Source: Candidatus Cloacimonadales bacterium
GTDB lineage: Bacteria; Cloacimonadota; Cloacimonadia; Cloacimonadales; JAIOQZ01
DNA: 64,000 bases
Assembly: GCA_963665815.1 (NCBI GenBank)
Contig: OY762463.1
Location: forward strand, 1,248,001 to 1,312,000
Reading direction: 5' to 3'
Of the stretch, positions 1-64,000 are shown piece by piece. The notes below the pieces were generated by a model. That model was not told where the DNA came from. It was given only the letters and a program-made list of their open reading frames with translations, and did not search any database. The position numbers and the translations under genes are program-made. How positions within the stretch are numbered: the first letter of the stretch is position 1; every line of letters starts with the position of its first letter.

Positions 1-632
1 GAATTACGGATAATAATTCCAACTGTTGTTGCGTTCAATCCGAAAATGTTAAGCTTATCTTCATCAACTGTGATTGATACTTCTCGATCAAGATCTCCGA
101 TAATCTCTGCCGAAGCAACACCGTCAAGCTGCTGTAATCTTCTTTTTATCAGATTCTCAGATAGACGTTGAAGCTGAACTATACCTGCATTGCTCTTAAG
201 CGAAACGGCTATATGCATGACAGGATCTTCTGAGGGATCAACCCGTGCAATATTGGGTCTCTCCATTTCGTCAGGTAAAATATATCTTATCCCGTCGAGC
301 TTCTCCCTGAGATGCAGAGCAGCATAAGACATCTTTGTACCCCAGTTATACTTTATGGATACAATTGATACATTCTCACGTGACTCCGAATCTACACTTT
401 TTACATTTTTTAGTGTTGATACCGTCTCTTCAACAACCTGAGTTACAAGACGTTCCACCTCTTCAGGCGATGCATCGGGATACGTGGAAATGACAGTCAA
501 TTGAGGATATCCGATATCCGGTAGAAAGTCAATTGACAATTGCAGATATGAAACAATTCCCATGATAACAGTAAGAAGATAGAACATCATTATACTGATA
601 GGACGTTTTATACTAATTTCAGTAATTTTCAT
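1..632 (-). CDS. RND efflux transporter permease subunit (AcrB/CusA family), N-terminal part; runs off window start
   Basis: Hand translation from ATG at 632: MKITEISIKRPISIMMFYLLTVIMGIVSYLQLSIDFLPDIGYPQLTVISTYPDASPEEVERLVT..., the typical AcrB-family N-terminus; directly downstream of a membrane fusion protein gene. Confidence 0.93.
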   Translation of the reverse strand, partial: MKITEISIKRPISIMMFYLLTVIMGIVSYLQLSIDFLPDIGYPQLTVISTYPDASPEEVERLVTQVVEETVSTLKNVKSVDSESRENVSIVSIKYNWGTKMSYAALHLREKLDGIRYILPDEMERPNIARVDPSEDPVMHIAVSLKSNAGIVQLQRLSENLIKRRLQQLDGVASAEIIGDLDREVSITVDEDKLNIFGLNATTVGIIIRN

Positions 633-637
633 AATTA

Positions 638-1708
638 TCAGAACTGCCTTGAGATTTCAGCAAAGGAAATAGTATCTGCTACACTGATATTGGCATCGTG
701 TGACAATGAGAAGTTTCCTTCCACTATTATTTCCTGACCAGCCTCAACACCATCAAGAATCTCTGTAAAATACTCTGTTTTTACTCCCGGTTTCACATAC
801 TGCCATTTAGCGAGTCCATCCTGAGCAGCAAATACAAGAGTTTTACCATCTCTCGAAAGTACTGCATCTCTATGAACAAAAACAACATTCTTATTGATTT
901 TTCTGGCAATCTTCACATCTGCATACATGCCATGCTTAATTCTGCCATTGTTTTTGAGCTCAATTATAACTCTGCAGACTCTTGTTACTTCATTAACATC
1001 CGGAGAAATTGATTTAACTTTTCCCTCAAATACTTCTCCTGTAACTGCCGGAAATTTTATCTTGCAGTATGCCCCTTTTTTTATCTCATTCACTTCTGAT
1101 TCCAGAATATTGACTTCTACTCTCATTATTTCCATATCATAAAGTGAGTAAAGCTTTTGTCCTGCCGAAATTTCTTCACCGGCTTCTACAAATATTTCTG
1201 ATACAGTTCCTGAGAATGGAGCTTTCACGATAGCATGTTTTAAGTTGTTTTCCAGTTTTTCCCTGTACAGCATGGCTTCAGATAATCCTGTCTGCAACTT
1301 CAGATTCTCATTAGAGCTGTTCTGAGAAACAGTCTTCCACGCATCATATTCTGCTCTTGCTTTCTGCTCCTGAATCTGAGCTCCCCTTAAATCTAGCTCA
1401 AGATTATCCGATTTCAACTCAATAATTGTATCGTTCTCAGCACATCTATCATATTCATCAAAATTGATTTCTTTAATCTCTCCGCTAATCTGAGCATTGA
1501 CATCCAGACTCCTTCTGGCATATGTTACACCATTAGCAGTCAGATATTCTGTAAGATCACCTTGAACGGCTGGAGATACTGTAACTGGAACAGATATTTT
1601 GTAATTTGTGTCTGCCTTTTTAGCAGCGTCTTTCTTCTTTTTAAGGAATTTACACCCTGTGATAATCATTCCAAAAACTATTAAACAAATAATCAATCTT
1701 CTATTCAT
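638..1708 (-). CDS. RND efflux periplasmic adaptor (membrane fusion protein), lipoprotein
   Basis: Motifs VNAQISGEI, VKAPFSGTV, GKVKSISP, GMYADV; likely start MNRRLII at 1708 after AAGGAAG; lipobox-like ITG-C. Confidence 0.9.
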   Translation of the reverse strand: MNRRLIICLIVFGMIITGCKFLKKKKDAAKKADTNYKISVPVTVSPAVQGDLTEYLTANGVTYARRSLDVNAQISGEIKEINFDEYDRCAENDTIIELKSDNLELDLRGAQIQEQKARAEYDAWKTVSQNSSNENLKLQTGLSEAMLYREKLENNLKHAIVKAPFSGTVSEIFVEAGEEISAGQKLYSLYDMEIMRVEVNILESEVNEIKKGAYCKIKFPAVTGEVFEGKVKSISPDVNEVTRVCRVIIELKNNGRIKHGMYADVKIARKINKNVVFVHRDAVLSRDGKTLVFAAQDGLAKWQYVKPGVKTEYFTEILDGVEAGQEIIVEGNFSLSHDANISVADTISFAEISRQF

Positions 1709-1842
1709 AAAACTTCCTTTGTGAAAATCATTGAGATCAAAGCACATTTGTACTATATGATTTTTGTTCCCTCTAACCTTTATTTATATGCAACCTCACT
1801 ATTGACAACCTTTTTTTTGTTTTTTCTGTTGTTTCAAATCTC

Positions 1843-3582
1843 TTAATTATTCTGAACTTTCCTTTTCAACACATAATATCTAAGTAACGGACTGAATTCA
1901 CTGTCAGCCTTCTCTTTTATAAATTCTTCATTTGACTGCACTTCACTACTAAAATGATTCAGCAGTACTTGAGCATATCCTGAGAGAATCTCATTTTCAT
2001 GCTTCATATTTATTATTTGATTAATTTTCCCGTTTTGTCCGGATTCAAATGCCCAATACAATCCGTAAACTAAAAATACATCATCATTCTTTTCCTTAAA
2101 CAACCTTACACATTCACTCACAGCACTGTCTGCATAAGCATTATTATACAAAGTATACAATTCCCAGAATTTCCCTTTATTTTCCGGCTTTACATTCTTT
2201 ATAGCATTTGACAGCATCAAAAAATCATTAACACTCTCTCCCGAAGGATATGTTACTATCACTTCTGCAAGAATCGTATCTGCCTTTTCAGTTTCACCTT
2301 CCAGCAAAAACTTCTGAACTTCAAGAAAATTCAGTTCTATCTTCTGGGTATCATTAGAAGCATTAAGCTTTAACATGTTTTTCTGCTTTTCATAGTCTTC
2401 CATGGAACCATTAATTAGATAATGTTTCATAAGCTCCATTACAACCTGATTTCTCTGAAACATATTATTTGTCGATTTCAATGCAAAATTCAGATACTCA
2501 AGCATTTTAGAAAAATCGTGATTGAGGTTTCTTTCCAGTTCAGCAAGAATTACAGCAGTTTCAAATTTAAGGTTTTTCCTGCGTGTTCTATACTTTTTCT
2601 TCTGTAAGTCAGAGAACAGAAGATTCATATCATTATATGCTAATCTGAACTCTCCCCTGCTGATATCTACTCTGGCAATATCGAGCCTGATCTCTGCTTT
2701 TTCGACAAAACCGTTTATTGAGTCTAACAGATATACATATCCTTTTCTGGCAACTTCCCAGTTCTTAAGCTGCATCTGCTGGCGAATGAAATTATATATT
2801 TTATCGGCAGGAAGCTTTTTCACCTCTTTCAAAGCAGACTCATAATCATGCACATGATTGTATAACTCTGTCATAATATCAGCGGAAATCTCAGTTTTAA
2901 GCCTCCCGACTTCCTTTTCGATTGTTCTCATCTGAGTAATATCTGCATCCAGAACCATCCTCAGTAATCTCAGCATTGAATACCTCTGATTTCTGTTTTC
3001 TGAATATTTCAGTATTTCTTTAATTGCCTTTCCCGGTTTGTTTACATTCTGGTAAGCTGTTGCCAACTGAACAATATACAGCTTCGGATTCTCTCTGATT
3101 GCTCTGGTTTTCTCATATATTTTTATTGCAAACTCATCATCCTTATAAGCGGTAAACAACGATCCCATACTATTCGCCAGTCCCACCTTAAAATTACTTT
3201 TATTCAAAGCATATAGAGCAAGCTTTTCCGCACTGTCAACTTCACCTTTCTGAAGATACAGCCGAACCTGCATATCCGTTCTCTTATCTTCCGGGATAAC
3301 ATTTTTATGTTTATTTAAAACTTCTTCTGCTTCTACCAGTCTTGATGTTCTCATAAGAATATTGAACAATCTGTTGATCGCCATTATATCATTCGGATAA
3401 TCACTGAGCATATTCCTGTATATTTCTTCAGCAACATCATACTGCCCCTGAATCTCCATCTTCTGGGCACTGCTGAGCATCTTTGATCTCTTATTACTAC
3501 CTGAAGGCAGCCTTATCATATTTCCCTGAGCAGACAGCATTACAGGTATTAGTACAGCAATAAGATATATCAGCTTTCTCAT
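1843..3582 (-). CDS. Secreted tetratricopeptide-repeat protein
   Basis: Signal peptide (MRKLIYLIAVLIPVMLSA), repeated TPR-like helical pairs; overlaps the upstream gene by 4 nt. Confidence 0.75.
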   Translation of the reverse strand: MRKLIYLIAVLIPVMLSAQGNMIRLPSGSNKRSKMLSSAQKMEIQGQYDVAEEIYRNMLSDYPNDIMAINRLFNILMRTSRLVEAEEVLNKHKNVIPEDKRTDMQVRLYLQKGEVDSAEKLALYALNKSNFKVGLANSMGSLFTAYKDDEFAIKIYEKTRAIRENPKLYIVQLATAYQNVNKPGKAIKEILKYSENRNQRYSMLRLLRMVLDADITQMRTIEKEVGRLKTEISADIMTELYNHVHDYESALKEVKKLPADKIYNFIRQQMQLKNWEVARKGYVYLLDSINGFVEKAEIRLDIARVDISRGEFRLAYNDMNLLFSDLQKKKYRTRRKNLKFETAVILAELERNLNHDFSKMLEYLNFALKSTNNMFQRNQVVMELMKHYLINGSMEDYEKQKNMLKLNASNDTQKIELNFLEVQKFLLEGETEKADTILAEVIVTYPSGESVNDFLMLSNAIKNVKPENKGKFWELYTLYNNAYADSAVSECVRLFKEKNDDVFLVYGLYWAFESGQNGKINQIINMKHENEILSGYAQVLLNHFSSEVQSNEEFIKEKADSEFSPLLRYYVLKRKVQNN

Positions 3583-6500
3583 TTGTCACCTCCTTGAGAT
3601 TCCTTATTCAATTGGCGAATATACTCCTGGATTACCTCCTGATATTCCTCGGGATAATCACTCAAATTCCTGTACAATTGTGCCTTCTGCTTCATTGAAT
3701 TGAATTTCTCAAGCACATGTTCCGGTACTGTCCAGTCTTTGTTCGATCTTTCAGCACGTCTCTTCTTAGATGTTTCTCTCTTGTTGATTGATTTCTGTAT
3801 ATCAAGCATTTTTGATACAATTTTGCTCTGTCTTTCGATTAGCTCTCTATCAACTTTTCGATATCTCATTTGACGTGAAATTTCTTCAAGTTCATCTATA
3901 AGCTGCTGCATTGCGTCAGCCTGTTTCTGAGCTTCCCCTTCAGTCTGCAGCATTCTTTTCATGTTCTCTGCCATTCTCTGTTCATTACCAGCCATTTCCT
4001 GAAGCTGCTTTCTCTGTTGTGAAGACATTCCGCTGTCAGATAACTGATCAAACAACTGCTGAGTCATCATATTCATTGTCATCTGTTCTGCACTCATTTT
4101 CTGCATTGACTGCATGAAGGACTGCATTGAACCGCTTCCTCCGCCAGATGACATACTTGCCTGCGACTGCATCAGATCATAAATCATTGTATTCAGTATT
4201 CCCTGAAGCTCAGGCAGATACTTGTTTATATTATACACTTTCGCATCATTGATATCTGTAAACATATTATGATACACTTCACTCAAACGGGCTACATCAG
4301 TAAAAAACTTCGGAGTAATGAACAATACCGATTGCGGTATGGAGTATAGTTTTTTTAGTGTAACCTCCACTCCTTCCTTGATAGCAATCTGTTCTTTCAC
4401 GATCTTAAACGGATCTCCGTCATATCTTTTAATATTATCCTCAAGTAATGTTGACAATAAAGTGAATCTCAATATCGAATCAGATATTACAGTTCCAATA
4501 TCCCCCATCTGTCCACCGGACATCATTGACTGCATCATCTTCAGATTTTCCTGCATCTGCTGCATCTGCTGCATAGCATTCTGCTGATTCTGCTTAGATT
4601 TCTGCATCTGATTATTCTTCATGTTCTCAGAACTCTTCTTCATCTCTTCATCAAGCTTATTTTCGTCCAGTTTCTGGAGTTCATCCTGCATTTTCTGCGA
4701 TAAACTGTCCTGCTCCGAGAATAAGTCTTCGGAGTCCTTCATCTGCTTTTCCAGACTCTTCAACTTTTCTCTAAGTTCTTCCTGACGCTTTGCCAGTTTG
4801 TTCTTATCTGCCCCTTCTTTTGTATCCTTCATCAGTTCCTGCTGCTGTTTCATCAGTTCTTCCAGCATTTTCTCGCTTTTCTGAAGGCTTTGCTCCTGTT
4901 TGAGCTGTTCAAGTAGTTCAAGAGTCTGATCCAGCTTCTTATTGTATTCTTCAATGCTGAATTTGAACTTTTCAAGAGATTTCAGAATGTCCTTTTTATT
5001 CATATCAAAGACATTTTCCTGCATCTTCCTCATTTCTTCCTGTAATTCATCAGTAAAAACTTCATCCATCATATCCTTGATCTTTTCCATTTTATCAAGA
5101 GTTTCTTTCTGCAACGATTCGTTCTGTTCATATTGATCAATTACTTTCTCATATTCCTTTGCAAGCTTCTTGATATTTTCAGCAATTTTCTGTTGTTCTT
5201 TGAGGACAGCCTCAAGCTCTTTCTTATCCTCCCATTCAGGATTTTCTTTCTTCATCAGCTTTCTACGCTGTTTTTCCAATTCATTCAGCATTTCCTCGGA
5301 TTCTTTCTTCTGATCTTCAAATGAATCTTTTAAATTATCCTCAGTTTTTTCAAGCTGTTGATATATCTCCTCAATTGACGGAACTCTTAACCTGTACTTA
5401 CGGCTCATACCTGTTTGCGGACTCGGTTTATTATCTTTGACTGTTATCCAGTATTCAAGTTCATCTCCCGGACCGAGATCAAGGCTTTGACCATCAAAAA
5501 GATAATCCGTATCATACGTTATACCTTGAATTTTACCCTGAATACTTCTCGAACCTTTTTTACCAAGATACCTGAAATGAAATTTCAGCGAATTAAGCCC
5601 GAAGTCATCGGACACAAGAAAGTGCATTCCAGCATACATATCACGAGACAATATTGTATCTCTTGCAGGATAAGTTATTTCCGCAACAGGAATCTCGTCT
5701 TTGATAACTTTTATATAATAGTCAATTCTCTGAGACTGATTCCCCAGAAAATCCATTATCCTGAAATAGTATGACGAGGATCTGTCAGCCTTAAACTCCA
5801 CTGAGAACCTTTTTGCTGCTATCCTCTCCATTTTGAGAATATCACCACCATTCCACATAATATCTGCTGACTGAAGATCATTATTCGCTTCAATTTCTAT
5901 TTGCACTTTCGTTCCTTCCGGAACATTAAAATTACCATCAGCATTTTTATATTCATCGTCATCGAGATGCATGTATTCAGGATACTTCATTTTAAGATTA
6001 ATGGATCTTATCACGGGTTTTTCATAAACATCCACACGGAAAGTATCTGAGATCCCATATTGGCTTCTAACGAAATACGAGAATGAATGATCTGAATCTT
6101 TCAATTCTATAAAACCATCAGTCATTGACGATTTCTTCCAGATTTCGGTCTCTTTTGTATACAATGAATACTCAGAAATTTCCATAGGATTAACAACTGT
6201 TATTTCAAGCTCATCACCCCGGAGGATTTCCACTGATCCGGGTAAAATCTGAATGTTCTCAACAACTTTATTCTCAGGTATCCTGTATCTTAATAACGTA
6301 TTGATAGAAGACTTGATATTGGCTGGAAAAATCATAAAATGAGTGGAGAAAACAATTATCATAACTAAAGCTGTCAGAAGTTGTTTTTCTATAGGACGTT
6401 TGAACAAAGAAAGAGTTTCTGAATGTTCATCTGCCTGTTCCAGAATCACCGATACAATTTGGTTTTCACCTTTCTCATGCATTAATTCAAGAGCATTCTG

Positions 6501-6812
6501 CATTGTATCTGATTTATCATTATTGTGAATATCAAGAATTCTGGCTGCCTGTATTTCTGAAACTACATTTGCTAAAGTTTTATATATAATAAATATGTAA
6601 ATAGACAGCATTATCAGCCAGACAGCAATATTTGACCAGTATGATACAATTGCATGGTTTTCTGGGATTATTGATTTTAGAATTACAGGAAAGGCAAATC
6701 CAATATTCAAATGAATCAGCATTAACAGAACAATACTTACAGCAGCATTAAGAACGATGTTATTATTCAGCTTTGACTGCTGTTTTTTTATCTTTATTTC
6801 AAACTTACGCAT
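3579..6812 (-). CDS. DUF4175-like membrane-anchored protein with Ig-like domains and long Q/M-rich coiled coil
   Basis: N-terminal TM helices; Y-P-x-Y and DDFGL/EYWITVKDN motifs; long Q/E/K/M-rich helical C-terminus ending YPEEYQEVIQEY. Confidence 0.7.
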   Translation of the reverse strand: MRKFEIKIKKQQSKLNNNIVLNAAVSIVLLMLIHLNIGFAFPVILKSIIPENHAIVSYWSNIAVWLIMLSIYIFIIYKTLANVVSEIQAARILDIHNNDKSDTMQNALELMHEKGENQIVSVILEQADEHSETLSLFKRPIEKQLLTALVMIIVFSTHFMIFPANIKSSINTLLRYRIPENKVVENIQILPGSVEILRGDELEITVVNPMEISEYSLYTKETEIWKKSSMTDGFIELKDSDHSFSYFVRSQYGISDTFRVDVYEKPVIRSINLKMKYPEYMHLDDDEYKNADGNFNVPEGTKVQIEIEANNDLQSADIMWNGGDILKMERIAAKRFSVEFKADRSSSYYFRIMDFLGNQSQRIDYYIKVIKDEIPVAEITYPARDTILSRDMYAGMHFLVSDDFGLNSLKFHFRYLGKKGSRSIQGKIQGITYDTDYLFDGQSLDLGPGDELEYWITVKDNKPSPQTGMSRKYRLRVPSIEEIYQQLEKTEDNLKDSFEDQKKESEEMLNELEKQRRKLMKKENPEWEDKKELEAVLKEQQKIAENIKKLAKEYEKVIDQYEQNESLQKETLDKMEKIKDMMDEVFTDELQEEMRKMQENVFDMNKKDILKSLEKFKFSIEEYNKKLDQTLELLEQLKQEQSLQKSEKMLEELMKQQQELMKDTKEGADKNKLAKRQEELREKLKSLEKQMKDSEDLFSEQDSLSQKMQDELQKLDENKLDEEMKKSSENMKNNQMQKSKQNQQNAMQQMQQMQENLKMMQSMMSGGQMGDIGTVISDSILRFTLLSTLLEDNIKRYDGDPFKIVKEQIAIKEGVEVTLKKLYSIPQSVLFITPKFFTDVARLSEVYHNMFTDINDAKVYNINKYLPELQGILNTMIYDLMQSQASMSSGGGSGSMQSFMQSMQKMSAEQMTMNMMTQQLFDQLSDSGMSSQQRKQLQEMAGNEQRMAENMKRMLQTEGEAQKQADAMQQLIDELEEISRQMRYRKVDRELIERQSKIVSKMLDIQKSINKRETSKKRRAERSNKDWTVPEHVLEKFNSMKQKAQLYRNLSDYPEEYQEVIQEYIRQLNKESQGGDK

Positions 6813-7704
6813 TAACTTTACTATTCTCCCAGTTCATACTTTGAGATATGTTGTTTTCCCTCAGGTAACCGAAAAGACTGTTCATCCAATGTTTCTTTGA
6901 TCCGGGGAAAGGATTTAAAGCTATCCCGTTTTTCATTACATTTGATGTAAAACACCTCGTAATGTAGATATCCGGCCTCATTATTTTTACGCATTCTGCC
7001 AGAATTTCTATATATTGCTCCAAATCCGGAATTTCTTTCTCAACTCCAAGTTTAGCAAGAGGAGTATCCTTATATATAACTAAATTATGGAATTTTATTT
7101 CATGCAGGAATTCAACGGTGTTCAAATATTCCATACTATCTTTTATATCATCTGCACTTTCACCAGGTATTCCGACAATCAGATGTGCTCCAATATTTAT
7201 TTTATACCTGCACAATAAGTCCATAACACTACGTATATCATCAACGCTATGATTACGATTAAGAAAACTCAGGCTTTTCTCATGGATACTCTGAACACCA
7301 ATCTCAACAGTTGTTCTCTTCTTTAATTCTTTCAATCTTTTAACAATTGATTCAGAAAGAAAATCCGGACGAGTTGAAATCACAATTTCGACAATAGCAG
7401 GATGTTCATCTGCCACTTTGAAGCATTCCATCAAATCATCTTCATTACCATATGTGGAAGTCTCAGATTGGAAATACGCAATGAATCGACCTTTTCTTCC
7501 GGCAATATGTCTGGTAATCTGTTCTCCAACAGATTCTACCTGAGATTCTTCCCGCTCAAATGTATCCGGAAGACAGAAGACACACCCGCCTTTCTCTCTG
7601 TTAGGGCATATTCTGTTTATTCTAAGCCCGATTCTGTTTATTTTCTCGTTGTACTCTTTTTTTACATAAAGAGAATACATGTTAAGATATTTTGTTATAT
7701 CCAT
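6805..7704 (-). CDS. Radical SAM protein, TIGR01212/YhcC family
   Basis: CPNR-x-GGCVFC cluster motif, YFQSETSTY, ISTRPD, EIGVQS, HLIVGIPGE, IKFHNL. Confidence 0.88.
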   Translation of the reverse strand: MDITKYLNMYSLYVKKEYNEKINRIGLRINRICPNREKGGCVFCLPDTFEREESQVESVGEQITRHIAGRKGRFIAYFQSETSTYGNEDDLMECFKVADEHPAIVEIVISTRPDFLSESIVKRLKELKKRTTVEIGVQSIHEKSLSFLNRNHSVDDIRSVMDLLCRYKINIGAHLIVGIPGESADDIKDSMEYLNTVEFLHEIKFHNLVIYKDTPLAKLGVEKEIPDLEQYIEILAECVKIMRPDIYITRCFTSNVMKNGIALNPFPGSKKHWMNSLFGYLRENNISQSMNWENSKVNA

Positions 7705-7953
7705 TATATAAAAACCTTGTAAGCATGTGATAAAAGAAGCGATTAATTGTCAATGAATGATTATTTTCCTGTTACTTCACTGTATAATAAATTTTTGTAG
7801 TGCAAAAGAAAACACCTGTTATAGACCTTAGCATAATTGGTGTAATTGACTCAATTTTCGAATTCATCAAATCCTGATCTGCAATAGCAGACTCCGTTAT
7901 GCAATAAAAAAACTTGACTTTCTGAAGTGCAAAAGAAATTTAAAGTCAGTTAT

Positions 7954-8029
7954 GGGGCATTAGCTCAGCTGGGAGAGCGCATGACTGGCAGTCATGAGGT
8001 CAGCGGTTCGATCCCGCTATGCTCCACCA
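7954..8029 (+). tRNA. tRNA-Ala (GGC)
   Basis: GGGGCAT/ATGCTCC acceptor stem with G3:U70, anticodon arm CATGA-CTGGCAG-TCATG, GGTTCGATCCC T-loop, encoded CCA; 76 nt. Confidence 0.98.
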
Positions 8030-8131
8030 TAACTTTTAACTGTTTATTTAATGTAGAAAATTACGTATCTGTTATTTCTGAATTTTCATATGCTACACTA
8101 TAATCATTTTCAACTACCAGGTGGAGACGTT

Positions 8132-9355
8132 ATGTATCACATAAACATATTGCACGATAAAGACTTTGATGATTTCTTCAGGATTTTTTCCAATGCTTAT
8201 CCTCAGTTAAAACCTTCTGTAAAAATATGGGAAAAGAAATTTCCTTCAATGATTGATGAAAATTTACCAGTCCGTCTGTATGGTGCTTTTGATGATAAGA
8301 ATCTGCTTGGTATATTTACAATACATGACTTCTCCATGAATTTTAGAAATGTTCCGCTAAAAAGTTCAGGTATAGGCTCAATAGCAATTGACCTGCTGCA
8401 TAAAAAAGAAAAAGTATGTAAATTCATTATTGAGTACTTTCTTGAATACTGTAAAATAACAGGAAAAATGTTTGCTCAATTGTATCCATTTGAACCGGGA
8501 TTTTACTTCAAGATGGGATTTGGATATGGCAGTCAGATTTTCGCTTTTTCTCCGGACACAAAATCCTTGAAATTCCGAGGAAATAAATCCAGCCTGAGAC
8601 ATCTCACACTGAAAGACCTTGATGATGTTATGAGTTACTATAATAAACTACAGAAAGTTAAACATGGGCTTCTCTCCAGATCACAAAACGAATACACGGA
8701 ATATCTTTTCAGACCTGGGCATATTGCTTTAGGTTATTATGAGAACAATGAAATGAAAGGCTACATGTTTTTCCGCTTAAAGCAGACATGGGAGAACAGA
8801 GAATTACATCTGGTTGAAATGCAGTATGATTGCAGTGAAGTACTTCATACATTCCTCTACTTCCTCAATAGTCAATCTGATCAGGTTGACAATGTATTTA
8901 TGTATACTTTTGACCAGGATTTATACCATCTACTGGCAAGCCCAAGAAGTAAAAACAGTACTCTATTCTATCCTATTTACCATAAAACTGCTGATTGCGG
9001 TGTTGGATTGATGTACCGATGTACTAATATAATAAAAGCTCTTGAGATTGTCCTGACAAAAAGCAATATGAATGCAATAGAAGAATGCAAAATGAGGATA
9101 TCTGATAATTTTCTTAATAAAGAAACATTTGTTAATATTGATTTTAATGATAAAAGAGTACAGGAAATTGAAAAATCAGGAGAATACGATCTGGACATAC
9201 CAATTCAAACATTTTCGTCATTAATTGTGGGATCCCTGAAATTCCTGTCAGCCAGGAAATTAGGACTTATAAAATGCAGCGATAAAGAAAAAATCCAGCT
9301 GCTTAACGGGCTTTTCAGTACCGAAAGACAGCCGGAATGTTATAATATTTTCTGA
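8132..9355 (+). CDS. Eis-like GNAT acetyltransferase with C-terminal SCP2-like domain
   Basis: GIGSIAI, LYPFEPGFYFKMGFGY, MYRCTNI, FSSLIVG motifs; start MYHINIL after GGAG. Confidence 0.85.
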   Translation: MYHINILHDKDFDDFFRIFSNAYPQLKPSVKIWEKKFPSMIDENLPVRLYGAFDDKNLLGIFTIHDFSMNFRNVPLKSSGIGSIAIDLLHKKEKVCKFIIEYFLEYCKITGKMFAQLYPFEPGFYFKMGFGYGSQIFAFSPDTKSLKFRGNKSSLRHLTLKDLDDVMSYYNKLQKVKHGLLSRSQNEYTEYLFRPGHIALGYYENNEMKGYMFFRLKQTWENRELHLVEMQYDCSEVLHTFLYFLNSQSDQVDNVFMYTFDQDLYHLLASPRSKNSTLFYPIYHKTADCGVGLMYRCTNIIKALEIVLTKSNMNAIEECKMRISDNFLNKETFVNIDFNDKRVQEIEKSGEYDLDIPIQTFSSLIVGSLKFLSARKLGLIKCSDKEKIQLLNGLFSTERQPECYNIF

Positions 9356-10153
9356 TTATTTCTCTTTGTCTTTAATCTCAAACAACTTCAGATTTTCAAC
9401 ATACATATTGAACCTTTCATCTGAACTAAGCTTTTTACTGTAATCTATCAGCGCTTTCTTCCAGGAACCATGCATACTGTTCGGTATGATTATATATTCC
9501 TTTCCGAATTTATCTCTATTTTTATCAATCTCTCCATAACGCTCTTCTTTTGTTCTGGCACCATTGAAATCAGCAAAATCAAAAATATTGTCTCCAACAA
9601 GCATAATAATATTGTGAGTTTCAGAAACAATATCTCTTCGGGCCTGCTTCTTCCCTCTGCCCTCTCTAAGCAGAATATGATCTTCCGAAACATCAGGGAA
9701 ACCGAATTTCTGCAAGTTTCTCAGTGTACCATCTATCTGACCCACATTTCTGTTTGAAATGTAAAACACATTGATTCCTTTCTTATAAGCATAATTGAGG
9801 AACTCAACACTTCCTGGAACAGGTTCGGCAATTGCATAGTCAATCCATGCATTGAAATCATCAGGATACTTCAGTTTTCTTCTTATATTCAAAGCGTTAT
9901 ATGGTGAGTTCTGAAGAACTGTTTCATCAATATCTACAACAATCGCTGAATTCGGTTTGATCTCTTCTAAATTATCAATGTAATCCTTAGCCGTATTATA
10001 TGCCTGGTAACAGCAAGCTCTGTATTCTGCAGAAGTCTGATGCCACAAAACAGCCATAAGGTACTTTTCTTCATTCAACTCAATTCTTTCCGCAGATAGA
10101 AATGTAATAGCCGATAACAACAGAATCAGAATAAGCTTACTTCTCATTATCAC
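9356..10153 (-). CDS. Class C acid phosphatase / 5'-nucleotidase, e(P4) family (HAD)
   Basis: WHQTSAEY, VVDIDETVLQNSPY, FYISNR, VGDNIFDF, IPNSMHGSW; signal peptide without a lipobox Cys. Confidence 0.92.
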   Translation of the reverse strand: MIMRSKLILILLLSAITFLSAERIELNEEKYLMAVLWHQTSAEYRACCYQAYNTAKDYIDNLEEIKPNSAIVVDIDETVLQNSPYNALNIRRKLKYPDDFNAWIDYAIAEPVPGSVEFLNYAYKKGINVFYISNRNVGQIDGTLRNLQKFGFPDVSEDHILLREGRGKKQARRDIVSETHNIIMLVGDNIFDFADFNGARTKEERYGEIDKNRDKFGKEYIIIPNSMHGSWKKALIDYSKKLSSDERFNMYVENLKLFEIKDKEK

Positions 10154-10700
10154 TATCTCCTTTGAAGTTCTTATATAAATCCTCCGGCAGAAGGTCCATC
10201 AAAATCTCATCATATTTTTTTCCAAACCTGACTAATGCTTCACGTCTGATTCCAACTATCTTGAAACCGGTTTTCTCATAACATTTTACGGCACCTTTAT
10301 TATACGAGTATACTTCCAGCATTATATTATGCATATTCAAATATTTAAATGCATAATCAGCGAGTAATTTCAGAGCTTCCGAACCATATCCTTTGTTCCA
10401 CATTGACTTGTCACCAATGAATATTCCAATTTCACAATTCTGGTTTCTCTGGTCCAAATTGTGTAATCCACAACTTCCAATCAATTTATCAGTTGCTATA
10501 TCAATTATACCATACATGTGTTTCTTACTGATCTTCTCAAGGATATTTTTCTCATCATGCAATGTTAGTGTTGAATCGGATATGTTGAGAGTTCGAAACA
10601 CATCCTCATCATTCAGCCAGATGCAATACTGTTCAGCATCATCTAATGAGACAGGAGAAAGATAACACTTTTCTCCTATCATTTTTCTGTAATATTTCAT
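10137..10700 (-). CDS. RimJ/RimL-family GNAT N-acetyltransferase
   Basis: EIGIFIG-x-WNKGYGSEA, L-V-x-N-x-A-x-CYEKTGF; start MKYYRK after GGAGAAG. Confidence 0.9.
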   Translation of the reverse strand: MKYYRKMIGEKCYLSPVSLDDAEQYCIWLNDEDVFRTLNISDSTLTLHDEKNILEKISKKHMYGIIDIATDKLIGSCGLHNLDQRNQNCEIGIFIGDKSMWNKGYGSEALKLLADYAFKYLNMHNIMLEVYSYNKGAVKCYEKTGFKIVGIRREALVRFGKKYDEILMDLLPEDLYKNFKGDSDNEK

Positions 10701-11532
10701 ATTCTTCTCCAATACAGTTTTAAGCCCCTCGAACTCCACTGTCTATACCGGTTGATTTTTGAAAATGAGATATTTGCATAATAGCAAAATTAATCTACTT
10801 TTGGAAATAATTTCGATGAGACTTTTTTAATCCGTCATATAAGCTGAGTCTTATGAATTCTAAAACCGAATTAACAACACCAATTTTGCAAATATCTCAA
10901 TTCTTTTAACATCAAACTGCCTTCAATAGTCAATTTTTTTCTCAATATTCCTTGAAACATTATTTTCCCTTAACTCAAAAACATTTAAAAAACAGAACCA
11001 CAATAATGCATGCTTATAGAGACTCTGAACTTGTTGCAGTTTCTGAGAACAATAAGAAGAAGTTGCTATAACCGACTAATGAATACTGGTATCAAACCAT
11101 GTTCAACAAGAAGGATTTTCTCATATCACTTCAACAGAAAAGATTATTCTTATTGCTGCAGGACTACAGATCCAAAGAAAACAGTCCCAGTTACAAGATT
11201 AAGAAATCTGCTCTGACAAATAAAGAAAAAGAAACAATTTTGCATAATGGTAAAAATAATCCTCTATACAAACTGAAAATAACATTAACTGTCTTAAGCT
11301 CTAAAATATTGAGAGCTGATTTCTGGTGTAAATCTGAAAATTACATGCTTTTCAAGTTCATTATAAAAAAAAGGTGGTCTGGGTACCGAACCGACAATTA
11401 CAACATTTGTAAAAGAATACACCCCAGAATAGTACAACATATCTTATTATTTACACTCTTAATATTTTATTCTTTTGACTATTATAGAAAAATGTTTATA
11501 TTGTCATTGAATACTGTAATAGAGGAAAAATA

Positions 11533-13497
11533 ATGTTGATATATTTCTTAAGTGAAAATATTCATTTAGTCAATAGTGCGAATTCTTGGAAATCTGACAA
11601 TGCAGACGTAGTATTGGAAGCTGTACCTAATATAGGTAATCTGGTTAAAAGAGTTAAAAGCAGCAGTCCGAATATCATTGTTGTTGATGTATCAAAATCC
11701 AGGCAGTCATATGATTTGATCAGTAATTTCAGAATATTATCGGGAATACCTGTTTTCTGTGTATCCAAGAATCCGGATATCGAAATAGCTGTTAATTGTT
11801 TAAAATCAGGAGCATTGGACTATGTCGTTTACGAAAACTCCACAATTCAGCAGGTAATTGATAAAATTGCAGACACATGTGAAAAGGAATATGATAACTG
11901 TTATCTCGAAACTCACATCCAGACTGTAAGAAAACTTAGAAGAGAAAAGCAGCAGAAAAGTGTTATCCTCCAGCGTTCACCTATCATATATTTTTACTGG
12001 AATCCATTCGATAATAACAGTCTGAAGCATATTACAGAGAGTGTAAGTTTTCTTGGTTACACACAGGAAGAATTTCTGACAGGTGAAACAAAGCTTTCCG
12101 ACCTGCTTTTCCAGAAAGATATGGACAATATTATGGATCTGATTGCGCAATTTGACGGTTCAGAAGATAGCCATACATACACATTGGAAATCAGAGTAAA
12201 GAAAAAAGACGGAACTCTACATTGGGTTGAAGACAGAACGACTGTACTGAAAATGGAAGATGGAAGCATTAACTGCTATACCATACTTCTAGATATCGAA
12301 TCATATAAACAGACAGTAATTGCTTTGAAGGAAAGTGAAGAAAAATTTAAACAGGCCCATAAAATGGAAGCAATAGGAAGATTAGCTGGTGGAATTGCCC
12401 ATGATTTCAATAATCTCCTGACTACTATTCTCGGCTATTCCGATCTTGCTTTGATGACAGCCGACTCTCCCAAAGAACTAGAAAATGCCATTAATGAGAT
12501 AAAGAAATCCGGTGAAAGAGCTGCATCACTGACTCATCAGTTACTTGCATTCAGCAGAAAGCAGATAATGAAATTCCAGGATGTGGATTTAAATAAACTG
12601 ATACTTAATTTGAGTAAAATGCTTAAAAGACTAATAGGCGAAGACATTCTTTTCCAAACTAGTTTAAAAGCTAATCTTAAACCGGTTTATGCAGACAATT
12701 CTCAGTTGGAACAAGTAATCATGAACCTTGTTGTAAACGCAAGAGATGCTATGCCAAAGGGTGGTTCAATCATCATTTCTACAAAGTCTGTAAGAGTTAC
12801 GGAAAACTCCAAAACAATCAGAGATGTTGAAGTAATTCCCGGACAATACATTGAGCTGTCAGTTTCTGATGATGGATGCGGTATGCACCCAGATATGACA
12901 GTTCTGATATTCGAACCTTTTTTCACAACAAAGGAGCAAGGCAAAGGCACCGGTCTCGGACTGTCTACAGTTTACGGTATTGTGAAGCAGACAGGTGGAT
13001 ATATCTGGGTTGACAGCAATATAGGAGAAGGTACAACATTCAAAATTTTACTTCCGACAAGCAAAAACTCAAGCTCACTTGATGAGGAAAACTGCATAAA
13101 TGAAAAGCCCTCAGGAGGAAATGAAACTATTCTGGTTGTTGAAGATGAGGAAACCTTAAGAATTCTGACTGTAAAAATTCTTGAAAAAATAGGATACAAT
13201 GTATATTCAGAGAAAAGTGGTAATGATGCTTTGAAATTCATAAAGGAGACAAATGGTGACCCTAAGATTGACTTAATCATTACTGATGTTGTAATGCCGG
13301 GAATGAATGGCTTTGAACTGGCTCAACACGCTCTTAACATCCTCCCTGAATTGAAACTCATTTATTTTTCTGGATATACAGACAGTATTATTGAGGATCA
13401 CGGGATATTTCAGAGCAGCGAGAATTTCCTCGCAAAACCATTCACAACTATGGAACTTTCGACATTAGTTCGCAGTGTGTTGGATTCCCAGGATTAA
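11533..13497 (+). CDS. Hybrid sensor histidine kinase (degenerate REC-PAS-HisKA-HATPase-REC), CckA-like
   Basis: H-box AGGIAHDFNNLL, NLVVNARDAM, DDGCGM, FEPFFTTK, GTGLGLS; C-terminal receiver VVEDE...TDVVMPG...LAKPF. Confidence 0.93.
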   Translation: MLIYFLSENIHLVNSANSWKSDNADVVLEAVPNIGNLVKRVKSSSPNIIVVDVSKSRQSYDLISNFRILSGIPVFCVSKNPDIEIAVNCLKSGALDYVVYENSTIQQVIDKIADTCEKEYDNCYLETHIQTVRKLRREKQQKSVILQRSPIIYFYWNPFDNNSLKHITESVSFLGYTQEEFLTGETKLSDLLFQKDMDNIMDLIAQFDGSEDSHTYTLEIRVKKKDGTLHWVEDRTTVLKMEDGSINCYTILLDIESYKQTVIALKESEEKFKQAHKMEAIGRLAGGIAHDFNNLLTTILGYSDLALMTADSPKELENAINEIKKSGERAASLTHQLLAFSRKQIMKFQDVDLNKLILNLSKMLKRLIGEDILFQTSLKANLKPVYADNSQLEQVIMNLVVNARDAMPKGGSIIISTKSVRVTENSKTIRDVEVIPGQYIELSVSDDGCGMHPDMTVLIFEPFFTTKEQGKGTGLGLSTVYGIVKQTGGYIWVDSNIGEGTTFKILLPTSKNSSSLDEENCINEKPSGGNETILVVEDEETLRILTVKILEKIGYNVYSEKSGNDALKFIKETNGDPKIDLIITDVVMPGMNGFELAQHALNILPELKLIYFSGYTDSIIEDHGIFQSSENFLAKPFTTMELSTLVRSVLDSQD

Positions 13498-13627
13498 GTT
13501 GTCTCCAAAGCATGTATATACAATGTTCAGTTAACTGATTTACTTTAGAAAAAAAGACAAATTTTCATAGACAAATATTGATAATCCCTCATAAATTGCA
13601 AAAATAATATCCACAGGATTTAATGGG

Positions 13628-14500
13628 ATGAAATCAAACTTAGCTGAAAAGCAGACAAAACTTGACGCACTGCTTGAAAACGTTAACAGTTCTTATATTT
13701 CTACAATAAAAAGTAACATCAGTAAAATATTCAGAGTATTCAGTGATCCTGATGCTACTGCAACCGAATTAAAAGATGTCATTGAGAATGACCCACCTCT
13801 GTATGCGAAAGTTCTAAAGTATGCGAATTCCGCATATTATGGTTCACGAAGAGAAATTTCAGAGATTAAGCAGGCAATAATCTGTCTTGGATTTAACACA
13901 GTAAAGGAGCTTGCATTAACCCAGAAAGTATGTTCTATCTTTGAAAAAGATGAGAAGAATGAAAATTTTTCACTATTAGATTTATGGAAACACAGTATCT
14001 CTGTAGCGATCTGTGGACGGTTGTTGTACAGGAGAGAATTCAGAGAAAAAAGTGATCTGATCTATACCGCAGGAATACTCCACGACATCGGAATAATCAT
14101 TGAGGATCAATTCCGTCATGACTTGTTCAATACTATTATTGAAGAAGCTAACAGAACAAATGAAGACACAATAGATATTGAAAACAGAATTTTAGGATTT
14201 AATCACTCAGAAATTGGTAGAGCTATAGCAGAAGACTGGGAATTCCCCACGGAATTATGCAATGCTATTGGGGCTCACCACTATTACAGTAACGAGTCCA
14301 GTTTGTTATGTAAAGTTCTCGCAATTTCCGAGTATATATGCCAGTCTGAGGACATAGGCTTCTGTGACACACCTTATATAGATGAAGAGCTTTATAATTC
14401 ATATGTCACAGAATTAGAAATAGAAAAAGAAGCTATAGAATTAATCAAAGAAAAACTCATGCTTGAGTTAAACAGAATGGAAGAACAGGGATGGTTCTAA
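13628..14500 (+). CDS. HDOD domain signal transduction protein
   Basis: DPPLYAKVLKYANSAYYG, AIICLG, LWKHS, AGILHDIG, HSEIG, W-FP, AHH. Confidence 0.92.
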   Translation: MKSNLAEKQTKLDALLENVNSSYISTIKSNISKIFRVFSDPDATATELKDVIENDPPLYAKVLKYANSAYYGSRREISEIKQAIICLGFNTVKELALTQKVCSIFEKDEKNENFSLLDLWKHSISVAICGRLLYRREFREKSDLIYTAGILHDIGIIIEDQFRHDLFNTIIEEANRTNEDTIDIENRILGFNHSEIGRAIAEDWEFPTELCNAIGAHHYYSNESSLLCKVLAISEYICQSEDIGFCDTPYIDEELYNSYVTELEIEKEAIELIKEKLMLELNRMEEQGWF

Positions 14501-14503
14501 TTA

Positions 14504-15862
14504 ATGAATTCTGAGATTAAAAGAAAGAACAAACAGATCGAAGAGCTTAAAGAGCGAATAAAGTATCTGGAAATTGAAAACAGACATATAAAAAATGACT
14601 ATGCTCTTATGAAAGAAGATTATAGTCATGCTTCTGACAAGTACATGGAGATTCTACATGACTTTGAGAAATCAAACTCTGAGTTGCGACAGAAGAATAA
14701 TTTAATATCTGAACAGAATAAAGAGATTAAACAGAGGAATATCCAGAACAGCATTCAAAAAGAACAATTAGCAAGACAGAATAATTTCCTGCAAACTCTT
14801 TTGGACAGTATCCCTAATCCGGTATATTATAAGGATATGGATAACAGATATCTGGGCTGTAATGAAGCATTCTGTAAGTTAGTGAATCTCAGTTTTTCCG
14901 AAATTATCAGTCAGAACGAAATTGTTCAAAACTCAAACCTCTCTCATAAAGCCTTTGATGATTCTGCTCCTGACCTCCAATTAGGTAACTCCCCTAAACG
15001 ATTTGAATTTAAATTAACTTTGCAGGATGTAACAAGAAATATTGTTATCAACAAAGCTGTTTTCAAGGATATTAACAGGGAAAATGCAGGTTTAATAGCT
15101 GTAATTACAGATATAACCAAACTCAAAGAAATTGAAAACGAATTGAAAGAATCTCAGATTAAATTACAAAGAGCAATGAAGTCAAAAGACAAGTTTTTCT
15201 CAACAGTAACTCATGATCTGAAAAATCTTCTTACAATCCTATTTATGTCCTGTGATGCTATTGAAAACTCAGATCTTAATCTTAATCAGGAACAGCAGAC
15301 CAGAATTGTAAAAAAAGCAGCAAGAGGATTCAGGCAGTTCCACGAAACTCTGAATAATCTGCTTAACTGGGCAAAATCTCAAACCGGCCGTATTCCTTAT
15401 GAGCCGGAAACAATAGATCTCAAAAAAGTTACGGAAAATTGTGTATCTCTTCTGGAACCTTTTGTGAAAGAGAAATCAATCAATCTTATCACAGAAGTAG
15501 AAAATAGCTGTATAGCTTTTGCTGACAGGTCAATGCTTCATTCAGTACTTACAAACCTATTGACGAATGCTGTCAAATTTACTAACGCTGATGGAATTGT
15601 AAAGTTAGCAGCTCTTACTGAAGGTAACACTTGCATTATAACCGTTCAGGATAATGGTGTAGGTATGAGTAAAGATGACCAGGCAAGATTATTCAATATT
15701 GACGAAAACTTCACACGTAAAGGCACAAAGAATGAACCGGGAACAGGCCTCGGTCTGATTATATGTAAAGAATTTATCGAAATCAACAGGGGTTCTCTAC
15801 ATCTTAGTAGTGAACTAAATAAGGGAAGCACATTTGAAATACATTTACCTACAATAATTTAA
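14504..15862 (+). CDS. Cytoplasmic PAS sensor histidine kinase
   Basis: N-terminal coiled coil, PAS (LDSIPNPVYYKD...GCNEAF), H-box THDLKN, NLLTNAVKFT, DNGVGM, GTGLGL. Confidence 0.92.
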   Translation: MNSEIKRKNKQIEELKERIKYLEIENRHIKNDYALMKEDYSHASDKYMEILHDFEKSNSELRQKNNLISEQNKEIKQRNIQNSIQKEQLARQNNFLQTLLDSIPNPVYYKDMDNRYLGCNEAFCKLVNLSFSEIISQNEIVQNSNLSHKAFDDSAPDLQLGNSPKRFEFKLTLQDVTRNIVINKAVFKDINRENAGLIAVITDITKLKEIENELKESQIKLQRAMKSKDKFFSTVTHDLKNLLTILFMSCDAIENSDLNLNQEQQTRIVKKAARGFRQFHETLNNLLNWAKSQTGRIPYEPETIDLKKVTENCVSLLEPFVKEKSINLITEVENSCIAFADRSMLHSVLTNLLTNAVKFTNADGIVKLAALTEGNTCIITVQDNGVGMSKDDQARLFNIDENFTRKGTKNEPGTGLGLIICKEFIEINRGSLHLSSELNKGSTFEIHLPTII

Positions 15863-15871
15863 GCAGGAATA

Positions 15872-17437
15872 ATGAGTATTGAAACCAGAATCAAGAATTT
15901 ACTGTTAAATCACAGGAAAAGCTATGCATCACTGGTAACAATGTACTTCTTACTGTTTTCAGTAGTCTCCTTTTCTATCTTAAGTATTGTATGGATAATC
16001 AGTGACTTCATTTCCCTGAAAAAAGATTTATTAAGATTCAAATCAGAATATATAGAAAATCAGAAGAAGCATGTCAAATTGCAGACAAATCATGCTGTAA
16101 GAATAATAGAGAACTTTAAAAACGATTATATCAAGAAAGCCGAAAACAATACTATCCATCATGCAATGACTCTTGATAAAATCTTCAGTACTATCGCTAA
16201 AAACAGAATTTCAAAAGGAAACAGACAGTTTCAGGTTCTATCTGAAGTGGCAAATGACTATGTCTCAAAAAAACCTCTGCTAAACATATCACTTTACCAG
16301 CCTGCATCCGGGAAGATTTACTCAAATTATCAAAATCAGAATCAGTCTCAAAGAAATAATCAATATATAAAGACTGTATTGGACAGCTTTCTCACAGACA
16401 ATGAAGACAGAATGAGCAAATCAATTGAGATCCCTATTGATCAACCGAAATCAAAAGAATTATTTTATGTTCTCTATAATTCCGATACATCAACATATAT
16501 TCTGATCAGCGAAATTCTATCCCACAGAAAACAGGAAGTTCAACAGGAAGTCCTCAAAGAAATCCAGAAAATCTCTTTTGATGAAAGTGGATATATCTTC
16601 GTTAACACATATGATGGAGATGCTCTGATTACTAATGGGAAGTTGAATAATACACAAGTCAATCTATGGAATCTTGTAGATTCAGATAACAATAAAGTAA
16701 TTCAGATGGAAAGAGAAGCTGCAGCAAAACCTGACGGAGATTTCATTCAATACACATGGAAAAAGCCTGGAGGAGAGAATCCTATACCGAAGATGTCATA
16801 CATCAAAGGTATTGATGACTGGGAATGGATGCTTGGTGCAGGTTTCTATCTCGATAATGTAAATGAAGTAGTAAAGAAACAGAGAAATGCAACAATTAAA
16901 TCAATTATCAGAGAAGTGATGATTGTTCTGATAGTTCTGTTATTGTTACTCTTGCTTATATTCTATTTTTCAAGATATCTGACAAAAATGACCAAAATAA
17001 ACTTCCAGATACTGAACAATTTTTTCCAGATTGCAGCTAAAGAAGCAACTTTAATAAACGAGGACATGCTTCATTTTTCTGAATTTAAAGATTTGGCCTC
17101 TGCAGTCAACTCCATGATTATTGAGAGACAACATTACGAACAGGAAAAAGCCGAGTTTGAAAGAAAATCATCAGCCCTGGCAATGGCAGTTACTGCCAGC
17201 CACGAGATTAATCAACCCTTGATGATTCTTTCCGGTAACATAGAACTGCTTCAATTATCTTTGAGAAACGAAAACCTGACACAAAAGCAAAGACAACATC
17301 TGGAAATGATTTACAAAGCGTTAGCAAGAATCCAGTCAATTCTAAGCATGTTCAAAGAATCTAATTCAGTAAGATTTGAGAACTACAGTGATGGTACCGA
17401 CATGGCTATTCTTGACAAAAGTAAAGAACTTCTTTAG
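15872..17437 (+). CDS. Membrane sensor with Cache domain and HisKA-like tail, lacking a HATPase domain
   Basis: Two TM helices flanking a Cache region (GYIFV...GDFIQYTWKKPG...KMSY...WEWMLGAGFY); ASHEINQPL H-box about 78 aa before the stop. Confidence 0.8.
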   Translation: MSIETRIKNLLLNHRKSYASLVTMYFLLFSVVSFSILSIVWIISDFISLKKDLLRFKSEYIENQKKHVKLQTNHAVRIIENFKNDYIKKAENNTIHHAMTLDKIFSTIAKNRISKGNRQFQVLSEVANDYVSKKPLLNISLYQPASGKIYSNYQNQNQSQRNNQYIKTVLDSFLTDNEDRMSKSIEIPIDQPKSKELFYVLYNSDTSTYILISEILSHRKQEVQQEVLKEIQKISFDESGYIFVNTYDGDALITNGKLNNTQVNLWNLVDSDNNKVIQMEREAAAKPDGDFIQYTWKKPGGENPIPKMSYIKGIDDWEWMLGAGFYLDNVNEVVKKQRNATIKSIIREVMIVLIVLLLLLLLIFYFSRYLTKMTKINFQILNNFFQIAAKEATLINEDMLHFSEFKDLASAVNSMIIERQHYEQEKAEFERKSSALAMAVTASHEINQPLMILSGNIELLQLSLRNENLTQKQRQHLEMIYKALARIQSILSMFKESNSVRFENYSDGTDMAILDKSKELL

Positions 17438-17542
17438 GTTTCAAATATACAATACTTCTTCTCAGGCATTATCCTGTAATGTAAAATCCATTCGGATTAC
17501 CTGATACAACAATAAAAAACTTCATTTATAGAATAAATTATA

Positions 17543-17570
17543 TTGACAATATAAAGTATTAAATTATTAT
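17543..17570 (+). promoter_or_regulatory. Putative sigma70-type promoter of the surface-protein/motor operon
   Basis: TTGACA-16 nt-TATTAT in the AT-rich intergenic region upstream of 17698. Confidence 0.4.
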
Positions 17571-17697
17571 CTTAATATATTTTGTATAGATTTGTAATTA
17601 TTTGTCTTTAATAATATTGGCATTATATTTTTTTTGTCGTATAATATAATTAGTAATAATAAAGTGTTTCTAAAATCACATTTTCTGGGAGCAATAG

Positions 17698-20600
17698 ATG
17701 AAATATTTATCAATATTTACTTTGATTCTACTCTGTGCATCTTTTCTGAACTCTGCACCTCTCGAGATATTTGATTGTAATCCCGATACAACAGGAGTTG
17801 AAAATGTATCAACATTATCAAACATTACATTTCATATCAGGGATACAGATCCAAATGGTGGAGTAAATGAAAACTCCATAATAGTGCAAATTCAGGATGA
17901 GATTTATTCTCATACAAGTGCAAACAGCCAATACATCCACTTCATTCCTGTGAACGATCTGGAGTATTATATCGTTATTGACCCTGCAACAAACTTTGCA
18001 TATGGAGATACAGTAAGTGTATCTATTGATGCTTCAGATGTAAATGGTGTTCTGATGCCAACATTTGAATACAGCTACAGATGTATTGTCGATAACCTTC
18101 CACCATACTCTATCGCCAGTAATCCTACTGCAAGGCAACTGCAAGTACCTGTGGACACACCTATTCAGTTTCGTGTCAGAGATATGGAGATGGGGGTTGA
18201 TATTTCAACCGTAACTGCTACAGTAAGGTATCAGAATAACTCTGTTACTTATGGCAGTAATGATACTCAGAACTTTCAGTTCTCGGGAACTCTGGATAAC
18301 TTCCTCTGCCAAGTCAATATGCCGGATGCTTTTGATTTTGGTGATTCAGTTAATGTTGTAATTAATGCGGAAGACCTTGCTGGCAATCAAATGATTCCTT
18401 ATACATACTGGTTTATCTGTTTTATTGATAACGTCCCACCTTATACTGGGGAATACACTCCGGATATTAATTCAATTGACAATCCGGTAAATACAAATGT
18501 TTCATTTAATGTTTATGATCAACATTCAGGAATTGATTTAAATGAACTAAGAATTAAAATTAATGATAACTACTATACACATGTCAGTACTTCTGTAAGT
18601 GTCAATCCTTTGATTGGAGATAATGGCTATCAGGTTATTATCAATCCTATCAATAGCTTTGCCTTTAATGATCTGATTGATGTTACAATCTGGGCTAAAG
18701 ATACTCATGGCAATGAAATGGACTCTGTAGCCTATCAATTTCAGACAATAGCAGACGACACTCCACCTTATACAGGAGACTGGATTCCGGGCAATAACGC
18801 TCAAAACGTACCTTTGAGCACAAACATTCAATTCAACGTTTATGACCTTATTGCAGGCGTCAATCCGAACTCAGTTGTTGTAACAGTTAATAATGACACA
18901 ACTTATACTGTTACAAGCACAGGTGTAAGCTATGTCCAGATTCCAAACGGATATCGATTTACGATAAACCCAACAGTAAACTTTGATTATAACGAGCTTG
19001 TACAAATTGAAATTCAGGCAACGGATAATAACAATAACGTTATGATTCCTTATGATTATTCATTCAGAACAATTCCTGATTCCAATGATCCTCCTATCTT
19101 ACAGCTTCCTGACACATTCTTTGTTAATGAAGATGACAGTCTGGTTGTTGATTTCGATGTTTATACACATGACCCTGATGGGGATGCTCTTGTTATAACA
19201 GTTAACCAGACACCTGTTCATCCAAATATTAATGTCACAATTAATAATAATATGGTAACGTTCAAACCATCCTTCATGAACTGGATTGGTACTGAAAACG
19301 TTGGTTTTACAATTAATGATGGACGAGACAATACAACTGGAACTGTCAGTATTACTGTGCTTCCGGTTAATGACAGACCAGTCATAGTTCTTCCTGATGA
19401 ATTTGTGTTTAATGAAAATGATAATTATCAGATAAACTTCGCTCAATATATTCAAGATGTTGATAACAGCATTGGAGACTTTCAGTTGAACGCCAGCGGA
19501 AACTCAGATATTCATGTATCAATATCTAATACTGTTGTTACATTCTCTGCTGATCCTTACTGGTTTGGTCAGGAAGCGATCACTTTCACTGTATTTGACG
19601 ATGATACAAGGCTTAGTTCATCAGATACAGTACTTGTTAGAGTTGTAAATATTGTTGAAGAGCCTATGATTGATGGACCTTCAAGTATTACCCTTACAGA
19701 AGATACAGCTCAGACATTTGATTTTTCCTATTACATTACAAATAATGATAATATCCCTATAACCCTGACCCAGTCAAACGCTAATGAATTTACTGTAGAT
19801 GTTTCAATAAACGGATATCAGGTTACATTCACTCCGGCTGCCGATTATCAGGGAACAAGAACAATAAGATTTAACTTACTGGACAGCAACAGCAACATAC
19901 TTGATTATGATGATATTGATATTATCGTTACACCTGTTAATGATCCTGTAAGACTTAATCCTGCTTTCCAGAGCTATTTTGAGTTTACTCAAGGATCATC
20001 TCTGAATCTTGATTTCAGTAATCTTATTATGAATCCTGATGAGATTCCATATGAAATGGAACTCTCTGTTGCAGGAAACGAAAACATCATTGTTAATATC
20101 GACAGTCTTATGGTGAATATTTCTGCATCTGAAACTTGGTCTGGTCAGGAAAGGCTTACATTTACAATAGTCGGTGACGAAATAAACGGTACTGATCACT
20201 GGGAATTCGATAAAGAAATTGATATCAAAGTTATCACAACAGTTCAAATAAATCCGTCTTTCAATGATTACTTCACATTCACAGAAGGAACCACCTTCAG
20301 AACAAGTTTTGCCGGCATGGTTACAAATGCTGAGAACTATGCTCTGGAACTCACCTATACGGGAAATTCCTTTATTCAAGTTGATATTGATAGTCTGGAT
20401 GTTTCTTTCTCAGCCCCGGATAAATGGGTTGGAGAAGAGGATATCACATTCAAAATTGCAGGTACTGACCTGAACAGCAGAGCAGACTGGGAATTTGAAA
20501 AAGTAATAAGAATTACTGTTGAACCTGCAGCTGAGAATCTTGGTGAAAAAGTTGAACTACAATACAGGTCAATAACAAGAAATAATGGAAATCAATCCGA

Positions 20601-20826
20601 TATTTACATATATACAGAAGTTGACATTTCGAAGATAAAAGGTAAAATTCTTTCCAGAAGAGGAAAAGTCATTAAAGATTTGAACATTCAAACCCTTGGT
20701 GACAGAAAAGTAACAAACTGGAATACTACAGATAATGATAATAATCTTGTTGATGGTGGTTTCTATATCTACCAGTTCAAAATTGACGACAAGATTTATC
20801 AGGGTAGTATAATTGTAGTAAGGTAA
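17698..20826 (+). CDS. Large secreted surface protein: 4 Ig-like repeats + about 5 cadherin-like (tandem-95-type) repeats + C-terminal sorting domain (T9SS type B-like / FlgD-Ig)
   Basis: Signal peptide; repeats D-x-PPY...VP-x-T-x-I-x-F-x-V-x-D; repeats ...VTF-x-P...W-x-G-x-E...V-x-PVND-x-P; tail GKVIKDL...WNTTD...GFYIYQF...QGSIIVVR. Confidence 0.8.
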   Translation: MKYLSIFTLILLCASFLNSAPLEIFDCNPDTTGVENVSTLSNITFHIRDTDPNGGVNENSIIVQIQDEIYSHTSANSQYIHFIPVNDLEYYIVIDPATNFAYGDTVSVSIDASDVNGVLMPTFEYSYRCIVDNLPPYSIASNPTARQLQVPVDTPIQFRVRDMEMGVDISTVTATVRYQNNSVTYGSNDTQNFQFSGTLDNFLCQVNMPDAFDFGDSVNVVINAEDLAGNQMIPYTYWFICFIDNVPPYTGEYTPDINSIDNPVNTNVSFNVYDQHSGIDLNELRIKINDNYYTHVSTSVSVNPLIGDNGYQVIINPINSFAFNDLIDVTIWAKDTHGNEMDSVAYQFQTIADDTPPYTGDWIPGNNAQNVPLSTNIQFNVYDLIAGVNPNSVVVTVNNDTTYTVTSTGVSYVQIPNGYRFTINPTVNFDYNELVQIEIQATDNNNNVMIPYDYSFRTIPDSNDPPILQLPDTFFVNEDDSLVVDFDVYTHDPDGDALVITVNQTPVHPNINVTINNNMVTFKPSFMNWIGTENVGFTINDGRDNTTGTVSITVLPVNDRPVIVLPDEFVFNENDNYQINFAQYIQDVDNSIGDFQLNASGNSDIHVSISNTVVTFSADPYWFGQEAITFTVFDDDTRLSSSDTVLVRVVNIVEEPMIDGPSSITLTEDTAQTFDFSYYITNNDNIPITLTQSNANEFTVDVSINGYQVTFTPAADYQGTRTIRFNLLDSNSNILDYDDIDIIVTPVNDPVRLNPAFQSYFEFTQGSSLNLDFSNLIMNPDEIPYEMELSVAGNENIIVNIDSLMVNISASETWSGQERLTFTIVGDEINGTDHWEFDKEIDIKVITTVQINPSFNDYFTFTEGTTFRTSFAGMVTNAENYALELTYTGNSFIQVDIDSLDVSFSAPDKWVGEEDITFKIAGTDLNSRADWEFEKVIRITVEPAAENLGEKVELQYRSITRNNGNQSDIYIYTEVDISKIKGKILSRRGKVIKDLNIQTLGDRKVTNWNTTDNDNNLVDGGFYIYQFKIDDKIYQGSIIVVR

Positions 20827-20830
20827 GGTT

Positions 20831-22291
20831 ATGAACATGAAAAATATACTCGTTTTAATACTACTTGTTTCCCTTTCACTTTTGTTCTCTCATGAATTCG
20901 GAGAGCACGGAGGAGTTCGTAATGCAGCAATGGGCGAAACCGGAATTTCTAACAGTACTGACGTTTCAGGTGCTCAATGGAATCCTGCATTAATCAGCAG
21001 CCTGAAACACTATCAGTTTGTCACTGACTTAAGACAATCCTCAGTCCAGTTAGATAATGATGATATTTACCATAACTTCCTTTTCCTCGGAATTCCTGTT
21101 GAGAATATTGGTACTTTCTCTGTCAGTGGAGGTCTTTTCAATTCTGATGAGTATGAGAATGCCGAATTAAGTTTGAATTACGGAAGAAGCCTTGGAGATA
21201 AATGGGCAGTTGGATTAACTGTTGTAAATTACTATGTAAACTACTCAGGAATATCTGAAACATCATCCGCTCTTGATCTTGGTCTGGGTGCACTTTATCA
21301 TCCTACCGAATATTTCACACTTGGTTTATCAACCAGAAATTTGCTTAGACCGGATGTTGCCGTAGACTCACGTAATGAAGACAAATTGCCTATGCTTGCT
21401 GGTTTAGGAGCAACTTTCCATGCTAACAATCTGATAATCACAACTGATTTTGAATATCAGGACATGCTGAATACAGATGATGAAATCAGGCTTGGACTTG
21501 GTGCGGAATACTCCATATATGATAACCTCGCAATTCGAACAGGTTTCAACAATAACTTCTTTACAGCCGGTTTCGGAGTAAAGATGTATACAAAAAACTG
21601 GTTTGCCAATCCTGACAGGACTAACGACCTGTATAACGTAAATACAGCTTCAATATCTCTTGATTATTCTGCAAGGTTCCCCATTTTCTTTAGTGGTGGA
21701 AATGACCTTATAAGCTTTGAAAATGAAGCTGAAACAGAATATGGAGATCACTTTATTGGGATTACGGTTGACTTTGGTACAGACACAGTTAACAAAGATC
21801 AGCTTGCATATTACTTCCCTGAAAAGTATGGAAGAAGATTCGGTGTTGCAGATACTGTTTTCATCGAAAAAGTTGTTAAAGACACAATCTATCAGGACAG
21901 AACAATAATTGATACTGTTGCTGTTTATGAAAAAATTGTGGATCAGGAGCTTTTACAGGAAAGACTGGAAGAACAACTTGAGATTGTAAAAGTAAAAGAA
22001 TATGACAGTATTAACAGAGCATCTGTTGATCACCTTGTTAATGCTTTACGTTACTACTACAATGCTGAATACAAGAAATCAATTGCAGAATGTGAAAAAT
22101 CAATTGATATCGCTCCTAGATTGTCATTGTCATACATTATTCTCGGATCCATATACTATAAAATGGGAGATAGTGAACTTGCATTTGACTACTGGGAAAA
22201 AGCAAAGAAAGTATATTCGAAAAATGAAGAATTAAATAAAGTTTTAGAAAACATTTATAATGGAATTGAAGATTTCATTCCACAATATTAG
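20831..22291 (+). CDS. PorV/UPF0164 (FadL-like) outer-membrane beta-barrel with C-terminal stalk and TPR extension
   Basis: Signal peptide; GVRNAAMGE...WNPA N-terminal motif; amphipathic strands (LDLGLGALY, LGLGAEY, AIRTGF, FTAGFGV, IGITVDF); C-terminal TPR (YIILGSIYYKMGD-x-AFDYWEKA). Confidence 0.78.
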   Translation: MNMKNILVLILLVSLSLLFSHEFGEHGGVRNAAMGETGISNSTDVSGAQWNPALISSLKHYQFVTDLRQSSVQLDNDDIYHNFLFLGIPVENIGTFSVSGGLFNSDEYENAELSLNYGRSLGDKWAVGLTVVNYYVNYSGISETSSALDLGLGALYHPTEYFTLGLSTRNLLRPDVAVDSRNEDKLPMLAGLGATFHANNLIITTDFEYQDMLNTDDEIRLGLGAEYSIYDNLAIRTGFNNNFFTAGFGVKMYTKNWFANPDRTNDLYNVNTASISLDYSARFPIFFSGGNDLISFENEAETEYGDHFIGITVDFGTDTVNKDQLAYYFPEKYGRRFGVADTVFIEKVVKDTIYQDRTIIDTVAVYEKIVDQELLQERLEEQLEIVKVKEYDSINRASVDHLVNALRYYYNAEYKKSIAECEKSIDIAPRLSLSYIILGSIYYKMGDSELAFDYWEKAKKVYSKNEELNKVLENIYNGIEDFIPQY

Positions 22292-22305
22292 AAAAAGGAT
22301 TTAAC

Positions 22306-23691
22306 ATGAAAAGATCATTCATCATCGTTATGTTTTTGTTTTCCTTCGTTGTTCTGCTAGCCCAGAATTACGATACGGTATATCAGATTGATGCTGAAAA
22401 AAGCCTGGCAGAGCGTATCGAAAAGGTTATTGAACCGATTGCCGGTAAAACAGTCGTAATTGTTGATCTTGAATTAAGATATCCGCCAGAGGGACTTGTA
22501 CCGTTCGGAATGGAACTCGATAAAAAATCTAGTCTTCCGGGAATTCCCGTTGCAAAATCCAAGGGTGTTTTAACTCCAAACATTGCAGATCAACCTACAT
22601 TTCCTACGATTGTAACCAAAAAGAAGATCATAATTTATGCAGACCAGAATCTTTCAGCAGACAGGGAAGCATATATTGCAGAAAATGTTGCCAAATGGTT
22701 TGCTCTTAATCTTCTTGAAAACGATGTTTTAGAGATTCGAAAAGAGTTAGATCTTACAGGTAGCTCAAAAGGGAACTTTTTTACTTCCCCTATCTTCTAT
22801 TTCATTATATTCCTGCTATTGTTGATAGTCTTCTTTGTTATTGCCCTGTTCCATGTAAACAGAATGGCAGAATCAATGAGACATGTTAATATTACAGGTA
22901 TCGACAGTCTTATCAGAATTATGAGTTCAATGCAGACAAAATTTGAGACAATGAGTAACGCTGTTTCAGGACTGGACTATTCTTCCAAGGAACCATTACC
23001 TATACAGGTTATGGAAAAACGTGAAGATGTATACGACGAATCTATGGACTTCCACTTCATTGAAAAACTTTCAATGCCGGAATTTGTCCATCTTATAAAA
23101 GATGAAACTGCAGACAGTGCAGCATTTATCTTGTCTAATCTTTCTACGAATTTTGCCAGAAACTTCTTCCAGGAATACCTTGGCAATTCTGCTGAGATAA
23201 TCAAACACATGACAACCTCAGTAAAACAATCCAAGAAAGATGTTCAGGAACTGAGAGCTAAACTCTATGACCGATTCAAACTTATTGTTGAAGAAAGTCA
23301 GGTTAGATTTGAAGGAGCATCAACTCTTATCAAGGTTACTAATTCACTTCCTACCGGATACAGTTCAGACTTCTATAAACTCATCCAGAAAGCTGATGGA
23401 AAAGCAGCATCTGACATCAGAGATAAAGTGTTCCTGCTTGAAGATGTTGAAAAACTGGATGATAATGTAATTGATCAGATAATTAAGCAATCAGATCATA
23501 ACCTGTTAGTCAAATTCCTTCTCAGTGTAGATGAAAGTCTTCTTCAAAAATTCTTCCAGAATATGTCTGAAAGAAATATCCTGATTGTCAAAGAGGATAT
23601 GGAAGTACTTGGACCTCTATCTTCCGATGACAAAGAAAAGACTAAGAACAGCATGTTAGCAATGATCAGATCAATGCTCAAATACAAATAA
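22306..23691 (+). CDS. FliF(ring-building motif)-TM-FliG(middle + C-terminal) fusion protein
   Basis: C-terminus matches FliG_C (VFLLEDVEKLDD...KFFQNMSER...KEDMEVLGP); aa 248-325 resemble FliG_M (FHFIEKL...IKDE...AFILSNL); aa 30-146 resemble FliF RBM3 (ERIEKVIEPIAG-x-VIVDLEL...LPG...IIIYAD...NDVLEI); TM at aa 163-182. Confidence 0.8.
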   Translation: MKRSFIIVMFLFSFVVLLAQNYDTVYQIDAEKSLAERIEKVIEPIAGKTVVIVDLELRYPPEGLVPFGMELDKKSSLPGIPVAKSKGVLTPNIADQPTFPTIVTKKKIIIYADQNLSADREAYIAENVAKWFALNLLENDVLEIRKELDLTGSSKGNFFTSPIFYFIIFLLLLIVFFVIALFHVNRMAESMRHVNITGIDSLIRIMSSMQTKFETMSNAVSGLDYSSKEPLPIQVMEKREDVYDESMDFHFIEKLSMPEFVHLIKDETADSAAFILSNLSTNFARNFFQEYLGNSAEIIKHMTTSVKQSKKDVQELRAKLYDRFKLIVEESQVRFEGASTLIKVTNSLPTGYSSDFYKLIQKADGKAASDIRDKVFLLEDVEKLDDNVIDQIIKQSDHNLLVKFLLSVDESLLQKFFQNMSERNILIVKEDMEVLGPLSSDDKEKTKNSMLAMIRSMLKYK

Positions 23692-23701
23692 GGAAAATGT
23701 T

Positions 23702-24439
23702 ATGAAGATTAGCACAATATTAGGTATCATAATCGGGTTTGGAATAATCTTATATGCAGTATATCTTGAAGACGCAATCCAGTATTTTCTGAATCCTCAG
23801 GCAATATTGATTGTTGGCGTTGGAACATTTGCAGCTGTACTGATTTCATTTTCCTCAAGTGCAATCATAGATGCAATCTTTGCATTCTTCGCTATTTTTA
23901 CAAGCTCAGGACTTTCACCCAAAAAAGTCATTGAGATTATTGTGAATCTCGGAAAAGAAGCAAGAACAAACAGCTATGAAAGCCTTTTACTCAGTAGACA
24001 TGTCAAGAATCTTGGAATGCTTGAAAGAGGAATAAGATTACTAAATGAAGATGTTACATCTGATAAAATTGAAACTATCCTCACCAGAGAAAGTAAAGCA
24101 CTATCAGACAGAAACAGAACGGCTGAAAGAGTCTTCAGACTTGCCAGTACATTCTCACCACTATTTGGTATGATCGGAACTGTTATCGGGATGGTTATAA
24201 TGATTAATAAATCATCCAATCCGGATGATCTTCCCAAAGCAATGGGAATAGCTCTGTTATCCACTCTTTACGGACTTATCCTGTCTGGTCTTGTTTTCAA
24301 ACCTATTGCAAGTAAGATTAGAGATAATAACCATACTAATAACAAAGTTAACGACATTATCATCGAAGGTGTTCTGTCAATTCAGAATGGCGAGAATTCT
24401 CAGCTTACAAAAGAAAAACTTGAAACATATTTACATTAG
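23702..24439 (+). CDS. motA: MotA/PomA-family stator A subunit
   Basis: TILGIIIG, FLNPQAILIVGVGT, KEAR, SPLFGMIGTVIG, MGIALLSTLYG, FKPIASK, IIEGVLSIQNGEN: full flagellar-type MotA/PomA pattern. Confidence 0.92.
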   Translation: MKISTILGIIIGFGIILYAVYLEDAIQYFLNPQAILIVGVGTFAAVLISFSSSAIIDAIFAFFAIFTSSGLSPKKVIEIIVNLGKEARTNSYESLLLSRHVKNLGMLERGIRLLNEDVTSDKIETILTRESKALSDRNRTAERVFRLASTFSPLFGMIGTVIGMVIMINKSSNPDDLPKAMGIALLSTLYGLILSGLVFKPIASKIRDNNHTNNKVNDIIIEGVLSIQNGENSQLTKEKLETYLH

Positions 24440-24447
24440 AGTTTATC

Positions 24448-25032
24448 ATGAGTAATAAAGTAATAAATTTTAAGGGAATTAAAAGATTTACTCAGCAGGA
24501 TACGACTGATGAGGAAAATTGGGTTGATGTAATGGTTTCCTTTGCAAGCCTGATGCTGATTCTTGTTGTATTTTACATGTTCTTTCAATCATATCAAAAA
24601 TTATATGATGAGGGGAAAATTGAAAATGCTGTATATTCTCAAGATTCCACTCGATATGTTTTTACTTTGAAGAATGCCGAATATTTCAAGAGTTACAGCA
24701 GTTCTTTTACCGCAAATGCCGAAACAGATCTGATTCAACTTGGAAAGATGCTTAATTCAAAGATTGAAAATCAAAAAAGAAAATGGCAGATCAGAATTGA
24801 AGGACATACTGATGATATTCCGTTCAGTGACAGTAATTATTCTTCAAACCTGGATCTGAGTGCTGCAAGAGCATCGGCTATTGCGAATTTCTTTATTTCA
24901 AAAGGTTATTTTCATCCGGATCAGCTTCAAGTAGCAGGATATGGAGACTTAAAACCTATGGTACCAAATGTAAGTGATGAGAACAGAATATCAAATAGAA
25001 GAGTAAATATTATTTTGTATAAAGTACATTAA
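24448..25032 (+). CDS. motB: MotB-like stator B subunit with OmpA-type peptidoglycan-binding domain
   Basis: Single N-terminal TM; IRIEGHTDDIP...SNLDLSAARA...GYGDLKP...NRRVNI; directly after motA; canonical TM Asp replaced by Ser. Confidence 0.85.
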   Translation: MSNKVINFKGIKRFTQQDTTDEENWVDVMVSFASLMLILVVFYMFFQSYQKLYDEGKIENAVYSQDSTRYVFTLKNAEYFKSYSSSFTANAETDLIQLGKMLNSKIENQKRKWQIRIEGHTDDIPFSDSNYSSNLDLSAARASAIANFFISKGYFHPDQLQVAGYGDLKPMVPNVSDENRISNRRVNIILYKVH

Positions 25033-25052
25033 TATACAATCTTAAACATATG

Positions 25053-25085
25053 AGACCTGTTGTTTTACAATGGGTCTTTTTTTTT
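25053..25085 (+). terminator. Rho-independent terminator after motB
   Basis: AGACCTGTTGT-TTT-ACAATGGGTCT hairpin followed by a long T run. Confidence 0.8.
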
Positions 25086-25306
25086 CAAAATCCCTTCATC
25101 CCTTTACTGATGTCCATTTTCACTATTAGATGATTAGTCTTCATTAAGAAAACAACCCGACTACTATACTTTCAAATAATACATATCAACAATTGAATAT
25201 TGATTATTGAAATTAATTGTTGACTTACTCTGTATATATATCAATATTATGAACACAGATATTTCATTATAATAGAAATATCAAAACACTAAACAAGGAG
25301 AAAAGT

Positions 25307-28300
25307 ATGCGAAGACAATTAATATTAGCTTTATTGCTTTTATTCGCAGTTTCCATTTTTGCACAGACCTCAGGAGGTCCTGACGCTTACGGATACTCAT
25401 GGATTAACAGTAATGATGCTAATGGTCCTTCTTTCACCTGGATCACTCCGGATACAGTGAACGCAACACAAGTAACTACTTTCACGGACGATTCAATGGT
25501 AGGTCCATTCACAATTGGTTTTAACTTTCCATTTTACGATCAAACAAAGACAGACTTTTATTTAAGTTCAAACGGATTTATTTCCTTTACAGGAGACACA
25601 AACAGTCTCACAAACTACACAATCCCTACACCAGGCATCCCTAATGACTTTATTGCATGGTTCTGGGATGACATGGACCCTGTAAGCACTACAGCCCCAG
25701 CTAACAATGCTCGTGTTTATTACGAAAATATAACTTACAGTGGTACTAACGCGCTTCTAATCACATACCTGAATTATCATGAATACTCAGGAGAAGGAAC
25801 AGGATACGTTGATGCACAAGTTATCCTGAGAGACAATGGTCAAATCATCATGCAATACGATTCATTCAATGGTGGTATTGTTTTAAACGAAGCTACAATT
25901 GGCATCGAAAACTCTGATGGAACTATCGGTCTTGAATACTGCTTTGATGACTCAACATTAATTTCAAATCAACTTGCCATAAAATATTACACAATTGAAG
26001 ATGGCTATCCTGAATTTGCACAAAACCCTAATCCAGCCTCAGGATCAACAGGTATTCTCGTTAATGGAACATTAACATGGGATTTCGGTGCAGATACTGA
26101 TACTTATGATTTATGGTTCGGACCTGCAGGAAATATGACTCAGGTTGTAACCGGTGCCACAGCAGGAGCTACAGGCTCATACACATATAGTGGACTTAAT
26201 ACTCTTTCCAGCTACGAATGGAGAGTCGATACTCATAATACTGCTGTTAGACTTTCTACAATCGGAGCAGTATGGACTTTCGAAACTCAGTGTGGTACAA
26301 TTACTACATTCCCATGGAGTGAAGATTTTGAAGGAGCACAGCTTCCTTCATGCTGGGTAGAAGATATTAATAACATTACTCCATGGTCTTTTGGTACATC
26401 TACTCCATCCTCTCCTACCGGTCCTTCATCTGGAGACCATACAAGTGGTTCAGGATATTTCATGTATACAGAAGCATCTGGAAGCCTCAATCAAGTTTTC
26501 AAAGTGACATCCCCAATATTTGATGCATCTGCTTTAACATCACCAGTTCTTGAATTCTGGTATCATATGTACGGGCAATCAATGGGAACTCTTCAAGTTA
26601 ACATTTTAGAACCGGCTACCGCTACATTACACTCAGATGTTATTACTCCTGTATCAGGAGATCAGGGAGATGTATGGAACAACGCAAGTGTAGATTTAAC
26701 ACCTTACACAGGTGAATTCCAGATTGAATTCATCGGAACAACAGGAGATGACTACTACAGTGACATCTGTATTGATGATGTAGGTATTTATGATAATGTT
26801 ACAACACCTGCATGTAACGCACTGAATACACCGGCTGATATGGCTATTGACATTATTGAAGCTGGAACACTGACTTGGAGTGGATCACAAGGTGCAACAG
26901 GCTATAAAGTTTCTCTTGGTACAGATAACCCTCCAACAAACATCGAAGATGGTCTTGATGTTGGAGCAGCTTTTTCTTATGACTTCTCAGGATTAACTTT
27001 CGGAACAACTTACTACTGGATGGTAACTCCTTACAATACAAACGGTGAATCTACAGGATGTCCTGTAAGATCATTCACTGTAAGAGCTGATCCAACCATA
27101 TCTACTTTCCCATGGACTGAAGATTTCAGCGTATGGCCACTACAAGACTGGGTTTTTGCAGGATCAAGACTGTGGGCAGAAGATTCAGGATCAGGATCTG
27201 CTTACTGTAATTTCTGGGGTTGGAGCGATGGTGAAGCTCATATGGTTACTCCTCCAATAGCCCTCCCTGCTACAGGTTCTTACAGCTTTGGTTTCAACTG
27301 GTCTCACTTATACAGCACTACATATCCTACAGACTCAGCGGCAGTATTAGTTTCTACTGATGGAGTTAACTGGAACATGGAATGGACTCTTGGTGGAACT
27401 AACTTCGATTCAAACGATGGAGCTGCGAACACTGCTCCAGGTACATTTACTTATGCTGAATTCAATCTTGACAGTTATCTTGGACAAACGATATACATTG
27501 ATGTAGTAGGTTACACAGGCTATGGTCCTAACTTCTACGTTGATAATGCTACTGTTTTCAGCGTTTCAACACCTCCTGGATGCTCAACAGCTGATACTCC
27601 TGCTGATGGTGCTAATGAAATTATCGAAATGGGCACACTCAGATGGAATACTACTGGAGGAACAACCGGTTATAAACTCTTCTTTGGGTCAGATAACCCA
27701 CCTACAAACATTGAAAATGGAACAGATCTTGGTAACGTGCAAACTTACGACTTCTCAGGACTTGCATTCAATACTACTTACTACTGGACTGTAGTACCTT
27801 ATAACACTAATGGTGATGCTACAGGATGCCCTGTATGGTCATTCACAACAAGACCTGATCCAACAGTTACTAACTTCCCATGGACAGAAGATTTCTCATC
27901 ATTCCCACTTGAGCCACGTGGCTGGAGCTATGGTGGTACTCAGCAATGGGCTGAAGATGCAGGTTCAGGAAGTATATTCGCAAACTTCTGGAGCTGGAGC
28001 ACTGGTAATGCTGAATTATACTCACCACCAATCGCATTAACAGGAAACGCAGACCTTCTTTTCAAATGGTCACACACATTCAATACTTCATATCCGGATG
28101 ATGCTTTTGAAGTGTCAGTATCAACAGATCAATCAAACTGGACTGTTGTATGGTCAATTCAGGATTCTCTGTTTGAATCTAATGATGGTGCTCAAAGTAC
28201 AGCTCCTGGTACTTTTGTTCAGGAAACCGTAAATATTGATGCATATAGTGGTCAGACAATCTATCTTAAGTTTGATGGTATTTCAGGATACGGTCCTAAC

Positions 28301-30037
28301 CTATACCTTGATGATGTTGGAGTTAATATTACAACACCACCAGACGATGATCTTACAGTTATTACAGTTATTGGTAACACAACTCCAATGGTTGGATCAC
28401 CTTCAGATTATACAATTTCCGTAAGAAATAATGGTCTTAACACACAATCAACTTATGATGTAAAACTTATGCTTGCTCCTGATACCGAACTCGGAACTAT
28501 TGCAGGTACTACAATTGCACATGATCAGATTAATGATTATGTTATCACCTGGATTCCTCAAGCAGGAATGGAAGGAAATCAGAATATCTTCGGTAAAGTT
28601 GTTCTTGCCGGTGACGAAGGTCCTGGTAATGATGCTTCTGCACCACTTCCAGTCAACGTTCAAGCATCACAAACAGGTATTCAGGGCTATGTACGTGACA
28701 TTAACGGCAACCCACTGTTTAACGCTCAAGTACTGATTGAAGAACTCCAGTCTGTTCAATATACAGGTAATAATGGATTCTATCAATTCCTTAATGTTCC
28801 TGTTGAAACATATACAGTAACTGCAAGTTTGACAAATTATGATAACAATACACAAACTAATGTCGTAGTAACTCAGGACAACCTTACTGACGTAAACTTC
28901 ACAATGACTCAGGGTGCAATCCTCATGGGTACTGTTTACGATCATGCTAATGTTGAAGTTGCCGGAGCTCTTGTTGAAATCGAACAACTTGCTATTACAA
29001 CAACAACAGATGCACAAGGTAACTACACATTTGTACAGGTTACACCGGGAACATATACTGTTAATGCAACTAAAGATGGTTATATTGATCAAACTGAATC
29101 TAACGTAGTTATAGCTGCGGATGCAACTGTTGATCTTGATATTATTCTTAACGAATATGGTCATTTCACAGTTAATATAACAACAAACCTCAGTTCACCA
29201 ACCGGTGCAATTGTTGAACTTACTGACGGAACAAACACATATACTGAAACATCAGATGATACCGGTGTTGTTCTTCTCAACGAGGTTCTTCCGGGAACAT
29301 ACAATCTTACAGCTTCACTTCCGGACTGTAACATTCACGAACAACAGAATATTGTTATTGTAAATGGTGACAATACTCCTGTTGATGTTACTCTTGATGA
29401 AATCCTTATTGCTCCAACAAACATTCAATGGCTTAACAATGATCGTATTCTTGTTTGGCAGCATGGTGACAGAATTTATGGAACCAGAGCAGATGGTGAA
29501 ACAGCACTTGTTGAAGGATCATCTTATGTTGAAAGAGATTCTGATAATGAAGAAGACGAACGTGCATTCATGTATTTCAGAGTTGAAATTGATATTATTA
29601 ATCAAACAACATCAGATACATTCTTCACAGTGACAGGATTTAACATTGGAGAACAACTTACTGCTACAATCACAGCAGTATATGAAACAGGTACCGCAGC
29701 AGCTCCAGATTTTGATTTCACATTTGAAGAAGTTGCAAACGATCCTGATGATGTAAATCTTGTTACAGAACTTAAAGGTAACTATCCTAACCCATTCAAT
29801 CCTACTACACACATTGAATTCTCACTTAAGAAAGCCGGAAACGTAGAACTTGCTATCTACAATATCAACGGACAGAAAGTAAGAACACTTGTAAGTGAAG
29901 AAATGGAAGCAGATAACCATAAGGTTACCTGGAATGGTAAAGATGACAGAGGAAACTCAGTTTCAAGTGGAACATATTTCTACAGACTGCAAACCTCTGA
30001 AACAACACAAACTAAGAAAATGCTGATGCTGAAGTAA
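25307..30037 (+). CDS. Large secreted multidomain surface protein (FN3-like, MAM/cleaved-adhesin-like, CARDB-like, carboxypeptidase-regulatory-like repeats) with T9SS type A-like/FlgD-Ig CTD
   Basis: Signal peptide; MAM-like TGPSSGDHTSGSGYFMYTEAS...FWYHMYG...DICIDDV; three GxVxD...T...GxYxF repeats; tail GNYPNPFNPTT...IYNINGQKVRTL...WNGKD...SGTYFYRL...KKMLMLK; RBS AAGGAG. Confidence 0.88.
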   Translation: MRRQLILALLLLFAVSIFAQTSGGPDAYGYSWINSNDANGPSFTWITPDTVNATQVTTFTDDSMVGPFTIGFNFPFYDQTKTDFYLSSNGFISFTGDTNSLTNYTIPTPGIPNDFIAWFWDDMDPVSTTAPANNARVYYENITYSGTNALLITYLNYHEYSGEGTGYVDAQVILRDNGQIIMQYDSFNGGIVLNEATIGIENSDGTIGLEYCFDDSTLISNQLAIKYYTIEDGYPEFAQNPNPASGSTGILVNGTLTWDFGADTDTYDLWFGPAGNMTQVVTGATAGATGSYTYSGLNTLSSYEWRVDTHNTAVRLSTIGAVWTFETQCGTITTFPWSEDFEGAQLPSCWVEDINNITPWSFGTSTPSSPTGPSSGDHTSGSGYFMYTEASGSLNQVFKVTSPIFDASALTSPVLEFWYHMYGQSMGTLQVNILEPATATLHSDVITPVSGDQGDVWNNASVDLTPYTGEFQIEFIGTTGDDYYSDICIDDVGIYDNVTTPACNALNTPADMAIDIIEAGTLTWSGSQGATGYKVSLGTDNPPTNIEDGLDVGAAFSYDFSGLTFGTTYYWMVTPYNTNGESTGCPVRSFTVRADPTISTFPWTEDFSVWPLQDWVFAGSRLWAEDSGSGSAYCNFWGWSDGEAHMVTPPIALPATGSYSFGFNWSHLYSTTYPTDSAAVLVSTDGVNWNMEWTLGGTNFDSNDGAANTAPGTFTYAEFNLDSYLGQTIYIDVVGYTGYGPNFYVDNATVFSVSTPPGCSTADTPADGANEIIEMGTLRWNTTGGTTGYKLFFGSDNPPTNIENGTDLGNVQTYDFSGLAFNTTYYWTVVPYNTNGDATGCPVWSFTTRPDPTVTNFPWTEDFSSFPLEPRGWSYGGTQQWAEDAGSGSIFANFWSWSTGNAELYSPPIALTGNADLLFKWSHTFNTSYPDDAFEVSVSTDQSNWTVVWSIQDSLFESNDGAQSTAPGTFVQETVNIDAYSGQTIYLKFDGISGYGPNLYLDDVGVNITTPPDDDLTVITVIGNTTPMVGSPSDYTISVRNNGLNTQSTYDVKLMLAPDTELGTIAGTTIAHDQINDYVITWIPQAGMEGNQNIFGKVVLAGDEGPGNDASAPLPVNVQASQTGIQGYVRDINGNPLFNAQVLIEELQSVQYTGNNGFYQFLNVPVETYTVTASLTNYDNNTQTNVVVTQDNLTDVNFTMTQGAILMGTVYDHANVEVAGALVEIEQLAITTTTDAQGNYTFVQVTPGTYTVNATKDGYIDQTESNVVIAADATVDLDIILNEYGHFTVNITTNLSSPTGAIVELTDGTNTYTETSDDTGVVLLNEVLPGTYNLTASLPDCNIHEQQNIVIVNGDNTPVDVTLDEILIAPTNIQWLNNDRILVWQHGDRIYGTRADGETALVEGSSYVERDSDNEEDERAFMYFRVEIDIINQTTSDTFFTVTGFNIGEQLTATITAVYETGTAAAPDFDFTFEEVANDPDDVNLVTELKGNYPNPFNPTTHIEFSLKKAGNVELAIYNINGQKVRTLVSEEMEADNHKVTWNGKDDRGNSVSSGTYFYRLQTSETTQTKKMLMLK
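26801..28325 (+). repeat. Internal tandem duplication (2 x about 255 aa) within the 1576-aa surface protein
   Basis: TPAD...GYK...DNPPTNIE-G...YDFSGL-F-TTYYW-V-PYNTNG...GCPV-SFT...FPWTEDFS...GYGPN-Y-D occurs twice (about 26801-27558 and 27567-28325). Confidence 0.85.
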
Positions 30038-30110
30038 TTCAATATCTGCTGCTTTACACCTTCCAAATGGTTTTTAGACCTATGGAGTGGTAGTAAAATA
30101 AATCTCTTCA

Positions 30111-30140
30111 ACAGCCTCTCATTCGAGAGGCTGTTTTTTT
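30111..30140 (+). terminator. Rho-independent terminator
   Basis: ACAGCCTCTC-ATTC-GAGAGGCTGT followed by a T run. Confidence 0.88.
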
Positions 30141-30181
30141 GTTTTAGGGGAATTGAGTTATTGGGGAAAATCGTAGAAACG

Positions 30182-30671
30182 GGTACCGTCCCCTTTAATT
30201 TGTCTGATTTGACAAGAAATAGAAAAGAACCTCCAATAGTAAAAAAAGATCCAAAAGGAGGTTCTTATGAAATTGACAACAAGTCAATTGAGTCTTGTGT
30301 TAGACACTGCAATTGTCGAACACGGGCTAAACATGTATTGGAAACAATACTAAACTGTCTGATGAAATTAGAACGGACAGAATTTTTCCGGCAAACAAAA
30401 TTTACATATCTGAATTATGATTACAGAATAAGAAGTATGATATACAACCAGTTGGATAGAAAACATGGATAAACAGTTCAGAAGAGTGCTGAAAATAAGA
30501 AACTCAATGCCTTCTGATGAATCTGCCTTGCTTCTCATTAGTAAAATAGCACTGGATAAGGTAGAAAAATATTTACAATATCCATTGCATACCTATAAAT
30601 TTGACGATAATATTATGAAATATTTTATATACTATTGATGAGGTTCTAGACAAACTTAGTTGGACCGTCCC
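30182..30671 (+). mobile_element. Internally deleted IS256-family element (non-autonomous remnant)
   Basis: RBS+ATG at 30267; frameshifted fragments LETILNCLMKLERTEF and YLNYDYRIRSMI / TTSWIENMDKQFRRVLKIRNSMPSDESALLL (IS256 transposase N- and C-terminal motifs); imperfect terminal IRs GGTACCGTCCCCTTTAATTTGTCT vs GGGACGGTCCAACTAAGTTTGTCT (reverse complement). Confidence 0.78.
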
Positions 30672-30807
30672 ACTTCTCTACATAGAAGAAGTACTTCTTT
30701 AGCTACACAATCTGTGATGTTTAAACATCACTTCAAAAATATTATTGCATTATGGTCAAAGAGACTAAAGAATTTCTTGATTTCATTGAAGTATACATGA
30801 TTTAGAC

Positions 30808-30841
30808 AAAAAAAAGGCTGATGCGTTAACATCAGCCTTTT
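30808..30841 (-). terminator. Rho-independent terminator (possibly bidirectional)
   Basis: A run + AAAAGGCTGATG-CGTTAA-CATCAGCCTTTT just past the stop at 30863. Confidence 0.85.
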
Positions 30842-30862
30842 ATAATATATTATGTGTTATTT

Positions 30863-32650
30863 TTATTCATCGTAGTCATTTACATGATAAAGCATAATTG
30901 AGTTAAAATCATCGAATGATCTGTTATAGATTTTAATCTCAGAAAGTGTTCCATGGAAATTACTGTAATTGTAACTACCAAATGCAAGAGGGCTGGCAAA
31001 TGGCTGTCCCATACCGATTGAAACATGATTTACAATATCCCATTGCATTTCATCCGAAACGAGGTAATAGTAATCAAATCCATCATATGTCGCACCATTA
31101 TTAGAAATCCATACTTTACGTGCACCACCAGCTTCAATACTTACAACAACAAGGTGCCACTCATTATCATTATATCCTGTTCCCCATTTACCGGTAATCA
31201 TTTCATTTCTATATCGAGGTATACTGTCTTGTTCACTAATAGTAATGTTATATAAGTTATCTGCATAAATTAAAGCACCTTCTTCGTTGATACCCAGCAT
31301 GTGATGGAAAACATCATGCCCTAAATTAGTATCAACTGTAGAATCAGAGCAAACTGAATAAATCACGGTAACTTCGTCTTCACCTTCAGGCCTCCAGTCA
31401 GTTTTAAACCATACTGCAAAGGTTACATCATCTTGTCCAACTGTTAAGGAACTTAAATGAGACTGAGCACCAGCCATCACAGCATAAGATGCATTATGTT
31501 CATCAGTCATAATATCATTTGAAAGTGCAGCACCTGGTGTTCCAAATCTATCTTCTTTGTCAGTTTCAATATCATTTGACATGAACCCGAGAGAATCACT
31601 TAAGATATCTTCAAGCTGATTATTCTGTACAACATAATCTGCCATTAAACCTTCTACAGGAGTATTTCCTATCGGGAAGTAACTACTCCAGCCAAACTCC
31701 CCATTATCATCTTCAATTTTAATAAGATAGTAAAGGCTGTTATGCCAATCATCATCAAACACAATATTCATTGATCCGTCAGGAACGTCACCACTTCTGC
31801 CAAGAACTACAGGTTCAGCATACAGACCTTCATACAAATAAATTGTAATACTGTCTGAAGCGTTTTCCCATCTTACTTCTGCTGGTTCTTCACGAAGAAA
31901 TACTGATGAACCGGTAGGCATTGTTATAAATATTTCAGGTTGTTTATCCTGAACCATAACGTATTCGGAGTATCCATAGTCCTGTGTACCATTTGTTGAT
32001 GTAATTTTTACTCTTAGAGAATACTGCTCGCCTGTTTTCCAAGCTGATGGAACAGGATTAGTTCTTGTGTATGAACCTGTATTAGGAACAAAAAGTAATT
32101 CATCAGAGAACACATCTTTGTAACTTTCACCATGATAAACATGCAGAGATACTGAATCGCCCTGTGCAGCAGTATCAACTGTCCAGGTAACTCCAACATT
32201 TTCCTGACCAGGTGTCCAATTTAATGTAGAAGCTGCATTTATTTCAATATCAATATTGTCATGTCTGTCAGTAATTGTGAAATATGAACTCCAACCATAG
32301 TTTCCTTCATTATCTTTGATTTTTATTCTATAATCAGAACCTGTATCATAATCAGCAAGAGGTGTCTGATTCCTGTATTCATATACTCCGTCATTATCAT
32401 TATCTGCATTATTGACACCGGTTACATAAGAACCAAGATATGTATCACCTTTGAAGATGTCACAGTCAATAGATGTTCCGGTTGCACCAGTCCACTCAAT
32501 ATGAGTTCCTGGTTCACCTGAATGCCAGTTCGACGTAGATGTCGGGTAGTGTACTTTAATTATGTTTGCATTCTCGCCATCCTCATTTTTACATCCGGCA
32601 AAGAAAAGCAGTGTTAAAAGAAGAATTAGAGTTAAAGTTAATTTCTTCAT
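30863..32650 (-). CDS. Lipoprotein with three Ig-like repeats and a C-terminal LamG/concanavalin-like domain
   Basis: Lipobox FFAG-C; three repeats P-T...W-x-G...W...Y-x-IKI-D...GWSSYF-I; EDRFG-x-AL, TFAVWFK, DNEWHLVVV, F-G-LSEIKIYNR. Confidence 0.78.
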   Translation of the reverse strand: MKKLTLTLILLLTLLFFAGCKNEDGENANIIKVHYPTSTSNWHSGEPGTHIEWTGATGTSIDCDIFKGDTYLGSYVTGVNNADNDNDGVYEYRNQTPLADYDTGSDYRIKIKDNEGNYGWSSYFTITDRHDNIDIEINAASTLNWTPGQENVGVTWTVDTAAQGDSVSLHVYHGESYKDVFSDELLFVPNTGSYTRTNPVPSAWKTGEQYSLRVKITSTNGTQDYGYSEYVMVQDKQPEIFITMPTGSSVFLREEPAEVRWENASDSITIYLYEGLYAEPVVLGRSGDVPDGSMNIVFDDDWHNSLYYLIKIEDDNGEFGWSSYFPIGNTPVEGLMADYVVQNNQLEDILSDSLGFMSNDIETDKEDRFGTPGAALSNDIMTDEHNASYAVMAGAQSHLSSLTVGQDDVTFAVWFKTDWRPEGEDEVTVIYSVCSDSTVDTNLGHDVFHHMLGINEEGALIYADNLYNITISEQDSIPRYRNEMITGKWGTGYNDNEWHLVVVSIEAGGARKVWISNNGATYDGFDYYYLVSDEMQWDIVNHVSIGMGQPFASPLAFGSYNYSNFHGTLSEIKIYNRSFDDFNSIMLYHVNDYDE

Positions 32651-32762
32651 TATTTTGACTCCTGTAAATGTAGATATTTTTATTTCATCAAAAAAAATAC
32701 TAAACCGTTATTAGGGCAAGTTTTTTTTCAAACTAATACTAACCGCAGTCAATATCATTGTC

Positions 32763-35318
32763 CTATTTTAATAAAAGCATTTTTCTGTCCAATTTTCTGT
32801 CTGGTGTATTTATTCTATAAAAATACACTCCTGAGCCTACTGAAATCCCATTTTCATCCAATCCTTTCCAATGTAACTTGTTCACTCCTTCCTCCATAAC
32901 ATCGTCAAACAATTGTACTACTTTCTGACCTTTCATATTATAAATGCTTACATTGACAGATTGCTTCCTTACATTATTGAACTCTATGGTTGTCTCCGGA
33001 TTAAAAGGATTTGGATAGTTAACAGCGCTATAATAATTAACAGGATTAACATCACTGTCAGAATCTGTTAACCGTATGCTTTTTATATTTGTTCTATCTG
33101 ACTCAGTCTGAGAATTATATGCTACAATATATAAATCAACATTTGTATTTATAACAAGCTCGTAAGTAAGAGTATTAATTGGTAATGTTGTAACTAAAGT
33201 TCCATCATCGTAAACTCTGTAGCCATCCCAACTGATTGAATCGGAATAAGCCGGAGGTGACCATGTCAGTTTTGTGTTATTCCCTGTGCCGGGAGATACA
33301 ATTAGATCGGTAGGATGATCCGGTTCAAGTTGTGAAAAGATCCACACATTATCCTGTTGAATAAAATCATTTCCCGACAATGTAACATTCAAGTCCTTAA
33401 GCTTGAAATATTCAGCTGTAAATGGGACTCCATTTATGTACTCGTAAATCTTCATTCTATAATATCCATAATTATCAGAATACCATATCTGCTGAACTAC
33501 TGTCCCGTTATCTACTATTTCCACTATATCAGCCATATCTTGTTGTCCATCTACGGTAACACTCTCGGAAACAACATATTCTGCTTCAATCAATCGGGCA
33601 AAGTCTCCCTCAACGGCACTATAATTCCATATATCACCGCTAACAGGATTAAATCTGCATTCTGTAACAATCATATCAATTATTGTATAATCAAATATCC
33701 GCGTCGAATCTCTCTCTACAACAACTCCATTGACCGTAATCTCAGCATTATTACTTTCCATATATTTAGTAAATCCGGTATAAACTCCGGACCTGAAGTG
33801 TACAGGATATGACATTATTCCCTGAAAATCCTCTGCTGCGTCAACAACAACACTTACTACCGGATTATCATCAAAAATTGTGAAATCATTATTATCATTT
33901 GCAAAGCTGTGAACTGTTATAATCTGAGGATCCAGAAGACCTCCGTAAATACCATAGCCCTGTGGAACATCTTCAGCAAATATAGCTTCAGCGGTAACAT
34001 AATAATCTCCTGAGTCCGGAACATTAACGTAGTAAAAACCAGTTGTAGACTGTGTATATACTAATGGGGTATCTAAAGAATCAACTTTGTAAACTTTTAT
34101 CAGAATAGAATCCACTGTATTGGTTCCATAATAGTACATATTACCTGTAATTGATGGACGTGCTCCAGATGAAATTGGTGTAAAAATAACCTGTCCTGAT
34201 CCAAGTTCGTGAATGCTCTGTGCGATCAAGTTAATATCAAACTCTCCCCATGAGTTATTTTGAGCAAAAATATCAAGGCTTGAACCTGATACAACAGAAT
34301 TGGCAGTTCCATTCATTTCATTATCATGAATAGAATTAGATCCATCATCATTAGTCTCAAAATTCGTAACGTTGCCCAGATTTGGCTGAGCATTATTATT
34401 AATATAGAATCCAGCGTAATTATGGGATATTGTGTTTCCCGAAAATACAGCATTACTTCTCGGCCCAAAACACATTATTCCTGCTCCTGAATCAGCATTT
34501 CCGGTTTCGTAATTGTAAGAAACAATATTGTTCTGATAAAAACCGGACGTATTAGCTGAGTAGATACCTGTATAATTGAACTGAACAAGATTATTATATA
34601 CTTGAGGATTAACATTACCAACACCCATTAAATCTGAAATTATCATTCCCTGTCTATTGTTATGATGTATAGTATTTCTTCTTATTACTGGAGATACTTC
34701 TGCTCCTTGAGTCTGAACTGTAAGATGAATTCCCCCATACCATGAACCGGATAAGGCACATTGCGTTATTTCGCAATCTTCAATGACTACATTTCCATTT
34801 TCGGCAATTGTAATACCGGCATCACCTATATGACTTACAAACGTATTCCTGACTATCATTTCAGGAGGATTGCTCTCTCCTGCTGCGAAAAGATCTATTC
34901 CTTTTTCGTGATTATTTATTAAACAGTGATCAATAATTACTGGACTGGTTACAACCTTTATCCCGCAGCTATTTTGACCACCAGTACCACTGACCCTGCA
35001 ATAACTGAATGTGCTTTCTTCATCTCCTTCCAGCCTTATTCCTTTCCACTCAGTAGCTATATCGGACAGAACAAACATTATGGAGTCTATCTCAGTTCCA
35101 TCTGCAATAATCCAACCTGATACGTTAATTTGATAAAAACCATTTACAATGACTGTCACTCCCGGGTTTATTATAAGACTATCAGTAATATTAATATCTC
35201 CAATCACATTATAGGGTGATTGATTTGCATCCCATACACCATTAATGTTTCCGGAAACATCCGTTGAAAACAGACTTAAAGAAAAAAACAGAATCATTAA
35301 AATGCAAAACTCTTTCAT
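32763..35318 (-). CDS. Secreted right-handed beta-helix repeat protein with FN3-like domain and T9SS type A-like/FlgD-Ig CTD
   Basis: Start MKEFCIL after GGAG; W-x-SPYNVIGDI...IINPGVTV, many N-x-I-x-N-x-GI repeats; tail NYPNPFNPETTI...GVYFYRI...RKMLLLK. Confidence 0.85.
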   Translation of the reverse strand: MKEFCILMILFFSLSLFSTDVSGNINGVWDANQSPYNVIGDINITDSLIINPGVTVIVNGFYQINVSGWIIADGTEIDSIMFVLSDIATEWKGIRLEGDEESTFSYCRVSGTGGQNSCGIKVVTSPVIIDHCLINNHEKGIDLFAAGESNPPEMIVRNTFVSHIGDAGITIAENGNVVIEDCEITQCALSGSWYGGIHLTVQTQGAEVSPVIRRNTIHHNNRQGMIISDLMGVGNVNPQVYNNLVQFNYTGIYSANTSGFYQNNIVSYNYETGNADSGAGIMCFGPRSNAVFSGNTISHNYAGFYINNNAQPNLGNVTNFETNDDGSNSIHDNEMNGTANSVVSGSSLDIFAQNNSWGEFDINLIAQSIHELGSGQVIFTPISSGARPSITGNMYYYGTNTVDSILIKVYKVDSLDTPLVYTQSTTGFYYVNVPDSGDYYVTAEAIFAEDVPQGYGIYGGLLDPQIITVHSFANDNNDFTIFDDNPVVSVVVDAAEDFQGIMSYPVHFRSGVYTGFTKYMESNNAEITVNGVVVERDSTRIFDYTIIDMIVTECRFNPVSGDIWNYSAVEGDFARLIEAEYVVSESVTVDGQQDMADIVEIVDNGTVVQQIWYSDNYGYYRMKIYEYINGVPFTAEYFKLKDLNVTLSGNDFIQQDNVWIFSQLEPDHPTDLIVSPGTGNNTKLTWSPPAYSDSISWDGYRVYDDGTLVTTLPINTLTYELVINTNVDLYIVAYNSQTESDRTNIKSIRLTDSDSDVNPVNYYSAVNYPNPFNPETTIEFNNVRKQSVNVSIYNMKGQKVVQLFDDVMEEGVNKLHWKGLDENGISVGSGVYFYRINTPDRKLDRKMLLLK

Positions 35319-35512
35319 TTTATTATCTCCTTGTAAATAACCAAACATGTAAAAATATGTACTTACTACGTTTATATTTTATGTAATTATCTAAGCAATT
35401 CGCATGTTTAAAATATTAAACAATTTAGTTAATCCAAAAGTCAAGTAATATTTCAATGTAAACGGTAAATATTAGCAGGATTGTACACTTAGCAACAAAC
35501 CTGTTTTTTTGC

Positions 35513-35541
35513 TTGCAATAAAAAGAAGATCCATTTATAAT
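35513..35541 (+). promoter_or_regulatory. sigma70-type promoter
   Basis: TTGCAA-17 nt-TATAAT about 30 nt upstream of the ORF at 35570. Confidence 0.7.
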
Positions 35542-35569
35542 GCATCAAAATCATTAAAATGGAGTAATC

Positions 35570-35947
35570 ATGGTTTCTAAAATTTTCAGTACAGACAGTA
35601 AATCAGGTGAAGCAATTGCATGCGTTGACGGACAAAAAGTATATAAAGGCCCAAATAAAACAGGACTGGCAATCTTATATTTTGAAGGGACTAAGATGTA
35701 CCTTGGAAATAACAAAGCCGGTAAAGCAATCGCATTTGTAGACGGACAGAAAATATATGAAGGTGGTTTCAAGCAGGGAACTCCGGTTGCATACTTTGAG
35801 GATGGTAAAGTATATAAAGGTTTAGGAAAAATCGGGAGCCCGATCGCCAAATATACAGATGACAATGTAATTGGTGCTGTAGCTGCAGCTTGTTTGCTTG
35901 TTCTCAAAGCTGTTAAAAGCGCCAGATCATTTTACATGGGAATGTAG
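35570..35947 (+). CDS. Small hypothetical protein with four ~19-aa beta repeats
   Basis: RBS GGAG; repeats AIACVDGQKVYKG / AILYFEGTKMYLG / AIAFVDGQKIYEG / PVAYFEDGKVYKG. Confidence 0.75.
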   Translation: MVSKIFSTDSKSGEAIACVDGQKVYKGPNKTGLAILYFEGTKMYLGNNKAGKAIAFVDGQKIYEGGFKQGTPVAYFEDGKVYKGLGKIGSPIAKYTDDNVIGAVAAACLLVLKAVKSARSFYMGM

Positions 35948-35948
35948 A

Positions 35949-36929
35949 TTGAAAGAAGCATTATTTTATGAAAAACTTGAAAGGGCAAAGGTACAATGTT
36001 TTCTTTGCCCTCATTCTTGCATAATTCATGACAGTGAAGAAGGAATCTGCAGAGCCCGAATAAACATAAAAGGTACTTTGTATGCCTCCAGTTATGGAAA
36101 AACCGTGACTGTGCACAAAGATCCTGTTGAAAAGAAACCTTTGTATCATTTTTTACCTCAGACTCAGACTCTATCCATTGGGCATAACTCTTGTAACCTG
36201 AAATGCAGATTTTGTCAGAATTACCACATTAGTCAAATGCAGTCCAGAACATTTGATATTTCTGTGGATCAGTTAGTTAAGCATTGTCTCGACAATCAAA
36301 TTCCTTCAGTTTCCTTTACATACACTGAACCTGTTACATGGTTTGAGTTTGTCCTTGATGCATCAAGAGAATTGAAAAAACATAACATCAAATCAATAAT
36401 GGTCTCAAACGGATACATTAATCCCGAACCTCTTAAAATGCTTTTAGAATATGTTGATGCATTTAATATAGATTTAAAAGCTTTTACTGATCACTTTTAC
36501 CAATCACTCTGCTCAGCATCATTGAAACCTGTCCTGAAAGCAATTGAGTTAATCTCCGAAAGTTCTCACCTTGAAGTAACCAATCTCGTTATACCTGAAG
36601 AAAACGATGAAGATTATACAGATATTGTCGATTTTATCAGTAAACTGAACCCGAATATTCCCCTTCATTTTTCCAAGTACTATCCACAGTACGAAATGAT
36701 GAATCCACCAACACCTGACACTATCTTGAAAGAAATTTATGAATATGCAAAATCCAGACTTAATAACGTTTATCTTGGCAATATAATAACTTCAGGTGAA
36801 AATAATACGGTTTGCCCTGAGTGTGGTGAGTTAATTGTTGAGCGACGCAATTTCAAAGCAATCATTAATAAAGACTTTGCAGGTCATTGCACTGACTGCA
36901 ACACAAGAATTTATGGGATATGGAGATAA
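35949..36929 (+). CDS. amrS: AmmeMemoRadiSam system radical SAM enzyme
   Basis: KEALFYE...C-LCPH-C...GICRAR, DPVEKKPLYHF, CNLKCRFCQNYHIS, FTYTEP, NIDLKAF, VYLGNI, CPECG; likely TTG start at 35949. Confidence 0.9.
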   Translation: MKEALFYEKLERAKVQCFLCPHSCIIHDSEEGICRARINIKGTLYASSYGKTVTVHKDPVEKKPLYHFLPQTQTLSIGHNSCNLKCRFCQNYHISQMQSRTFDISVDQLVKHCLDNQIPSVSFTYTEPVTWFEFVLDASRELKKHNIKSIMVSNGYINPEPLKMLLEYVDAFNIDLKAFTDHFYQSLCSASLKPVLKAIELISESSHLEVTNLVIPEENDEDYTDIVDFISKLNPNIPLHFSKYYPQYEMMNPPTPDTILKEIYEYAKSRLNNVYLGNIITSGENNTVCPECGELIVERRNFKAIINKDFAGHCTDCNTRIYGIWR

Positions 36930-37292
36930 TTGAACTTTTTAAGAATCCTGAAACCACTCGATATAGTAATCGTTGTTCTTCTGCTCTCCATGGCGGGATT
37001 ACTTACGTTAAACGGAATCAAATCACGTTCAGAAAAATACGTAGTCATTACAAAAGATAGTATCAACAAAGGTGAGTTTCCACTTAACAAGGATAGATTA
37101 ATTGAACTTGAAAACAATATTGTTGTTGAGATTAAGGACTCTAAAGTCCGTGTAAAAACGTCTCCATGCAGAAATCAAATTTGTGTAAAGCAAGGCTGGT
37201 CTGATTCTCAACCGATTATATGTGCTCCTCAGAAACTATCCGTTACAATTAAGTCTGCCGATTCAGAAAAAGAAATGCTGATCAGTCGGTAA
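36930..37292 (+). CDS. NusG domain II-containing membrane protein
   Basis: N-terminal TM; VRV-x-SPCRNQICVKQGW...IICAPQK motif. Confidence 0.85.
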   Translation: MNFLRILKPLDIVIVVLLLSMAGLLTLNGIKSRSEKYVVITKDSINKGEFPLNKDRLIELENNIVVEIKDSKVRVKTSPCRNQICVKQGWSDSQPIICAPQKLSVTIKSADSEKEMLISR

Positions 37293-38555
37293 TCATTCCT
37301 CTTTCTGCCAGTTTAAAGCATCCTGCTTACCTTTTTCTGTTTTCACAGTCTGAAGCACTACTCCACCGGTAACAAGGAACAATAAAATTGATAAAATTGC
37401 CCACCGTTGAGAACCTGTTATTCTATGAACTTCTCCATACATCAAGGGTCCAATTATAGCTGCAATTTTCCCGGAAAAAGCATAGAATCCAAAGAATTCA
37501 GCAGATTTATCATCCGGTGTAAGATGAGCAAGCATAGAGCGGCTGCATGACTGACTTGAACCCATTGCAAAACCTGCTAACAGACCTACAAAATAGAATT
37601 CCATTTCAGAACGACAGAAGAAAGCCCAGACAACAGCACCAATCCACAATATCAGAGAAATGGAAATTGTCTTTTTAGCACCAATTTTATCAAGAATATA
37701 TCCAAAACCAAATGCACCAGCCATAGAACTGAACTGCATTATAATGAAATATACCAACAGGTCTTTGGTTTTCATGGAAAACTCTTCTCTTCCGTAAACA
37801 GCCCCAAAAGTTATAACTGTAATTATTGCATCATTATACAGAAAATAGCTGAATATGAATTTTTTAAGTTCTTTGAGTTTCGAAATATTTATCATGGAAA
37901 ACTTAATTCTATTATAAGCAATTCTGAAATAATTTGTTCTTTTGGATGGTAGCGAAAATTCACTTAGCCAGAAGAAAGTAAAAACTGAAAATATTGCAAA
38001 AAAGATTGCCACACTGGGGAAAATCCACCGCACTGCATTGTGCACAAGAGGTAGAGCTATAAGCAGCGATGTTAATCCTCCGGCGTACCCAATTGCCCAG
38101 CCCCAACCGGAAACCTTTCCGATATGTTTCTTTGAAACAAGCTCTGGCAGAAATGCATTATAAAAGACATTAGCACTGTTGAATCCAAAGTTAGCTATTA
38201 TAAAAAATATCAAACCTTTTTTTATGTCTCCCGGTCCAACAAAATACAGCAATGCTGTAAAAATAATTGTCAGGTATGTGTTATAGAACAGAAACTTCTT
38301 TTTTGCCCTTGAAAAATCTGCGACTGCTCCGAATATTGGTGCTGAGATAGCCACCAGAATCATGGATATTGCCATTCCTCTACCCCATAGCGCAGTACCA
38401 TCTCCGGATTCTCCCACAACAGTATTCACAAAATATACACTGTATACAACACTTACAATAATCGTAGTGAATGATGAATTCGCAAAGTCATACATCATCC
38501 AACCGAATATATTTCTATTCATTTTCAGCTTATTTGAATTTTTATCAGTCATCAT
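37293..38555 (-). CDS. MFS transporter, UMF1/ATG22-like family
   Basis: GWMMYDFANSSF, FYNAFLPEL, VSGWGWAIGYAGG, SQSCSRSM, EFFGFYA, IIGP; about 12 TM. Confidence 0.9.
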   Translation of the reverse strand: MMTDKNSNKLKMNRNIFGWMMYDFANSSFTTIIVSVVYSVYFVNTVVGESGDGTALWGRGMAISMILVAISAPIFGAVADFSRAKKKFLFYNTYLTIIFTALLYFVGPGDIKKGLIFFIIANFGFNSANVFYNAFLPELVSKKHIGKVSGWGWAIGYAGGLTSLLIALPLVHNAVRWIFPSVAIFFAIFSVFTFFWLSEFSLPSKRTNYFRIAYNRIKFSMINISKLKELKKFIFSYFLYNDAIITVITFGAVYGREEFSMKTKDLLVYFIIMQFSSMAGAFGFGYILDKIGAKKTISISLILWIGAVVWAFFCRSEMEFYFVGLLAGFAMGSSQSCSRSMLAHLTPDDKSAEFFGFYAFSGKIAAIIGPLMYGEVHRITGSQRWAILSILLFLVTGGVVLQTVKTEKGKQDALNWQKEE

Positions 38556-38556
38556 A

Positions 38557-39633
38557 TCAGTCCTGCAGTACAGAGTTCAAATCAATAACATCCAGGTCGA
38601 AATATTTTTCTCCAAATTCACGGGGAGACGCAATAAAAACCTGATGTTCCGGATTAAGAAATTCTCGGAATTTTTCGATTCTTTTTTTATCAAGTTCTGC
38701 CAGTACATCGTCAAAAATAAGGACAGGATACTCGTTATTTTTTTCTGCGAGTACTTTTGCATGAATCATCTTTAAAATCAATGCAAACACTCTTTTCTGC
38801 CCCTGTGAGGCAAAAAACTTAGCAGGCAGCTCGTTTAATTTGATAATATAGTCATCCAGATGAATTCCAAACAATGTTCGGCCTGTCTCAATTTCTTTTC
38901 TGGAATGTCTTTTACATATATCATTGTAATAATCTTTTGTAGTCATACCCTCTCTTCTGCTGACAGAAAAAGAATATTCAATATCAGCAGAATCAATCTC
39001 TGGGAAGAAATGCCTGAAGAATTCAAGAAGATATGTCTTAAAATCTTCGAGATATCCTGAACGTTCTTCAAATATCTCGCAGCATGCCTGAATGTAAGCA
39101 TCATCCCACACTTTCTTTTCTTCCGGCGTATACTCCATCTTAAGCAGAGCATTCCTTTGTTTCAAAGTCTTATGGAAGCTGCTTAAAGCATGCAGATATT
39201 TGAAAGAATACTGAGACACAGCAAGATCGAAAAATTTTCTTCTGATTGAGGGTGAACCGTTAATAATATTTATATCATCAGGCTCAAAGCTGATTACTTT
39301 GAAACACTGATACAGTGAGCTGATTTTTCTGACAGGTTCTCCATCGATTTTAATGATTTTGTTTTTGTTATCAAATCCTGCAGCAAGATTAATATCAACA
39401 GATCTGATATGCATATCAGCCTGAATTCTGAAATAGTCTTCTCCAAAATTGATAAGATCAGCGTCATTTCTTGCTTTAAAAGACTTCCCAAAAGCAAAAT
39501 ATGCAATAGCTTCCAGTAAATTGGTTTTACCTGAACCGTTATTACCGGTAACTATTGCACCTTTATCATTAAAAGCGTGTGAAAACTTCTTATAATTCCT
39601 GAAGTTATTCAGCTGAATATTTCTTATTCTCAC
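38557..39633 (-). CDS. recF: DNA replication/repair protein RecF
   Basis: NFRNY, GNNGSGKTNLLEAI, GSPSIRRKFFD, QRNALL, ASQGQKR, LIFDDVLAELD. Confidence 0.95.
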   Translation of the reverse strand: MRIRNIQLNNFRNYKKFSHAFNDKGAIVTGNNGSGKTNLLEAIAYFAFGKSFKARNDADLINFGEDYFRIQADMHIRSVDINLAAGFDNKNKIIKIDGEPVRKISSLYQCFKVISFEPDDINIINGSPSIRRKFFDLAVSQYSFKYLHALSSFHKTLKQRNALLKMEYTPEEKKVWDDAYIQACCEIFEERSGYLEDFKTYLLEFFRHFFPEIDSADIEYSFSVSRREGMTTKDYYNDICKRHSRKEIETGRTLFGIHLDDYIIKLNELPAKFFASQGQKRVFALILKMIHAKVLAEKNNEYPVLIFDDVLAELDKKRIEKFREFLNPEHQVFIASPREFGEKYFDLDVIDLNSVLQD

Positions 39634-40751
39634 TATCCTATTCTTAATGGCATCAACAGGAATCTGGCATCATAGACAGCTTCCAGATCCACATTATAGA
39701 GAAGAATCGGGCTTTGAGAGTTCCCGAACGTGAGCATAGCTTTATCAGTTTCTATAACACCCAGAATTTCATTCAGGAATCTATAATTGAAAGCAATCTT
39801 TAAATCTTTACCTTTGTAATCAAACGAAGTAATCTTCTCTACAGCTTCACCTTTTTCACGGTTAGTGGATTTGATGGTAAAATCAGTTTCTGAGATTTCA
39901 AACTTGATTCTATGATTATCTTCAGAAGAAAGAAGTGATGCTCTTCTGACAGCCTGTTTAAGAATATCCTTGGATATTGTTAATGTATTAGAGTTATCTT
40001 TAGGCATTGCCACGGTGTAATCCGGGAATTTGCCTTCGAGAACATGAGAGAATATTGTATAGTTTCCATAATGGAACATAACTCTGTTTTCATCAATCAG
40101 GACAGAAATTTTATCGTTTTCTTCATTAATTACTTTTTTAATGAAAAGCAAACCTTTGGTAGGAACAATCTTCTCAACTTCATTTTCGATTTCATTTGGC
40201 TGCATCACTTTGAATTCAGCAATTTTTTTTCCGTCTGTTGAAACCATTAATTGATGATCAAAAGCTATTTTCCAGAAAATACCTGTAAATACCGGTCTAT
40301 TTGTTTCTGATGAAACAGCAAAATGCGTATTTTCAATCATCTTTGAGAATATCGCTGCATCAACTTCACGGGCATTACTCATATCTACATGAGGTATTAA
40401 AGGAAATTGCTCATGCTCAGCACAAACAAGATCAAAGTTTGCATTATCACATTTTATGTGCAGTTTATCTTCTTTCTTTTCGAAATAAATCATTGCATCA
40501 GGTAGAGAGTTAACAATATCTGTAACATCTCTTGCAGAAACAGCAGCTTTACCGCTTTCTGCAACATGAAGCTCAAACTCAACCACTACTGTAATTTCCA
40601 GGTCAGTCGCTGTAATCCTGATTTCATTTCGTTCTTCAAAAGTTTCAATAAGATAGTTTGTCAGAATTGGCATAGTATTTTTTGAAGGAACAATATTGCT
40701 CAAAGATGCCAGATTCCTGATTAGATCTTTCTTTTCAATTGAAAACTTCAT
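39633..40751 (-). CDS. dnaN: DNA polymerase III beta sliding clamp
   Basis: PILTN, ATDLEI, TDGKK, GKFPDY, IAFNYRFL, LLMPLR. Confidence 0.96.
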   Translation of the reverse strand: MKFSIEKKDLIRNLASLSNIVPSKNTMPILTNYLIETFEERNEIRITATDLEITVVVEFELHVAESGKAAVSARDVTDIVNSLPDAMIYFEKKEDKLHIKCDNANFDLVCAEHEQFPLIPHVDMSNAREVDAAIFSKMIENTHFAVSSETNRPVFTGIFWKIAFDHQLMVSTDGKKIAEFKVMQPNEIENEVEKIVPTKGLLFIKKVINEENDKISVLIDENRVMFHYGNYTIFSHVLEGKFPDYTVAMPKDNSNTLTISKDILKQAVRRASLLSSEDNHRIKFEISETDFTIKSTNREKGEAVEKITSFDYKGKDLKIAFNYRFLNEILGVIETDKAMLTFGNSQSPILLYNVDLEAVYDARFLLMPLRIG

Positions 40752-40810
40752 GTTTTATCCTCTTTATATTGTTTTAATGTCATTGAAATTAAACTTAGTA
40801 AAATTGTCTA

Positions 40811-40852
40811 TAAAAAAAGAAAAGCAAAAACCAAATACTGATTTTTGCTTTT
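40811..40852 (-). terminator. Putative terminator after hup
   Basis: AAAAGCAAAAA...TTTTTGCTTTT hairpin with an adjacent A run. Confidence 0.5.
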
Positions 40853-40869
40853 ACAAAAAACTTCTCAAA

Positions 40870-41142
40870 CTATTTTACAGCTTCTCTGAGTTTCTTTCCA
40901 GCTTTGAATACCGGAACTTTTCTCTCAGGAATTGGGATAGTTTCTTTAGTTCTTGGGTTAATACCTTTTCTAGCTGCTCTTGTTACAACTGAGAATGTAC
41001 CAAAACCAACGAGTGAAACTTTTCCACCATCTGCCAGTTCGTTTTGAATACCTTCAAGTACTGAGGTCAATGCTTGAGCAGCTGCCTTTTTTGTGATCTG
41101 AACATCTTCTGAGATTTTTGTGATTAATTCTTCTCTACTCAT
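40870..41142 (-). CDS. hup: DNA-binding protein HU
   Basis: LVGFGTF...RAARKGINPRT-E-I-I...VPVFKAGK-LREAVK; RBS GGAGG. Confidence 0.96.
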   Translation of the reverse strand: MSREELITKISEDVQITKKAAAQALTSVLEGIQNELADGGKVSLVGFGTFSVVTRAARKGINPRTKETIPIPERKVPVFKAGKKLREAVK

Positions 41143-41183
41143 TTAATCCTCCAAACGTTTTTTTGTCTTTGTTACTAAACCGT

Positions 41184-41212
41184 TTAGTACGTTAATTATA
41201 TAATTCTGTCAA
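41184..41212 (-). promoter_or_regulatory. Putative sigma70 promoter of hup, overlapped by a palindrome
   Basis: On the minus strand TTGACA-17 nt-TACTAA; inverted repeat TACTAAAC-C-GTTTAGTA at 41173-41189. Confidence 0.5.
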
Positions 41213-41287
41213 TAAAAAAATATCTGGCAGACGTTATTTTTACTTTTTACGAATTTTCATCTCGCAATTTATTGCTACCAAACAGCA

Positions 41288-42085
41288 TTAACTGAATGAC
41301 TTTTTGATAGCCTGAGTAAGTTTGAACACAGACTCAAGTTCTTCTTTTGTGAACTCCTGTTTACTGATATTCTTGAAAATATCTCTGATCTTCTTAAGGT
41401 TCTGTGATGAGAACTGATAGTAATCAAGTGCTGCAATCTGTTCATTTTCAATATTATCCACATTATAGATAAGATTACTTAATACACCAACTTCGTTGAT
41501 AACACCTGTCTGATCTGCCCTATAGTTATCTATAAGCAGTTTTGAAAGTCTGTCCAGCCCTTCTGTCCAACCACCAAGCTGTAAAAGAATAAATGTGTCA
41601 AAGTCACCTGAATCATAAAGTGTAAACACAATATCCTGCTTATATTTATCAAGAGTAACTTCCAGTTCCTTCCACTTGTCTTCTTCAATCAGCATTTTAA
41701 GCTCATCAGCAAGCTTGAGAATATCGTCACTGAGCCCGATAAATTTTGAGTAGTCAATCATCTGAGCAGCAATATCAATAAGTTTTGTTTTATTGCGTGA
41801 TTGTGCCGCGAAAATTGCATCAGCAGTTAAAGCACCAAGCGAAAAAGCTGCTTTAAATACGTTGTCTTTGATCTCCGGAAGCTCTTCCGGTAGTAATTTG
41901 TCATATTCAGATCCTTCGAGATAATCCAGTTTCTCAAATACATCTGAAAATGAAGGTAAAGGAAAATGATAATACTTTACTACTGGTGTTTTATCTTTGC
42001 TTTCCTCTTGTTTCTTTTCTCCACATCCGAAAAGAAGTGCAAGAATGCTGATTGTAACTACCAGATAAATCATTTTTCTGATCAT
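41288..42085 (-). CDS. Hypothetical all-helical lipoprotein
   Basis: Lipobox LLFG-C; motifs A-x-LG...AD and LGGWTEGL; RBS GGGAGG. Confidence 0.75.
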   Translation of the reverse strand: MIRKMIYLVVTISILALLFGCGEKKQEESKDKTPVVKYYHFPLPSFSDVFEKLDYLEGSEYDKLLPEELPEIKDNVFKAAFSLGALTADAIFAAQSRNKTKLIDIAAQMIDYSKFIGLSDDILKLADELKMLIEEDKWKELEVTLDKYKQDIVFTLYDSGDFDTFILLQLGGWTEGLDRLSKLLIDNYRADQTGVINEVGVLSNLIYNVDNIENEQIAALDYYQFSSQNLKKIRDIFKNISKQEFTKEELESVFKLTQAIKKSFS

Positions 42086-42106
42086 CGTATCCTCCCGATT
42101 TATTCA

Positions 42107-45100
42107 TTAATCTTTATAGTAATGTTTCAATTTAATATAAGTTATTACATTCAACAATGCAACATAAAGTAATGTTACAAGTAAATTAAAATTATACGTT
42201 CTGAAAATTCGATTGAAATAGAGTTTATAGCTCGAAAGAAAAACGTTTTTACCGGTGTTCAGATACTTTCCATCCATCATATCCACAGAAAGATTCAGAT
42301 ACCTGTTCACATACTTCTTTTTACTGTACTTCTCACCAAAACTATTCTTCTCATTTACGATTTTTTGTTTTTCTTTTGTTAAGTCACTTTTAGTAATTAT
42401 ACCGTTCTCATAATTTTCTCTGAGTGTCAATCTTTTTTTATTCAGCAATTCCAATTTGTATTCAAAAGGATTTCGCTTTGAATACGCTGTGTATAACCCC
42501 TCAAACAGCCACCTCGAGGGAATAACTTCCACAACTTCCGGTACAGGATTGGTTTTTACAACACGTAAACTCCTGTTCATTCTCTCATATTCTATAATTG
42601 CTCCACCAAAAATAATCTGCGGTATCAATATCAAAGGCAGTACATTAATTATTGCCTTCCTTGAATTTATGAATGATGATATCAGCATACCAAGGCTGAA
42701 ACCGAACGCTCCGGCAACACATAGATACAGAAAGTTAATCCAGAATACTCCCCGAATTCCCAGTATTAAAACAGATACACTCAAATAAAGAATTGACTGT
42801 ACAACCGTATACAAAGTCAATGCTGCAAATTTACTGAATAAATGGTATGAGATTCTTGATTGCAGCATCTTTTCCCGAATGAACATCCGCCGTTCTCCAA
42901 GTATCTCTTCTATACTGTTAGACATACCCATAAAAATAAACACAATTATCGAAATAAATATGAATATACCAATATTAATATTCTCGGCATAAGAATATAC
43001 TTCGTTAGTTGGAGCAAGTCTCAATATAAACGATATCAAAAATCCCAGCAGCGGGGCTTCCAGGAAAGTAATCAGATTGTTCGACTTATTCCTGAACTTC
43101 AGCAGAAAATTCTTGTACAGATATGCAGCAAGCAGGCGACTAAGATTGTAAAAACCAAGCTTCTTCCGCTTTATTCTACCTGATGTTACCTCAGCATTAG
43201 AGTCTTCTCCCTCAACATTCATCAAATCATATAGAGTTTTGCGTCTGAATTTATCACGCCAGTAGACAGGAGTAAATTTCCTTTTTACCATTAACGTATC
43301 ATTTTTCTGTATATACCTTATCTCACCATTCTCATCATAGAATGGATACTCAATCAGCTCATAGAAGAAATCCGGTATCTGCTGACGTTTTTTCTTACGG
43401 ATTATCTCCTTACGCTTTGTCAGAGAATCTATCTCTGTATTAAAGTAATCAAAAGCATCCTGAGGTGCTCCATAATAGACCTGCTTACCCCCCTGATCCA
43501 TCAGAAGTATTTTACTGAAGGTCATCAGAATATCAGTATTAGGCTGGTGAATTGACAATATAATAATCTTTCCCTGATTACATAACTTCTTCAAAAGTTC
43601 TATCACCTGGACAGAATCTATTGATGACAGACCTGATGTCGGCTCATCGCAAATCAGGATTGTAGGTTCGGTAAGCAGTTCCAGAGCAATATTCAACCGC
43701 TTACGCTCTCCCCCGCTCAAGAGTTTGTTCTCAGCGTTTCCGACAATACTGGTTTTCCTGTGCTGCAAGTTCATCTCCATAAGAATATTGGCTATTTTCT
43801 GTCGGAGATTTTCCTTGGATATTCTTGGCAGCAGCAGTTTTCCTCTGAAATAGAGGTTTTCGTATACTGTGAGTTCGGGATATAGCAGATCTTCCTGTGG
43901 AACGAATCCCACAAACTTGGAGAAATAGTTTATATTGCTGAAATAATCTTTCCCATCAAGAGTTATGGAACCATATGTAGGAGTTATCTCCCCTATAACG
44001 GTTTTCAGCATTGTTGATTTACCACAACCGCTTTGTCCCAGAATTCCTACAAGATCACCCTTGGACATTGAAAATGAGCAGTTATCCAGGGCAAGCGCAC
44101 CATCCGGGAAATAGTGTTTGAGATCGAGAACAGAAAATTCCTGAACCTCAAATGGAATCTCAATCAAATCCAGAAACTGGTTAATCCTGAAATTTCTGTT
44201 ATTAATTGTAATAATATCGTTGTTAAGAACAAATCTGACAGATTCGGAAATTTTTTTCTTGTTTACATAGAAATCCCAGCGTTTACGTTTGGGATAGATG
44301 AAATACTCTCCGGACTGCGATTGAATCCAGGCAATTGTCTTACCTTTGTCCTCAGCTGACATAAAGAACATATTGTTGTCAAAACCGATATACATTTTGC
44401 CGGGTGTGACCGGATTAGCTCCGATATCATCTCTATGCTGAATCACATCTGTCAACAGGAACGGATCATAACTATCAATACAGATCGAATCGTCAAAATG
44501 CAGCTTTATTTCCTTATTTACAGGTATTTTGTCGTCATTTACAGACACACAGCTGTATTCCTGAATAAGACTGTAATGGTTCTTATTATTTATGATTTTA
44601 AACTTATAGCTTGTTGTGGAAAAACTGATGATATCGTAAGAATTACGTGAGTCCATCATCTTCTGAAGATGCTCTGCAGAAAAACTGACTTTCCCAATGT
44701 TAAGATGTCCCATGGGAGGCAGCAGATACAGCCGATTTCCCTTCAAGGGCTGATCGTTTATGAAAGCCGAACTGTTATTGCTGGTACCAATAAATATCAG
44801 TTTATCAATAGTAACAACGAGAAGCTCTTTGTCTTTTACATCACCATCGCGGAACATGATGTCCGATTCACTATTCTCACCAATAATAAGGTAATCGTGG
44901 AAAAGTGATTTTCTTGTATGATGGAAATAGCGGAATCCTCTGATAGACACAGGCTCTGTCTTACTGTACTCAATCGCATCAATAATCGCCATAAAGCCTT
45001 CTGTCTCAAGGTTAAGCTTTTTGGATAGCTCCAGAATCTGAGTTACATCTGTTGATGAAAACGAGTTGTTGACGTTAGCAAGTGCAATAAGACTGATCAG

Positions 45101-45358
45101 GATTCTGATCTTATCGAGAGTTATAAGATGCCTGTTGAGAAAGTTCAGGATTTTTGGCATATCCAGTTCTTTCTGGCTCATCTCCCGAATAAACATCTCC
45201 CAGGATATATCTTCCTTGCGGAACAGGTTTTCCAGCAGATTGAACAGAACGTCTGTTTCAGATTCGTCGATCACATCATCCGAGCGAATCAGACTTATAT
45301 ATAAACCCGTTATATGCTTTATTATCTCTTCTCTGATTTTGGCATCTTCTTTATTCAT
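42107..45358 (-). CDS. TerB-like + FHA-like + ABC ATPase + ABC-2 membrane domain fusion transporter
   Basis: N-terminal SDDVIDESE / LANVNNSFSSTD TerB-like pairs; Walker A GQSGCGKST, LSGGERKR, DEPTSGL, SIHQP; C-terminal TMs with LILIPQIIFGG. Confidence 0.85.
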   Translation of the reverse strand: MNKEDAKIREEIIKHITGLYISLIRSDDVIDESETDVLFNLLENLFRKEDISWEMFIREMSQKELDMPKILNFLNRHLITLDKIRILISLIALANVNNSFSSTDVTQILELSKKLNLETEGFMAIIDAIEYSKTEPVSIRGFRYFHHTRKSLFHDYLIIGENSESDIMFRDGDVKDKELLVVTIDKLIFIGTSNNSSAFINDQPLKGNRLYLLPPMGHLNIGKVSFSAEHLQKMMDSRNSYDIISFSTTSYKFKIINNKNHYSLIQEYSCVSVNDDKIPVNKEIKLHFDDSICIDSYDPFLLTDVIQHRDDIGANPVTPGKMYIGFDNNMFFMSAEDKGKTIAWIQSQSGEYFIYPKRKRWDFYVNKKKISESVRFVLNNDIITINNRNFRINQFLDLIEIPFEVQEFSVLDLKHYFPDGALALDNCSFSMSKGDLVGILGQSGCGKSTMLKTVIGEITPTYGSITLDGKDYFSNINYFSKFVGFVPQEDLLYPELTVYENLYFRGKLLLPRISKENLRQKIANILMEMNLQHRKTSIVGNAENKLLSGGERKRLNIALELLTEPTILICDEPTSGLSSIDSVQVIELLKKLCNQGKIIILSIHQPNTDILMTFSKILLMDQGGKQVYYGAPQDAFDYFNTEIDSLTKRKEIIRKKKRQQIPDFFYELIEYPFYDENGEIRYIQKNDTLMVKRKFTPVYWRDKFRRKTLYDLMNVEGEDSNAEVTSGRIKRKKLGFYNLSRLLAAYLYKNFLLKFRNKSNNLITFLEAPLLGFLISFILRLAPTNEVYSYAENINIGIFIFISIIVFIFMGMSNSIEEILGERRMFIREKMLQSRISYHLFSKFAALTLYTVVQSILYLSVSVLILGIRGVFWINFLYLCVAGAFGFSLGMLISSFINSRKAIINVLPLILIPQIIFGGAIIEYERMNRSLRVVKTNPVPEVVEVIPSRWLFEGLYTAYSKRNPFEYKLELLNKKRLTLRENYENGIITKSDLTKEKQKIVNEKNSFGEKYSKKKYVNRYLNLSVDMMDGKYLNTGKNVFLSSYKLYFNRIFRTYNFNLLVTLLYVALLNVITYIKLKHYYKD

Positions 45359-45391
45359 TGCGTTGACTCATGTATTCCGGATTGTGTGATG

Positions 45392-45859
45392 TTACAGCAC
45401 TTCTACCTTGCACTTTAAAACACCATGGGGAATCAGACCTATCTGGTCGGCCGCCCCGTAGGACAGATCGATATCCCTTCCTTTAATGAAAGGCCCTCTG
45501 TCGTTAACCCGTACGATAACGGATTTCCCGTTTGACTCGTTTGTTACTCTCAGTTTTGTTCCGAATGCAAATTTCTTATGTGCACATGTCATAGCGTGCA
45601 TATCGAATGTCTCACCATTGGCAGTTTTACGTCCATGGAATTTCCGTCCGTAGTACGAACACACGGCGTAGAACTCCTTACCTTTAAGGGGAGTTACACT
45701 CTTCTTTTTTGTTTTCTTAGCGGTAGAGGATTTTTTTACATCCTTAGTCACATAAATGACATTAGGCGTGCAGGCACTGAGTATTACACATATTATAATA
45801 CTGAATGCCAGAAGCTTAGAACTGTTTCTCAACCGATTTATAAATATACTTTGCATCAA
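45392..45859 (-). CDS. rlpA: Septal ring lytic transglycosylase RlpA family lipoprotein
   Basis: SYYGRKFHGRKTANGETFDM-AMT-AH...VRVNDRGPF...IDLSYGAA; lipobox LSA-C. Confidence 0.92.
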   Translation of the reverse strand: MMQSIFINRLRNSSKLLAFSIIICVILSACTPNVIYVTKDVKKSSTAKKTKKKSVTPLKGKEFYAVCSYYGRKFHGRKTANGETFDMHAMTCAHKKFAFGTKLRVTNESNGKSVIVRVNDRGPFIKGRDIDLSYGAADQIGLIPHGVLKCKVEVL

Positions 45860-46010
45860 TTGTTTATTTACTTGAAAATCTTTTCATGTCAATATATTTC
45901 GATATTTTGTTGGTATAAAGATTTGATTACTACTTCGTATTGAGACTACAGTTGGTAACGTTAGTTGATTTTTGATAATCCTTTTTCCCTGTAGGCTCAA
46001 CAGTCTACCA

Positions 46011-46746
46011 TAGTGTTTTCATTTCGTGAAAACACCAGAAAAAAAATAGGGAAAACAAAATAATGCAGAACTGTTGAGATTTTGCAAGCCTGATTCATTA
46101 GAGTATACAACTTCATATAGTAAATCCAGAATAGAGTTTTCAGTACATAGAAAAGAAAATCATAGACATGATTCCTGAAGTTTTTAAAATCTTAAAATAT
46201 GGAGATAAAAATGTATGATAAAGAGGAACTCAAGAAAAGAGGTCTAATCTCAACCGGAAGAAGTCTGCCTTATAATCCCAAGTTAAAAGAAAGAGCAAAA
46301 TATTTACGCAGCAATTTGATACAACATGAGAAGCGGCTTTGGTTCTTTTTCTTGAATAAATGTGGTTATAAATGGAGAAGGCAACATCCAATAGACAATG
46401 ATATCTGTGACTTCTACTGTCCTGAACTTAAACTTGTTATAGAAATTGATGGAGAAAGCCATAACAGTGAGTTTGGTAAAACTTATGATTATGAAAGAGA
46501 CCAGATTTTGAATTCTTACGGTCTTAAAATTCTTAGATTCAGTAATCAGGAAATCATAAACAATCTCAATAATGTATGCTCTGAGATTTCGAAATTCTTT
46601 GTCAAATGACAGATAAATTCTTTTGTTCCCATTGTCTCGCATGCTCGACATTTCCCCGTAGTGTTTTTACATTGTGAAAACATCAGATGTAAACTAGGGA
46701 AAACAAGTTATTGCATAACTTATCAGCTTTTCACAAGCTACTTCAT
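46011..46746. repeat. Two degenerate ~88-bp direct repeats (46011-46098 and 46659-46746) containing hairpins, flanking the DUF559 gene
   Basis: TAGTGTTTT...GTGAAAACA-CAGA...TAGGGAAAACAA...TGCA-AACT...CAAGC...TTCAT shared by both copies. Confidence 0.7.
46211..46609 (+). CDS. DUF559 family (Vsr-like) endonuclease domain protein
   Basis: LPYNPKLKERAK-LR...EKRLW...RRQHPI...DFYC...LVIEIDGESH...YDYERD-L-G-ILRF-N; RBS GGAG. Confidence 0.9.
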   Translation: MYDKEELKKRGLISTGRSLPYNPKLKERAKYLRSNLIQHEKRLWFFFLNKCGYKWRRQHPIDNDICDFYCPELKLVIEIDGESHNSEFGKTYDYERDQILNSYGLKILRFSNQEIINNLNNVCSEISKFFVK

Positions 46747-47003
46747 CCTTGAAAATTTCTTACAAATCTAAGATTATACAAGAAAACTGACAGATTCTAA
46801 CAACTTTGTACTCCCTCGGTCTGTTTCTGGATGTATTCCTTCGGAAACATCTACGGGGAGCTGGTTCCGATTTCTTAATCGGAATCTGAGGGTTAATTCT
46901 TAAAATCTAAATATCAGAGTGTTACGCTTGCAGAGACTTCGAACAACACCGTAAACCCACACTACGTGATGAACTCCGGTAATCCTAATCTTCCCCAAGC
47001 AAC

Positions 47004-47035
47004 AAAAAAACCTGCTGAACTAAGTCAGCAGGTTG
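47004..47035 (-). terminator. Rho-independent terminator after nfu
   Basis: Minus strand AACCTGCTGA-CTTAGT-TCAGCAGGTT followed by a T run. Confidence 0.8.
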
Positions 47036-47099
47036 TAAAATTATTATGTGTTGTAATCACACCATTCCGAAGGTCTGAAGACCATTCTGAAGGTGATAG

Positions 47100-47327
47100 T
47101 TATTTTGCAGCTACAACTTCTACGATTTCAGGGATTTCTTCTTTAAGAACTCTCTCAACACCGGCTTTAAGAGTTAATGTAGCCATTGGGCAGCTTCCGC
47201 AAGCACCTGTAAGTCTTACTTCTACTACATTGTCTTCTCTGATTTTTACAAGTTCAACATCTCCACCGTCTGCCTGAATTGCAGGTCTTACCTTATCAAG
47301 TACTTCTTCAATACGTTCGCGAGTCAT
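47100..47327 (-). CDS. NifU/Nfu-type Fe-S cluster carrier protein
   Basis: VRPAIQADGGDVEL...LTGACGSCPMATLTLKAGVE; RBS AAGGAG. Confidence 0.95.
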   Translation of the reverse strand: MTRERIEEVLDKVRPAIQADGGDVELVKIREDNVVEVRLTGACGSCPMATLTLKAGVERVLKEEIPEIVEVVAAK

Positions 47328-47510
47328 TTCACTCTCCTTCTATGTTTTTTATAATCTTTTTAACTTATTCTGTTCTAATGACTAAGTCACATTTCGGAAC
47401 AGATTCACCATGGAATTCTGATTAATCTCAATAAAAAATTAATTACAGGTATTATGTAAAGAAATTTATAAAAAAATTGAATAATGTCAAATTATTTAGA
47501 ACACTGCATA

Positions 47511-48122
47511 TTGGAATCCCCCCTTTTTTTCTTGAAAATCTGACTTCAAGAAAATTGGAAGGATTGTTAGCAGACATTTCTTAGAAAAATGCACTCTTCA
47601 TTTTCTTTGGTACCAAAGAAAACGAAACAAAAGAGAATGGAGAAGTTGATGAAATTGTAAATTTCATCGAAAAGCACTCTTTTTAAAATGTATTTCCAGT
47701 AAACTGGAACCATAAATTTTTCCTAAAATCCTTCCAAGGCTTCAGGATTTCTTAACGGTTAAATTTATTATACAGTAAAAAAGAGAAAATGCTATCTTCA
47801 ATGCAAAACAATCATACTTAGTTCAAAGCTATTACATTGATTCATATTTTCCACTGATTTACTGTTTCAATACTTTTATTTATAATAAGTTATACATACA
47901 TTGTATTTGGGTTTCGGGGGGATGCATGATTTAGATCACTGCATATGGGTATTCCCCTTTTTCATGAAAATCTGACTTGAGGTTTTCTTAACCGAAAAAT
48001 TCACTTTATTAACATATATAGGGAATACAATCTATAGCTATTACAAAGTTTTTTCAGGAAATACCGAATGCAAACGAAAAAGAGAAAATGTCATCATCAA
48101 TGCAATGGAATCCAGTTTTAGT
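47511..48122. repeat. Degenerate duplicated, palindrome-rich non-coding element(s)
   Basis: CCCCTTTTT-C-TGAAAATCTGACTT at about 47520 and 47955; AAAAAGAGAAAATG...TCAATGCAA at about 47780 and 48077; perfect 22-bp palindrome TTTTCTTTGGTACCAAAGAAAA at 47601-47622. Confidence 0.55.
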
Positions 48123-48390
48123 ATAATGAAAAACAAACTCAGAAATATTACACATTCTCTACAATCGGCTTAGCAGATAGCTATATTCAATACTTCAAAT
48201 CTTACAGATTTTGCATAATGCAACAGATTTTCAACTGATTCTGTAGTCGAACAAGACAAAGGATACTCCCAGACACAACAAGTGAATTCACTCGATAAAT
48301 CCTGCCTTGTTCCTAAATTATCAAAAATCCTTTGACAAATTACTACAATATGCTGTTTTTGTAAAAAAAATATGTGAATGTGGAGGACAC

Positions 48391-48810
48391 ATGAAACACA
48401 GTGGATTAGTTAAGAAAAAGAAATTTTCTCTGATAGACTTATTAATGATAATAATGGTTATCGGAATTATCTTTGTTTTTGTTATTCCTCTTAGACAGGA
48501 TGGAATTGACTTCAAGAAAGCTCAGGAAGCAATTAAGAACATCCAGATAATCAAATTTGCTAACATTAAGTACAAAAACAACCCGGAACTTGGTGACGGT
48601 GACTATGCTGCTGAACTCAGCTTCCTTAACCTTGATCTTGAAGAAAAATACTTTTCTTACTCTGTAACAGATTCCACAGTTGTTGCTACCAGCACAGAAG
48701 AATTTGGAGTTAAAGGAGCTAAGATTATTTATAATCTTCCTAACGGTCCATGGATGACAGGCGGTAAAGAAAAAGTAAAAAGCAGAATCAATGCTGACTG
48801 GTTACCATAA
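48391..48810 (+). CDS. Type IV pilin-like protein with atypical N-terminal motif
   Basis: RBS GGAGG; basic leader then FSLIDLLMIIMVIGII...IP and A-x-EA...Y helix typical of pilins. Confidence 0.75.
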   Translation: MKHSGLVKKKKFSLIDLLMIIMVIGIIFVFVIPLRQDGIDFKKAQEAIKNIQIIKFANIKYKNNPELGDGDYAAELSFLNLDLEEKYFSYSVTDSTVVATSTEEFGVKGAKIIYNLPNGPWMTGGKEKVKSRINADWLP

Positions 48811-48818
48811 AATTTTAT

Positions 48819-48843
48819 GCCTTCGTAAGAAGGCTTTTTTTTT
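48819..48843 (+). terminator. Rho-independent terminator
   Basis: GCCTTC-GTAA-GAAGGC followed by a T run. Confidence 0.8.
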
Positions 48844-48854
48844 GATCAATACTA

Positions 48855-50396
48855 ATGATTTTTCCCATTCTTAACTACGCTGAAACCCACTATAAGCCGT
48901 CATTTCTGAAATCGGCTTACTATAGAACACACCCTGAAATAATATTCGATGTCCCCCATACTCTCAAGTTGCAAAAACAAAAAGAACTTCCGGTGTTCTG
49001 TATTGTTAAAGATGCTGAAAAATTCCCCTGCACAATTACTTCCATAATACTTTATCTTCAATCCGGTTCTATCTGTCGAAAAATCACAATATCCGACACT
49101 GAGATATACGTAGATAAACCTTATTTGGCAACAGAATTTGCTGCGAATATCCCCAAAGATTTTTTTAACAAGCACGTATATATTACGGTGATCGCAGAAT
49201 ACAAGCTGTCAAATAATACTACTCATACATGCATTAATGATAACTACAGAGGAATGCCGTATAGTCCTTTCAGAACATACATCTGCAATGAAAATGACTG
49301 TTTCCCGCAAAACTGGTATAAAGGTGACTGCCATTATCACAGTAACTATACAAACGACCAGGTAGAATTCGGAGCTGACATCAAATCAGCAAAATCTGCT
49401 GCAAAAGCTCTCGGCTTAGACTGGTTTTTCGTTACTGACCACTCTTACGATCTGGATGACAAAGAGGACAACTGTCTTCAAAACGATCCTGAGCTGACCA
49501 AATGGAATAAGCTGACTAATGAAATAAACACTTTGTCAGACGAAGATGTTTGCGTAATACTGGCAGAAGAAGTGTCTATCGGCAGCACAGAGAATAAGAA
49601 TCTACACTTGATTGCTGTCAGACCTGAGCAATTTATCCCCGGCTATGGAGACAGTGCCGAAACCTGGGGTAAAACAGAACCGACAGTAAGCATTAAAGAT
49701 GTCGAACAATATAAACCAAAACTACTCATTGCAGCTCATCCTTTTGAGCCTGTGTCATACTTGCAGAGCCTTTCGTTCAGCTTCAGGAGAAGTGAATGGA
49801 AACAGCCCGACTTCATTGCAGGTAATGTGAATATTCTTCAAATTATTAACGGATCAAACAAATCCCACATAAACCGAAGCATAAAGAAATGGGTTGATCT
49901 CCTGCTGAAAGGCAATATGTATTTCATAACAGCAGGTAATGATGCACATGGCAACTTCGGATTGCAAAGACAGGTAAAACTACCGTTTATCCAACTGGAA
50001 TCAAAAATAGAACAGCTCTTCGGAAAGTGGTTCACAGCTTTCAAGCATAACTCAAATAATCCGGCTGATGGAATCAGAAACGGTTGTATGATCCTCTCTA
50101 ACGGTCCATTCCTTGATTTCATACTGAAAACGGATACAGGAGAGTATGAAATTGGATCAACCATAAAATACTCCCCACAACTTGATTTCAGTTATTGTAC
50201 AGTATCTACATCACAATTCGGCAAGTTTACAAAAGTACTTCTTTACATAGGTGATACCGATACCAGAAAAGAAACCAAGGTGGATTTACTGAAAGAGAGT
50301 GCTCCTGAGGATTATCCTCAAAAAGGGTATATACGAATGGAAGGTTTTACTGAGAATGGTGGAAGAGTAATTACTAATCCGATCTGGATTTCCTGA
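48855..50396 (+). CDS. PHP-domain metallohydrolase (CehA/McbA-like)
   Basis: WYKGDCHYHS, GLDWFFVTDHS, EEVS, AAHPF, AGNDAHG, SNGPFL, ITNPIWI. Confidence 0.82.
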   Translation: MIFPILNYAETHYKPSFLKSAYYRTHPEIIFDVPHTLKLQKQKELPVFCIVKDAEKFPCTITSIILYLQSGSICRKITISDTEIYVDKPYLATEFAANIPKDFFNKHVYITVIAEYKLSNNTTHTCINDNYRGMPYSPFRTYICNENDCFPQNWYKGDCHYHSNYTNDQVEFGADIKSAKSAAKALGLDWFFVTDHSYDLDDKEDNCLQNDPELTKWNKLTNEINTLSDEDVCVILAEEVSIGSTENKNLHLIAVRPEQFIPGYGDSAETWGKTEPTVSIKDVEQYKPKLLIAAHPFEPVSYLQSLSFSFRRSEWKQPDFIAGNVNILQIINGSNKSHINRSIKKWVDLLLKGNMYFITAGNDAHGNFGLQRQVKLPFIQLESKIEQLFGKWFTAFKHNSNNPADGIRNGCMILSNGPFLDFILKTDTGEYEIGSTIKYSPQLDFSYCTVSTSQFGKFTKVLLYIGDTDTRKETKVDLLKESAPEDYPQKGYIRMEGFTENGGRVITNPIWIS

Positions 50397-50421
50397 AGCA
50401 GTAAAGCAATCATGTTTATAT

Positions 50422-50452
50422 AAAAAAGAAAGCTGCAGATATTGTGCAGCTT
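50422..50452 (-). terminator. Putative terminator of the dcw operon
   Basis: AAGCTGCA...TGCAGCTT hairpin with an upstream A run, between convergent genes. Confidence 0.6.
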
Positions 50453-50482
50453 CCTGGGGGTTGTTAGAACAAAATTCTGTTG

Positions 50483-51643
50483 TTAATCAAACCTTCTCAT
50501 AAAAGTTGGAATTTCGATTTTTTCAGTTGTTGACACTTTTGATTTCTCGAATGAATGTTTTTCCTGAACAATCTCAGGAGAAGTTGTATCAGCCTGTCTG
50601 ATTCTGTCGAAAATTATATCAAGCTGTTCATGCTTTTCTTTTTCAGATTTGTTGTTAAGCTCAGGAATATTTACAATTTTTTCATCATCACTGTGAAGTC
50701 CTGTTGCTACTATAGTTACGCTGATTTTCTCAGTCATTTCCTTATCGATTACAAGACCAATAATGATATTTGCATCAGTTCCTGTCTCATTAGTTATAAC
50801 TTGTGATACTTCGTCAAATTCAGACATTTTCATGTCCAGTCCGGCTGTTACGTTAATAAGGATTGCTTTACATCCATCAAGTGAAATATCGGCAAGCAGA
50901 GGATTAGATATTGCCATTTTAGCAGCATTGATCGCTCTGTCTTCACCTTCACAAATTGCTGTACCCATGAGAGCATAGCCCATGTTAGCCATTACGGATT
51001 TTACATCACTGAAATCCACACTGATATATCCACTAAGATTAATCATATCTGAAACTGATTTAGCAGCATCAGACAGAATATTATCGGCTTTTGTGAATGC
51101 ATCTACAATAGATATATCCGAATAGATTTCCTTAAGTTTTTCATTTGGTATAACGATTAGAGTATCTACAGCTTTTCTTAACTCTTCAAGTCCATACTCA
51201 GTGTTTTTCTTTCTTCTTGAACCTTCAAAGCCAAACGGTTTGGTTACGATTGCCATTGTGAGAATACCCATATCACGTGCAATTGAAGCGATTACCGGAG
51301 CTGCGCCTGTTCCGGTTCCTCCGCCCATTCCTGCAGCAATGAACACCATTTCGGTATTATCGAGTATAGTCCTTATTTCTTCTTCTGATTCTTCAGCAGC
51401 TTTTTTACCAACTTCAGGATTTGCACCGGTTCCGAGTCCCTTGGTAATTTTTTTACCAAGCTGAAGTTTGATTTTTGCTGATGATTTTTTCAAGTCTTTA
51501 GAATCAGTGTTTGCAGCGATGAATTCTACTCCACTCATTCCGTTTCTGATCATTGTGTTGACGGCATTTCCTCCGCCACCTCCAACACCAACAATCTTGA
51601 TATTAGTGTTGTAATAGCTTTTGTCTTGATCTAATTCTAACAT
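50483..51643 (-). CDS. ftsZ: Cell division protein FtsZ
   Basis: IKIVGVGGGGGNAVN, AGMGGGTGTGAAP, PFGFEG, C-terminal IPTFMRR. Confidence 0.98.
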   Translation of the reverse strand: MLELDQDKSYYNTNIKIVGVGGGGGNAVNTMIRNGMSGVEFIAANTDSKDLKKSSAKIKLQLGKKITKGLGTGANPEVGKKAAEESEEEIRTILDNTEMVFIAAGMGGGTGTGAAPVIASIARDMGILTMAIVTKPFGFEGSRRKKNTEYGLEELRKAVDTLIVIPNEKLKEIYSDISIVDAFTKADNILSDAAKSVSDMINLSGYISVDFSDVKSVMANMGYALMGTAICEGEDRAINAAKMAISNPLLADISLDGCKAILINVTAGLDMKMSEFDEVSQVITNETGTDANIIIGLVIDKEMTEKISVTIVATGLHSDDEKIVNIPELNNKSEKEKHEQLDIIFDRIRQADTTSPEIVQEKHSFEKSKVSTTEKIEIPTFMRRFD

Positions 51644-51661
51644 TTTTCCCCCTTGGACCTT

Positions 51662-52939
51662 CTAAATAAAGTCCTTGAATGAATTGAACCATTTTTTTAT
51701 TGTTCTTATTATTCTGTCATTAAAACTATGTACTTTATGTGTTGATAAAATTTTACTTTTAGGAATGCTTTCCAGTCCATAGAAAAGCAGACCGACACTG
51801 GTTGCGAACTTAGGAGATTCCAGTTGAGAAACCGGCCCTTTGAGCTTATGAATCATTGGAATTCCGATTTTGACAGGCATATTGAATACTTCACCAGCCA
51901 GTTTATCCGAGTTCCTCAATAATGAAGCTCCTCCGGTTAAAATCAGTCCTGCAGTCATTAGTTCCTGATTATAGTTTGCAAAAACTGATCTGTAGGAAAT
52001 CTCAAGGATTTCTCTCATACGGGATTCAACTATTTCAGATATGAACTTGAGTTTCTTGAACCCGGGTTCTCTACCACCGATTCCTTCAATCTCAATTGTT
52101 TCTTCATCAGGTACTGTTGCTGGCACTGCGTTACCGACTTTGACTTTCAGCTTCTCGGCTGATTTGGGTGGAGTTCTGAGACCTATACTCAAATCCTGAG
52201 TTACATTTGTACCACCAATCGGTTTTACTGTACTGAAACGGATTGAACCTTTGTAGAAGACAGCAATATCAGTTGTACCACCACCTATATCGATGAGGAT
52301 GCAACCAAGATTCAACTCGTCTTCATTAAGAACAGCCTGAGCAGATGCTATTGGTTCCAGAACAACATCAAGAGGCTGATAACCTGCAAGCTCAATACAT
52401 TTAGTAATATTCCTGATTGCATTGAGATCTGCCAGTACAATGTGCACATGGGCTGTGAGATGGTAACCGCTCATATTGATCGGATTTATTATACCTCTCT
52501 GATTATCAATATCATAATACTGAGGTATACCATGTATGATTTCAAGATTTTCATGACCCTGCTGGATCTTTACTGTTCTCTTTGCATCGTTTATCACAGC
52601 ATTGATATGATCTTCACTTATCTCAAGAGGATCTTTACCGCTTGGATCTGAAATGGAAATTCTTCCGATTGCATTTCGGCTTTTTATGTGTTCCCCGGCA
52701 ATACCTGCAAAAATGTTTTCTGCTTTCAGGTCAGCTTTATTCTCTGCAGCCTGAATTGCAAGTCTGATCGATTCGGAAGTCTTGTTGATATCTTTTACGA
52801 TACCTTTTTCCAGACCATTGGATTCACTGATTCCAACGCCTTTAACTTCAAGAATATTTTCAGGATTTACAGCAGCAATTATGGCACATATCTTTGTTGT
52901 GCCTATATCCAGTGCAGTTATTACAGGGTACTTCTTCAT
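51662..52939 (-). CDS. ftsA: Cell division protein FtsA
   Basis: LDIGTTKI, IDIGGGTTDIA, AEKLK, LTGGASLL, FATSVGLL; start MKKYP after GGAG. Confidence 0.97.
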   Translation of the reverse strand: MKKYPVITALDIGTTKICAIIAAVNPENILEVKGVGISESNGLEKGIVKDINKTSESIRLAIQAAENKADLKAENIFAGIAGEHIKSRNAIGRISISDPSGKDPLEISEDHINAVINDAKRTVKIQQGHENLEIIHGIPQYYDIDNQRGIINPINMSGYHLTAHVHIVLADLNAIRNITKCIELAGYQPLDVVLEPIASAQAVLNEDELNLGCILIDIGGGTTDIAVFYKGSIRFSTVKPIGGTNVTQDLSIGLRTPPKSAEKLKVKVGNAVPATVPDEETIEIEGIGGREPGFKKLKFISEIVESRMREILEISYRSVFANYNQELMTAGLILTGGASLLRNSDKLAGEVFNMPVKIGIPMIHKLKGPVSQLESPKFATSVGLLFYGLESIPKSKILSTHKVHSFNDRIIRTIKKWFNSFKDFI

Positions 52940-53694
52940 TTCTTCTCCGTTCTGCAAACTATCTGATCATTAAATCTCATGTCAATGATTGATCCCGGCT
53001 GAAGTCCTTTATTCTGTTCAAAGAAAGAAAAGTATTGAAGTTTTTTTACAATATTTTCCTCTCCGAGAACGACTTGGCTTCCGCTGTTAGATTCTATGAA
53101 ATAGATTGAACCATTAACAAAAAAGTATTCAGAAACCTTCTTTGCAAGGTCAACATTATTGGTTTCAACTAATTGATGAAACTCTTTGATCTGCAGATAA
53201 TCTTTATTGCAAAATTCAGTGCCAACTTCTAACGTTTCCGAAGATAAGTCAAGTTCTACTAACGGTGTATTCTCATTAACATAAAAACCGGTATTATCAA
53301 GTATAATATTGTCTTTATCCACAGGAATACATTCACCATCTTCTGTCTTGATTGTCAAGTATCCGGAACGCTCCTTTATTTTGACAACAAGCTCGGAAGG
53401 ATACTTCTTTTTTATCTTCATATCTGAAATTCGCACAATACTGCTGAACTTACTTTTTACTTCTTCAGCAGACACATCAATAATATTTCTGCCTTCAAGA
53501 TCATTAACCAGATTCACAAGGAATTCTGTCTGTAGATTATTGTTTCCTTCAATACTGACTGTTTGAATATTAAAAAAATCAACTTTCTTCAGACTGCTTC
53601 TTGCTATAAAGAAGATTGATACTAAAAGGATCATCAGAACAAAAAACAGGACAAAATACCTGCTGTTGCCTCTTCTTTTTCTTGTTACGTACAT
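52936..53694 (-). CDS. ftsQ: Cell division protein FtsQ/DivIB
   Basis: Basic N-terminus, single TM, POTRA (IEGN...KKYPSELVVKIKER), C-terminal IDMRF; position upstream of ftsA. Confidence 0.9.
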   Translation of the reverse strand: MYVTRKRRGNSRYFVLFFVLMILLVSIFFIARSSLKKVDFFNIQTVSIEGNNNLQTEFLVNLVNDLEGRNIIDVSAEEVKSKFSSIVRISDMKIKKKYPSELVVKIKERSGYLTIKTEDGECIPVDKDNIILDNTGFYVNENTPLVELDLSSETLEVGTEFCNKDYLQIKEFHQLVETNNVDLAKKVSEYFFVNGSIYFIESNSGSQVVLGEENIVKKLQYFSFFEQNKGLQPGSIIDMRFNDQIVCRTEKK

Positions 53695-54584
53695 TTGGTT
53701 CCCTTGCAGTTTTTGCTGGCATCAATGATCTCAAGATCAAGCTTAATACCATATCTGTCAGTGATTCTGTATTGTATTTGGTCTATCAAAGTATGAACAT
53801 CGCTGAAACCAGCGTTTCCTTTGTTTACTATGAAATTAGCATGTTTTTCACTGACGAAGGCTTCCCCGACACATAATCCTTTCAGGTTGCATTCGTCAAT
53901 AAGTTTTCCTGCAGAAAGTCTTGATCCATCCGGAAGTTCCGGATTTTTGAAGAAACAACCCAGACTGTGAGCATTCAATGGTTGAGTTTCACGACGTTTT
54001 GCAATGTAAAAATCAACTTCTCTTTTCACAGTTTCCGGTGTTTTTCTCTTCATCTTAAGCTGGACTTCGAATATGTAGTCTTCAATAGAAGAACCTCTGT
54101 AGTCAAACATCAATTCTTCCTTACTGTATTTACGAATTGAGCCGTCTTTACATATAACTTTAACATAATTAATAAATTCACCTATAGATCTGCCATACGC
54201 ACCGGCATCCATTCTTACAAGACCGGCAATGTGAGCAGGCACACCTCCAAGAAACTCCAATCCTCCAAGACTATGTTCGCATGCTTTTCGAATAAGACTG
54301 TTTATTACGTAGTTTCCTGACACAGTTATGAAATTCTTTTCTACACTGTAATCCCTCGGAAGAGCCTGATCTGTTATCACAGCACCTTCAAAATAGTCCG
54401 GAAAAAGTATGTTTGTGCCACCGGCAAGAAAAAGATAATTCATTCCCTGCAGTCTTGGTAATAACCTTTGTAGTTCCTCGATAGATTCAGGGGAAAATAT
54501 ATAATTCGCTTTTCCGCCAATGTTAATGTAGGATAATTCGCTTAAAGGAACATCCAGTTGATTAAATTCTCTGAAATCATTCAT
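53685..54584 (-). CDS. murB: UDP-N-acetylenolpyruvoylglucosamine reductase
   Basis: IGGKA, GGTNIL, GLEFLGGVP, MDAGAYG, QP...SLGCFFKNP, SEKHANFIVN. Confidence 0.95.
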   Translation of the reverse strand: MNDFREFNQLDVPLSELSYINIGGKANYIFSPESIEELQRLLPRLQGMNYLFLAGGTNILFPDYFEGAVITDQALPRDYSVEKNFITVSGNYVINSLIRKACEHSLGGLEFLGGVPAHIAGLVRMDAGAYGRSIGEFINYVKVICKDGSIRKYSKEELMFDYRGSSIEDYIFEVQLKMKRKTPETVKREVDFYIAKRRETQPLNAHSLGCFFKNPELPDGSRLSAGKLIDECNLKGLCVGEAFVSEKHANFIVNKGNAGFSDVHTLIDQIQYRITDRYGIKLDLEIIDASKNCKGTKCT

Positions 54585-55947
54585 TATTCAGCTCCAGTAT
54601 TTTCTCACCATATTTATATATACTTCCCGCACCGAGAGTAATTATAATATCATCTTCTTTTAGTACTTTGTTAATTTCTGATACAATATCATCGTTGCTT
54701 TCTATGTAATAAACCTGTCTATGTCCATTCTGAATTGCAGCATCCGATACAAGTTTTCCTGTTATTCCTTCGATTGGTTTTTCTCTGGCAGGATAAATGG
54801 GAGTTACAAGCAAGACATCCGAATGGAAAAATGATCTGCCGAATTCCTGAAAGAAATCTCTTGTTCTTGAAAACAGATGAGGTTGAAAAACAGCAACAAT
54901 TCTTCTATCTGTAGAATCCTTTATTCCCTTCAGAGTAGCCTGTATTTCAGTCGGATGATGAGCATAGTCATCATAGACATCAATATTCTTGAAATTTCCT
55001 TTCCACTCAAATCTTCTGAATACTCCGTTAAACTCTTCCAGTCCCTCTTTGATCTTTTCAAATGGTATATCCAGTTCAAGTCCAACACCTGCTGCAAGGA
55101 GGGAGTTCTGAATATTGTGAACACCGGGTGTATTCATGTTTATTCGTCCTAGAGTATATCCTCTGAAAACAAGATCATATGATGATTTGAAATTTTTCAT
55201 TTCTATATTTTCAGCTCTGATGTCTGCCTGTCTTGATAGACCGAATGTTACAATTTTCTTTTTGAGAGACGGTACAATTGATTGAACACCTGTATCATCG
55301 AGACATGCGAGTATACAACCGAAAAAAGGCACTTTATTTGCATATTCGATAAATGCTTTTTTGATTTCACCAAAATCAGGATAGCAATCAAGATGATCAG
55401 CTTCAATGTTCGTAATTCCTGAGATAATCGGTGTTAATGTGAGGAATGATCTGTCAAATTCATCTGCTTCCACAACTATGTGTTCTCCTGAACCAAGCAG
55501 ATTGTTGGAGCTGAAATTCTTTACTTTTCCACCTACAATCACAGTTGGATCAAGTTCGGCAGCTTTAAGAACCATTCCTACCATGGAAGTTGTTGTTGTC
55601 TTCCCATGAGTTCCTGCGATACCAATTCCATAACTCATTCGCATTATCTCAGAGAGCATTTCCGCTCTTCTGATAACCGGTATCTTCAAACTTTTAGCTG
55701 CGGCTATTTCAGGATTATCATCTTTTACAGCAGATGATTTTACAACAACATCAACATCCGAAATATTGTCGGAACTGTGTCCTATAGTGATATTTGCTCC
55801 AATTTCAGCGAGGTGCTTTGTAAGTTCCGATTCTCTCAGATCAGAACCGGATATTGCAAATCCCTGATTCAACAGGAGTTCAGCAATACCGCTCATTCCT
55901 ATACCACCAATACCTACAAAATGAATTTTCTTCGTAGCTCCAAACAT
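54577..55947 (-). CDS. murC: UDP-N-acetylmuramate--L-alanine ligase
   Basis: HFVGIGGIGMSGIA, AGTHGKTTTTS, EADEFD, DDYAHHPTEI, FQPH. Confidence 0.97.
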   Translation of the reverse strand: MFGATKKIHFVGIGGIGMSGIAELLLNQGFAISGSDLRESELTKHLAEIGANITIGHSSDNISDVDVVVKSSAVKDDNPEIAAAKSLKIPVIRRAEMLSEIMRMSYGIGIAGTHGKTTTTSMVGMVLKAAELDPTVIVGGKVKNFSSNNLLGSGEHIVVEADEFDRSFLTLTPIISGITNIEADHLDCYPDFGEIKKAFIEYANKVPFFGCILACLDDTGVQSIVPSLKKKIVTFGLSRQADIRAENIEMKNFKSSYDLVFRGYTLGRINMNTPGVHNIQNSLLAAGVGLELDIPFEKIKEGLEEFNGVFRRFEWKGNFKNIDVYDDYAHHPTEIQATLKGIKDSTDRRIVAVFQPHLFSRTRDFFQEFGRSFFHSDVLLVTPIYPAREKPIEGITGKLVSDAAIQNGHRQVYYIESNDDIVSEINKVLKEDDIIITLGAGSIYKYGEKILELNNE

Positions 55948-57023
55948 TATTTCCTCTTTTCAAGAATGTAGTCGTTTATGTTGTTGGCAATTAACTCAGC
56001 AGCATCTTCATGTATTGATTTCTGAAACTGCTGTCTCATTGCTTTCCAGGAATTTTTCATATTTTTGATTGCTGTAATCAGAGTAGCAGTATCAAGAACA
56101 TTCTGGAACAAAACAATTCCTTTCCCCTGTCGGCAGAAATCTTTTGCATTATAGTATTGCTCGTTGTTCGCCGCATGTGGATAAGGAATGAATATTGTCG
56201 GAATTCCGTTGATCTCAAGTTCAGAAACTGTTATAGCTCCGGATCTCGCAATAGCAAAATCTGCTACTTTGTATAGTTCATTGAGATTATTAGTAAATCC
56301 GAATGCATAAATTCCTTTTCTGCTCTTGAGTTTTTTGTCAAGCTTTGGTAAGTTTTTTTCGCCAACCTGCCAGATCAGGTCTATCCCTGCATCCAGCAGT
56401 CTGTCAGCAATTTCTGTAATCTTGTCGTTTATAGCAACTGACCCCTGTGATCCACCAAGAATAAGAAGTTTAACCGAACCTTTTCTTAGATTTAGTCTGG
56501 AAAATTCAGGTGGTGGAGTTTCAGTTTTTCTCTGTATTGGATTTCCGGAGTGAATACACTTGCGTTCAGGAAGAAAATCCTTTGCACTTTCAAAACCAAG
56601 AAAGATTTTTTTAGCTATTTTGCTGAGTAATCTGATTGTAACTCCAGGGAAGCAGTTCTGCTCCTGAAGAAATACAGGAATTCCTTTTATAAATGCGGCA
56701 GCAGCAACCGGGCCGCTTACAAAGCTTCCTGTGGATACAACAGCGTCAGGTTTTTCCTTCTTTAAAATCATTAGACTCTGATAAATACTCTTTATAAGTT
56801 TGAAAGGGAATTTAAGGTGCTTGAGGGTTAATCTCCTGTACATTTTCTGCACATTGATCAATCTGTATTCTAATTTATAATCTTCAAAAATATTTATTTC
56901 CATGCCATTACGATTGCCCACGTATACTGTCTGACAACCCAGTTTTTCCAGTTCTTTTCCGATGGAAATTGCCGGAAGAATATGTCCGCCGGTTCCTCCT
57001 GTTGCGATAAGAACCTTTACCAT
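55947..57023 (-). CDS. murG: Undecaprenyl-PP-MurNAc-pentapeptide GlcNAc transferase
   Basis: GGTGGHILPA, QEQN-PG, GNP, GGSQG, RSGA, Q-x-NA. Confidence 0.96.
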   Translation of the reverse strand: MVKVLIATGGTGGHILPAISIGKELEKLGCQTVYVGNRNGMEINIFEDYKLEYRLINVQKMYRRLTLKHLKFPFKLIKSIYQSLMILKKEKPDAVVSTGSFVSGPVAAAAFIKGIPVFLQEQNCFPGVTIRLLSKIAKKIFLGFESAKDFLPERKCIHSGNPIQRKTETPPPEFSRLNLRKGSVKLLILGGSQGSVAINDKITEIADRLLDAGIDLIWQVGEKNLPKLDKKLKSRKGIYAFGFTNNLNELYKVADFAIARSGAITVSELEINGIPTIFIPYPHAANNEQYYNAKDFCRQGKGIVLFQNVLDTATLITAIKNMKNSWKAMRQQFQKSIHEDAAELIANNINDYILEKRK

Positions 57024-58168
57024 ACTTCCCTCCTTTTACTGCTGATGTTCAGCAGGAGACCTATAGAGATTGAATTTACTAGAAGTGACATACCGCCGTA
57101 ACTGATGAATGGAAGCGTCACTCCGGTTGAGGGTATTGCAGAAATTGCAACACCTATATTTACCATTGCATTTATAAAAATATTTAGAGCCAGTCCCATT
57201 CCGAAAAGTCTTAAAAACATGCTCTCACTTCTCCACGAACTGATTAAGGCTCTGATAAACAAAGTAACATATAATCCGAGTACAACAATTGCTCCAAGAA
57301 ATCCGAATTCCTCTCCAATGACAGAGAATACATAGTCTGTTTTAGCCTCAGGGAGATAGTAGTGTTTGCCTCTTCCCTTTTCGGAACCTGTTCCGACTAT
57401 TCTTCCACTGGATAAAGCAGTAAGTGACTCTTTGATCTGATAATCATCTACTTTACCACCTTCAATCTCAGCCTTCTCGGAAAATCCTAGCAGCTTGAGA
57501 AGTACTGAATACTCTTTAAATATCTTGATTCTCACAGAACGGAATTCATCACCGGAATTGATAACTACAATGAGTCCAACTAAAAGAATTGCCACAATAA
57601 CCAGAATAGTAAGGATATGGATTTTACCGATCCACATCATACTCAGAAGTGTTAATCCTGAAATTATCAGTGCACTGAGGTGTTTTTCCGCAAAAATGAG
57701 TCCCATCGTGATAAGCGGAAGAACAATAAGAGGTTTGAAATTTTTAATGAACTCAATTGGAGAGGATGATTCAATTACATCTTTTTTCTTATCAAGAATA
57801 TGAGCAAAATACATCACCAGTGTTATTCGTGCAAACAAGCTTGGTTGAACATTCAATGGACCAATGCGGAAAAATCTACGGGCACCATTCACTTTTATAC
57901 CTATAAACAGAACCAGAATAAGGCTGATAATTATCATAACATTGAAGAAGAAAGACATATTCCTTATCTTCTCAAGATTTGGTAATCTGAATGCTATAAA
58001 CATAAATCCAAATGATGCAAAACAGAATATCAAGTGCTTATAAAAATAAGTCATTGAAGTCCTTGTAGAACTGATATTCAGCATTGTATACATACCGATT
58101 ATGCATAAAACTATGTAGCATATCAGCATTATGTAATCAAATTCAGCAATATAGGTTTTATTTTTCAT
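57017..58168 (-). CDS. ftsW: Peptidoglycan glycosyltransferase FtsW
   Basis: NGARRF, QPS, YQ-x-S, LPEAKTDYVFSVIGEEFG, GVTLPFISYGG; dcw position. Confidence 0.94.
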   Translation of the reverse strand: MKNKTYIAEFDYIMLICYIVLCIIGMYTMLNISSTRTSMTYFYKHLIFCFASFGFMFIAFRLPNLEKIRNMSFFFNVMIIISLILVLFIGIKVNGARRFFRIGPLNVQPSLFARITLVMYFAHILDKKKDVIESSSPIEFIKNFKPLIVLPLITMGLIFAEKHLSALIISGLTLLSMMWIGKIHILTILVIVAILLVGLIVVINSGDEFRSVRIKIFKEYSVLLKLLGFSEKAEIEGGKVDDYQIKESLTALSSGRIVGTGSEKGRGKHYYLPEAKTDYVFSVIGEEFGFLGAIVVLGLYVTLFIRALISSWRSESMFLRLFGMGLALNIFINAMVNIGVAISAIPSTGVTLPFISYGGMSLLVNSISIGLLLNISSKRREVW

Positions 58169-59486
58169 ATTCATCTTTGATTTTCTCAGCTATTTCCCTG
58201 AATGAGTTTCCTCTGTGAATGTAATTATCAAACATATCATAACTTGCACAAGCGGGAGAAAGAAGAATAACGTCTCCCTGTGCTGAATCTTTATAAGCTT
58301 TACGGACTGCAGCAACCAGTGAATCAAAAGTTTCGATATTCATATCTTGAAAACAGTTAAGCATCTTCCCAGTTGTTTCACCAATAAGGTAAATCTTAGC
58401 GACATTACTCATGTGCTCTTTAAGTACAGAGAAGTCCTCACCTTTATCCGATCCACCCAGAATGATCCGTGTCGGTTTCGAAAATGTTTTAAGAGCATAT
58501 TTAACTGAATCGGTATTTGTTGCTTTCGAGTCATTAACGAATATTACATTATTAACTTCTGCAACCTGTTCAAGCCTGTGAGCCAGAGAAACAAAAGTTT
58601 TTAGAGCTGATTTAACTTTATTATAGTCTAAATTAAATTTAGATACTGCCAGCAGACTTGCCATAACATTCTGGATATTATGAGGACCGTTGATCGAAAT
58701 TTCTTCTTCCCTGAATTTCCAGTTCACTCCCTGAACATGAATAGTTTTATCTTTATACCAGGCATCCTTTTGCCCGTTCATAGAGAAAAATTTAACTGCT
58801 GCTTTGATATTATTCTGATACCTGAAACTGACAGGATCATCATTGTTGAAAACTACCAGATCATTTTCTGATGAGTTTTTAAAAATCAATGCTTTTGTGT
58901 CGGCATAATGGTCAAAATCTCTGTATCTGTTCAAGTGATCGGGAGTTATATTGAGTAAAACAGATACATTAGGTTTGAAACTCCTCAACAATTCTATCTG
59001 AAAACTGCTGAGTTCCAGTACATAGACATCTGCAATGTCTTTTTCGATGTCAAAAGATGTGAAAGCACTTCCGATATTTCCTGCCAGAATACTTCTCAAA
59101 CCGCATTCCTGCAGAATATGATGAATAAGACTTACTGTGGTAGATTTGCCGTTTGAACCTGTTACTGCAATTATCTCAGCATTCTCATTCATAATCCTGA
59201 AACCGAATTCAATTTCTCCAATTACCTCAACGCCTGCTTGAACTGCTTTCTGTAATATCGGAATATCCGCAGGAATTCCCGGACTCACAATAATAGCATC
59301 TGCATCAAGGACTCTGTCTGTGTGTTTTCCTGTTTCAAAATCACAATTCAGATCTTCCGGGATTATAGCATTCTCATTGAAATCACTGATGAATACTATT
59401 CCACCAAGATCAATGATCTTTCTCGCAGCTGCTAAACCACTTCTGGCCATTCCCAGAACTGAGAATTTTTTACCGGATACTTTCAT
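58158..59486 (-). CDS. murD: UDP-MurNAc-L-Ala--D-glutamate ligase
   Basis: VSPGI, TGSNGKSTT, ELSSFQ, DHLNR, NDSKATN, LLSPACASYDMF. Confidence 0.97.
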   Translation of the reverse strand: MKVSGKKFSVLGMARSGLAAARKIIDLGGIVFISDFNENAIIPEDLNCDFETGKHTDRVLDADAIIVSPGIPADIPILQKAVQAGVEVIGEIEFGFRIMNENAEIIAVTGSNGKSTTVSLIHHILQECGLRSILAGNIGSAFTSFDIEKDIADVYVLELSSFQIELLRSFKPNVSVLLNITPDHLNRYRDFDHYADTKALIFKNSSENDLVVFNNDDPVSFRYQNNIKAAVKFFSMNGQKDAWYKDKTIHVQGVNWKFREEEISINGPHNIQNVMASLLAVSKFNLDYNKVKSALKTFVSLAHRLEQVAEVNNVIFVNDSKATNTDSVKYALKTFSKPTRIILGGSDKGEDFSVLKEHMSNVAKIYLIGETTGKMLNCFQDMNIETFDSLVAAVRKAYKDSAQGDVILLSPACASYDMFDNYIHRGNSFREIAEKIKDEYEK

Positions 59487-59500
59487 TTACTTCCTTTCCA

Positions 59501-59734
59501 TTATATGCACTTGTATGCAAGGTTTGATTTGTACTTGTTGTGCTTCTCATTTTTTAATGACTTGTTACCGAAATTATATGCTCTTTTTGCAAAATACTCC
59601 TGAAAACAACTGTCACATATACCATGTGATACATGTGTTGCAGCTGTGTTAAGATCTCTCCTGCTGACCCATTTGTTGTCTTCATTTTTGACTTTGTCGC
59701 AATAGCAACATTTCACAATAAAATTATTCTTCAT
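59501..59734 (-). CDS. Small putative zinc-binding protein (CxxC...HGICxxC)
   Basis: Strong RBS GGGAGGA; CCYCDKVK...W...VSHGICDSC; fits exactly between mraY and murD. Confidence 0.72.
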   Translation of the reverse strand: MKNNFIVKCCYCDKVKNEDNKWVSRRDLNTAATHVSHGICDSCFQEYFAKRAYNFGNKSLKNEKHNKYKSNLAYKCI

Positions 59735-59749
59735 TTTTCCTCCCGATAA

Positions 59750-60853
59750 TTAACGGAGTTTTATTGTTCCAATACCCAGAGCTGCCAGAATAAGTGCAAC
59801 TATCCAGAATCTTACTACTATTTTTTCTTCAGATAATCCTTTTAGTTCGAAATGATGATGTAATGGAGCCATCTTGAAAATACGCCTTCCGGTTCCATAC
59901 TTCTTTCTAGTGTATTTGAAATAATATCTTTGCATGATTGATGAGAGAGCTTCCATAATGAATATGCCCCCAACAATTACGAGAAAAATCTCTTCTCTCA
60001 GCAATATTGAAACAACAGCGAGAAGTCCTCCGAGAGAAAGGGATCCCGTGTCACCCATAAAGATTTCCGCAGGTTTTGTGTTAAACCACAGGAATCCAAT
60101 AGTTGATCCTGTTAAAGCTGATAGAAATATTGTTATCTCACCTGCCTGAGGAATAAACTCAAGATGGAAATATTCAGCCATTTTTGAGTTACCCTTGAAA
60201 TAAGCCATTGCAGCAAATGCAAAACCGGCAATTGAAATAGTTCCTGCAGCAAGTCCATCCAGACCATCTGTCAGATTGACGGCATTGGATGTTCCAACAA
60301 TAACAAAGACGACAAACGGTATAAAAATAATTCCCAGATAAATAGCAGTTTCCTTAAAGAATGGAAGACTGATACTGGCTATTGAAGTTGTTTCTTCTGA
60401 ACCAAAGTATAGTGCCAGTCCTATAATTAAAGAAAGTGTTATTTGTCCGAGTAATTTATATTTTGCCACAAGCCCTTTCTTCAGTTTCTTGATGTTCTTA
60501 AGGTAATCATCAAGAAAACCCAGACCACCAAGCCATAGGACTGTTAAATATAAAAACAATACATAAGTATTTACCAGATTGTTCCAGAGCAGTGATGCAA
60601 GCATCATGGAAGACAGGATTATTAATCCCCCCATGGAAGGTGTTCCCTGCTTTGATTTATGACTTGTTGGTACAACATCGTTTATAGTCTCAACAAATTG
60701 TTTTTTCTTCAGAGCATTGATCAGATAAGGACCAAGAAGTACAGAGAATACTAAAGCTGTCACAAATGCAGCAACAGATCGGAATGTGAAGTATCTGAAC
60801 ACATTGAACAGGATGTTTACATCTGCAATCGGTTTAAAAATATGGTAAAACAT
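59750..60853 (-). CDS. mraY: Phospho-N-acetylmuramoyl-pentapeptide transferase
   Basis: KQGTPSMGG, GFLDDY, SNAVNLTDGLDGLA, FMGDTGS, MAPLHHHFE. Confidence 0.98.
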   Translation of the reverse strand: MFYHIFKPIADVNILFNVFRYFTFRSVAAFVTALVFSVLLGPYLINALKKKQFVETINDVVPTSHKSKQGTPSMGGLIILSSMMLASLLWNNLVNTYVLFLYLTVLWLGGLGFLDDYLKNIKKLKKGLVAKYKLLGQITLSLIIGLALYFGSEETTSIASISLPFFKETAIYLGIIFIPFVVFVIVGTSNAVNLTDGLDGLAAGTISIAGFAFAAMAYFKGNSKMAEYFHLEFIPQAGEITIFLSALTGSTIGFLWFNTKPAEIFMGDTGSLSLGGLLAVVSILLREEIFLVIVGGIFIMEALSSIMQRYYFKYTRKKYGTGRRIFKMAPLHHHFELKGLSEEKIVVRFWIVALILAALGIGTIKLR

Positions 60854-63639
60854 TAACTTTCCTTTCTGATTTTATCTATAATTTTATCTAATTGAATACC
60901 ATGTGATGCTTTAACCAGCACAACAGAGTCTGGTTTTATCTTTTTTAAGAAATCTGACGAAAGCAACTCATTTACATTTGTGAAATGCGTATCTGAACAA
61001 TAAAATTCCGCTTTGCTTCCAACTGATGCTGTCTGATTTACATTAGCTGACTTAAGAAGATCTCCGATTGCTTTATGGTGATTATCAGCTGATTCTCCAA
61101 GCTCCAGCATATCTCCAAGCACAGCGACATGAGGTCTGTCTGCCTTATATTTCTTCCAGAAATCTATTGCTGCCTTCATGGAATCGGGATTTGCATTATA
61201 ACAATCAGCAATCCATGTATTACCAGCCTTCTCAAATATATTCATTCTGTTACCAAGTTCTGGTTGTAATTCTATGCCATTTCTGATTATCTCGGCATCT
61301 ATACCCAATTGCAAAGCAGCAATTGATGCGATACCTGCGTTCCAGGCATTATGAATTACAGGTGAGCTGACTTTCAGCTTGATGTCATTTATTCTGAACT
61401 TTACTTTTTCTTTATCAGCTTTTTCTATAATTATTGAATAATCTGAATTCTCACCAAATAAATGCAGATTTTCTAATTGAGAGTTTCCGAAAAATTCTAC
61501 CGGAGCAATCTTGGTAGTTTTATCAAACATGAAAATATCAGATTTTTCTTTAAGTACGCCTTCAATAGTTTCAAAGAATTCTAGATGAGAATTACCGATA
61601 GAAGTTATGATTGCAATATCCGGTTTGCATATTTCAGTTATTGCGGCAATTTCACCAAAGTGATTTGAGCCAAGTTCCAGCACAGAATATTCATGAGAAG
61701 AATTCAGCTGAAGCAAGGTTTTAGCAGTGCCAATCTGATTATTTTCATTTTTGTATGTTGTCAGAACATTGTGTTCTTTTCCAAGTATTGCTGCAAGATA
61801 CTCTTTAGTCGTAGTCTTTCCCGTTGATCCCGTTATTGCAATATTTGTAGATGAATAGATACTCCTGTGGAATGAAGCGAATTTCTGATATGCTTTCAGC
61901 GAATCATCCACTTTGATATATTTTGGATTATCAAAGTCCTTATGACCGACAGCAATGCATGTGCTATTCTGCAATACAGACTCAATAAATGAATGCCCGT
62001 CAAAACTTTCACCTTCCAGAGCAAAGAAAACACTGTAATCTCGGATTGTTCTGGAATCGGTAGAAACAAATTTGTATTCTCTGGAATCAAGGTTCCCGGT
62101 TGCGAAAAGATATTCAAGCTGAAGCGAATCTACCGGAAATTCAAGTTCGATTGTTCCGCTTATTCTGGCATTCTCTGGAACACTATAGTGCTGATCAATT
62201 ATATTTAGAATTATCTCTCTATCGTTGAAGTATTGCTTTTCACCCTTTACTTCCTGATACGTTTCATGTCCTTTACCGGCAATGATAATTATATCATCTT
62301 TCCCTGCTATTCCAATTACAGACTCAAGTGCTTTTTTTCTATCTGTTCTAATCAGGATGTCAGACTCAGAAGAAACACCTTTCATGATATCTCTGATTAT
62401 CTCTGGCGGTTCTTCATCCCTTGGATTATCTGTTGTTATGATAGATAAATCAGCAAAGGACGACACGACAAATCCCATCTCAGAACGTTTGGACTTATCT
62501 CTGTTTCCACCGGCTCCAAACAAACATATTATTCTTTTGTGAGGAACAGACTCAACTGATTTTATCACTTTCTCAAGTGCATCCGGAGTGTGAGCATAAT
62601 CAATATAGATGTTCAAGTTTGCTTTGTTATCTATTTTCATCATTCTACCATCTACTTGAGGGAGTGATGAAAGTGATGCAGCAATATTCTTTTCGTTAAC
62701 TTGACATAATTCAGTACAGCACTTGATTGCCATCAAGGCATTAGATAAATTATGTTTACCGCTCATTGGAAGTCTATACTCATTTACATCATTTTCCAGA
62801 TTGAATGAATAACCATGTACAGAAGATTTCAAATTTCTTACAGATTCTATTGAAACATTTTCTACCGAATCACCAAGAACTCCTGCAAGTTTTTTTCCAT
62901 AGTTGTCATCAATGTTAATGATTGCTTTAGCACCCTCTTTATACTGGCTGCTTACGAATCTGAATTTTGTTTCTTTGTATGCATCCATAGTTTTATGAAA
63001 ATCAAGGTGATCTCTTGATAGATTCGTGAATAAAACTGCTGCAAACTGTTGTCTGTACACACGGTCAAGGGCAATTGAGTGTGATGAGACTTCCATTACT
63101 ATATAGTCACAGTCTTTCATGGAATAAAGTATTTTGTGAAGTTCCACAATATCCGGAGTTGTTCGTTCCAGAGGGAATTTTTCTCTGCCGATATAATAAC
63201 CCAGAGTTCCGATCAAACCTGTCTTATATCCGTTTTCAGTCAAAATATGGTGTATAATATGTGATACTGTGGTTTTCCCATTTGTTCCGGTTACTCCGAT
63301 CAATTCAGGTGCTCTTTTACCGGATTCAAAAATGATGGATGCAGCAATCGCAGTGCTTCGTCTGGAATTTCTGACAATAAGCTGAGGTGCTGAGATATCA
63401 AGTTCTTCCTCGACTATCAGTGCAATTGCACCTTTTTCAACAGCAGATTGGGCATATTCATGTCCATCTGAAACAAATCCTCTTATACACACGAACAAAG
63501 TGTTCTCTGTGACCTGTCTGGAATCGGTAGCAATATCAGCTATCTGACACTTCCTGAAATTAACTTTTCCAAGAAGCTGGCCTTCAGATTCAAGTATTGT
63601 TGCGATATAGGATAAGTTTATTCTGCTGAAATTTGACAT
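60853..63639 (-). CDS. murEF: Bifunctional MurE-MurF fusion ligase
   Basis: N-half MurE (TGTNGKTT, TTPD, MEVSSH, DHLDFH, DYAHTPD, DNPR, AGKGHE); C-half MurF (TDSRT, TGSTGKTTTKE, NNQIG, DCYNANPDSM, GDMLELG, VKASHG). Confidence 0.95.
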   Translation of the reverse strand: MSNFSRINLSYIATILESEGQLLGKVNFRKCQIADIATDSRQVTENTLFVCIRGFVSDGHEYAQSAVEKGAIALIVEEELDISAPQLIVRNSRRSTAIAASIIFESGKRAPELIGVTGTNGKTTVSHIIHHILTENGYKTGLIGTLGYYIGREKFPLERTTPDIVELHKILYSMKDCDYIVMEVSSHSIALDRVYRQQFAAVLFTNLSRDHLDFHKTMDAYKETKFRFVSSQYKEGAKAIINIDDNYGKKLAGVLGDSVENVSIESVRNLKSSVHGYSFNLENDVNEYRLPMSGKHNLSNALMAIKCCTELCQVNEKNIAASLSSLPQVDGRMMKIDNKANLNIYIDYAHTPDALEKVIKSVESVPHKRIICLFGAGGNRDKSKRSEMGFVVSSFADLSIITTDNPRDEEPPEIIRDIMKGVSSESDILIRTDRKKALESVIGIAGKDDIIIIAGKGHETYQEVKGEKQYFNDREIILNIIDQHYSVPENARISGTIELEFPVDSLQLEYLFATGNLDSREYKFVSTDSRTIRDYSVFFALEGESFDGHSFIESVLQNSTCIAVGHKDFDNPKYIKVDDSLKAYQKFASFHRSIYSSTNIAITGSTGKTTTKEYLAAILGKEHNVLTTYKNENNQIGTAKTLLQLNSSHEYSVLELGSNHFGEIAAITEICKPDIAIITSIGNSHLEFFETIEGVLKEKSDIFMFDKTTKIAPVEFFGNSQLENLHLFGENSDYSIIIEKADKEKVKFRINDIKLKVSSPVIHNAWNAGIASIAALQLGIDAEIIRNGIELQPELGNRMNIFEKAGNTWIADCYNANPDSMKAAIDFWKKYKADRPHVAVLGDMLELGESADNHHKAIGDLLKSANVNQTASVGSKAEFYCSDTHFTNVNELLSSDFLKKIKPDSVVLVKASHGIQLDKIIDKIRKES

Positions 63640-64000
63640 AACTGACCATACTCTATTTTTGTTTTTGGAGGAATGGATTGTTTTACAACAACTCCTCTAC
63701 CTTTTATTTTCAGTTTAACGTGATTTCTTTTAGCATATTCTACTGCTTTTCTCAGAGAACAACCTACAAGATCAGGCATAGTTTCATTTTCAAGATTCGC
63801 TATGTCATCTCCATGGCCGAACACTAAAAGTATTTCATTATCAGGATTAAAGCTGACACCTGGTTTGGGAAACTGATTGGTTATAGTACTGCTTTTACTT
63901 TTATATACAGTTTTATATTTAAGTTTATTTTTATCGAGTAAAGGAAGAGCATCTTTGAAATCCTTGTTCATGAAATCAGGCATTGTTACAGTTTTTTGAT
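63618..64000 (-). CDS. C-terminal PASTA domains of a penicillin-binding protein (probably FtsI); start lies beyond the window
   Basis: Two PASTA repeats (MPDF...NQFPKPG; MPDLVG...G-G-VVKQSIPP); position immediately upstream of murE. Confidence 0.8.
   Translation of the reverse strand, partial: QKTVTMPDFMNKDFKDALPLLDKNKLKYKTVYKSKSSTITNQFPKPGVSFNPDNEILLVFGHGDDIANLENETMPDLVGCSLRKAVEYAKRNHVKLKIKGRGVVVKQSIPPKTKIEYGQLCQISAE

Follow-up and report, generated by a model that had tools for sequence, protein, structure and literature searches.

A possible flagellum-independent envelope machine with a FliF/FliG-like fusion, MotAB, an outer-membrane barrel, and a surface adhesin in Cloacimonadota

Genes for a rotor and a stator of the flagellar type that lie next to genes for a surface adhesin and an outer-membrane barrel raise the question of whether such parts serve a flagellum or another machine of the cell envelope. 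The window analysed here, a stretch of 64,000 nucleotides from a Candidatus Cloacimonadales bacterium, carries such a set at 17698-25032, where five co-oriented ORFs are separated by gaps of 4, 14, 10, and 8 nt and are closed by a single terminator (Table 1). The operon had been described in this form in an earlier sequence-only reading, whose parts list, including the fusion of FliF-like and FliG-like parts, was also right by domain content. Our preferred reading, for and against which we put about equal weight, is that these genes specify an ion-driven envelope machine that is independent of the flagellum and made from the flagellar torque-generating core. All five genes are under purifying selection, with a dN/dS of 0.028-0.042 each between genomes G000 and G001, for which dS (0.9-2.0) is near saturation. 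The two promoter matches are consensus matches only, and they are only suggestive as operon promoters since the scan gave 48 such sites versus 36.3 ± 6.2 in shuffled sequences. The sensory genes 5' of the operon are also kept there in a same-genus genome, and sensor kinases or a CheY-like regulator are also located upstream of the locus in G142 and G196; the association of these genes with the operon is uncertain.

Table 1. Features of the operon and its 5' flank in the window
Feature	Position	Strand	Size or detail
Sensory genes 5' of the operon: hybrid HK-RR, HDOD, PAS-HK, dCache-HisKA	11533..17437	+	
Two sigma-70-like promoter matches in the 260-nt gap 5' of the operon	17543-17570, 17617-17645	+	each 11/12 positions
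ORF1, surface adhesin	17698..20826	+	1042 aa
ORF2, FadL/PorV-type barrel with TPR tail	20831..22291	+	486 aa
ORF3, FliF-FliG fusion, rotor candidate	22306..23691	+	461 aa
ORF4, MotA/PomA-type stator A subunit	23702..24439	+	245 aa
ORF5, MotB-type stator B subunit	24448..25032	+	194 aa
Intrinsic-terminator-like hairpin and T-run, closing the operon	25052..25088	+	hairpin with T-run at 25052-25078; 12-pair stem, 3-nt loop, then TTTTTTT

The fusion protein begins with a signal peptide and a FliF-RBM3-like periplasmic domain (residues 22-150, with an insertion at 59-101), followed by one membrane helix (~162-192), a linker, and the FliG middle and C-terminal domains (245-460). It matches FliG_C above the cut-off (E 5.8e-19) and positions 97-320 of TIGR00207 below the cut-off (E 4.4e-24). 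In the AF2 model, which is of moderate quality (mean pLDDT 72), residues 22-150 superpose on residues 233-438 of Salmonella FliF with a Z of 12.4 and an rmsd of 2.3 Å over 95 aligned residues, so that FliF RBM3 ranks above SpoIIIAG (Z 9.7) and PrgK (Z 8.4); Foldseek also returned FliF (E 2e-4 to 1e-3). The structural match to FliG reaches a Z of 14.7, and that to the FliG_C chain 1qc7_B a Z of 13.5 (rmsd 2.1 Å, 87 aligned residues). Among remoter relatives of the fusion, Pfam YscJ_FliF_C, FliG_M, and FliG_C are all present (P0102, E 6.9e-17). The rotor-stator contact residues are conserved: the torque helix carries R423, E430, and D431, with R423 invariant in the 14 aligned fusion proteins and E430 present in at least 90%, and the R423/E430 columns align with R and EE in the flagellar FliG of this genome. 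The counterparts in E. coli are R281 and D288-D289, as quoted in the available part of PMC12505986. The fusion is membrane-anchored, with neither FliG_N nor an EHPQ motif, and its periplasmic domain has no Cys in its sequence.

The MotA of the operon aligns from end to end with the PomA, MotP, and MotA models (E ~1e-44) without reaching the equivalog cut-offs; it exceeds the cut-off of Pfam MotA_ExbB and matches Vibrio PomA (8brd) over residues 1-244 (E 2.9e-33). Of the 34 sequences in the family alignment, 30 have R or K in the R88 column and all have P153, T160, and P201; an acidic residue in register with PomA E96 is absent from the window MotA. Judged by sequence, the operon genes are not a recent copy of flagellar genes, because identity to the genome's own proteins is low (24% for the fusion and FliG, 26-30% for MotA and the flagellar MotA) and the clades are separate: the fusion falls in a 44-row clade without any canonical FliG (SH-aLRT 99), and the family MotAs fall outside the clade (SH-aLRT 97) of the genome's flagellar MotA and 38 database MotA/PomA/MotP sequences.

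MotB consists of one membrane helix and an OmpA-like peptidoglycan-binding domain, and matches OmpA and MotB-family models. The canonical channel Asp is kept in 32 of 34 family members, but the column holds Ser34 in the window, Ser in G001, and Asn in G002. In E. coli MotB, substitutions of Asp32 other than Glu are known to abolish function. Since the channel Asp is replaced, the stator of this genome and its two closest relatives may work differently or conduct no ions. The operon might then act, in this lineage, as a static or regulatory scaffold that anchors or positions the adhesin and barrel or senses the envelope state. Besides the Asp-less column, the missing second conserved acidic residue of MotA and the upstream sensor kinase and HDOD genes in the same orientation are consistent with such a role, but the strong purifying selection on MotA (dN/dS 0.028) and MotB (0.039) and the retention of MotA R88, P153, T160, and P201 and of the charges in the FliG torque helix make it quite improbable. 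In addition, an Asp seven residues upstream of Ser34, D27, is conserved in most family members and might be a candidate substitute that could take the role of the channel Asp.

The preferred, ion-driven reading also includes independence from the flagellum. The sequence-only reading had noted that the 64 kb contain no fliM/N, flhA/B, fliPQR, fliE, rod, hook, or flagellin gene, and indeed no other flagellar family was matched among the 43 scanned ORFs of the 46 of at least 90 aa found in the window. Such an absence is misleading because the genome elsewhere encodes a complete flagellum, with its genes scattered and with flgB/flgC/fliF located just past the edge of the window, ~38 kb upstream of the operon. 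The proximity of fliF and the scattered arrangement could point to displaced or accessory flagellar genes, such as an alternative rotor/stator set or a brake. The sequence-only reading had held that a flagellar set lacking its own fliF, fliG, and motAB would mark the operon genes as displaced; the set has its own FliF, a FliG with the EHPQ motif and the N-terminal domain, and stator genes in the order motA-motB-fliL. The fusion, by contrast, is membrane-anchored without these two FliG features, the fusion is missing from G003-G007, five of the eight family f1 genomes with FlhA, and 46 of the 49 fusion carriers have no FlhA, so that we regard an accessory flagellar role as extremely improbable.

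The same survey of 232 Cloacimonadota genomes found the fusion in 49 and FlhA in 24, with both in only three; by our tally, the listed completeness is 90% or higher for 31 of the 46 FlhA-less carriers. None of five closed fusion-bearing genomes yielded flagellin, and canonical FliG was not found in G018, G026, G031, G036, and G035. Flagellum independence, as earlier proposed, does not apply to the organism of the window, which is flagellated, but it holds at the family level. Because this genome is flagellated, cross-talk between the module and the flagellum may occur in it.

The adhesin carries a signal peptide and matches to Big_5, Big_9, and cadherin-like repeats, and ends in a T9SS-CTD-like β domain (...GGFYIYQFKIDDKIYQGSIIVVR). 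Passenger domains vary by locus (cadherin/Big_9 versus FG-GAP), whereas the C-terminal domain is conserved. The description of the adhesin as CTD-bearing is weakly backed by the window copy itself, whose matches to CHU_C (E 0.025-0.033) and FlgD_ig (E 0.008-0.01) fall below curated thresholds, but it stands at the family level and by alignment: 13 of 14 sequences scanned match CHU_C at E ≤ 0.1 (1.8e-10 for the best and 0.033 for the window copy), and the last 120 aa of the window adhesin can be aligned to those of 12 further locus adhesins as well as to the Por_Secre_tail domain of the next gene, a bona fide CTD.

Directly 3' of the adhesin gene lies the barrel gene. Type B T9SS substrates have dedicated carriers, a pattern that this gene order fits (PMC12635249, in the part available). 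Residues ~25-321 form an outer-membrane FadL/PorV-type β-barrel, which is followed by a periplasmic tail (322-486) with a DT-rich linker, helices, a TPR, and the invariant Cys421; the tail is conserved in seven of seven orthologues. The barrel matches the PorV/PorQ family NF033709 with E 2.1e-20 and 73.5 bits, below the cut-off of 90. An AF2 model of moderate quality (mean pLDDT 64) shows ~14 strands and then helices, and its structural matches include FadL (E 4.5e-11) and the PorV chains 6h3i_F and 8gl6_F (TMt 0.56 and 0.55). Modelling of barrel-tail/ring complexes, proposed in the sequence-only reading, was carried out for one pair, the tail (296-486) and the periplasmic domain of the fusion (21-160). 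The predicted complex scored 0.34, compared with 0.00 for the best of three controls. Of 80 solved complexes, 58 reached the mark, as did 2 of 110 mismatched pairs; those that reached it with a score ≤0.60 were only 7 of the 80 solved complexes and both mismatches. At least 27% of contacts agree between runs, the partner pLDDT is at least 61, and the prediction lends weak support to a coupling between the two domains.

These surface partners could also point to a T9SS-linked energiser, in which MotAB would push a few FliG-like copies as a lever, as GldL does with GldM, instead of turning a ring. The force would extract the adhesin and carrier from the SprA translocon or insert the pair in the outer membrane, with no continuous movement. 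This genome is among the 205 of 232 in Cloacimonadota that have SprA_N, the adhesin CTDs match CHU_C, the barrel resembles PorV/PorQ/PorP, and, in the available part of PMC12635249, an energy chain is described by which substrate and carrier are ejected as a complex from the translocon. GldM_1st and GldL were unmatched in this genome in searches without a positive control that gave a signal, so their absence is not established. However, the structure closest to the periplasmic domain of the fusion is FliF RBM3, which forms rings and has a collar insertion, and this match favours an oligomeric ring. Nor can the module be the general T9SS motor, because it is absent from 183 of the 232 genomes although 205 have SprA. 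We consider the energiser unlikely.

Across relatives, the constant core is the trio of fusion, MotA, and MotB (35 of 36 loci); MotA comes next after the fusion gene in 35 of 36, and a contig end truncates the remaining locus. Twenty of the 36 loci include a linked barrel homologue, in either a colinear or, in family f12, a divergent gene order. The neighbours of the colinear five-gene loci L078, L083, and L084 are housekeeping genes. Ten loci have no barrel within the fetched flanks, and six were examined to 1.5 kb only. The gene set thus recurs in other genomes, with the trio constant and the adhesin/barrel pair a frequent but not universal partner. In place of the barrel, several of the other loci have a stand-alone TPR/YfiO-like protein or polysaccharide-export genes, so that the module may have several outputs, of which the adhesin is only one.

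The latter genes could mean that the trio serves mainly surface-polysaccharide export or deposition, to which the adhesin and barrel are secondary additions, an idea comparable to the Agl-motor-driven Nfs/Glt systems of Myxococcus. AAA_22, Wzz+AAA_31, LytR_cpsA_psr, and Poly_export+SLBB genes come directly after the trio in G134; an AAA_22 gene follows MotB in G018 and G026 and, judged from ORF length alone, in G036 and G031; and export genes lie directly 5' of the trio in G196 and G209. Yet no export genes are present in the window or beside the three colinear loci named above, and the barrel with TPR tail is the more frequent partner, which leaves this role very unlikely.

In the preferred envelope machine, the fusion would oligomerise by its RBM3-like domain into an inner-membrane ring, combining an MS-ring and a FliG ring in one polypeptide without the FliG_N/FliF-C joint, FliM/FliN, or the export gate. 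MotA5B2-type stators, held to peptidoglycan by the OmpA-like domain of MotB, would push the torque helix of FliG by ion flow. The moving periplasmic face of the ring would engage the TPR-bearing tail of the barrel, which is the putative dedicated carrier of the adhesin with its type-B-like CTD. Because the barrel would carry the adhesin and the ring would engage the tail, force at the inner membrane could shift the adhesin on the cell surface, put it under tension, or release it. A functional analogue may be SprB-SprF driven by the GldLM/GldKN energy chain, although the motor is different. Besides the incomplete linkage of the barrel, points that weigh against the mechanism are the peptidoglycan between the inner-membrane ring and the outer-membrane barrel and, in this lineage, the Ser/Ser/Asn column of MotB.

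Literature searches found no description of such a system, in agreement with the earlier statement that none with this combination was known; the module appears to be a so far undescribed envelope machine that reuses flagellar parts and is kept by many relatives without a flagellum. It shares with the flagellar motor core the RBM3-like ring-building domain and the FliG middle and C-terminal domains with a charged torque helix, and with the stator a four-helix A subunit of PomA size with conserved prolines and a B subunit with a peptidoglycan-binding OmpA-like domain. In contrast to the flagellar motor, one polypeptide replaces FliF plus FliG, without RBM1/RBM2, FliG_N, or EHPQ; genes for FliM/N, the export gate, the rod, the hook, or the filament are not linked to it; and the module occurs mostly in FlhA-less genomes, with MotAs outside the flagellar clade and with a barrel and an adhesin as partners. 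Covalent FliF-FliG fusions engineered in Salmonella and Vibrio can still assemble an S-ring (available part of PMC11481574), but these are full-length laboratory constructs inside a flagellum, whereas the present one is a natural, cut-down fusion outside the flagellar context, with RBM3 only and FliG without its N domain.

The energy chain of Bacteroidota gliding and T9SS (the SprB adhesin, the SprF carrier, the GldKN track/hub, and the GldLM motor; available part of PMC12635249) resembles the proposed machine in its ion-driven inner-membrane motor of the 5:2 type, in a dedicated carrier barrel whose gene adjoins that of a large adhesin with a type-B-like CTD, and in a functional periplasmic C-tail of the carrier with conserved Cys, to which C421 may be compared. 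Unlike there, the motor here is MotAB with a FliG-type rotor instead of GldLM, no gene for a GldK/N-like lipoprotein ring is linked, and the tail, 165 residues long and with a single Cys, is a TPR domain instead of a short CxC tail; a disulfide from this tail to the periplasmic domain of the fusion is excluded because the latter lacks Cys. The 5:2 motors ExbBD-TonB, TolQR-Pal, AglRQS-Glt, and ZorAB, as grouped in the available parts of PMC12505986 and PMC9389320, likewise use an inner-membrane ion-driven unit to power a process at the outer membrane or beyond it, but with non-flagellar "GIT"-type A subunits and no FliG; the genome's own TolQ/ExbB-like genes form loci separate from the operon.

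The five genes form one operon, and the description given in the sequence-only reading is correct, as the ORF calls and the Pfam and NCBIfam domain content agree. The co-oriented ORFs are separated by gaps of 4, 14, 10, and 8 nt and are followed by a terminator-like hairpin with a T-run at 25052-25078. The 260-nt gap 5' of the operon contains two promoter-like sites, each scoring 11/12 in matches to consensus only. The operon stretch is contained in three sequencing runs, of DNA or unknown kind and all from one study, and in no RNA run. Directly 5' of the operon, the window encodes a dCache sensor with HisKA and no HATPase_c match (15872-17437, +), and genes for an HDOD protein and a complete PAS kinase precede it. 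Directly past the terminator lies a gene for a 1576-aa protein (25307-30037, +) with MAM/fn3/CarboxypepD_reg repeats and a clear Por_Secre_tail CTD, a homologue of which is also found beside the operon in G001, a genome of the same genus. Elsewhere in the window, a 1077-aa ORF (3579-6812, -), which has a TPR protein gene on one side and a radical-SAM gene on the other, has no Pfam match at E 1e-5, and a 1083-aa ORF (42107-45358, -) consists of ~420 N-terminal residues without a Pfam match, an ABC ATPase, and an ABC-2 permease.

Coordinates of the operon genes in the window and of neighboring or variant genes in related loci (L numbers, individual fetched loci; f17, a family of Cloacimonadota genomes)
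Feature	Sequence	Position	Strand	Content
ORF 1, adhesin	window	17698-20826	+	Big_5/Big_9/cadherin-like repeats (Pfam, NCBIfam)
ORF 2, barrel	window	20831-22291	+	PorV/PorQ-family (NF033709) and C-terminal TPR
ORF 3, fusion	window	22306-23691	+	FliG_C and partial TIGR00207
ORF 4, MotA	window	23702-24439	+	PomA/MotP/MotA similarity along full length, E ~1e-44
ORF 5, MotB	window	24448-25032	+	OmpA/MotB family
Polysaccharide-export genes beside fusion-MotA-MotB	L085	2281-7728		
Polysaccharide-export genes beside fusion-MotA-MotB	L072	659-5809		
Polysaccharide-export genes beside fusion-MotA-MotB	L080	480-2249		
CheY-like regulator gene	L072	8172-8543		
CheY-like regulator gene	L074	8666-9034		
Short f17 B subunit	L078	9579-10001		
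Short f17 B subunit	L079	1338-1877		

The third gene encodes a 461-aa protein (the fusion), whose N-terminal 230 residues, a signal peptide, a periplasmic domain, and a membrane helix, stand in place of FliG_N, the domain with which FliG binds the FliF C-terminus. It matches PF01706 (FliG_C) with 68.8 bits (cut-off 23.3) and TIGR00207 with 85.5 bits (cut-off 226.7; E 4.4e-24), the latter over model positions 97-320 only. The AF2 model, built on an alignment of 14 homologues (mean pLDDT 72), opens with an N-terminal signal-like helix. An alpha-beta-beta-alpha-beta domain comes next (residues 25-148; its insertion at 59-101 is poorly ordered), then a long hydrophobic helix (162-192) and a disordered linker that leads into an all-helical region (250-457). 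Foldseek searches with this model ranked FliG first (E 2e-9), with RBM3/collar entries of FliF behind it (E 2e-4 to 1e-3). Domain-wise structural alignment gave Z 14.7 for the FliG middle and C-terminal domains and Z 13.5 for FliG_C 1qc7_B (rmsd 2.1 Å, 87 aligned, 30% identity). Residues 22-150 superpose on Salmonella FliF 233-438 with Z 12.4 (rmsd 2.3 Å, 95 aligned, 17% identity), clearly above SpoIIIAG (9.7), PrgK (8.4), and the unrelated Ohr/OsmC folds (~8). The RBM3 domain with its collar insertion is present by structural match only; Pfam gives no match in the window fusion to YscJ_FliF_C, which does match distant relatives, nor to PF01514 (YscJ_FliF, RBM1/RBM2), whose sole match in the genome is a 535-aa FliF at 1227006. 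In P0102, one of the more distant relatives, YscJ_FliF_C (E 6.9e-17) precedes FliG_M and FliG_C, which makes the FliF link visible in sequence too. The model contains one internal membrane helix, unlike FliF, which has two and a C-terminal FliG-binding peptide. As modeled and aligned, the fusion is FliF (RBM3 and membrane helix) directly joined to FliG (middle and C-terminal domains) without FliG_N, and it would be expected to assemble into a ring.

EHPQR is the FliG_M motif that binds FliM. The EHPQ motif is absent from the fusion: the genome's own FliG reads KEHPQTIA versus KDETADSAA in the window protein (ETAD at the motif), and four relatives read E(K/T/S)(P/D)(E/N) at these columns. The torque helix is kept, with MSERNILIVKEDME in the fusion versus MSERAANIISEEME in the genome's own FliG; R423 of this helix is invariant in all 14 aligned family members, and E430 is kept in at least 90%. 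The equivalents of the fusion torque-helix residues in E. coli FliG, R281 and D288-D289, meet MotA R90 and E98, according to PMC12505986.

The window MotA aligns end to end (residues 1-244) with Vibrio PomA 8brd (E 2.9e-33) and scores 61.3 bits against Pfam MotA_ExbB (cut-off 22.9); its best NCBIfam scores, at 152 bits, lie below the cut-offs of 341-394. As expected of a four-helix A subunit, it has the conserved Arg of the cytoplasmic loop (R88) and the two conserved prolines (P153 and P201). Among 34 family MotAs, the R88 column holds R in 26, K in 4, H in 3, and L in 1, and P153, T160, and P201 occur in all 34. The window MotB matches PF00691, the OmpA-like peptidoglycan-binding domain, with 60.4 bits (cut-off 27.2), and all 8 sequences compared keep its motif residues R116, E118-T121, N134, and R141. 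Two f17 genomes, G222 and G223, have a short B subunit (140 and 179 aa) with a MotB_plug match and no OmpA domain; the fusion ORF of G222 contains one in-frame TAG.

The channel Asp, located near the cytoplasmic end of the MotB membrane helix, is essential in E. coli MotB. It is kept in 32 of the 34 family MotBs as PY(A/G/S)D(L/M)M, and the genome's flagellar MotB reads YGDMM versus FASLM, with Ser34, in the window MotB; the same column holds Ser in G001 and Asn in G002, the two closest relatives. Since Ser34 replaces the essential residue, it genuinely counts against the stator of this genome being canonical and active. Another Asp, D27, lies 7 residues before Ser34 and is present in most family MotBs, that of the window included. 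A static or regulatory scaffold in the Asp-less lineage would fit this substitution and is improbable in our judgment. All five operon genes are under purifying selection: dN/dS between the window's genome and G001 is 0.028 (MotA), 0.039 (MotB), and 0.034-0.042 (adhesin, barrel, and fusion), with dS near saturation, and these values are so low that none of the five is decaying.

The sequence-only reading had taken the lack of flagellar genes in the 64 kb as a sign of independence from the flagellum. The lack is true of the window; the argument drawn from it does not hold, because the genome, that of a Cloacimonadales bacterium and closed at 3.96 Mb, is flagellated by gene content. It encodes FlhA, FliM, a canonical 346-aa FliG, six flagellin-type matches, and flgE followed by motA-motB-fliL, and a FliF with flgB/flgC is situated ~38 kb 5' of the operon. 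The operon proteins are distant paralogues of these flagellar counterparts, with identities of 24% for the fusion to FliG, 30% for MotA, and 35% for MotB. A displaced flagellar operon, the outcome that the earlier reading had tied to a flagellar set without its own fliF, fliG, and motAB, was rejected, since the set of this genome has all of them and 46 of the 49 fusion-bearing genomes are without FlhA. The flagellar genes are scattered over at least six places of the contig, including 1225275-1227524, 1520439-1525749, 3070934, 3190590, and 3760222-3763975, and the canonical fliG has a Peptidase_S9 gene and DUF3795 as its neighbors instead of fliF/fliH. Outside the window and 13 nt past this fliG, a 168-aa ORF (L001:1868-2374, contig ~3190957-3191463) encodes FliG_C (E 3.9e-23) and then a partial FliG_M (E 4.8e-12), which is a permuted domain order.

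By profile search, the fusion is found in 49 of 232 Cloacimonadota genomes, distributed over the families as 3 in f1, 9/12 in f12, 34/62 in f11, 1/1 in f15, 2/21 in f17, and 0/98 in f3, and 13 further genomes match the profile only as canonical FliG. At E<=1e-30 the profile is borderline for canonical FliG (E 1e-31 to 1e-33); hence, FlhA, flagellin, and a protein search at E<=1e-3 served as the flagellum markers. FlhA is encoded in 24/232 genomes, none of them in f12, f11, or f15, and occurs together with the fusion only in the window's genome, G001, and G002. That the module is an accessory flagellar part is extremely improbable given the fusion-bearing genomes without FlhA, 31 of which are listed as at least 90% complete (our tally). 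Flagellin was found in 0/5 closed fusion-bearing genomes, and the protein search at E<=1e-3 found no canonical FliG in G018, G026, G031, G036, and G035. Neither in the window nor beside the relatives' loci scanned are there genes of the type III export gate, rod, hook, or filament. At the level of the family, the module is independent of the flagellum.

Beyond these genomes, a library of 1.84 billion proteins yielded 83 matches to the fusion profile at E<=1e-30, with ~37 full-length representatives plus longer variants. Their source names are hypothetical protein, FliG C-terminal domain-containing protein, and flagellar motor switch protein FliG, and the organisms named are Cloacimonadota, candidate division KSB1, Omnitrophota, Desulfomonilia, and Ca. 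Electryonea; the family MotA was also found in Marinimicrobia. P0069, a protein composed of FliM, DUF4116, and FliG, has a different architecture and was placed outside the fusion family. A pattern search of genome contigs for related loci gave 91 matching stretches, one of which encodes a relative (from a same-genus MAG).

For MotA, 98 sequences were placed in a quick ML tree that takes the genome's two TolQ/ExbB-like proteins as its root and, given this quick search and the long outgroup branches, is to be read with care. There, the genome's own flagellar MotA and 38 database MotA/PomA/MotP proteins form one clade (SH-aLRT 97), and all 34 context-verified family MotAs are located outside it. 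A second tree, built from the FliG part of 148 proteins, places the window fusion in a 44-row clade (SH-aLRT 99) without canonical FliG. Membrane-helix labels, which are crude, do not make all helix-bearing forms one group on this tree and imply 9 changes, at least 5 of them forced by starred branches. Going by these sequence comparisons, the module is a lineage that separated long ago and did not arise by recent copying of host flagellar genes.

The composition of the module is conserved across loci. MotA lies directly 3' of the fusion gene in 35/36 loci, the one exception being a locus cut by a contig end, and the B subunit comes next in every locus with sufficient flank. A barrel homologue is linked in 20/36 loci, in two gene orders. 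The colinear order adhesin-barrel-fusion-MotA-MotB occurs in the window's genome, G001, G002, G035, G181, G182, G222, and G223, and the barrel adjoins the fusion, again in the colinear group, in G157, G160, G175, G177, G179, G190, and G195. The order is divergent in the f12 genomes G018, G026, G031, G036, and G134, where the adhesin and then the barrel face fusion-MotA-MotB-AAA_22 onward. A chance juxtaposition of the operon genes is ruled out by synteny kept in both orders. Ten loci have no barrel within the fetched flanks, and six are covered to 1.5 kb only. An ORF of 371-379 aa follows MotB in 6 of the 10 barrel-less loci (G162, G163, G193, G198, and two tandem copies in G152); the three scanned are TPR/YfiO-like, and in G169 a protein of this kind, of 419 aa, comes one gene later. 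The tandem copies (L081, G152:C42:10000-28685, at 9586-18072) encode fusion-MotA-MotB-TPR sets of 475/245/208/371 and 484/245/232/379 aa, with no adhesin or barrel near them in this locus. The rotor-stator trio of fusion, MotA, and MotB is the constant core, and a TPR element recurs, either fused to the barrel or free.

Polysaccharide-export genes are directly linked to the trio in three lineages (f12, G196, and G209) and comprise an AAA_22 ExeA-like ATPase, Wzz+AAA_31, LytR_cpsA_psr, and Poly_export+SLBB. A polysaccharide-linked motor would account for these neighbors and is quite improbable; the adhesin-barrel pair is the commonest output of the trio, and not the sole one. A single-domain CheY-like regulator (122-123 aa) is encoded directly 5' of the fusion in G196 and G142, with hybrid histidine kinases before it.

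The AF2 model of the barrel (mean pLDDT 64) shows ~14 strands at residues 61-321 and then helices to residue 476. The protein scores 73.5 bits against NF033709 (cut-off 90; E 2.1e-20) and matches PorP_SprF at E 1.1e-4 and TIGR03519 at E 8.1e-5. FadL and PorV are about equally good fold matches, as Foldseek gave FadL at E 4.5e-11 and the best TM-scores (0.56 and 0.55) for PorV chains of the T9SS translocon. The 165-residue tail, with DT-rich motifs, TPR, and an invariant Cys421, is kept in 7/7 orthologues, and tblastn at E<=1e-4 detected no barrel paralogues in the genome. The passenger domains of the adhesin vary by locus, being cadherin/Big_9 in the window and G035 and FG-GAP with Big_5 in f12. 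The last ~85 residues are alignable across 13 adhesins and with the verified Por_Secre_tail CTD of the next window gene. Among 14 sequences scanned, namely 13 adhesin C-termini and one control CTD, CHU_C matches 13 at E<=0.1 (best 1.8e-10), FlgD_ig 10, and Por_Secre_tail 3. The CHU_C match of the window adhesin itself is sub-threshold (E 0.025-0.033, 15 bits versus a cut-off of 27), and the NCBIfam CTD models give no match to it at E 0.01.

The barrel gene is located directly 3' of the adhesin gene, both in the window and in each of the 12 loci of relatives where the two genes were mapped. This gene order is that of T9SS type B substrates and their dedicated carriers (PMC12635249), where a cargo with a type B CTD is followed by its own barrel, and the window pair is a candidate of this kind. 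In that type B system, the periplasmic C-tail of the carrier ties it to the powered track. The SprF C-tail described in PMC12635249 bears a twin-cysteine CxC; in contrast, the barrel tail has the single invariant C421 (AECEKS) and no CxC. The barrel tail (296-486) and the periplasmic domain of the fusion (21-160) were predicted as one complex, both supplied as alignments, and scored 0.34, the best of three controls scoring 0.00. The score mark is reached by 58/80 solved complexes and 2/110 mismatched pairs, and at scores <=0.60 by 7 of those 80 and both mismatches. The coupling runs share at least 27% of contacts, with a partner pLDDT of at least 61. The prediction nudges the odds of a contact between the barrel tail and the putative ring upward and proves nothing.

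SprA_N is found in 205/232 genomes, so the module is accessory and not the general T9SS motor. Searches of the window's genome for GldM with PF12081 (GldM_1st) and for GldL with TIGR03513 gave no match; no GldL control was matched either, and the GldM control only sub-threshold. A non-rotary T9SS-type energiser would suit the carrier-like barrel and its cargo and, set beside a fusion whose periplasmic domain best matches the ring-forming FliF RBM3, seems unlikely to us. We favor a flagellum-free, ion-driven rotor-stator, a reading that is the most likely one and stands at about an even chance. This module would work without a flagellum and transmit force generated at the inner membrane to a carrier barrel in the outer membrane that holds a T9SS-type adhesin; the ring would rotate, the force would find a path across the peptidoglycan, and the adhesin would feel its effect.

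A wider reading is distinctly unlikely as it stands. The fusion and its own MotAB lineage would be an independent ancient rotary engine of diderm envelopes and not a degenerate flagellum, with a bare MS-ring, FliG, and stator and no type III export gate or axial filament. It would serve different outer-envelope outputs, whether a carrier for T9SS-type adhesins, a TPR lipoprotein, or the export of polysaccharide. If true, FCB-group bacteria would possess a second, GldLM-independent power source for surface adhesin movement, and the module would be a surviving case of the rotor-stator stage that is often invoked for the origin of the flagellum, or a clean exaptation of that stage.

To our knowledge, FliG and MotAB are textbook parts of the flagellum alone. 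No description of a FliG/MotAB module tied to an outer-membrane barrel or adhesin, or present in non-flagellated bacteria, was found in the full-text literature, a scope outside which most subscription journals and supplements lie. Members of the family stator clade may already be listed among the genomes and proteins in the supplement to the MotAB survey PMC12505986. The fusion would offer a minimal natural one-protein rotor for structural and single-molecule study, and the Asp-to-Ser stator variant of the sole carriers that also have a flagellum serves as a natural experiment on ion passage. The window thus contributes this Asp-less variant and, within a single phylum, a quantified association of the module with flagellar loss. 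The module also makes testable the transfer of force across the periplasm to an outer-membrane carrier, the non-Gld driving of T9SS-type adhesins, and the stand-alone use of flagellar-motor parts. A conserved FliG/MotAB module in organisms without flagellar export apparatus, rod, hook, or filament would constitute a new class of ion-driven envelope machine and, compared with the known 5:2 motors, would be their sixth kind of output, after the flagellum, Ton, Tol, Gld, and Agl/Zor.

Follow-up and report, generated by a model that had tools for sequence, protein, structure and literature searches.

The locus analyzed here raises the question of what a gene joining parts of two flagellar rotor proteins, FliF and FliG, is doing in the genome that carries it. 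This gene is an open reading frame located at positions 22306-23691 of the forward strand in a stretch of 64,000 nucleotides, hereafter called the window. It starts with ATG and encodes a fusion protein of 461 aa, P0001. A preliminary description of the window, made from its letters, took P0001 for a natural FliF-FliG fusion reduced to one ring motif and lacking the FliM-binding motif. The evidence presented below leans toward P0001 being an inner-membrane ring subunit of a five-gene envelope module that does not depend on flagella.

Domain Architecture of the Fusion Protein

The following features were assigned within the fusion gene:

22306..23691, + strand: FliF(RBM3)-FliG(M+C) fusion protein, 461 aa (Pfam, NCBIfam, profile, and predicted structure)
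22306..22362, + strand: putative signal peptide, aa 1-19, ending in LLA before QN (read from sequence)
22378..22749, + strand: periplasmic RBM3-type ring-building domain, aa 25-148 (models, Foldseek, and VIA-align)
22789..22884, + strand: single transmembrane helix, aa 162-193 (helix of the model and hydrophobic stretch)
23053..23295, + strand: FliG middle (ARM) domain, aa 250-330, with ETAD at the EHPQ position (profile match to FliG M+C; Pfam FliG_M in the family)
23314..23676, + strand: FliG C-terminal domain, aa 337-457, with R423, E430, and D431, and with VFLL at the MFxF position (Pfam FliG_C)

The N-terminus of the protein, MKRSFIIVMFLFSFVVLLA/QN, reads as signal-peptide-like with a putative cleavage site before QN, and the L-x-A-Q site is kept in the consensus of the fusion family alignment. 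The signal peptide is followed by the RBM3-type domain, one transmembrane helix, a disordered linker, FliG M, and FliG C. The linker (aa 193-244) has a pLDDT below 50 in the predicted structure. The signal-like N-terminus, the single transmembrane helix, the linker, the FliG_M and FliG_C domains, and the length of 461 aa given in the preliminary description were all borne out by the sequence, the model, and the profiles.

The periplasmic part of P0001 had been likened to FliF RBM3 with a short insert, and a Foldseek comparison with FliF/YscJ RBM3 and SpoIIIAG had been suggested. In the domain model (pLDDT 84.5, pTM 0.70), residues from about 25 to 148 fold as helix, strand, insert, strand, helix, and strand. 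The best 18 PDB matches found for this model by Foldseek are all FliF RBM3 or S-ring structures, with E-values from 3.8e-6, and SpoIIIAG comes after the FliF chains with an E-value of 8.3e-4. The same ranking was obtained with VIA-align, a fold comparison independent of Foldseek. The domain aligned to residues 232-438 of Salmonella FliF with a Z-score of 12.7 and an rmsd of 2.6 over 96 residues; the Z-scores were 12.2 and 11.0 for Vibrio FliF, 9.6 for SpoIIIAG, and only 6.2 for FliF RBM1-2. A link to FliF was also found at the sequence level with the profile of the fusion family (E from 2.6e-4 to 2.7e-3).

The insert of the RBM3 domain (aa 59-101, about 43 aa) is much shorter than that of FliF, and the 130 residues of the P0001 model span 207 residues of FliF. 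It contains a family-conserved motif, SLPG[LI]P[VI]A[KR]S, at aa 76-85. No match to PF01514 (Pfam YscJ_FliF) was found on P0001, and in the model the folded periplasmic part comprises only about 125 residues. RBM1 and RBM2 are thus absent, and the reduction to one ring motif holds. Among the 36 members of the fusion family, YscJ_FliF_C matches one.

In the cytoplasmic part, Pfam FliG_C matches aa 360-457 with an E-value of 5.8e-19, which is over the cut-off. With the family profile, the FliG M and C domains match Thermotoga maritima FliG (1LKV) with an E-value of 3.5e-47, the match beginning at about FliG residue 104. Pfam FliG_M matches 18 of the 36 family members. The full-length FliG model TIGR00207 covers only positions 97-320 of 338 on P0001 and scores 85.5 bits vs. 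a cut-off of 226.7. By this coverage and by the disorder of aa 193-244 in the model, FliG_N is absent from P0001. The contact between FliG_N and the tail of FliF may be replaced here by a covalent link. An alternative identity of aa 245-461 as an MgtE_N-type domain was rejected: no MgtE_N match was found on P0001 at E<=0.1, vs. the E-value of 5.8e-19 for FliG_C. In the fusion family, MgtE_N matches 25 of 36 members (best E 5.8e-9) vs. 36 of 36 for FliG_C (best E 4.5e-26), and no MgtE chains are among the PDB matches of the family profile at E<=1.

Functional residues were mapped from the window protein to the family consensus in the family alignment, and from there to the alignment with T. maritima FliG. 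R423, E430, and D431 of P0001 align with the conserved Arg and acidic pair of the torque helix; we take them to be R281, D288, and D289 of E. coli FliG. R423 is at least 90% conserved across the fusion family, and E430 and D431 are nearly invariant in its close members. At two further positions, presumably those of R297 and K264 in E. coli FliG, P0001 has S439 and L406. The position of the FliM-binding EHPQ motif is occupied by ETAD (aa 267-270), of which Glu alone is conserved in the fusion family, and that of the MFVF/MFxF hinge, which joins FliG M to FliG C, is occupied by VFLL (aa 375-378; family consensus IFLxED). Both replaced motifs, like the retained charges of the torque helix, had been noticed in the preliminary description and are confirmed here. 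Since RBM1 and RBM2 are missing, P0001 offers no housing for an export gate. With FliG_N and the FliM site missing as well, a ring of this protein would have neither an export gate nor a switch complex, and the claim that the protein has no export gate and no FliM site fits P0001.

Full-length matches to P0001 at E<1e-30 form 34 clusters at 50% identity, so this architecture is well beyond chance. P0001 is therefore confirmed as a natural single-chain FliF(RBM3)-FliG(M+C) protein.

Operon Structure and Related Loci

The fusion gene is the third of five genes on the same strand, separated by gaps of 4, 14, 10, and 8 nt. The order is giant Ig-repeat protein, PorV/PorP-like barrel-TPR protein, fusion, MotA, and MotB. 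The remaining features of the operon are as follows:

17543..17645, + strand: pair of promoter-like sites ahead of the first gene, each with 11 of the 12 sigma-70 consensus positions (consensus match only)
17698..20826, + strand: giant Ig-repeat protein, 1042 aa, probably a T9SS-type surface protein (Pfam Big_5, Big_9, and cadherin-like domains)
20831..22291, + strand: outer-membrane barrel (PorV/PorQ/PorP-like, aa ~25-316) with a periplasmic tail and terminal TPR (aa ~395-470) (NCBIfam, Pfam)
23702..24439, + strand: MotA/PomA-type stator A subunit, 245 aa (NCBIfam PomA NF006527; PDB match to Vibrio PomA)
24448..25032, + strand: MotB-type stator B subunit, 194 aa, with Ser34 and without plug/linker (Pfam OmpA; MotB alignment)
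25052..25078, + strand: terminator-like hairpin with a 12-pair stem and a trailing T run, 20 nt past the MotB stop codon (consensus match only)

Related loci were gathered with the insert motif SLPG[LI]P[VI]A[KR]S, derived from a 12-row alignment, as the search pattern. They belong to Cloacimonadota, Neomarinimicrobiota, and Gemmatimonadota. All five genes were found together in 20 of the 29 related loci, and the remaining 9 are cut by the ends of contigs or loci.

Homologues of the giant protein share the gene cluster with the fusion in every locus long enough to reveal them. The C-terminal 97 aa of the window protein resemble the C-terminus of the protein from locus L033 (E 5e-8). The T9SS type B sorting domain TIGR04131 has sub-cut-off matches in three of nine big proteins (L028, L022, and L033), and CHU_C was found in that of L022 (E 1.1e-9). 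The giant protein of the window has no match to TIGR04131; its best match to a C-terminal domain, with an E-value of 0.034, is to a FlgD-like Ig model.

The barrel protein matches NCBIfam PorV_fam with an E-value of 2.1e-20 (73.5 bits; cut-off 90) and Pfam PorP_SprF with an E-value of 1.1e-4 (22.3 bits, at its cut-off), and TPR was matched as well. It is conserved across 23 sequences, and its look-alikes in the atlas are PorP/SprF+TPR and PorV/PorQ+TPR clusters. Matches to FliG, PomA, PorV, and type-B CTD models all score under the curated cut-offs of these families. In some distant members of the fusion family (P0106 and P0117), a TPR follows FliG_C and thus lies in the cytoplasm, which is a poor fit with a purely periplasmic role of the TPR. 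Complex prediction of the RBM3 domain and the periplasmic part of MotB against the periplasmic tail of the barrel gave a score of 0.01, vs. a mark of 0.32, which speaks neither for nor against a contact between them.

The surroundings of the operon differ between loci. In the window, a gene for a T9SS type A cargo protein of 1576 aa is located downstream of the operon. An MscS-like gene lies directly downstream in many Cloacimonadota loci. Genes for Wzz-type, LytR, and Poly_export proteins, together with Hpt and a CheY-like receiver, lie directly upstream in the Marinimicrobial loci. The unidirectional, non-chemotactic rotor inferred in the preliminary description is thus one possibility at most; for its non-chemotactic nature in particular, the Hpt and receiver genes of these loci call for caution. 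The five-gene operon, the full flagellar set of the genome, and a MotB without channel Asp and plug are all absent from the preliminary description.

Stator Proteins and Selection

The MotA protein of the operon is a full-length stator subunit with four TM helices and the cytoplasmic domain that generates torque. NCBIfam PomA NF006527 covers positions 1-244 of 254 with an E-value of 1.7e-44, which is under the cut-off, and the best PDB match, also full length (1-244), is Vibrio PomA (8BRD/8BRI, E 3e-33). R88 of the window MotA aligns with PomA R88, and R or K occupies this column in most MotAs of the family. Two prolines in the TM3 and TM4 segments, which we assume to be P173 and P222 of E. 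coli, are kept. The column of PomA E96 (MotA E98) has L or S in the window MotA and is variable across the family.

The MotB protein has an OmpA-like peptidoglycan-binding domain (Pfam OmpA, E-value of 2.3e-16), and its top PDB matches are MotB, PomB, and MotS chains. It was aligned with 21 other MotBs of the family and with the flagellar MotB of the same genome. Substitution of the channel Asp of MotB abolishes stator function. In this alignment, the channel Asp is kept in 19 of the 22 family MotBs and replaced in three, by Ser34 in the window and by Ser and Asn in the related loci L005 and L006, respectively; the window MotB reads SFASLML where the family reads PYADLMT. About 40 aa of plug and linker are also missing in the same three proteins, and MotB_plug was matched in L009 and L022. 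As read from these sequences, the MotB of the window and of its two nearest relatives lacks the otherwise universal channel Asp together with the plug, which is new here. The window MotB additionally contains a family-specific Asp27, located 7 residues upstream of Ser34. By helix geometry, D27 would lie on about the same helical face as position 34. Since channel Asp and plug are missing, rotation is doubtful for the window clade.

All five genes, including the one for the Asp-less and plug-less MotB, are under strong purifying selection, with dN/dS of 0.028-0.042 relative to a 93%-identical relative at a dS near saturation. The tightest constraint is on MotA (omega 0.028). Strong selection on a clade without the channel Asp means that these proteins are in use. 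Decay of former flagellar genes is hence scarcely credible as the origin of the fusion. A remnant might show a reduced domain set, the loss of EHPQ, MFxF, and the MotB Asp, and sub-threshold family scores, as observed here. The reading frames, however, are intact, omega is 0.03-0.04 for all five genes, and neither frameshifts nor neutral evolution were seen, while the 34 clusters at E<1e-30 and the synteny conserved across three phyla likewise argue against decay.

The replaced Asp residues suggest another reading for the window clade, in which the module does not rotate but spans the envelope as a static anchor. The FliG ring and a MotAB that conducts no ions would then be a scaffold fixed to peptidoglycan and membrane, to which the barrel and the adhesin are tethered. 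The missing plug and linker, needless in a non-conducting channel, agree with this reading, which we nevertheless consider rather unlikely. The charges of the torque helix, R88 of MotA, and the prolines of TM3 and TM4 are kept, which would hardly be expected of a pure scaffold. Of the five proteins, MotA is under the tightest constraint, Asp is present in 19 of 22 family MotBs, and D27 may provide a second Asp on a similar helical face.

Distribution and Independence from Flagella

The fusion was found in 49 of 232 Cloacimonadota genomes, as counted from the result rows. With the loci found in Neomarinimicrobiota and Gemmatimonadota, this gives the taxonomic spread that the preliminary description had left to be surveyed. 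The window genome carries a full flagellar set, including FliF, FliG, FliM, FlhA, and six Flagellin_N genes. The canonical FliF is located about 21 kb upstream of the window, and a second MotA gene adjoins fliM.

These flagellar genes bring up the possibility that the fusion is an accessory of the flagellum, acting as a second rotor or as a decoy ring that sequesters stators as a brake. The complete-looking flagellar set, with FliF at this distance, and the flagellar PomA type of the MotA are in line with it. The distribution of the fusion, however, makes such a role very unlikely. A canonical FliG was found in only two of the 49 carriers, one of them the window genome, and the other 47 show none. 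FlhA and flagellin were found in none of the five closed carrier genomes. The module also has its own MotAB, the MotA being 29% identical to the flagellar MotA of the same genome. In an unrooted tree of FliG domains (quick search, LG+G4), from which 21 longer FliG-containing proteins of other architectures (427-996 aa) were left out, 53 canonical FliGs are on one side of a branch with SH-aLRT 97 and 44 fused proteins are on the other. The window genome's own flagellar FliG groups with the canonical FliGs, apart from the fusion. Because canonical FliG is missing from most carriers, and FlhA and flagellin from the closed ones, the fusion is not a flagellar part, and the module is independent of flagella. 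Because no fused protein falls among the sampled canonical FliGs in the unrooted tree, the fused family could be an ancient sister group to the flagellar rotor.

Type IX secretion was considered as well. SprA was found in 212 of the 232 genomes of the phylum. Neither GldL nor GldM over the cut-off was found in these 232 genomes, with models that matched no control genome either; the same models detected neither GldL nor GldM in the window genome. A general T9SS motor replacing GldLM was rejected as a role of the module, since a fusion present in 49 of 232 genomes, vs. SprA in 212, cannot be the general T9SS motor of the phylum. A narrower reading places the output of the motor in secretion (export of polysaccharide or T9SS cargo), envelope remodelling, or sensing (as a mechanosensor) rather than in an adhesin. 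The polysaccharide-related and Hpt/receiver genes upstream of the Marinimicrobial operons, the MscS-like gene of many Cloacimonadota, the type A cargo gene after the window operon, and the combination of widespread SprA with undetected GldM could all be understood in this way. Such neighbors, however, vary between lineages, unlike the barrel-TPR and big-protein genes, which are conserved. We regard an output of this kind as improbable.

Possible Mechanism of the Module

For P0001 as an inner-membrane ring subunit, the following arrangement can be proposed. After cleavage of the signal peptide, each subunit would be held by one transmembrane helix, and the RBM3 domains would pack side by side in a ring just above the membrane, in a manner analogous to the S-ring of FliF or to SpoIIIAG. 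The FliF ring consists of about 33-34 subunits. The attached FliG M and C domains would form a cytoplasmic ring, with the torque helix (R423, E430, and D431) facing the stators, which would be PomA-like MotA pentamers around a peptidoglycan-anchored MotB dimer.

The SLPGLPVAKS loop on the short insert may serve as the periplasmic output face. Its likeliest partners would be the outer-membrane PorV/PorP-like barrel with its periplasmic TPR tail and the giant Ig-repeat protein. PorV/PorP-like barrels typically hold type-B-CTD-like proteins on the cell surface. The giant protein, with its putative type-B-CTD-like end, could be displayed there by the barrel in the same way. Most stators of the family have every hallmark of an ion-driven motor, and with them the module would turn or pull a surface adhesin complex. 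In the window clade, the stator may use an altered coupling site (Asp27, two helix turns below) or may be a non-conducting, static version.

Taken at its fullest, this arrangement would amount to an autonomous FliF(RBM3)-FliG and MotAB rotary envelope machine that uses the barrel-TPR protein to turn or drag a giant T9SS-type adhesin. If so, bacteria of the FCB group and beyond would have a second motor for surface motility or for driving adhesins, unknown until now, and the window clade would have moved or given up its ion-coupling Asp. We put this full version forward tentatively, as one possibility.

Comparison with Known Systems

The module shares with the top of the flagellar rotor an RBM3 domain with a beta insert and FliG M and C domains with the Arg and acidic pair of the torque helix. 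With the flagellar stator it shares a full-length PomA-like MotA and the OmpA-like domain of MotB, as well as a topology with the ring outside and FliG inside. It differs in that the ring is built from one polypeptide without RBM1/RBM2, FliG_N, EHPQ, and MFxF. Unlike the flagellar one, the window MotB has no channel Asp and no plug. Genes for FliM, FliN, the rod, the hook, and the filament are absent from the operon, which occurs in genomes without flagellar genes.

SpoIIIAG of the Firmicutes sporulation channel, the next-best structural match, also combines an RBM3-like domain and a beta insert with a large ring that has no type III export gate, but it has neither a FliG part nor a stator.

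Bacteroidota gliding and T9SS are based on the GldLM motor, the adhesin SprB, and its PorP-like partner SprF. The module resembles this system in combining a presumably ion-driven 5:2-type inner-membrane motor with a putative giant repeat adhesin, which may have a type-B-like CTD, and with an adjoining gene for a probable PorP/SprF/PorV-like barrel. The motor is different, consisting of MotAB and a FliG ring, and movement of the adhesin is hypothetical. Periplasmic TPR or Sel1 scaffolds of flagellar stators are represented by MotX, PflA/PflB, and FlcA. Like these, the TPR protein of the module is encoded together with MotB and would lie between the motor in the inner membrane and the outer membrane; unlike these, it is fused to an outer-membrane barrel. 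Gliding and T9SS are the subject of two reviews (PMC9127263; PMC8986121).

FliF-FliG fusions engineered in Salmonella and Vibrio are reported to still assemble rings (PMC6079021; PMC11481574; PMC10941966). They resemble P0001 in the covalent joining of FliF and FliG, but they are full-length, with RBM1-3 and FliG_N kept, whereas P0001 is natural, consists of RBM3 and FliG M/C, and is encoded in a separate operon. Engineered fusions alone turned up in the search for earlier mentions of natural ones that the preliminary description had considered. In the passages covered by this full-text search, including those of PMC12505986, PMC13277936, and PMC12199754, no natural FliF-FliG fusion was described; supplementary lists of homologues were outside its scope and may hold unremarked members.

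Current surveys treat the pair of FliG and MotAB as flagellum-specific. A 2025 phylogeny of MotAB terms this stator class "flagellar ion transporters" (PMC12505986). A 2025 survey noted rotor proteins in non-motile species and wondered about another function (PMC12199754). Against this background, the module looks like an undescribed envelope machine made from flagellar motor parts, without a flagellum. If so, it would be a concrete example of another function for rotor proteins, in an operon with outer-membrane and surface proteins. P0001 would then offer structural work a minimal rotor, a single protein standing in for both FliF and FliG. The module would also be a test case for a flagellar motor existing without the secretion core, and the fused family could show what form a rotor takes without a secretion system. 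The Asp-less and plug-less MotB, still under selection, is a separate oddity for the field of 5:2 motors.

Architecture of the Fusion Protein

The fusion gene (22306-23691, + strand) is an intact ORF with an ATG start, encoding 461 aa; the G+C content of the window is 36%. The architecture proposed in the preliminary description, namely a signal-peptide-like start, a single RBM3-type motif containing a short insert, one TM helix, and the middle and C-terminal domains of FliG, is borne out by the agreement between the structural model, the Foldseek and VIA-align comparisons, and the family profile. In the AlphaFold model, made with the family alignment (pLDDT 78.6), the predicted N-terminal elements are a helix (25-46), a strand (50-58), a 43-aa insert, a strand (102-113), a helix (118-131), and a strand (141-148). 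The TM helix (162-193) is followed by a disordered linker (193-244).

The N-terminal domain was also modelled by itself (pLDDT 84.5, pTM 0.70). The first 18 Foldseek hits in PDB were all FliF RBM3/S-ring structures (E from 3.8e-6), followed by SpoIIIAG. VIA-align, a comparison independent of Foldseek, gave the top rank to residues 232-438 of Salmonella FliF (Z 12.7, rmsd 2.6, 96 residues), followed by two Vibrio S-rings (Z 12.2 and 11.0), SpoIIIAG (9.6), and PrgK (8.6 and 8.2); the alignment to the FliF RBM1-2 fragment reached only Z 6.2. At the sequence level, the family profile reached FliF chains with E-values of 2.6e-4 to 2.7e-3, and Pfam YscJ_FliF_C was matched by one of 36 family members.

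In the C-terminal half, aa 360-457 correspond to FliG_C (Pfam, E 5.8e-19), and aa 234-457 match positions 97-320 of 338 in the NCBIfam fliG model, with a score of 85.5 bits, under the cut-off of 226.7. No FliG_N was found in the fusion protein. A family profile built from 36 full-length relatives matched the middle and C-terminal domains of Thermotoga maritima FliG (1LKV, E 3.5e-47), followed by all other solved FliG structures. An MgtE_N-type domain had been considered as an alternative explanation for this half. MgtE_N was found in 25 of the 36 family members (best E 5.8e-9) and FliG_C in all 36 (best E 4.5e-26); the window protein has no MgtE_N match at E<=0.1, and the alternative fails.

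All residues quoted in the preliminary description are in place, including NMSER at 419-423 (R423) and KEDM at 429-432 (E430, D431), and its readings of ETAD (267-270) and VFLL (375-378) are correct. Residues were mapped from the window through alignment A1 to the family consensus, which was aligned to T. maritima FliG. In this mapping, R423 and E430/D431 align with the conserved torque-helix Arg and acidic pair, which we take to be R281 and D288/D289 of Escherichia coli. ETAD occupies the EHPQ column and VFLL the MFVF column. At two further rotor positions, presumably those of E. coli FliG R297 and K264, the fusion has S439 and L406.

Distribution of the Family

Twelve relatives of the fusion came up in a word-indexed search. 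In an exhaustive HMMER search against 1.84 billion cluster representatives, 34 clusters matched at E<1e-30, each with the same length and span. The same plan is kept in remoter members of 430-640 aa, and ordinary FliGs of ~335 aa rank only below these. The strongest conservation in the family is found in the insert, in the stretch SLPG[LI]P[VI]A[KR]S (aa 76-85). With this stretch as a DNA pattern, 29 loci were retrieved, mostly from Cloacimonadota MAGs including Ca. Tenebribacter; the remaining loci include two from Neomarinimicrobiota, two from Gemmatimonadota, and a further pair from a single unclassified MAG.

Two distant members, P0106 and P0117 (634-640 aa), have TPR repeats behind FliG_C, which puts these repeats in the cytoplasm, whereas the TPR of the window's barrel protein is periplasmic. 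Two full-length fusion copies were found in some genomes of the phylum (G144, G188, and G152); those of G144 lie 3 kb apart on the same contig (C42:19585-21009 and 24000-25451). The fusion copy in the genome G222 contains one in-frame TAG.

Five-Gene Operon

The fusion is the third gene of a tight block on the + strand, with intergenic gaps of 4, 14, 10, and 8 nt. The other genes are as follows:

17698-20826, + strand, big protein, 1042 aa, with Big_5, Big_9, and cadherin-like domains
20831-22291, + strand, barrel-TPR protein, 486 aa
23702-24439, + strand, MotA, 245 aa
24448-25032, + strand, MotB, 194 aa

By consensus match only, two promoter-like sites (each 11/12) lie upstream of the first gene, and a terminator-like 12-bp hairpin with a T run lies 20 nt past the last. 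In the 486-aa protein, a signal peptide precedes a barrel of the PorV/PorQ family (E 2.1e-20, under the cut-off; PorP_SprF weak), and a conserved tail behind the barrel terminates in TPR repeats. By language-model similarity, this protein resembles PorP/SprF+TPR and PorV/PorQ+TPR clusters from Elusimicrobiota, Zixibacteria, and Calditrichota. The 245-aa protein matches PomA across its full length (NF006527, E 1.7e-44; PDB PomA, E 3e-33), its R88 pairing with PomA R88 in the PDB alignment. The 194-aa protein contains an OmpA domain of the MotB type.

The complete set was found in 20 of the 29 loci; the other nine end at contig or locus edges, and no sufficiently long locus lacks a member. In Cloacimonadota, the genes for the big protein and barrel-TPR, in this order, come ahead of fusion, MotA, and MotB. 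These two genes come last, as fusion, MotA, MotB, big protein, barrel-TPR, in L033, in L031 from Gemmatimonadota, and in the marinimicrobial loci. Further neighbours are variable: the window has HDOD and histidine kinase genes, many Cloacimonadota have an MscS-like gene, and the marinimicrobial loci have Hpt, CheY-like receiver, and polysaccharide-export genes.

Stator Proteins

In an alignment of 22 family MotBs with the flagellar MotB of the window's genome, the channel Asp is kept in 19 of the 22 (family PYADLMT; flagellar TYGDMMT). The window has Ser at this position (S34, SFASLML), as does its 93% relative from the locus L005; the locus L006 has Asn. These three MotBs are also ~40 residues short past the TM helix, where their relatives match MotB_plug. 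D27, a family-specific Asp seven residues upstream of the channel position, is retained. MotA retains R88 and two prolines of the TM3 and TM4 segments, presumably at the positions of E. coli P173 and P222; the PomA E96 column, L or S in the window MotA, is variable across the family.

All five genes are under selection, with dN/dS of 0.028-0.042 between the window and L005 at dS near saturation. Since the MotB value is as low as 0.039, the Asp-less stator is maintained rather than decaying. D27 may have taken over ion coupling, or the version in this clade may be non-conducting.

Relation to Flagella

The fusion does not belong to the flagellum. Canonical flagellar genes are encoded separately in the window's genome (G000), a single 3.96-Mb contig (C1): FliF, located ~21 kb upstream, a 346-aa FliG with EHPQ and MFVFED, FliM adjoining a second MotA/MotB, FlhA, and six genes with flagellin domains (Flagellin_N). 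The module MotA and the flagellar MotA of this genome share 29% identity.

The family profile was matched in 75 of 232 genomes of the phylum. Row-by-row reading assigned 49 of these to the fusion, 20 to a canonical-type FliG only, and six to a different FliG-containing ORF of ~670 aa. The fusion and a canonical FliG occur together only in G000 and its congener G119. Neither FlhA nor flagellin was found in the five carriers whose genomes are closed in one contig (96-100% complete).

The FliG domains of 44 fused and 53 canonical proteins were placed in a quick maximum-likelihood tree (LG+G4, unrooted). Canonical FliGs, including that of G000, form one side of a branch (SH-aLRT 97), and the fused family is not nested within them. 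The unrooted tree is equally compatible with the fused family being an ancient sister group and with its being a rapidly evolving offshoot.

The canonical fliF (C1:1227006) and fliG (C1:3190227-3190889) of G000 are ~2 Mb apart. This fliG lies outside any flagellar operon, flanked by a peptidase-like gene and a mini-FliG. The latter, a 168-aa ORF 14 nt past fliG and outside the window (locus L001:1868-2374), resembles a permuted FliG, with FliG_C-like NNMSVRAASIISES (E 1.9e-20 to FliG_C) preceding FliG_M-like ENPETIALVL. Comparable short FliG_C matches were found in G102, G127, G128, and G129. The ~670-aa ORF, FliG-like over profile positions 245-460, was found in six small closed genomes of 1.5-1.6 Mb (G203-G208, family f14) and may represent a further FliG-containing architecture. 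In the phylum survey, these six genomes had no fusion, no canonical-length FliG, and no SprA.

Surface Proteins and Type IX Secretion

The big protein is homologous from locus to locus. In the locus L022, it ends in Pfam CHU_C (E 1.1e-9). TIGR04131 (T9SS type B sorting) was matched under its cut-off in three of the nine big proteins tested (L028, 2.1e-5; L022, 5.2e-5; L033, 9.7e-7). The window protein has no TIGR04131 match; its last 97 aa are similar to the end of the L033 protein (E 5e-8). PorP/SprF-like barrels of Bacteroidota hold type B cargo proteins, and the two are encoded side by side.

SprA, the T9SS translocon, is present in the window's genome and in 212 of 232 phylum genomes. GldL and GldM were not detected in the window's genome with models that matched in no control genome. 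GldM_1st was over the cut-off in none of the 232 genomes; its model also matched in no control genome, so neither absence is proven. A role of the module as the general T9SS motor of the phylum was ruled out, since only 49 of 232 genomes are carriers.

Two T9SS type A cargo genes (Por_Secre_tail) flank the operon:

25307-30037, + strand, 1576 aa, with MAM and CarboxypepD_reg
32763-35348, - strand, 861 aa, with a beta-helix

Possible Mechanism and Previous Descriptions

The analysis establishes the domain architecture, the homologies, the operon, its independence from flagella, and the selection on it; the mechanism is a proposal. RBM3 domains would build a membrane-proximal ring, and the FliG ring would be driven by MotA5B2 units. 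Such a ring would have neither an export gate nor a switch, and its output could pass via the conserved insert to the pair of barrel-TPR protein and adhesin.

In the main texts of the literature searched, only engineered FliF-FliG fusions and no natural one were found. This stator class is regarded as flagellar in the accessible part of a MotAB phylogeny (PMC12505986), and fusions are unmentioned in that of a 2026 preprint devoted to the flagellum in the last common ancestor of bacteria (PMC13277936). A 2025 survey of motility loss (PMC12199754), in its accessible part, notes rotor proteins without filaments and raises another function as a question.

Other ORFs in the Window

Two ORFs in the window, 3579-6812 (- strand, 1077 aa) and 48855-50396 (+ strand, 513 aa), have no Pfam match at E<=1e-5. 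The 928-aa ORF at 60853-63639 (- strand) contains two full Mur ligase domain sets and, by its domain content, looks like a MurE-MurF fusion; it heads an otherwise ordinary dcw cluster, from murD to ftsZ.
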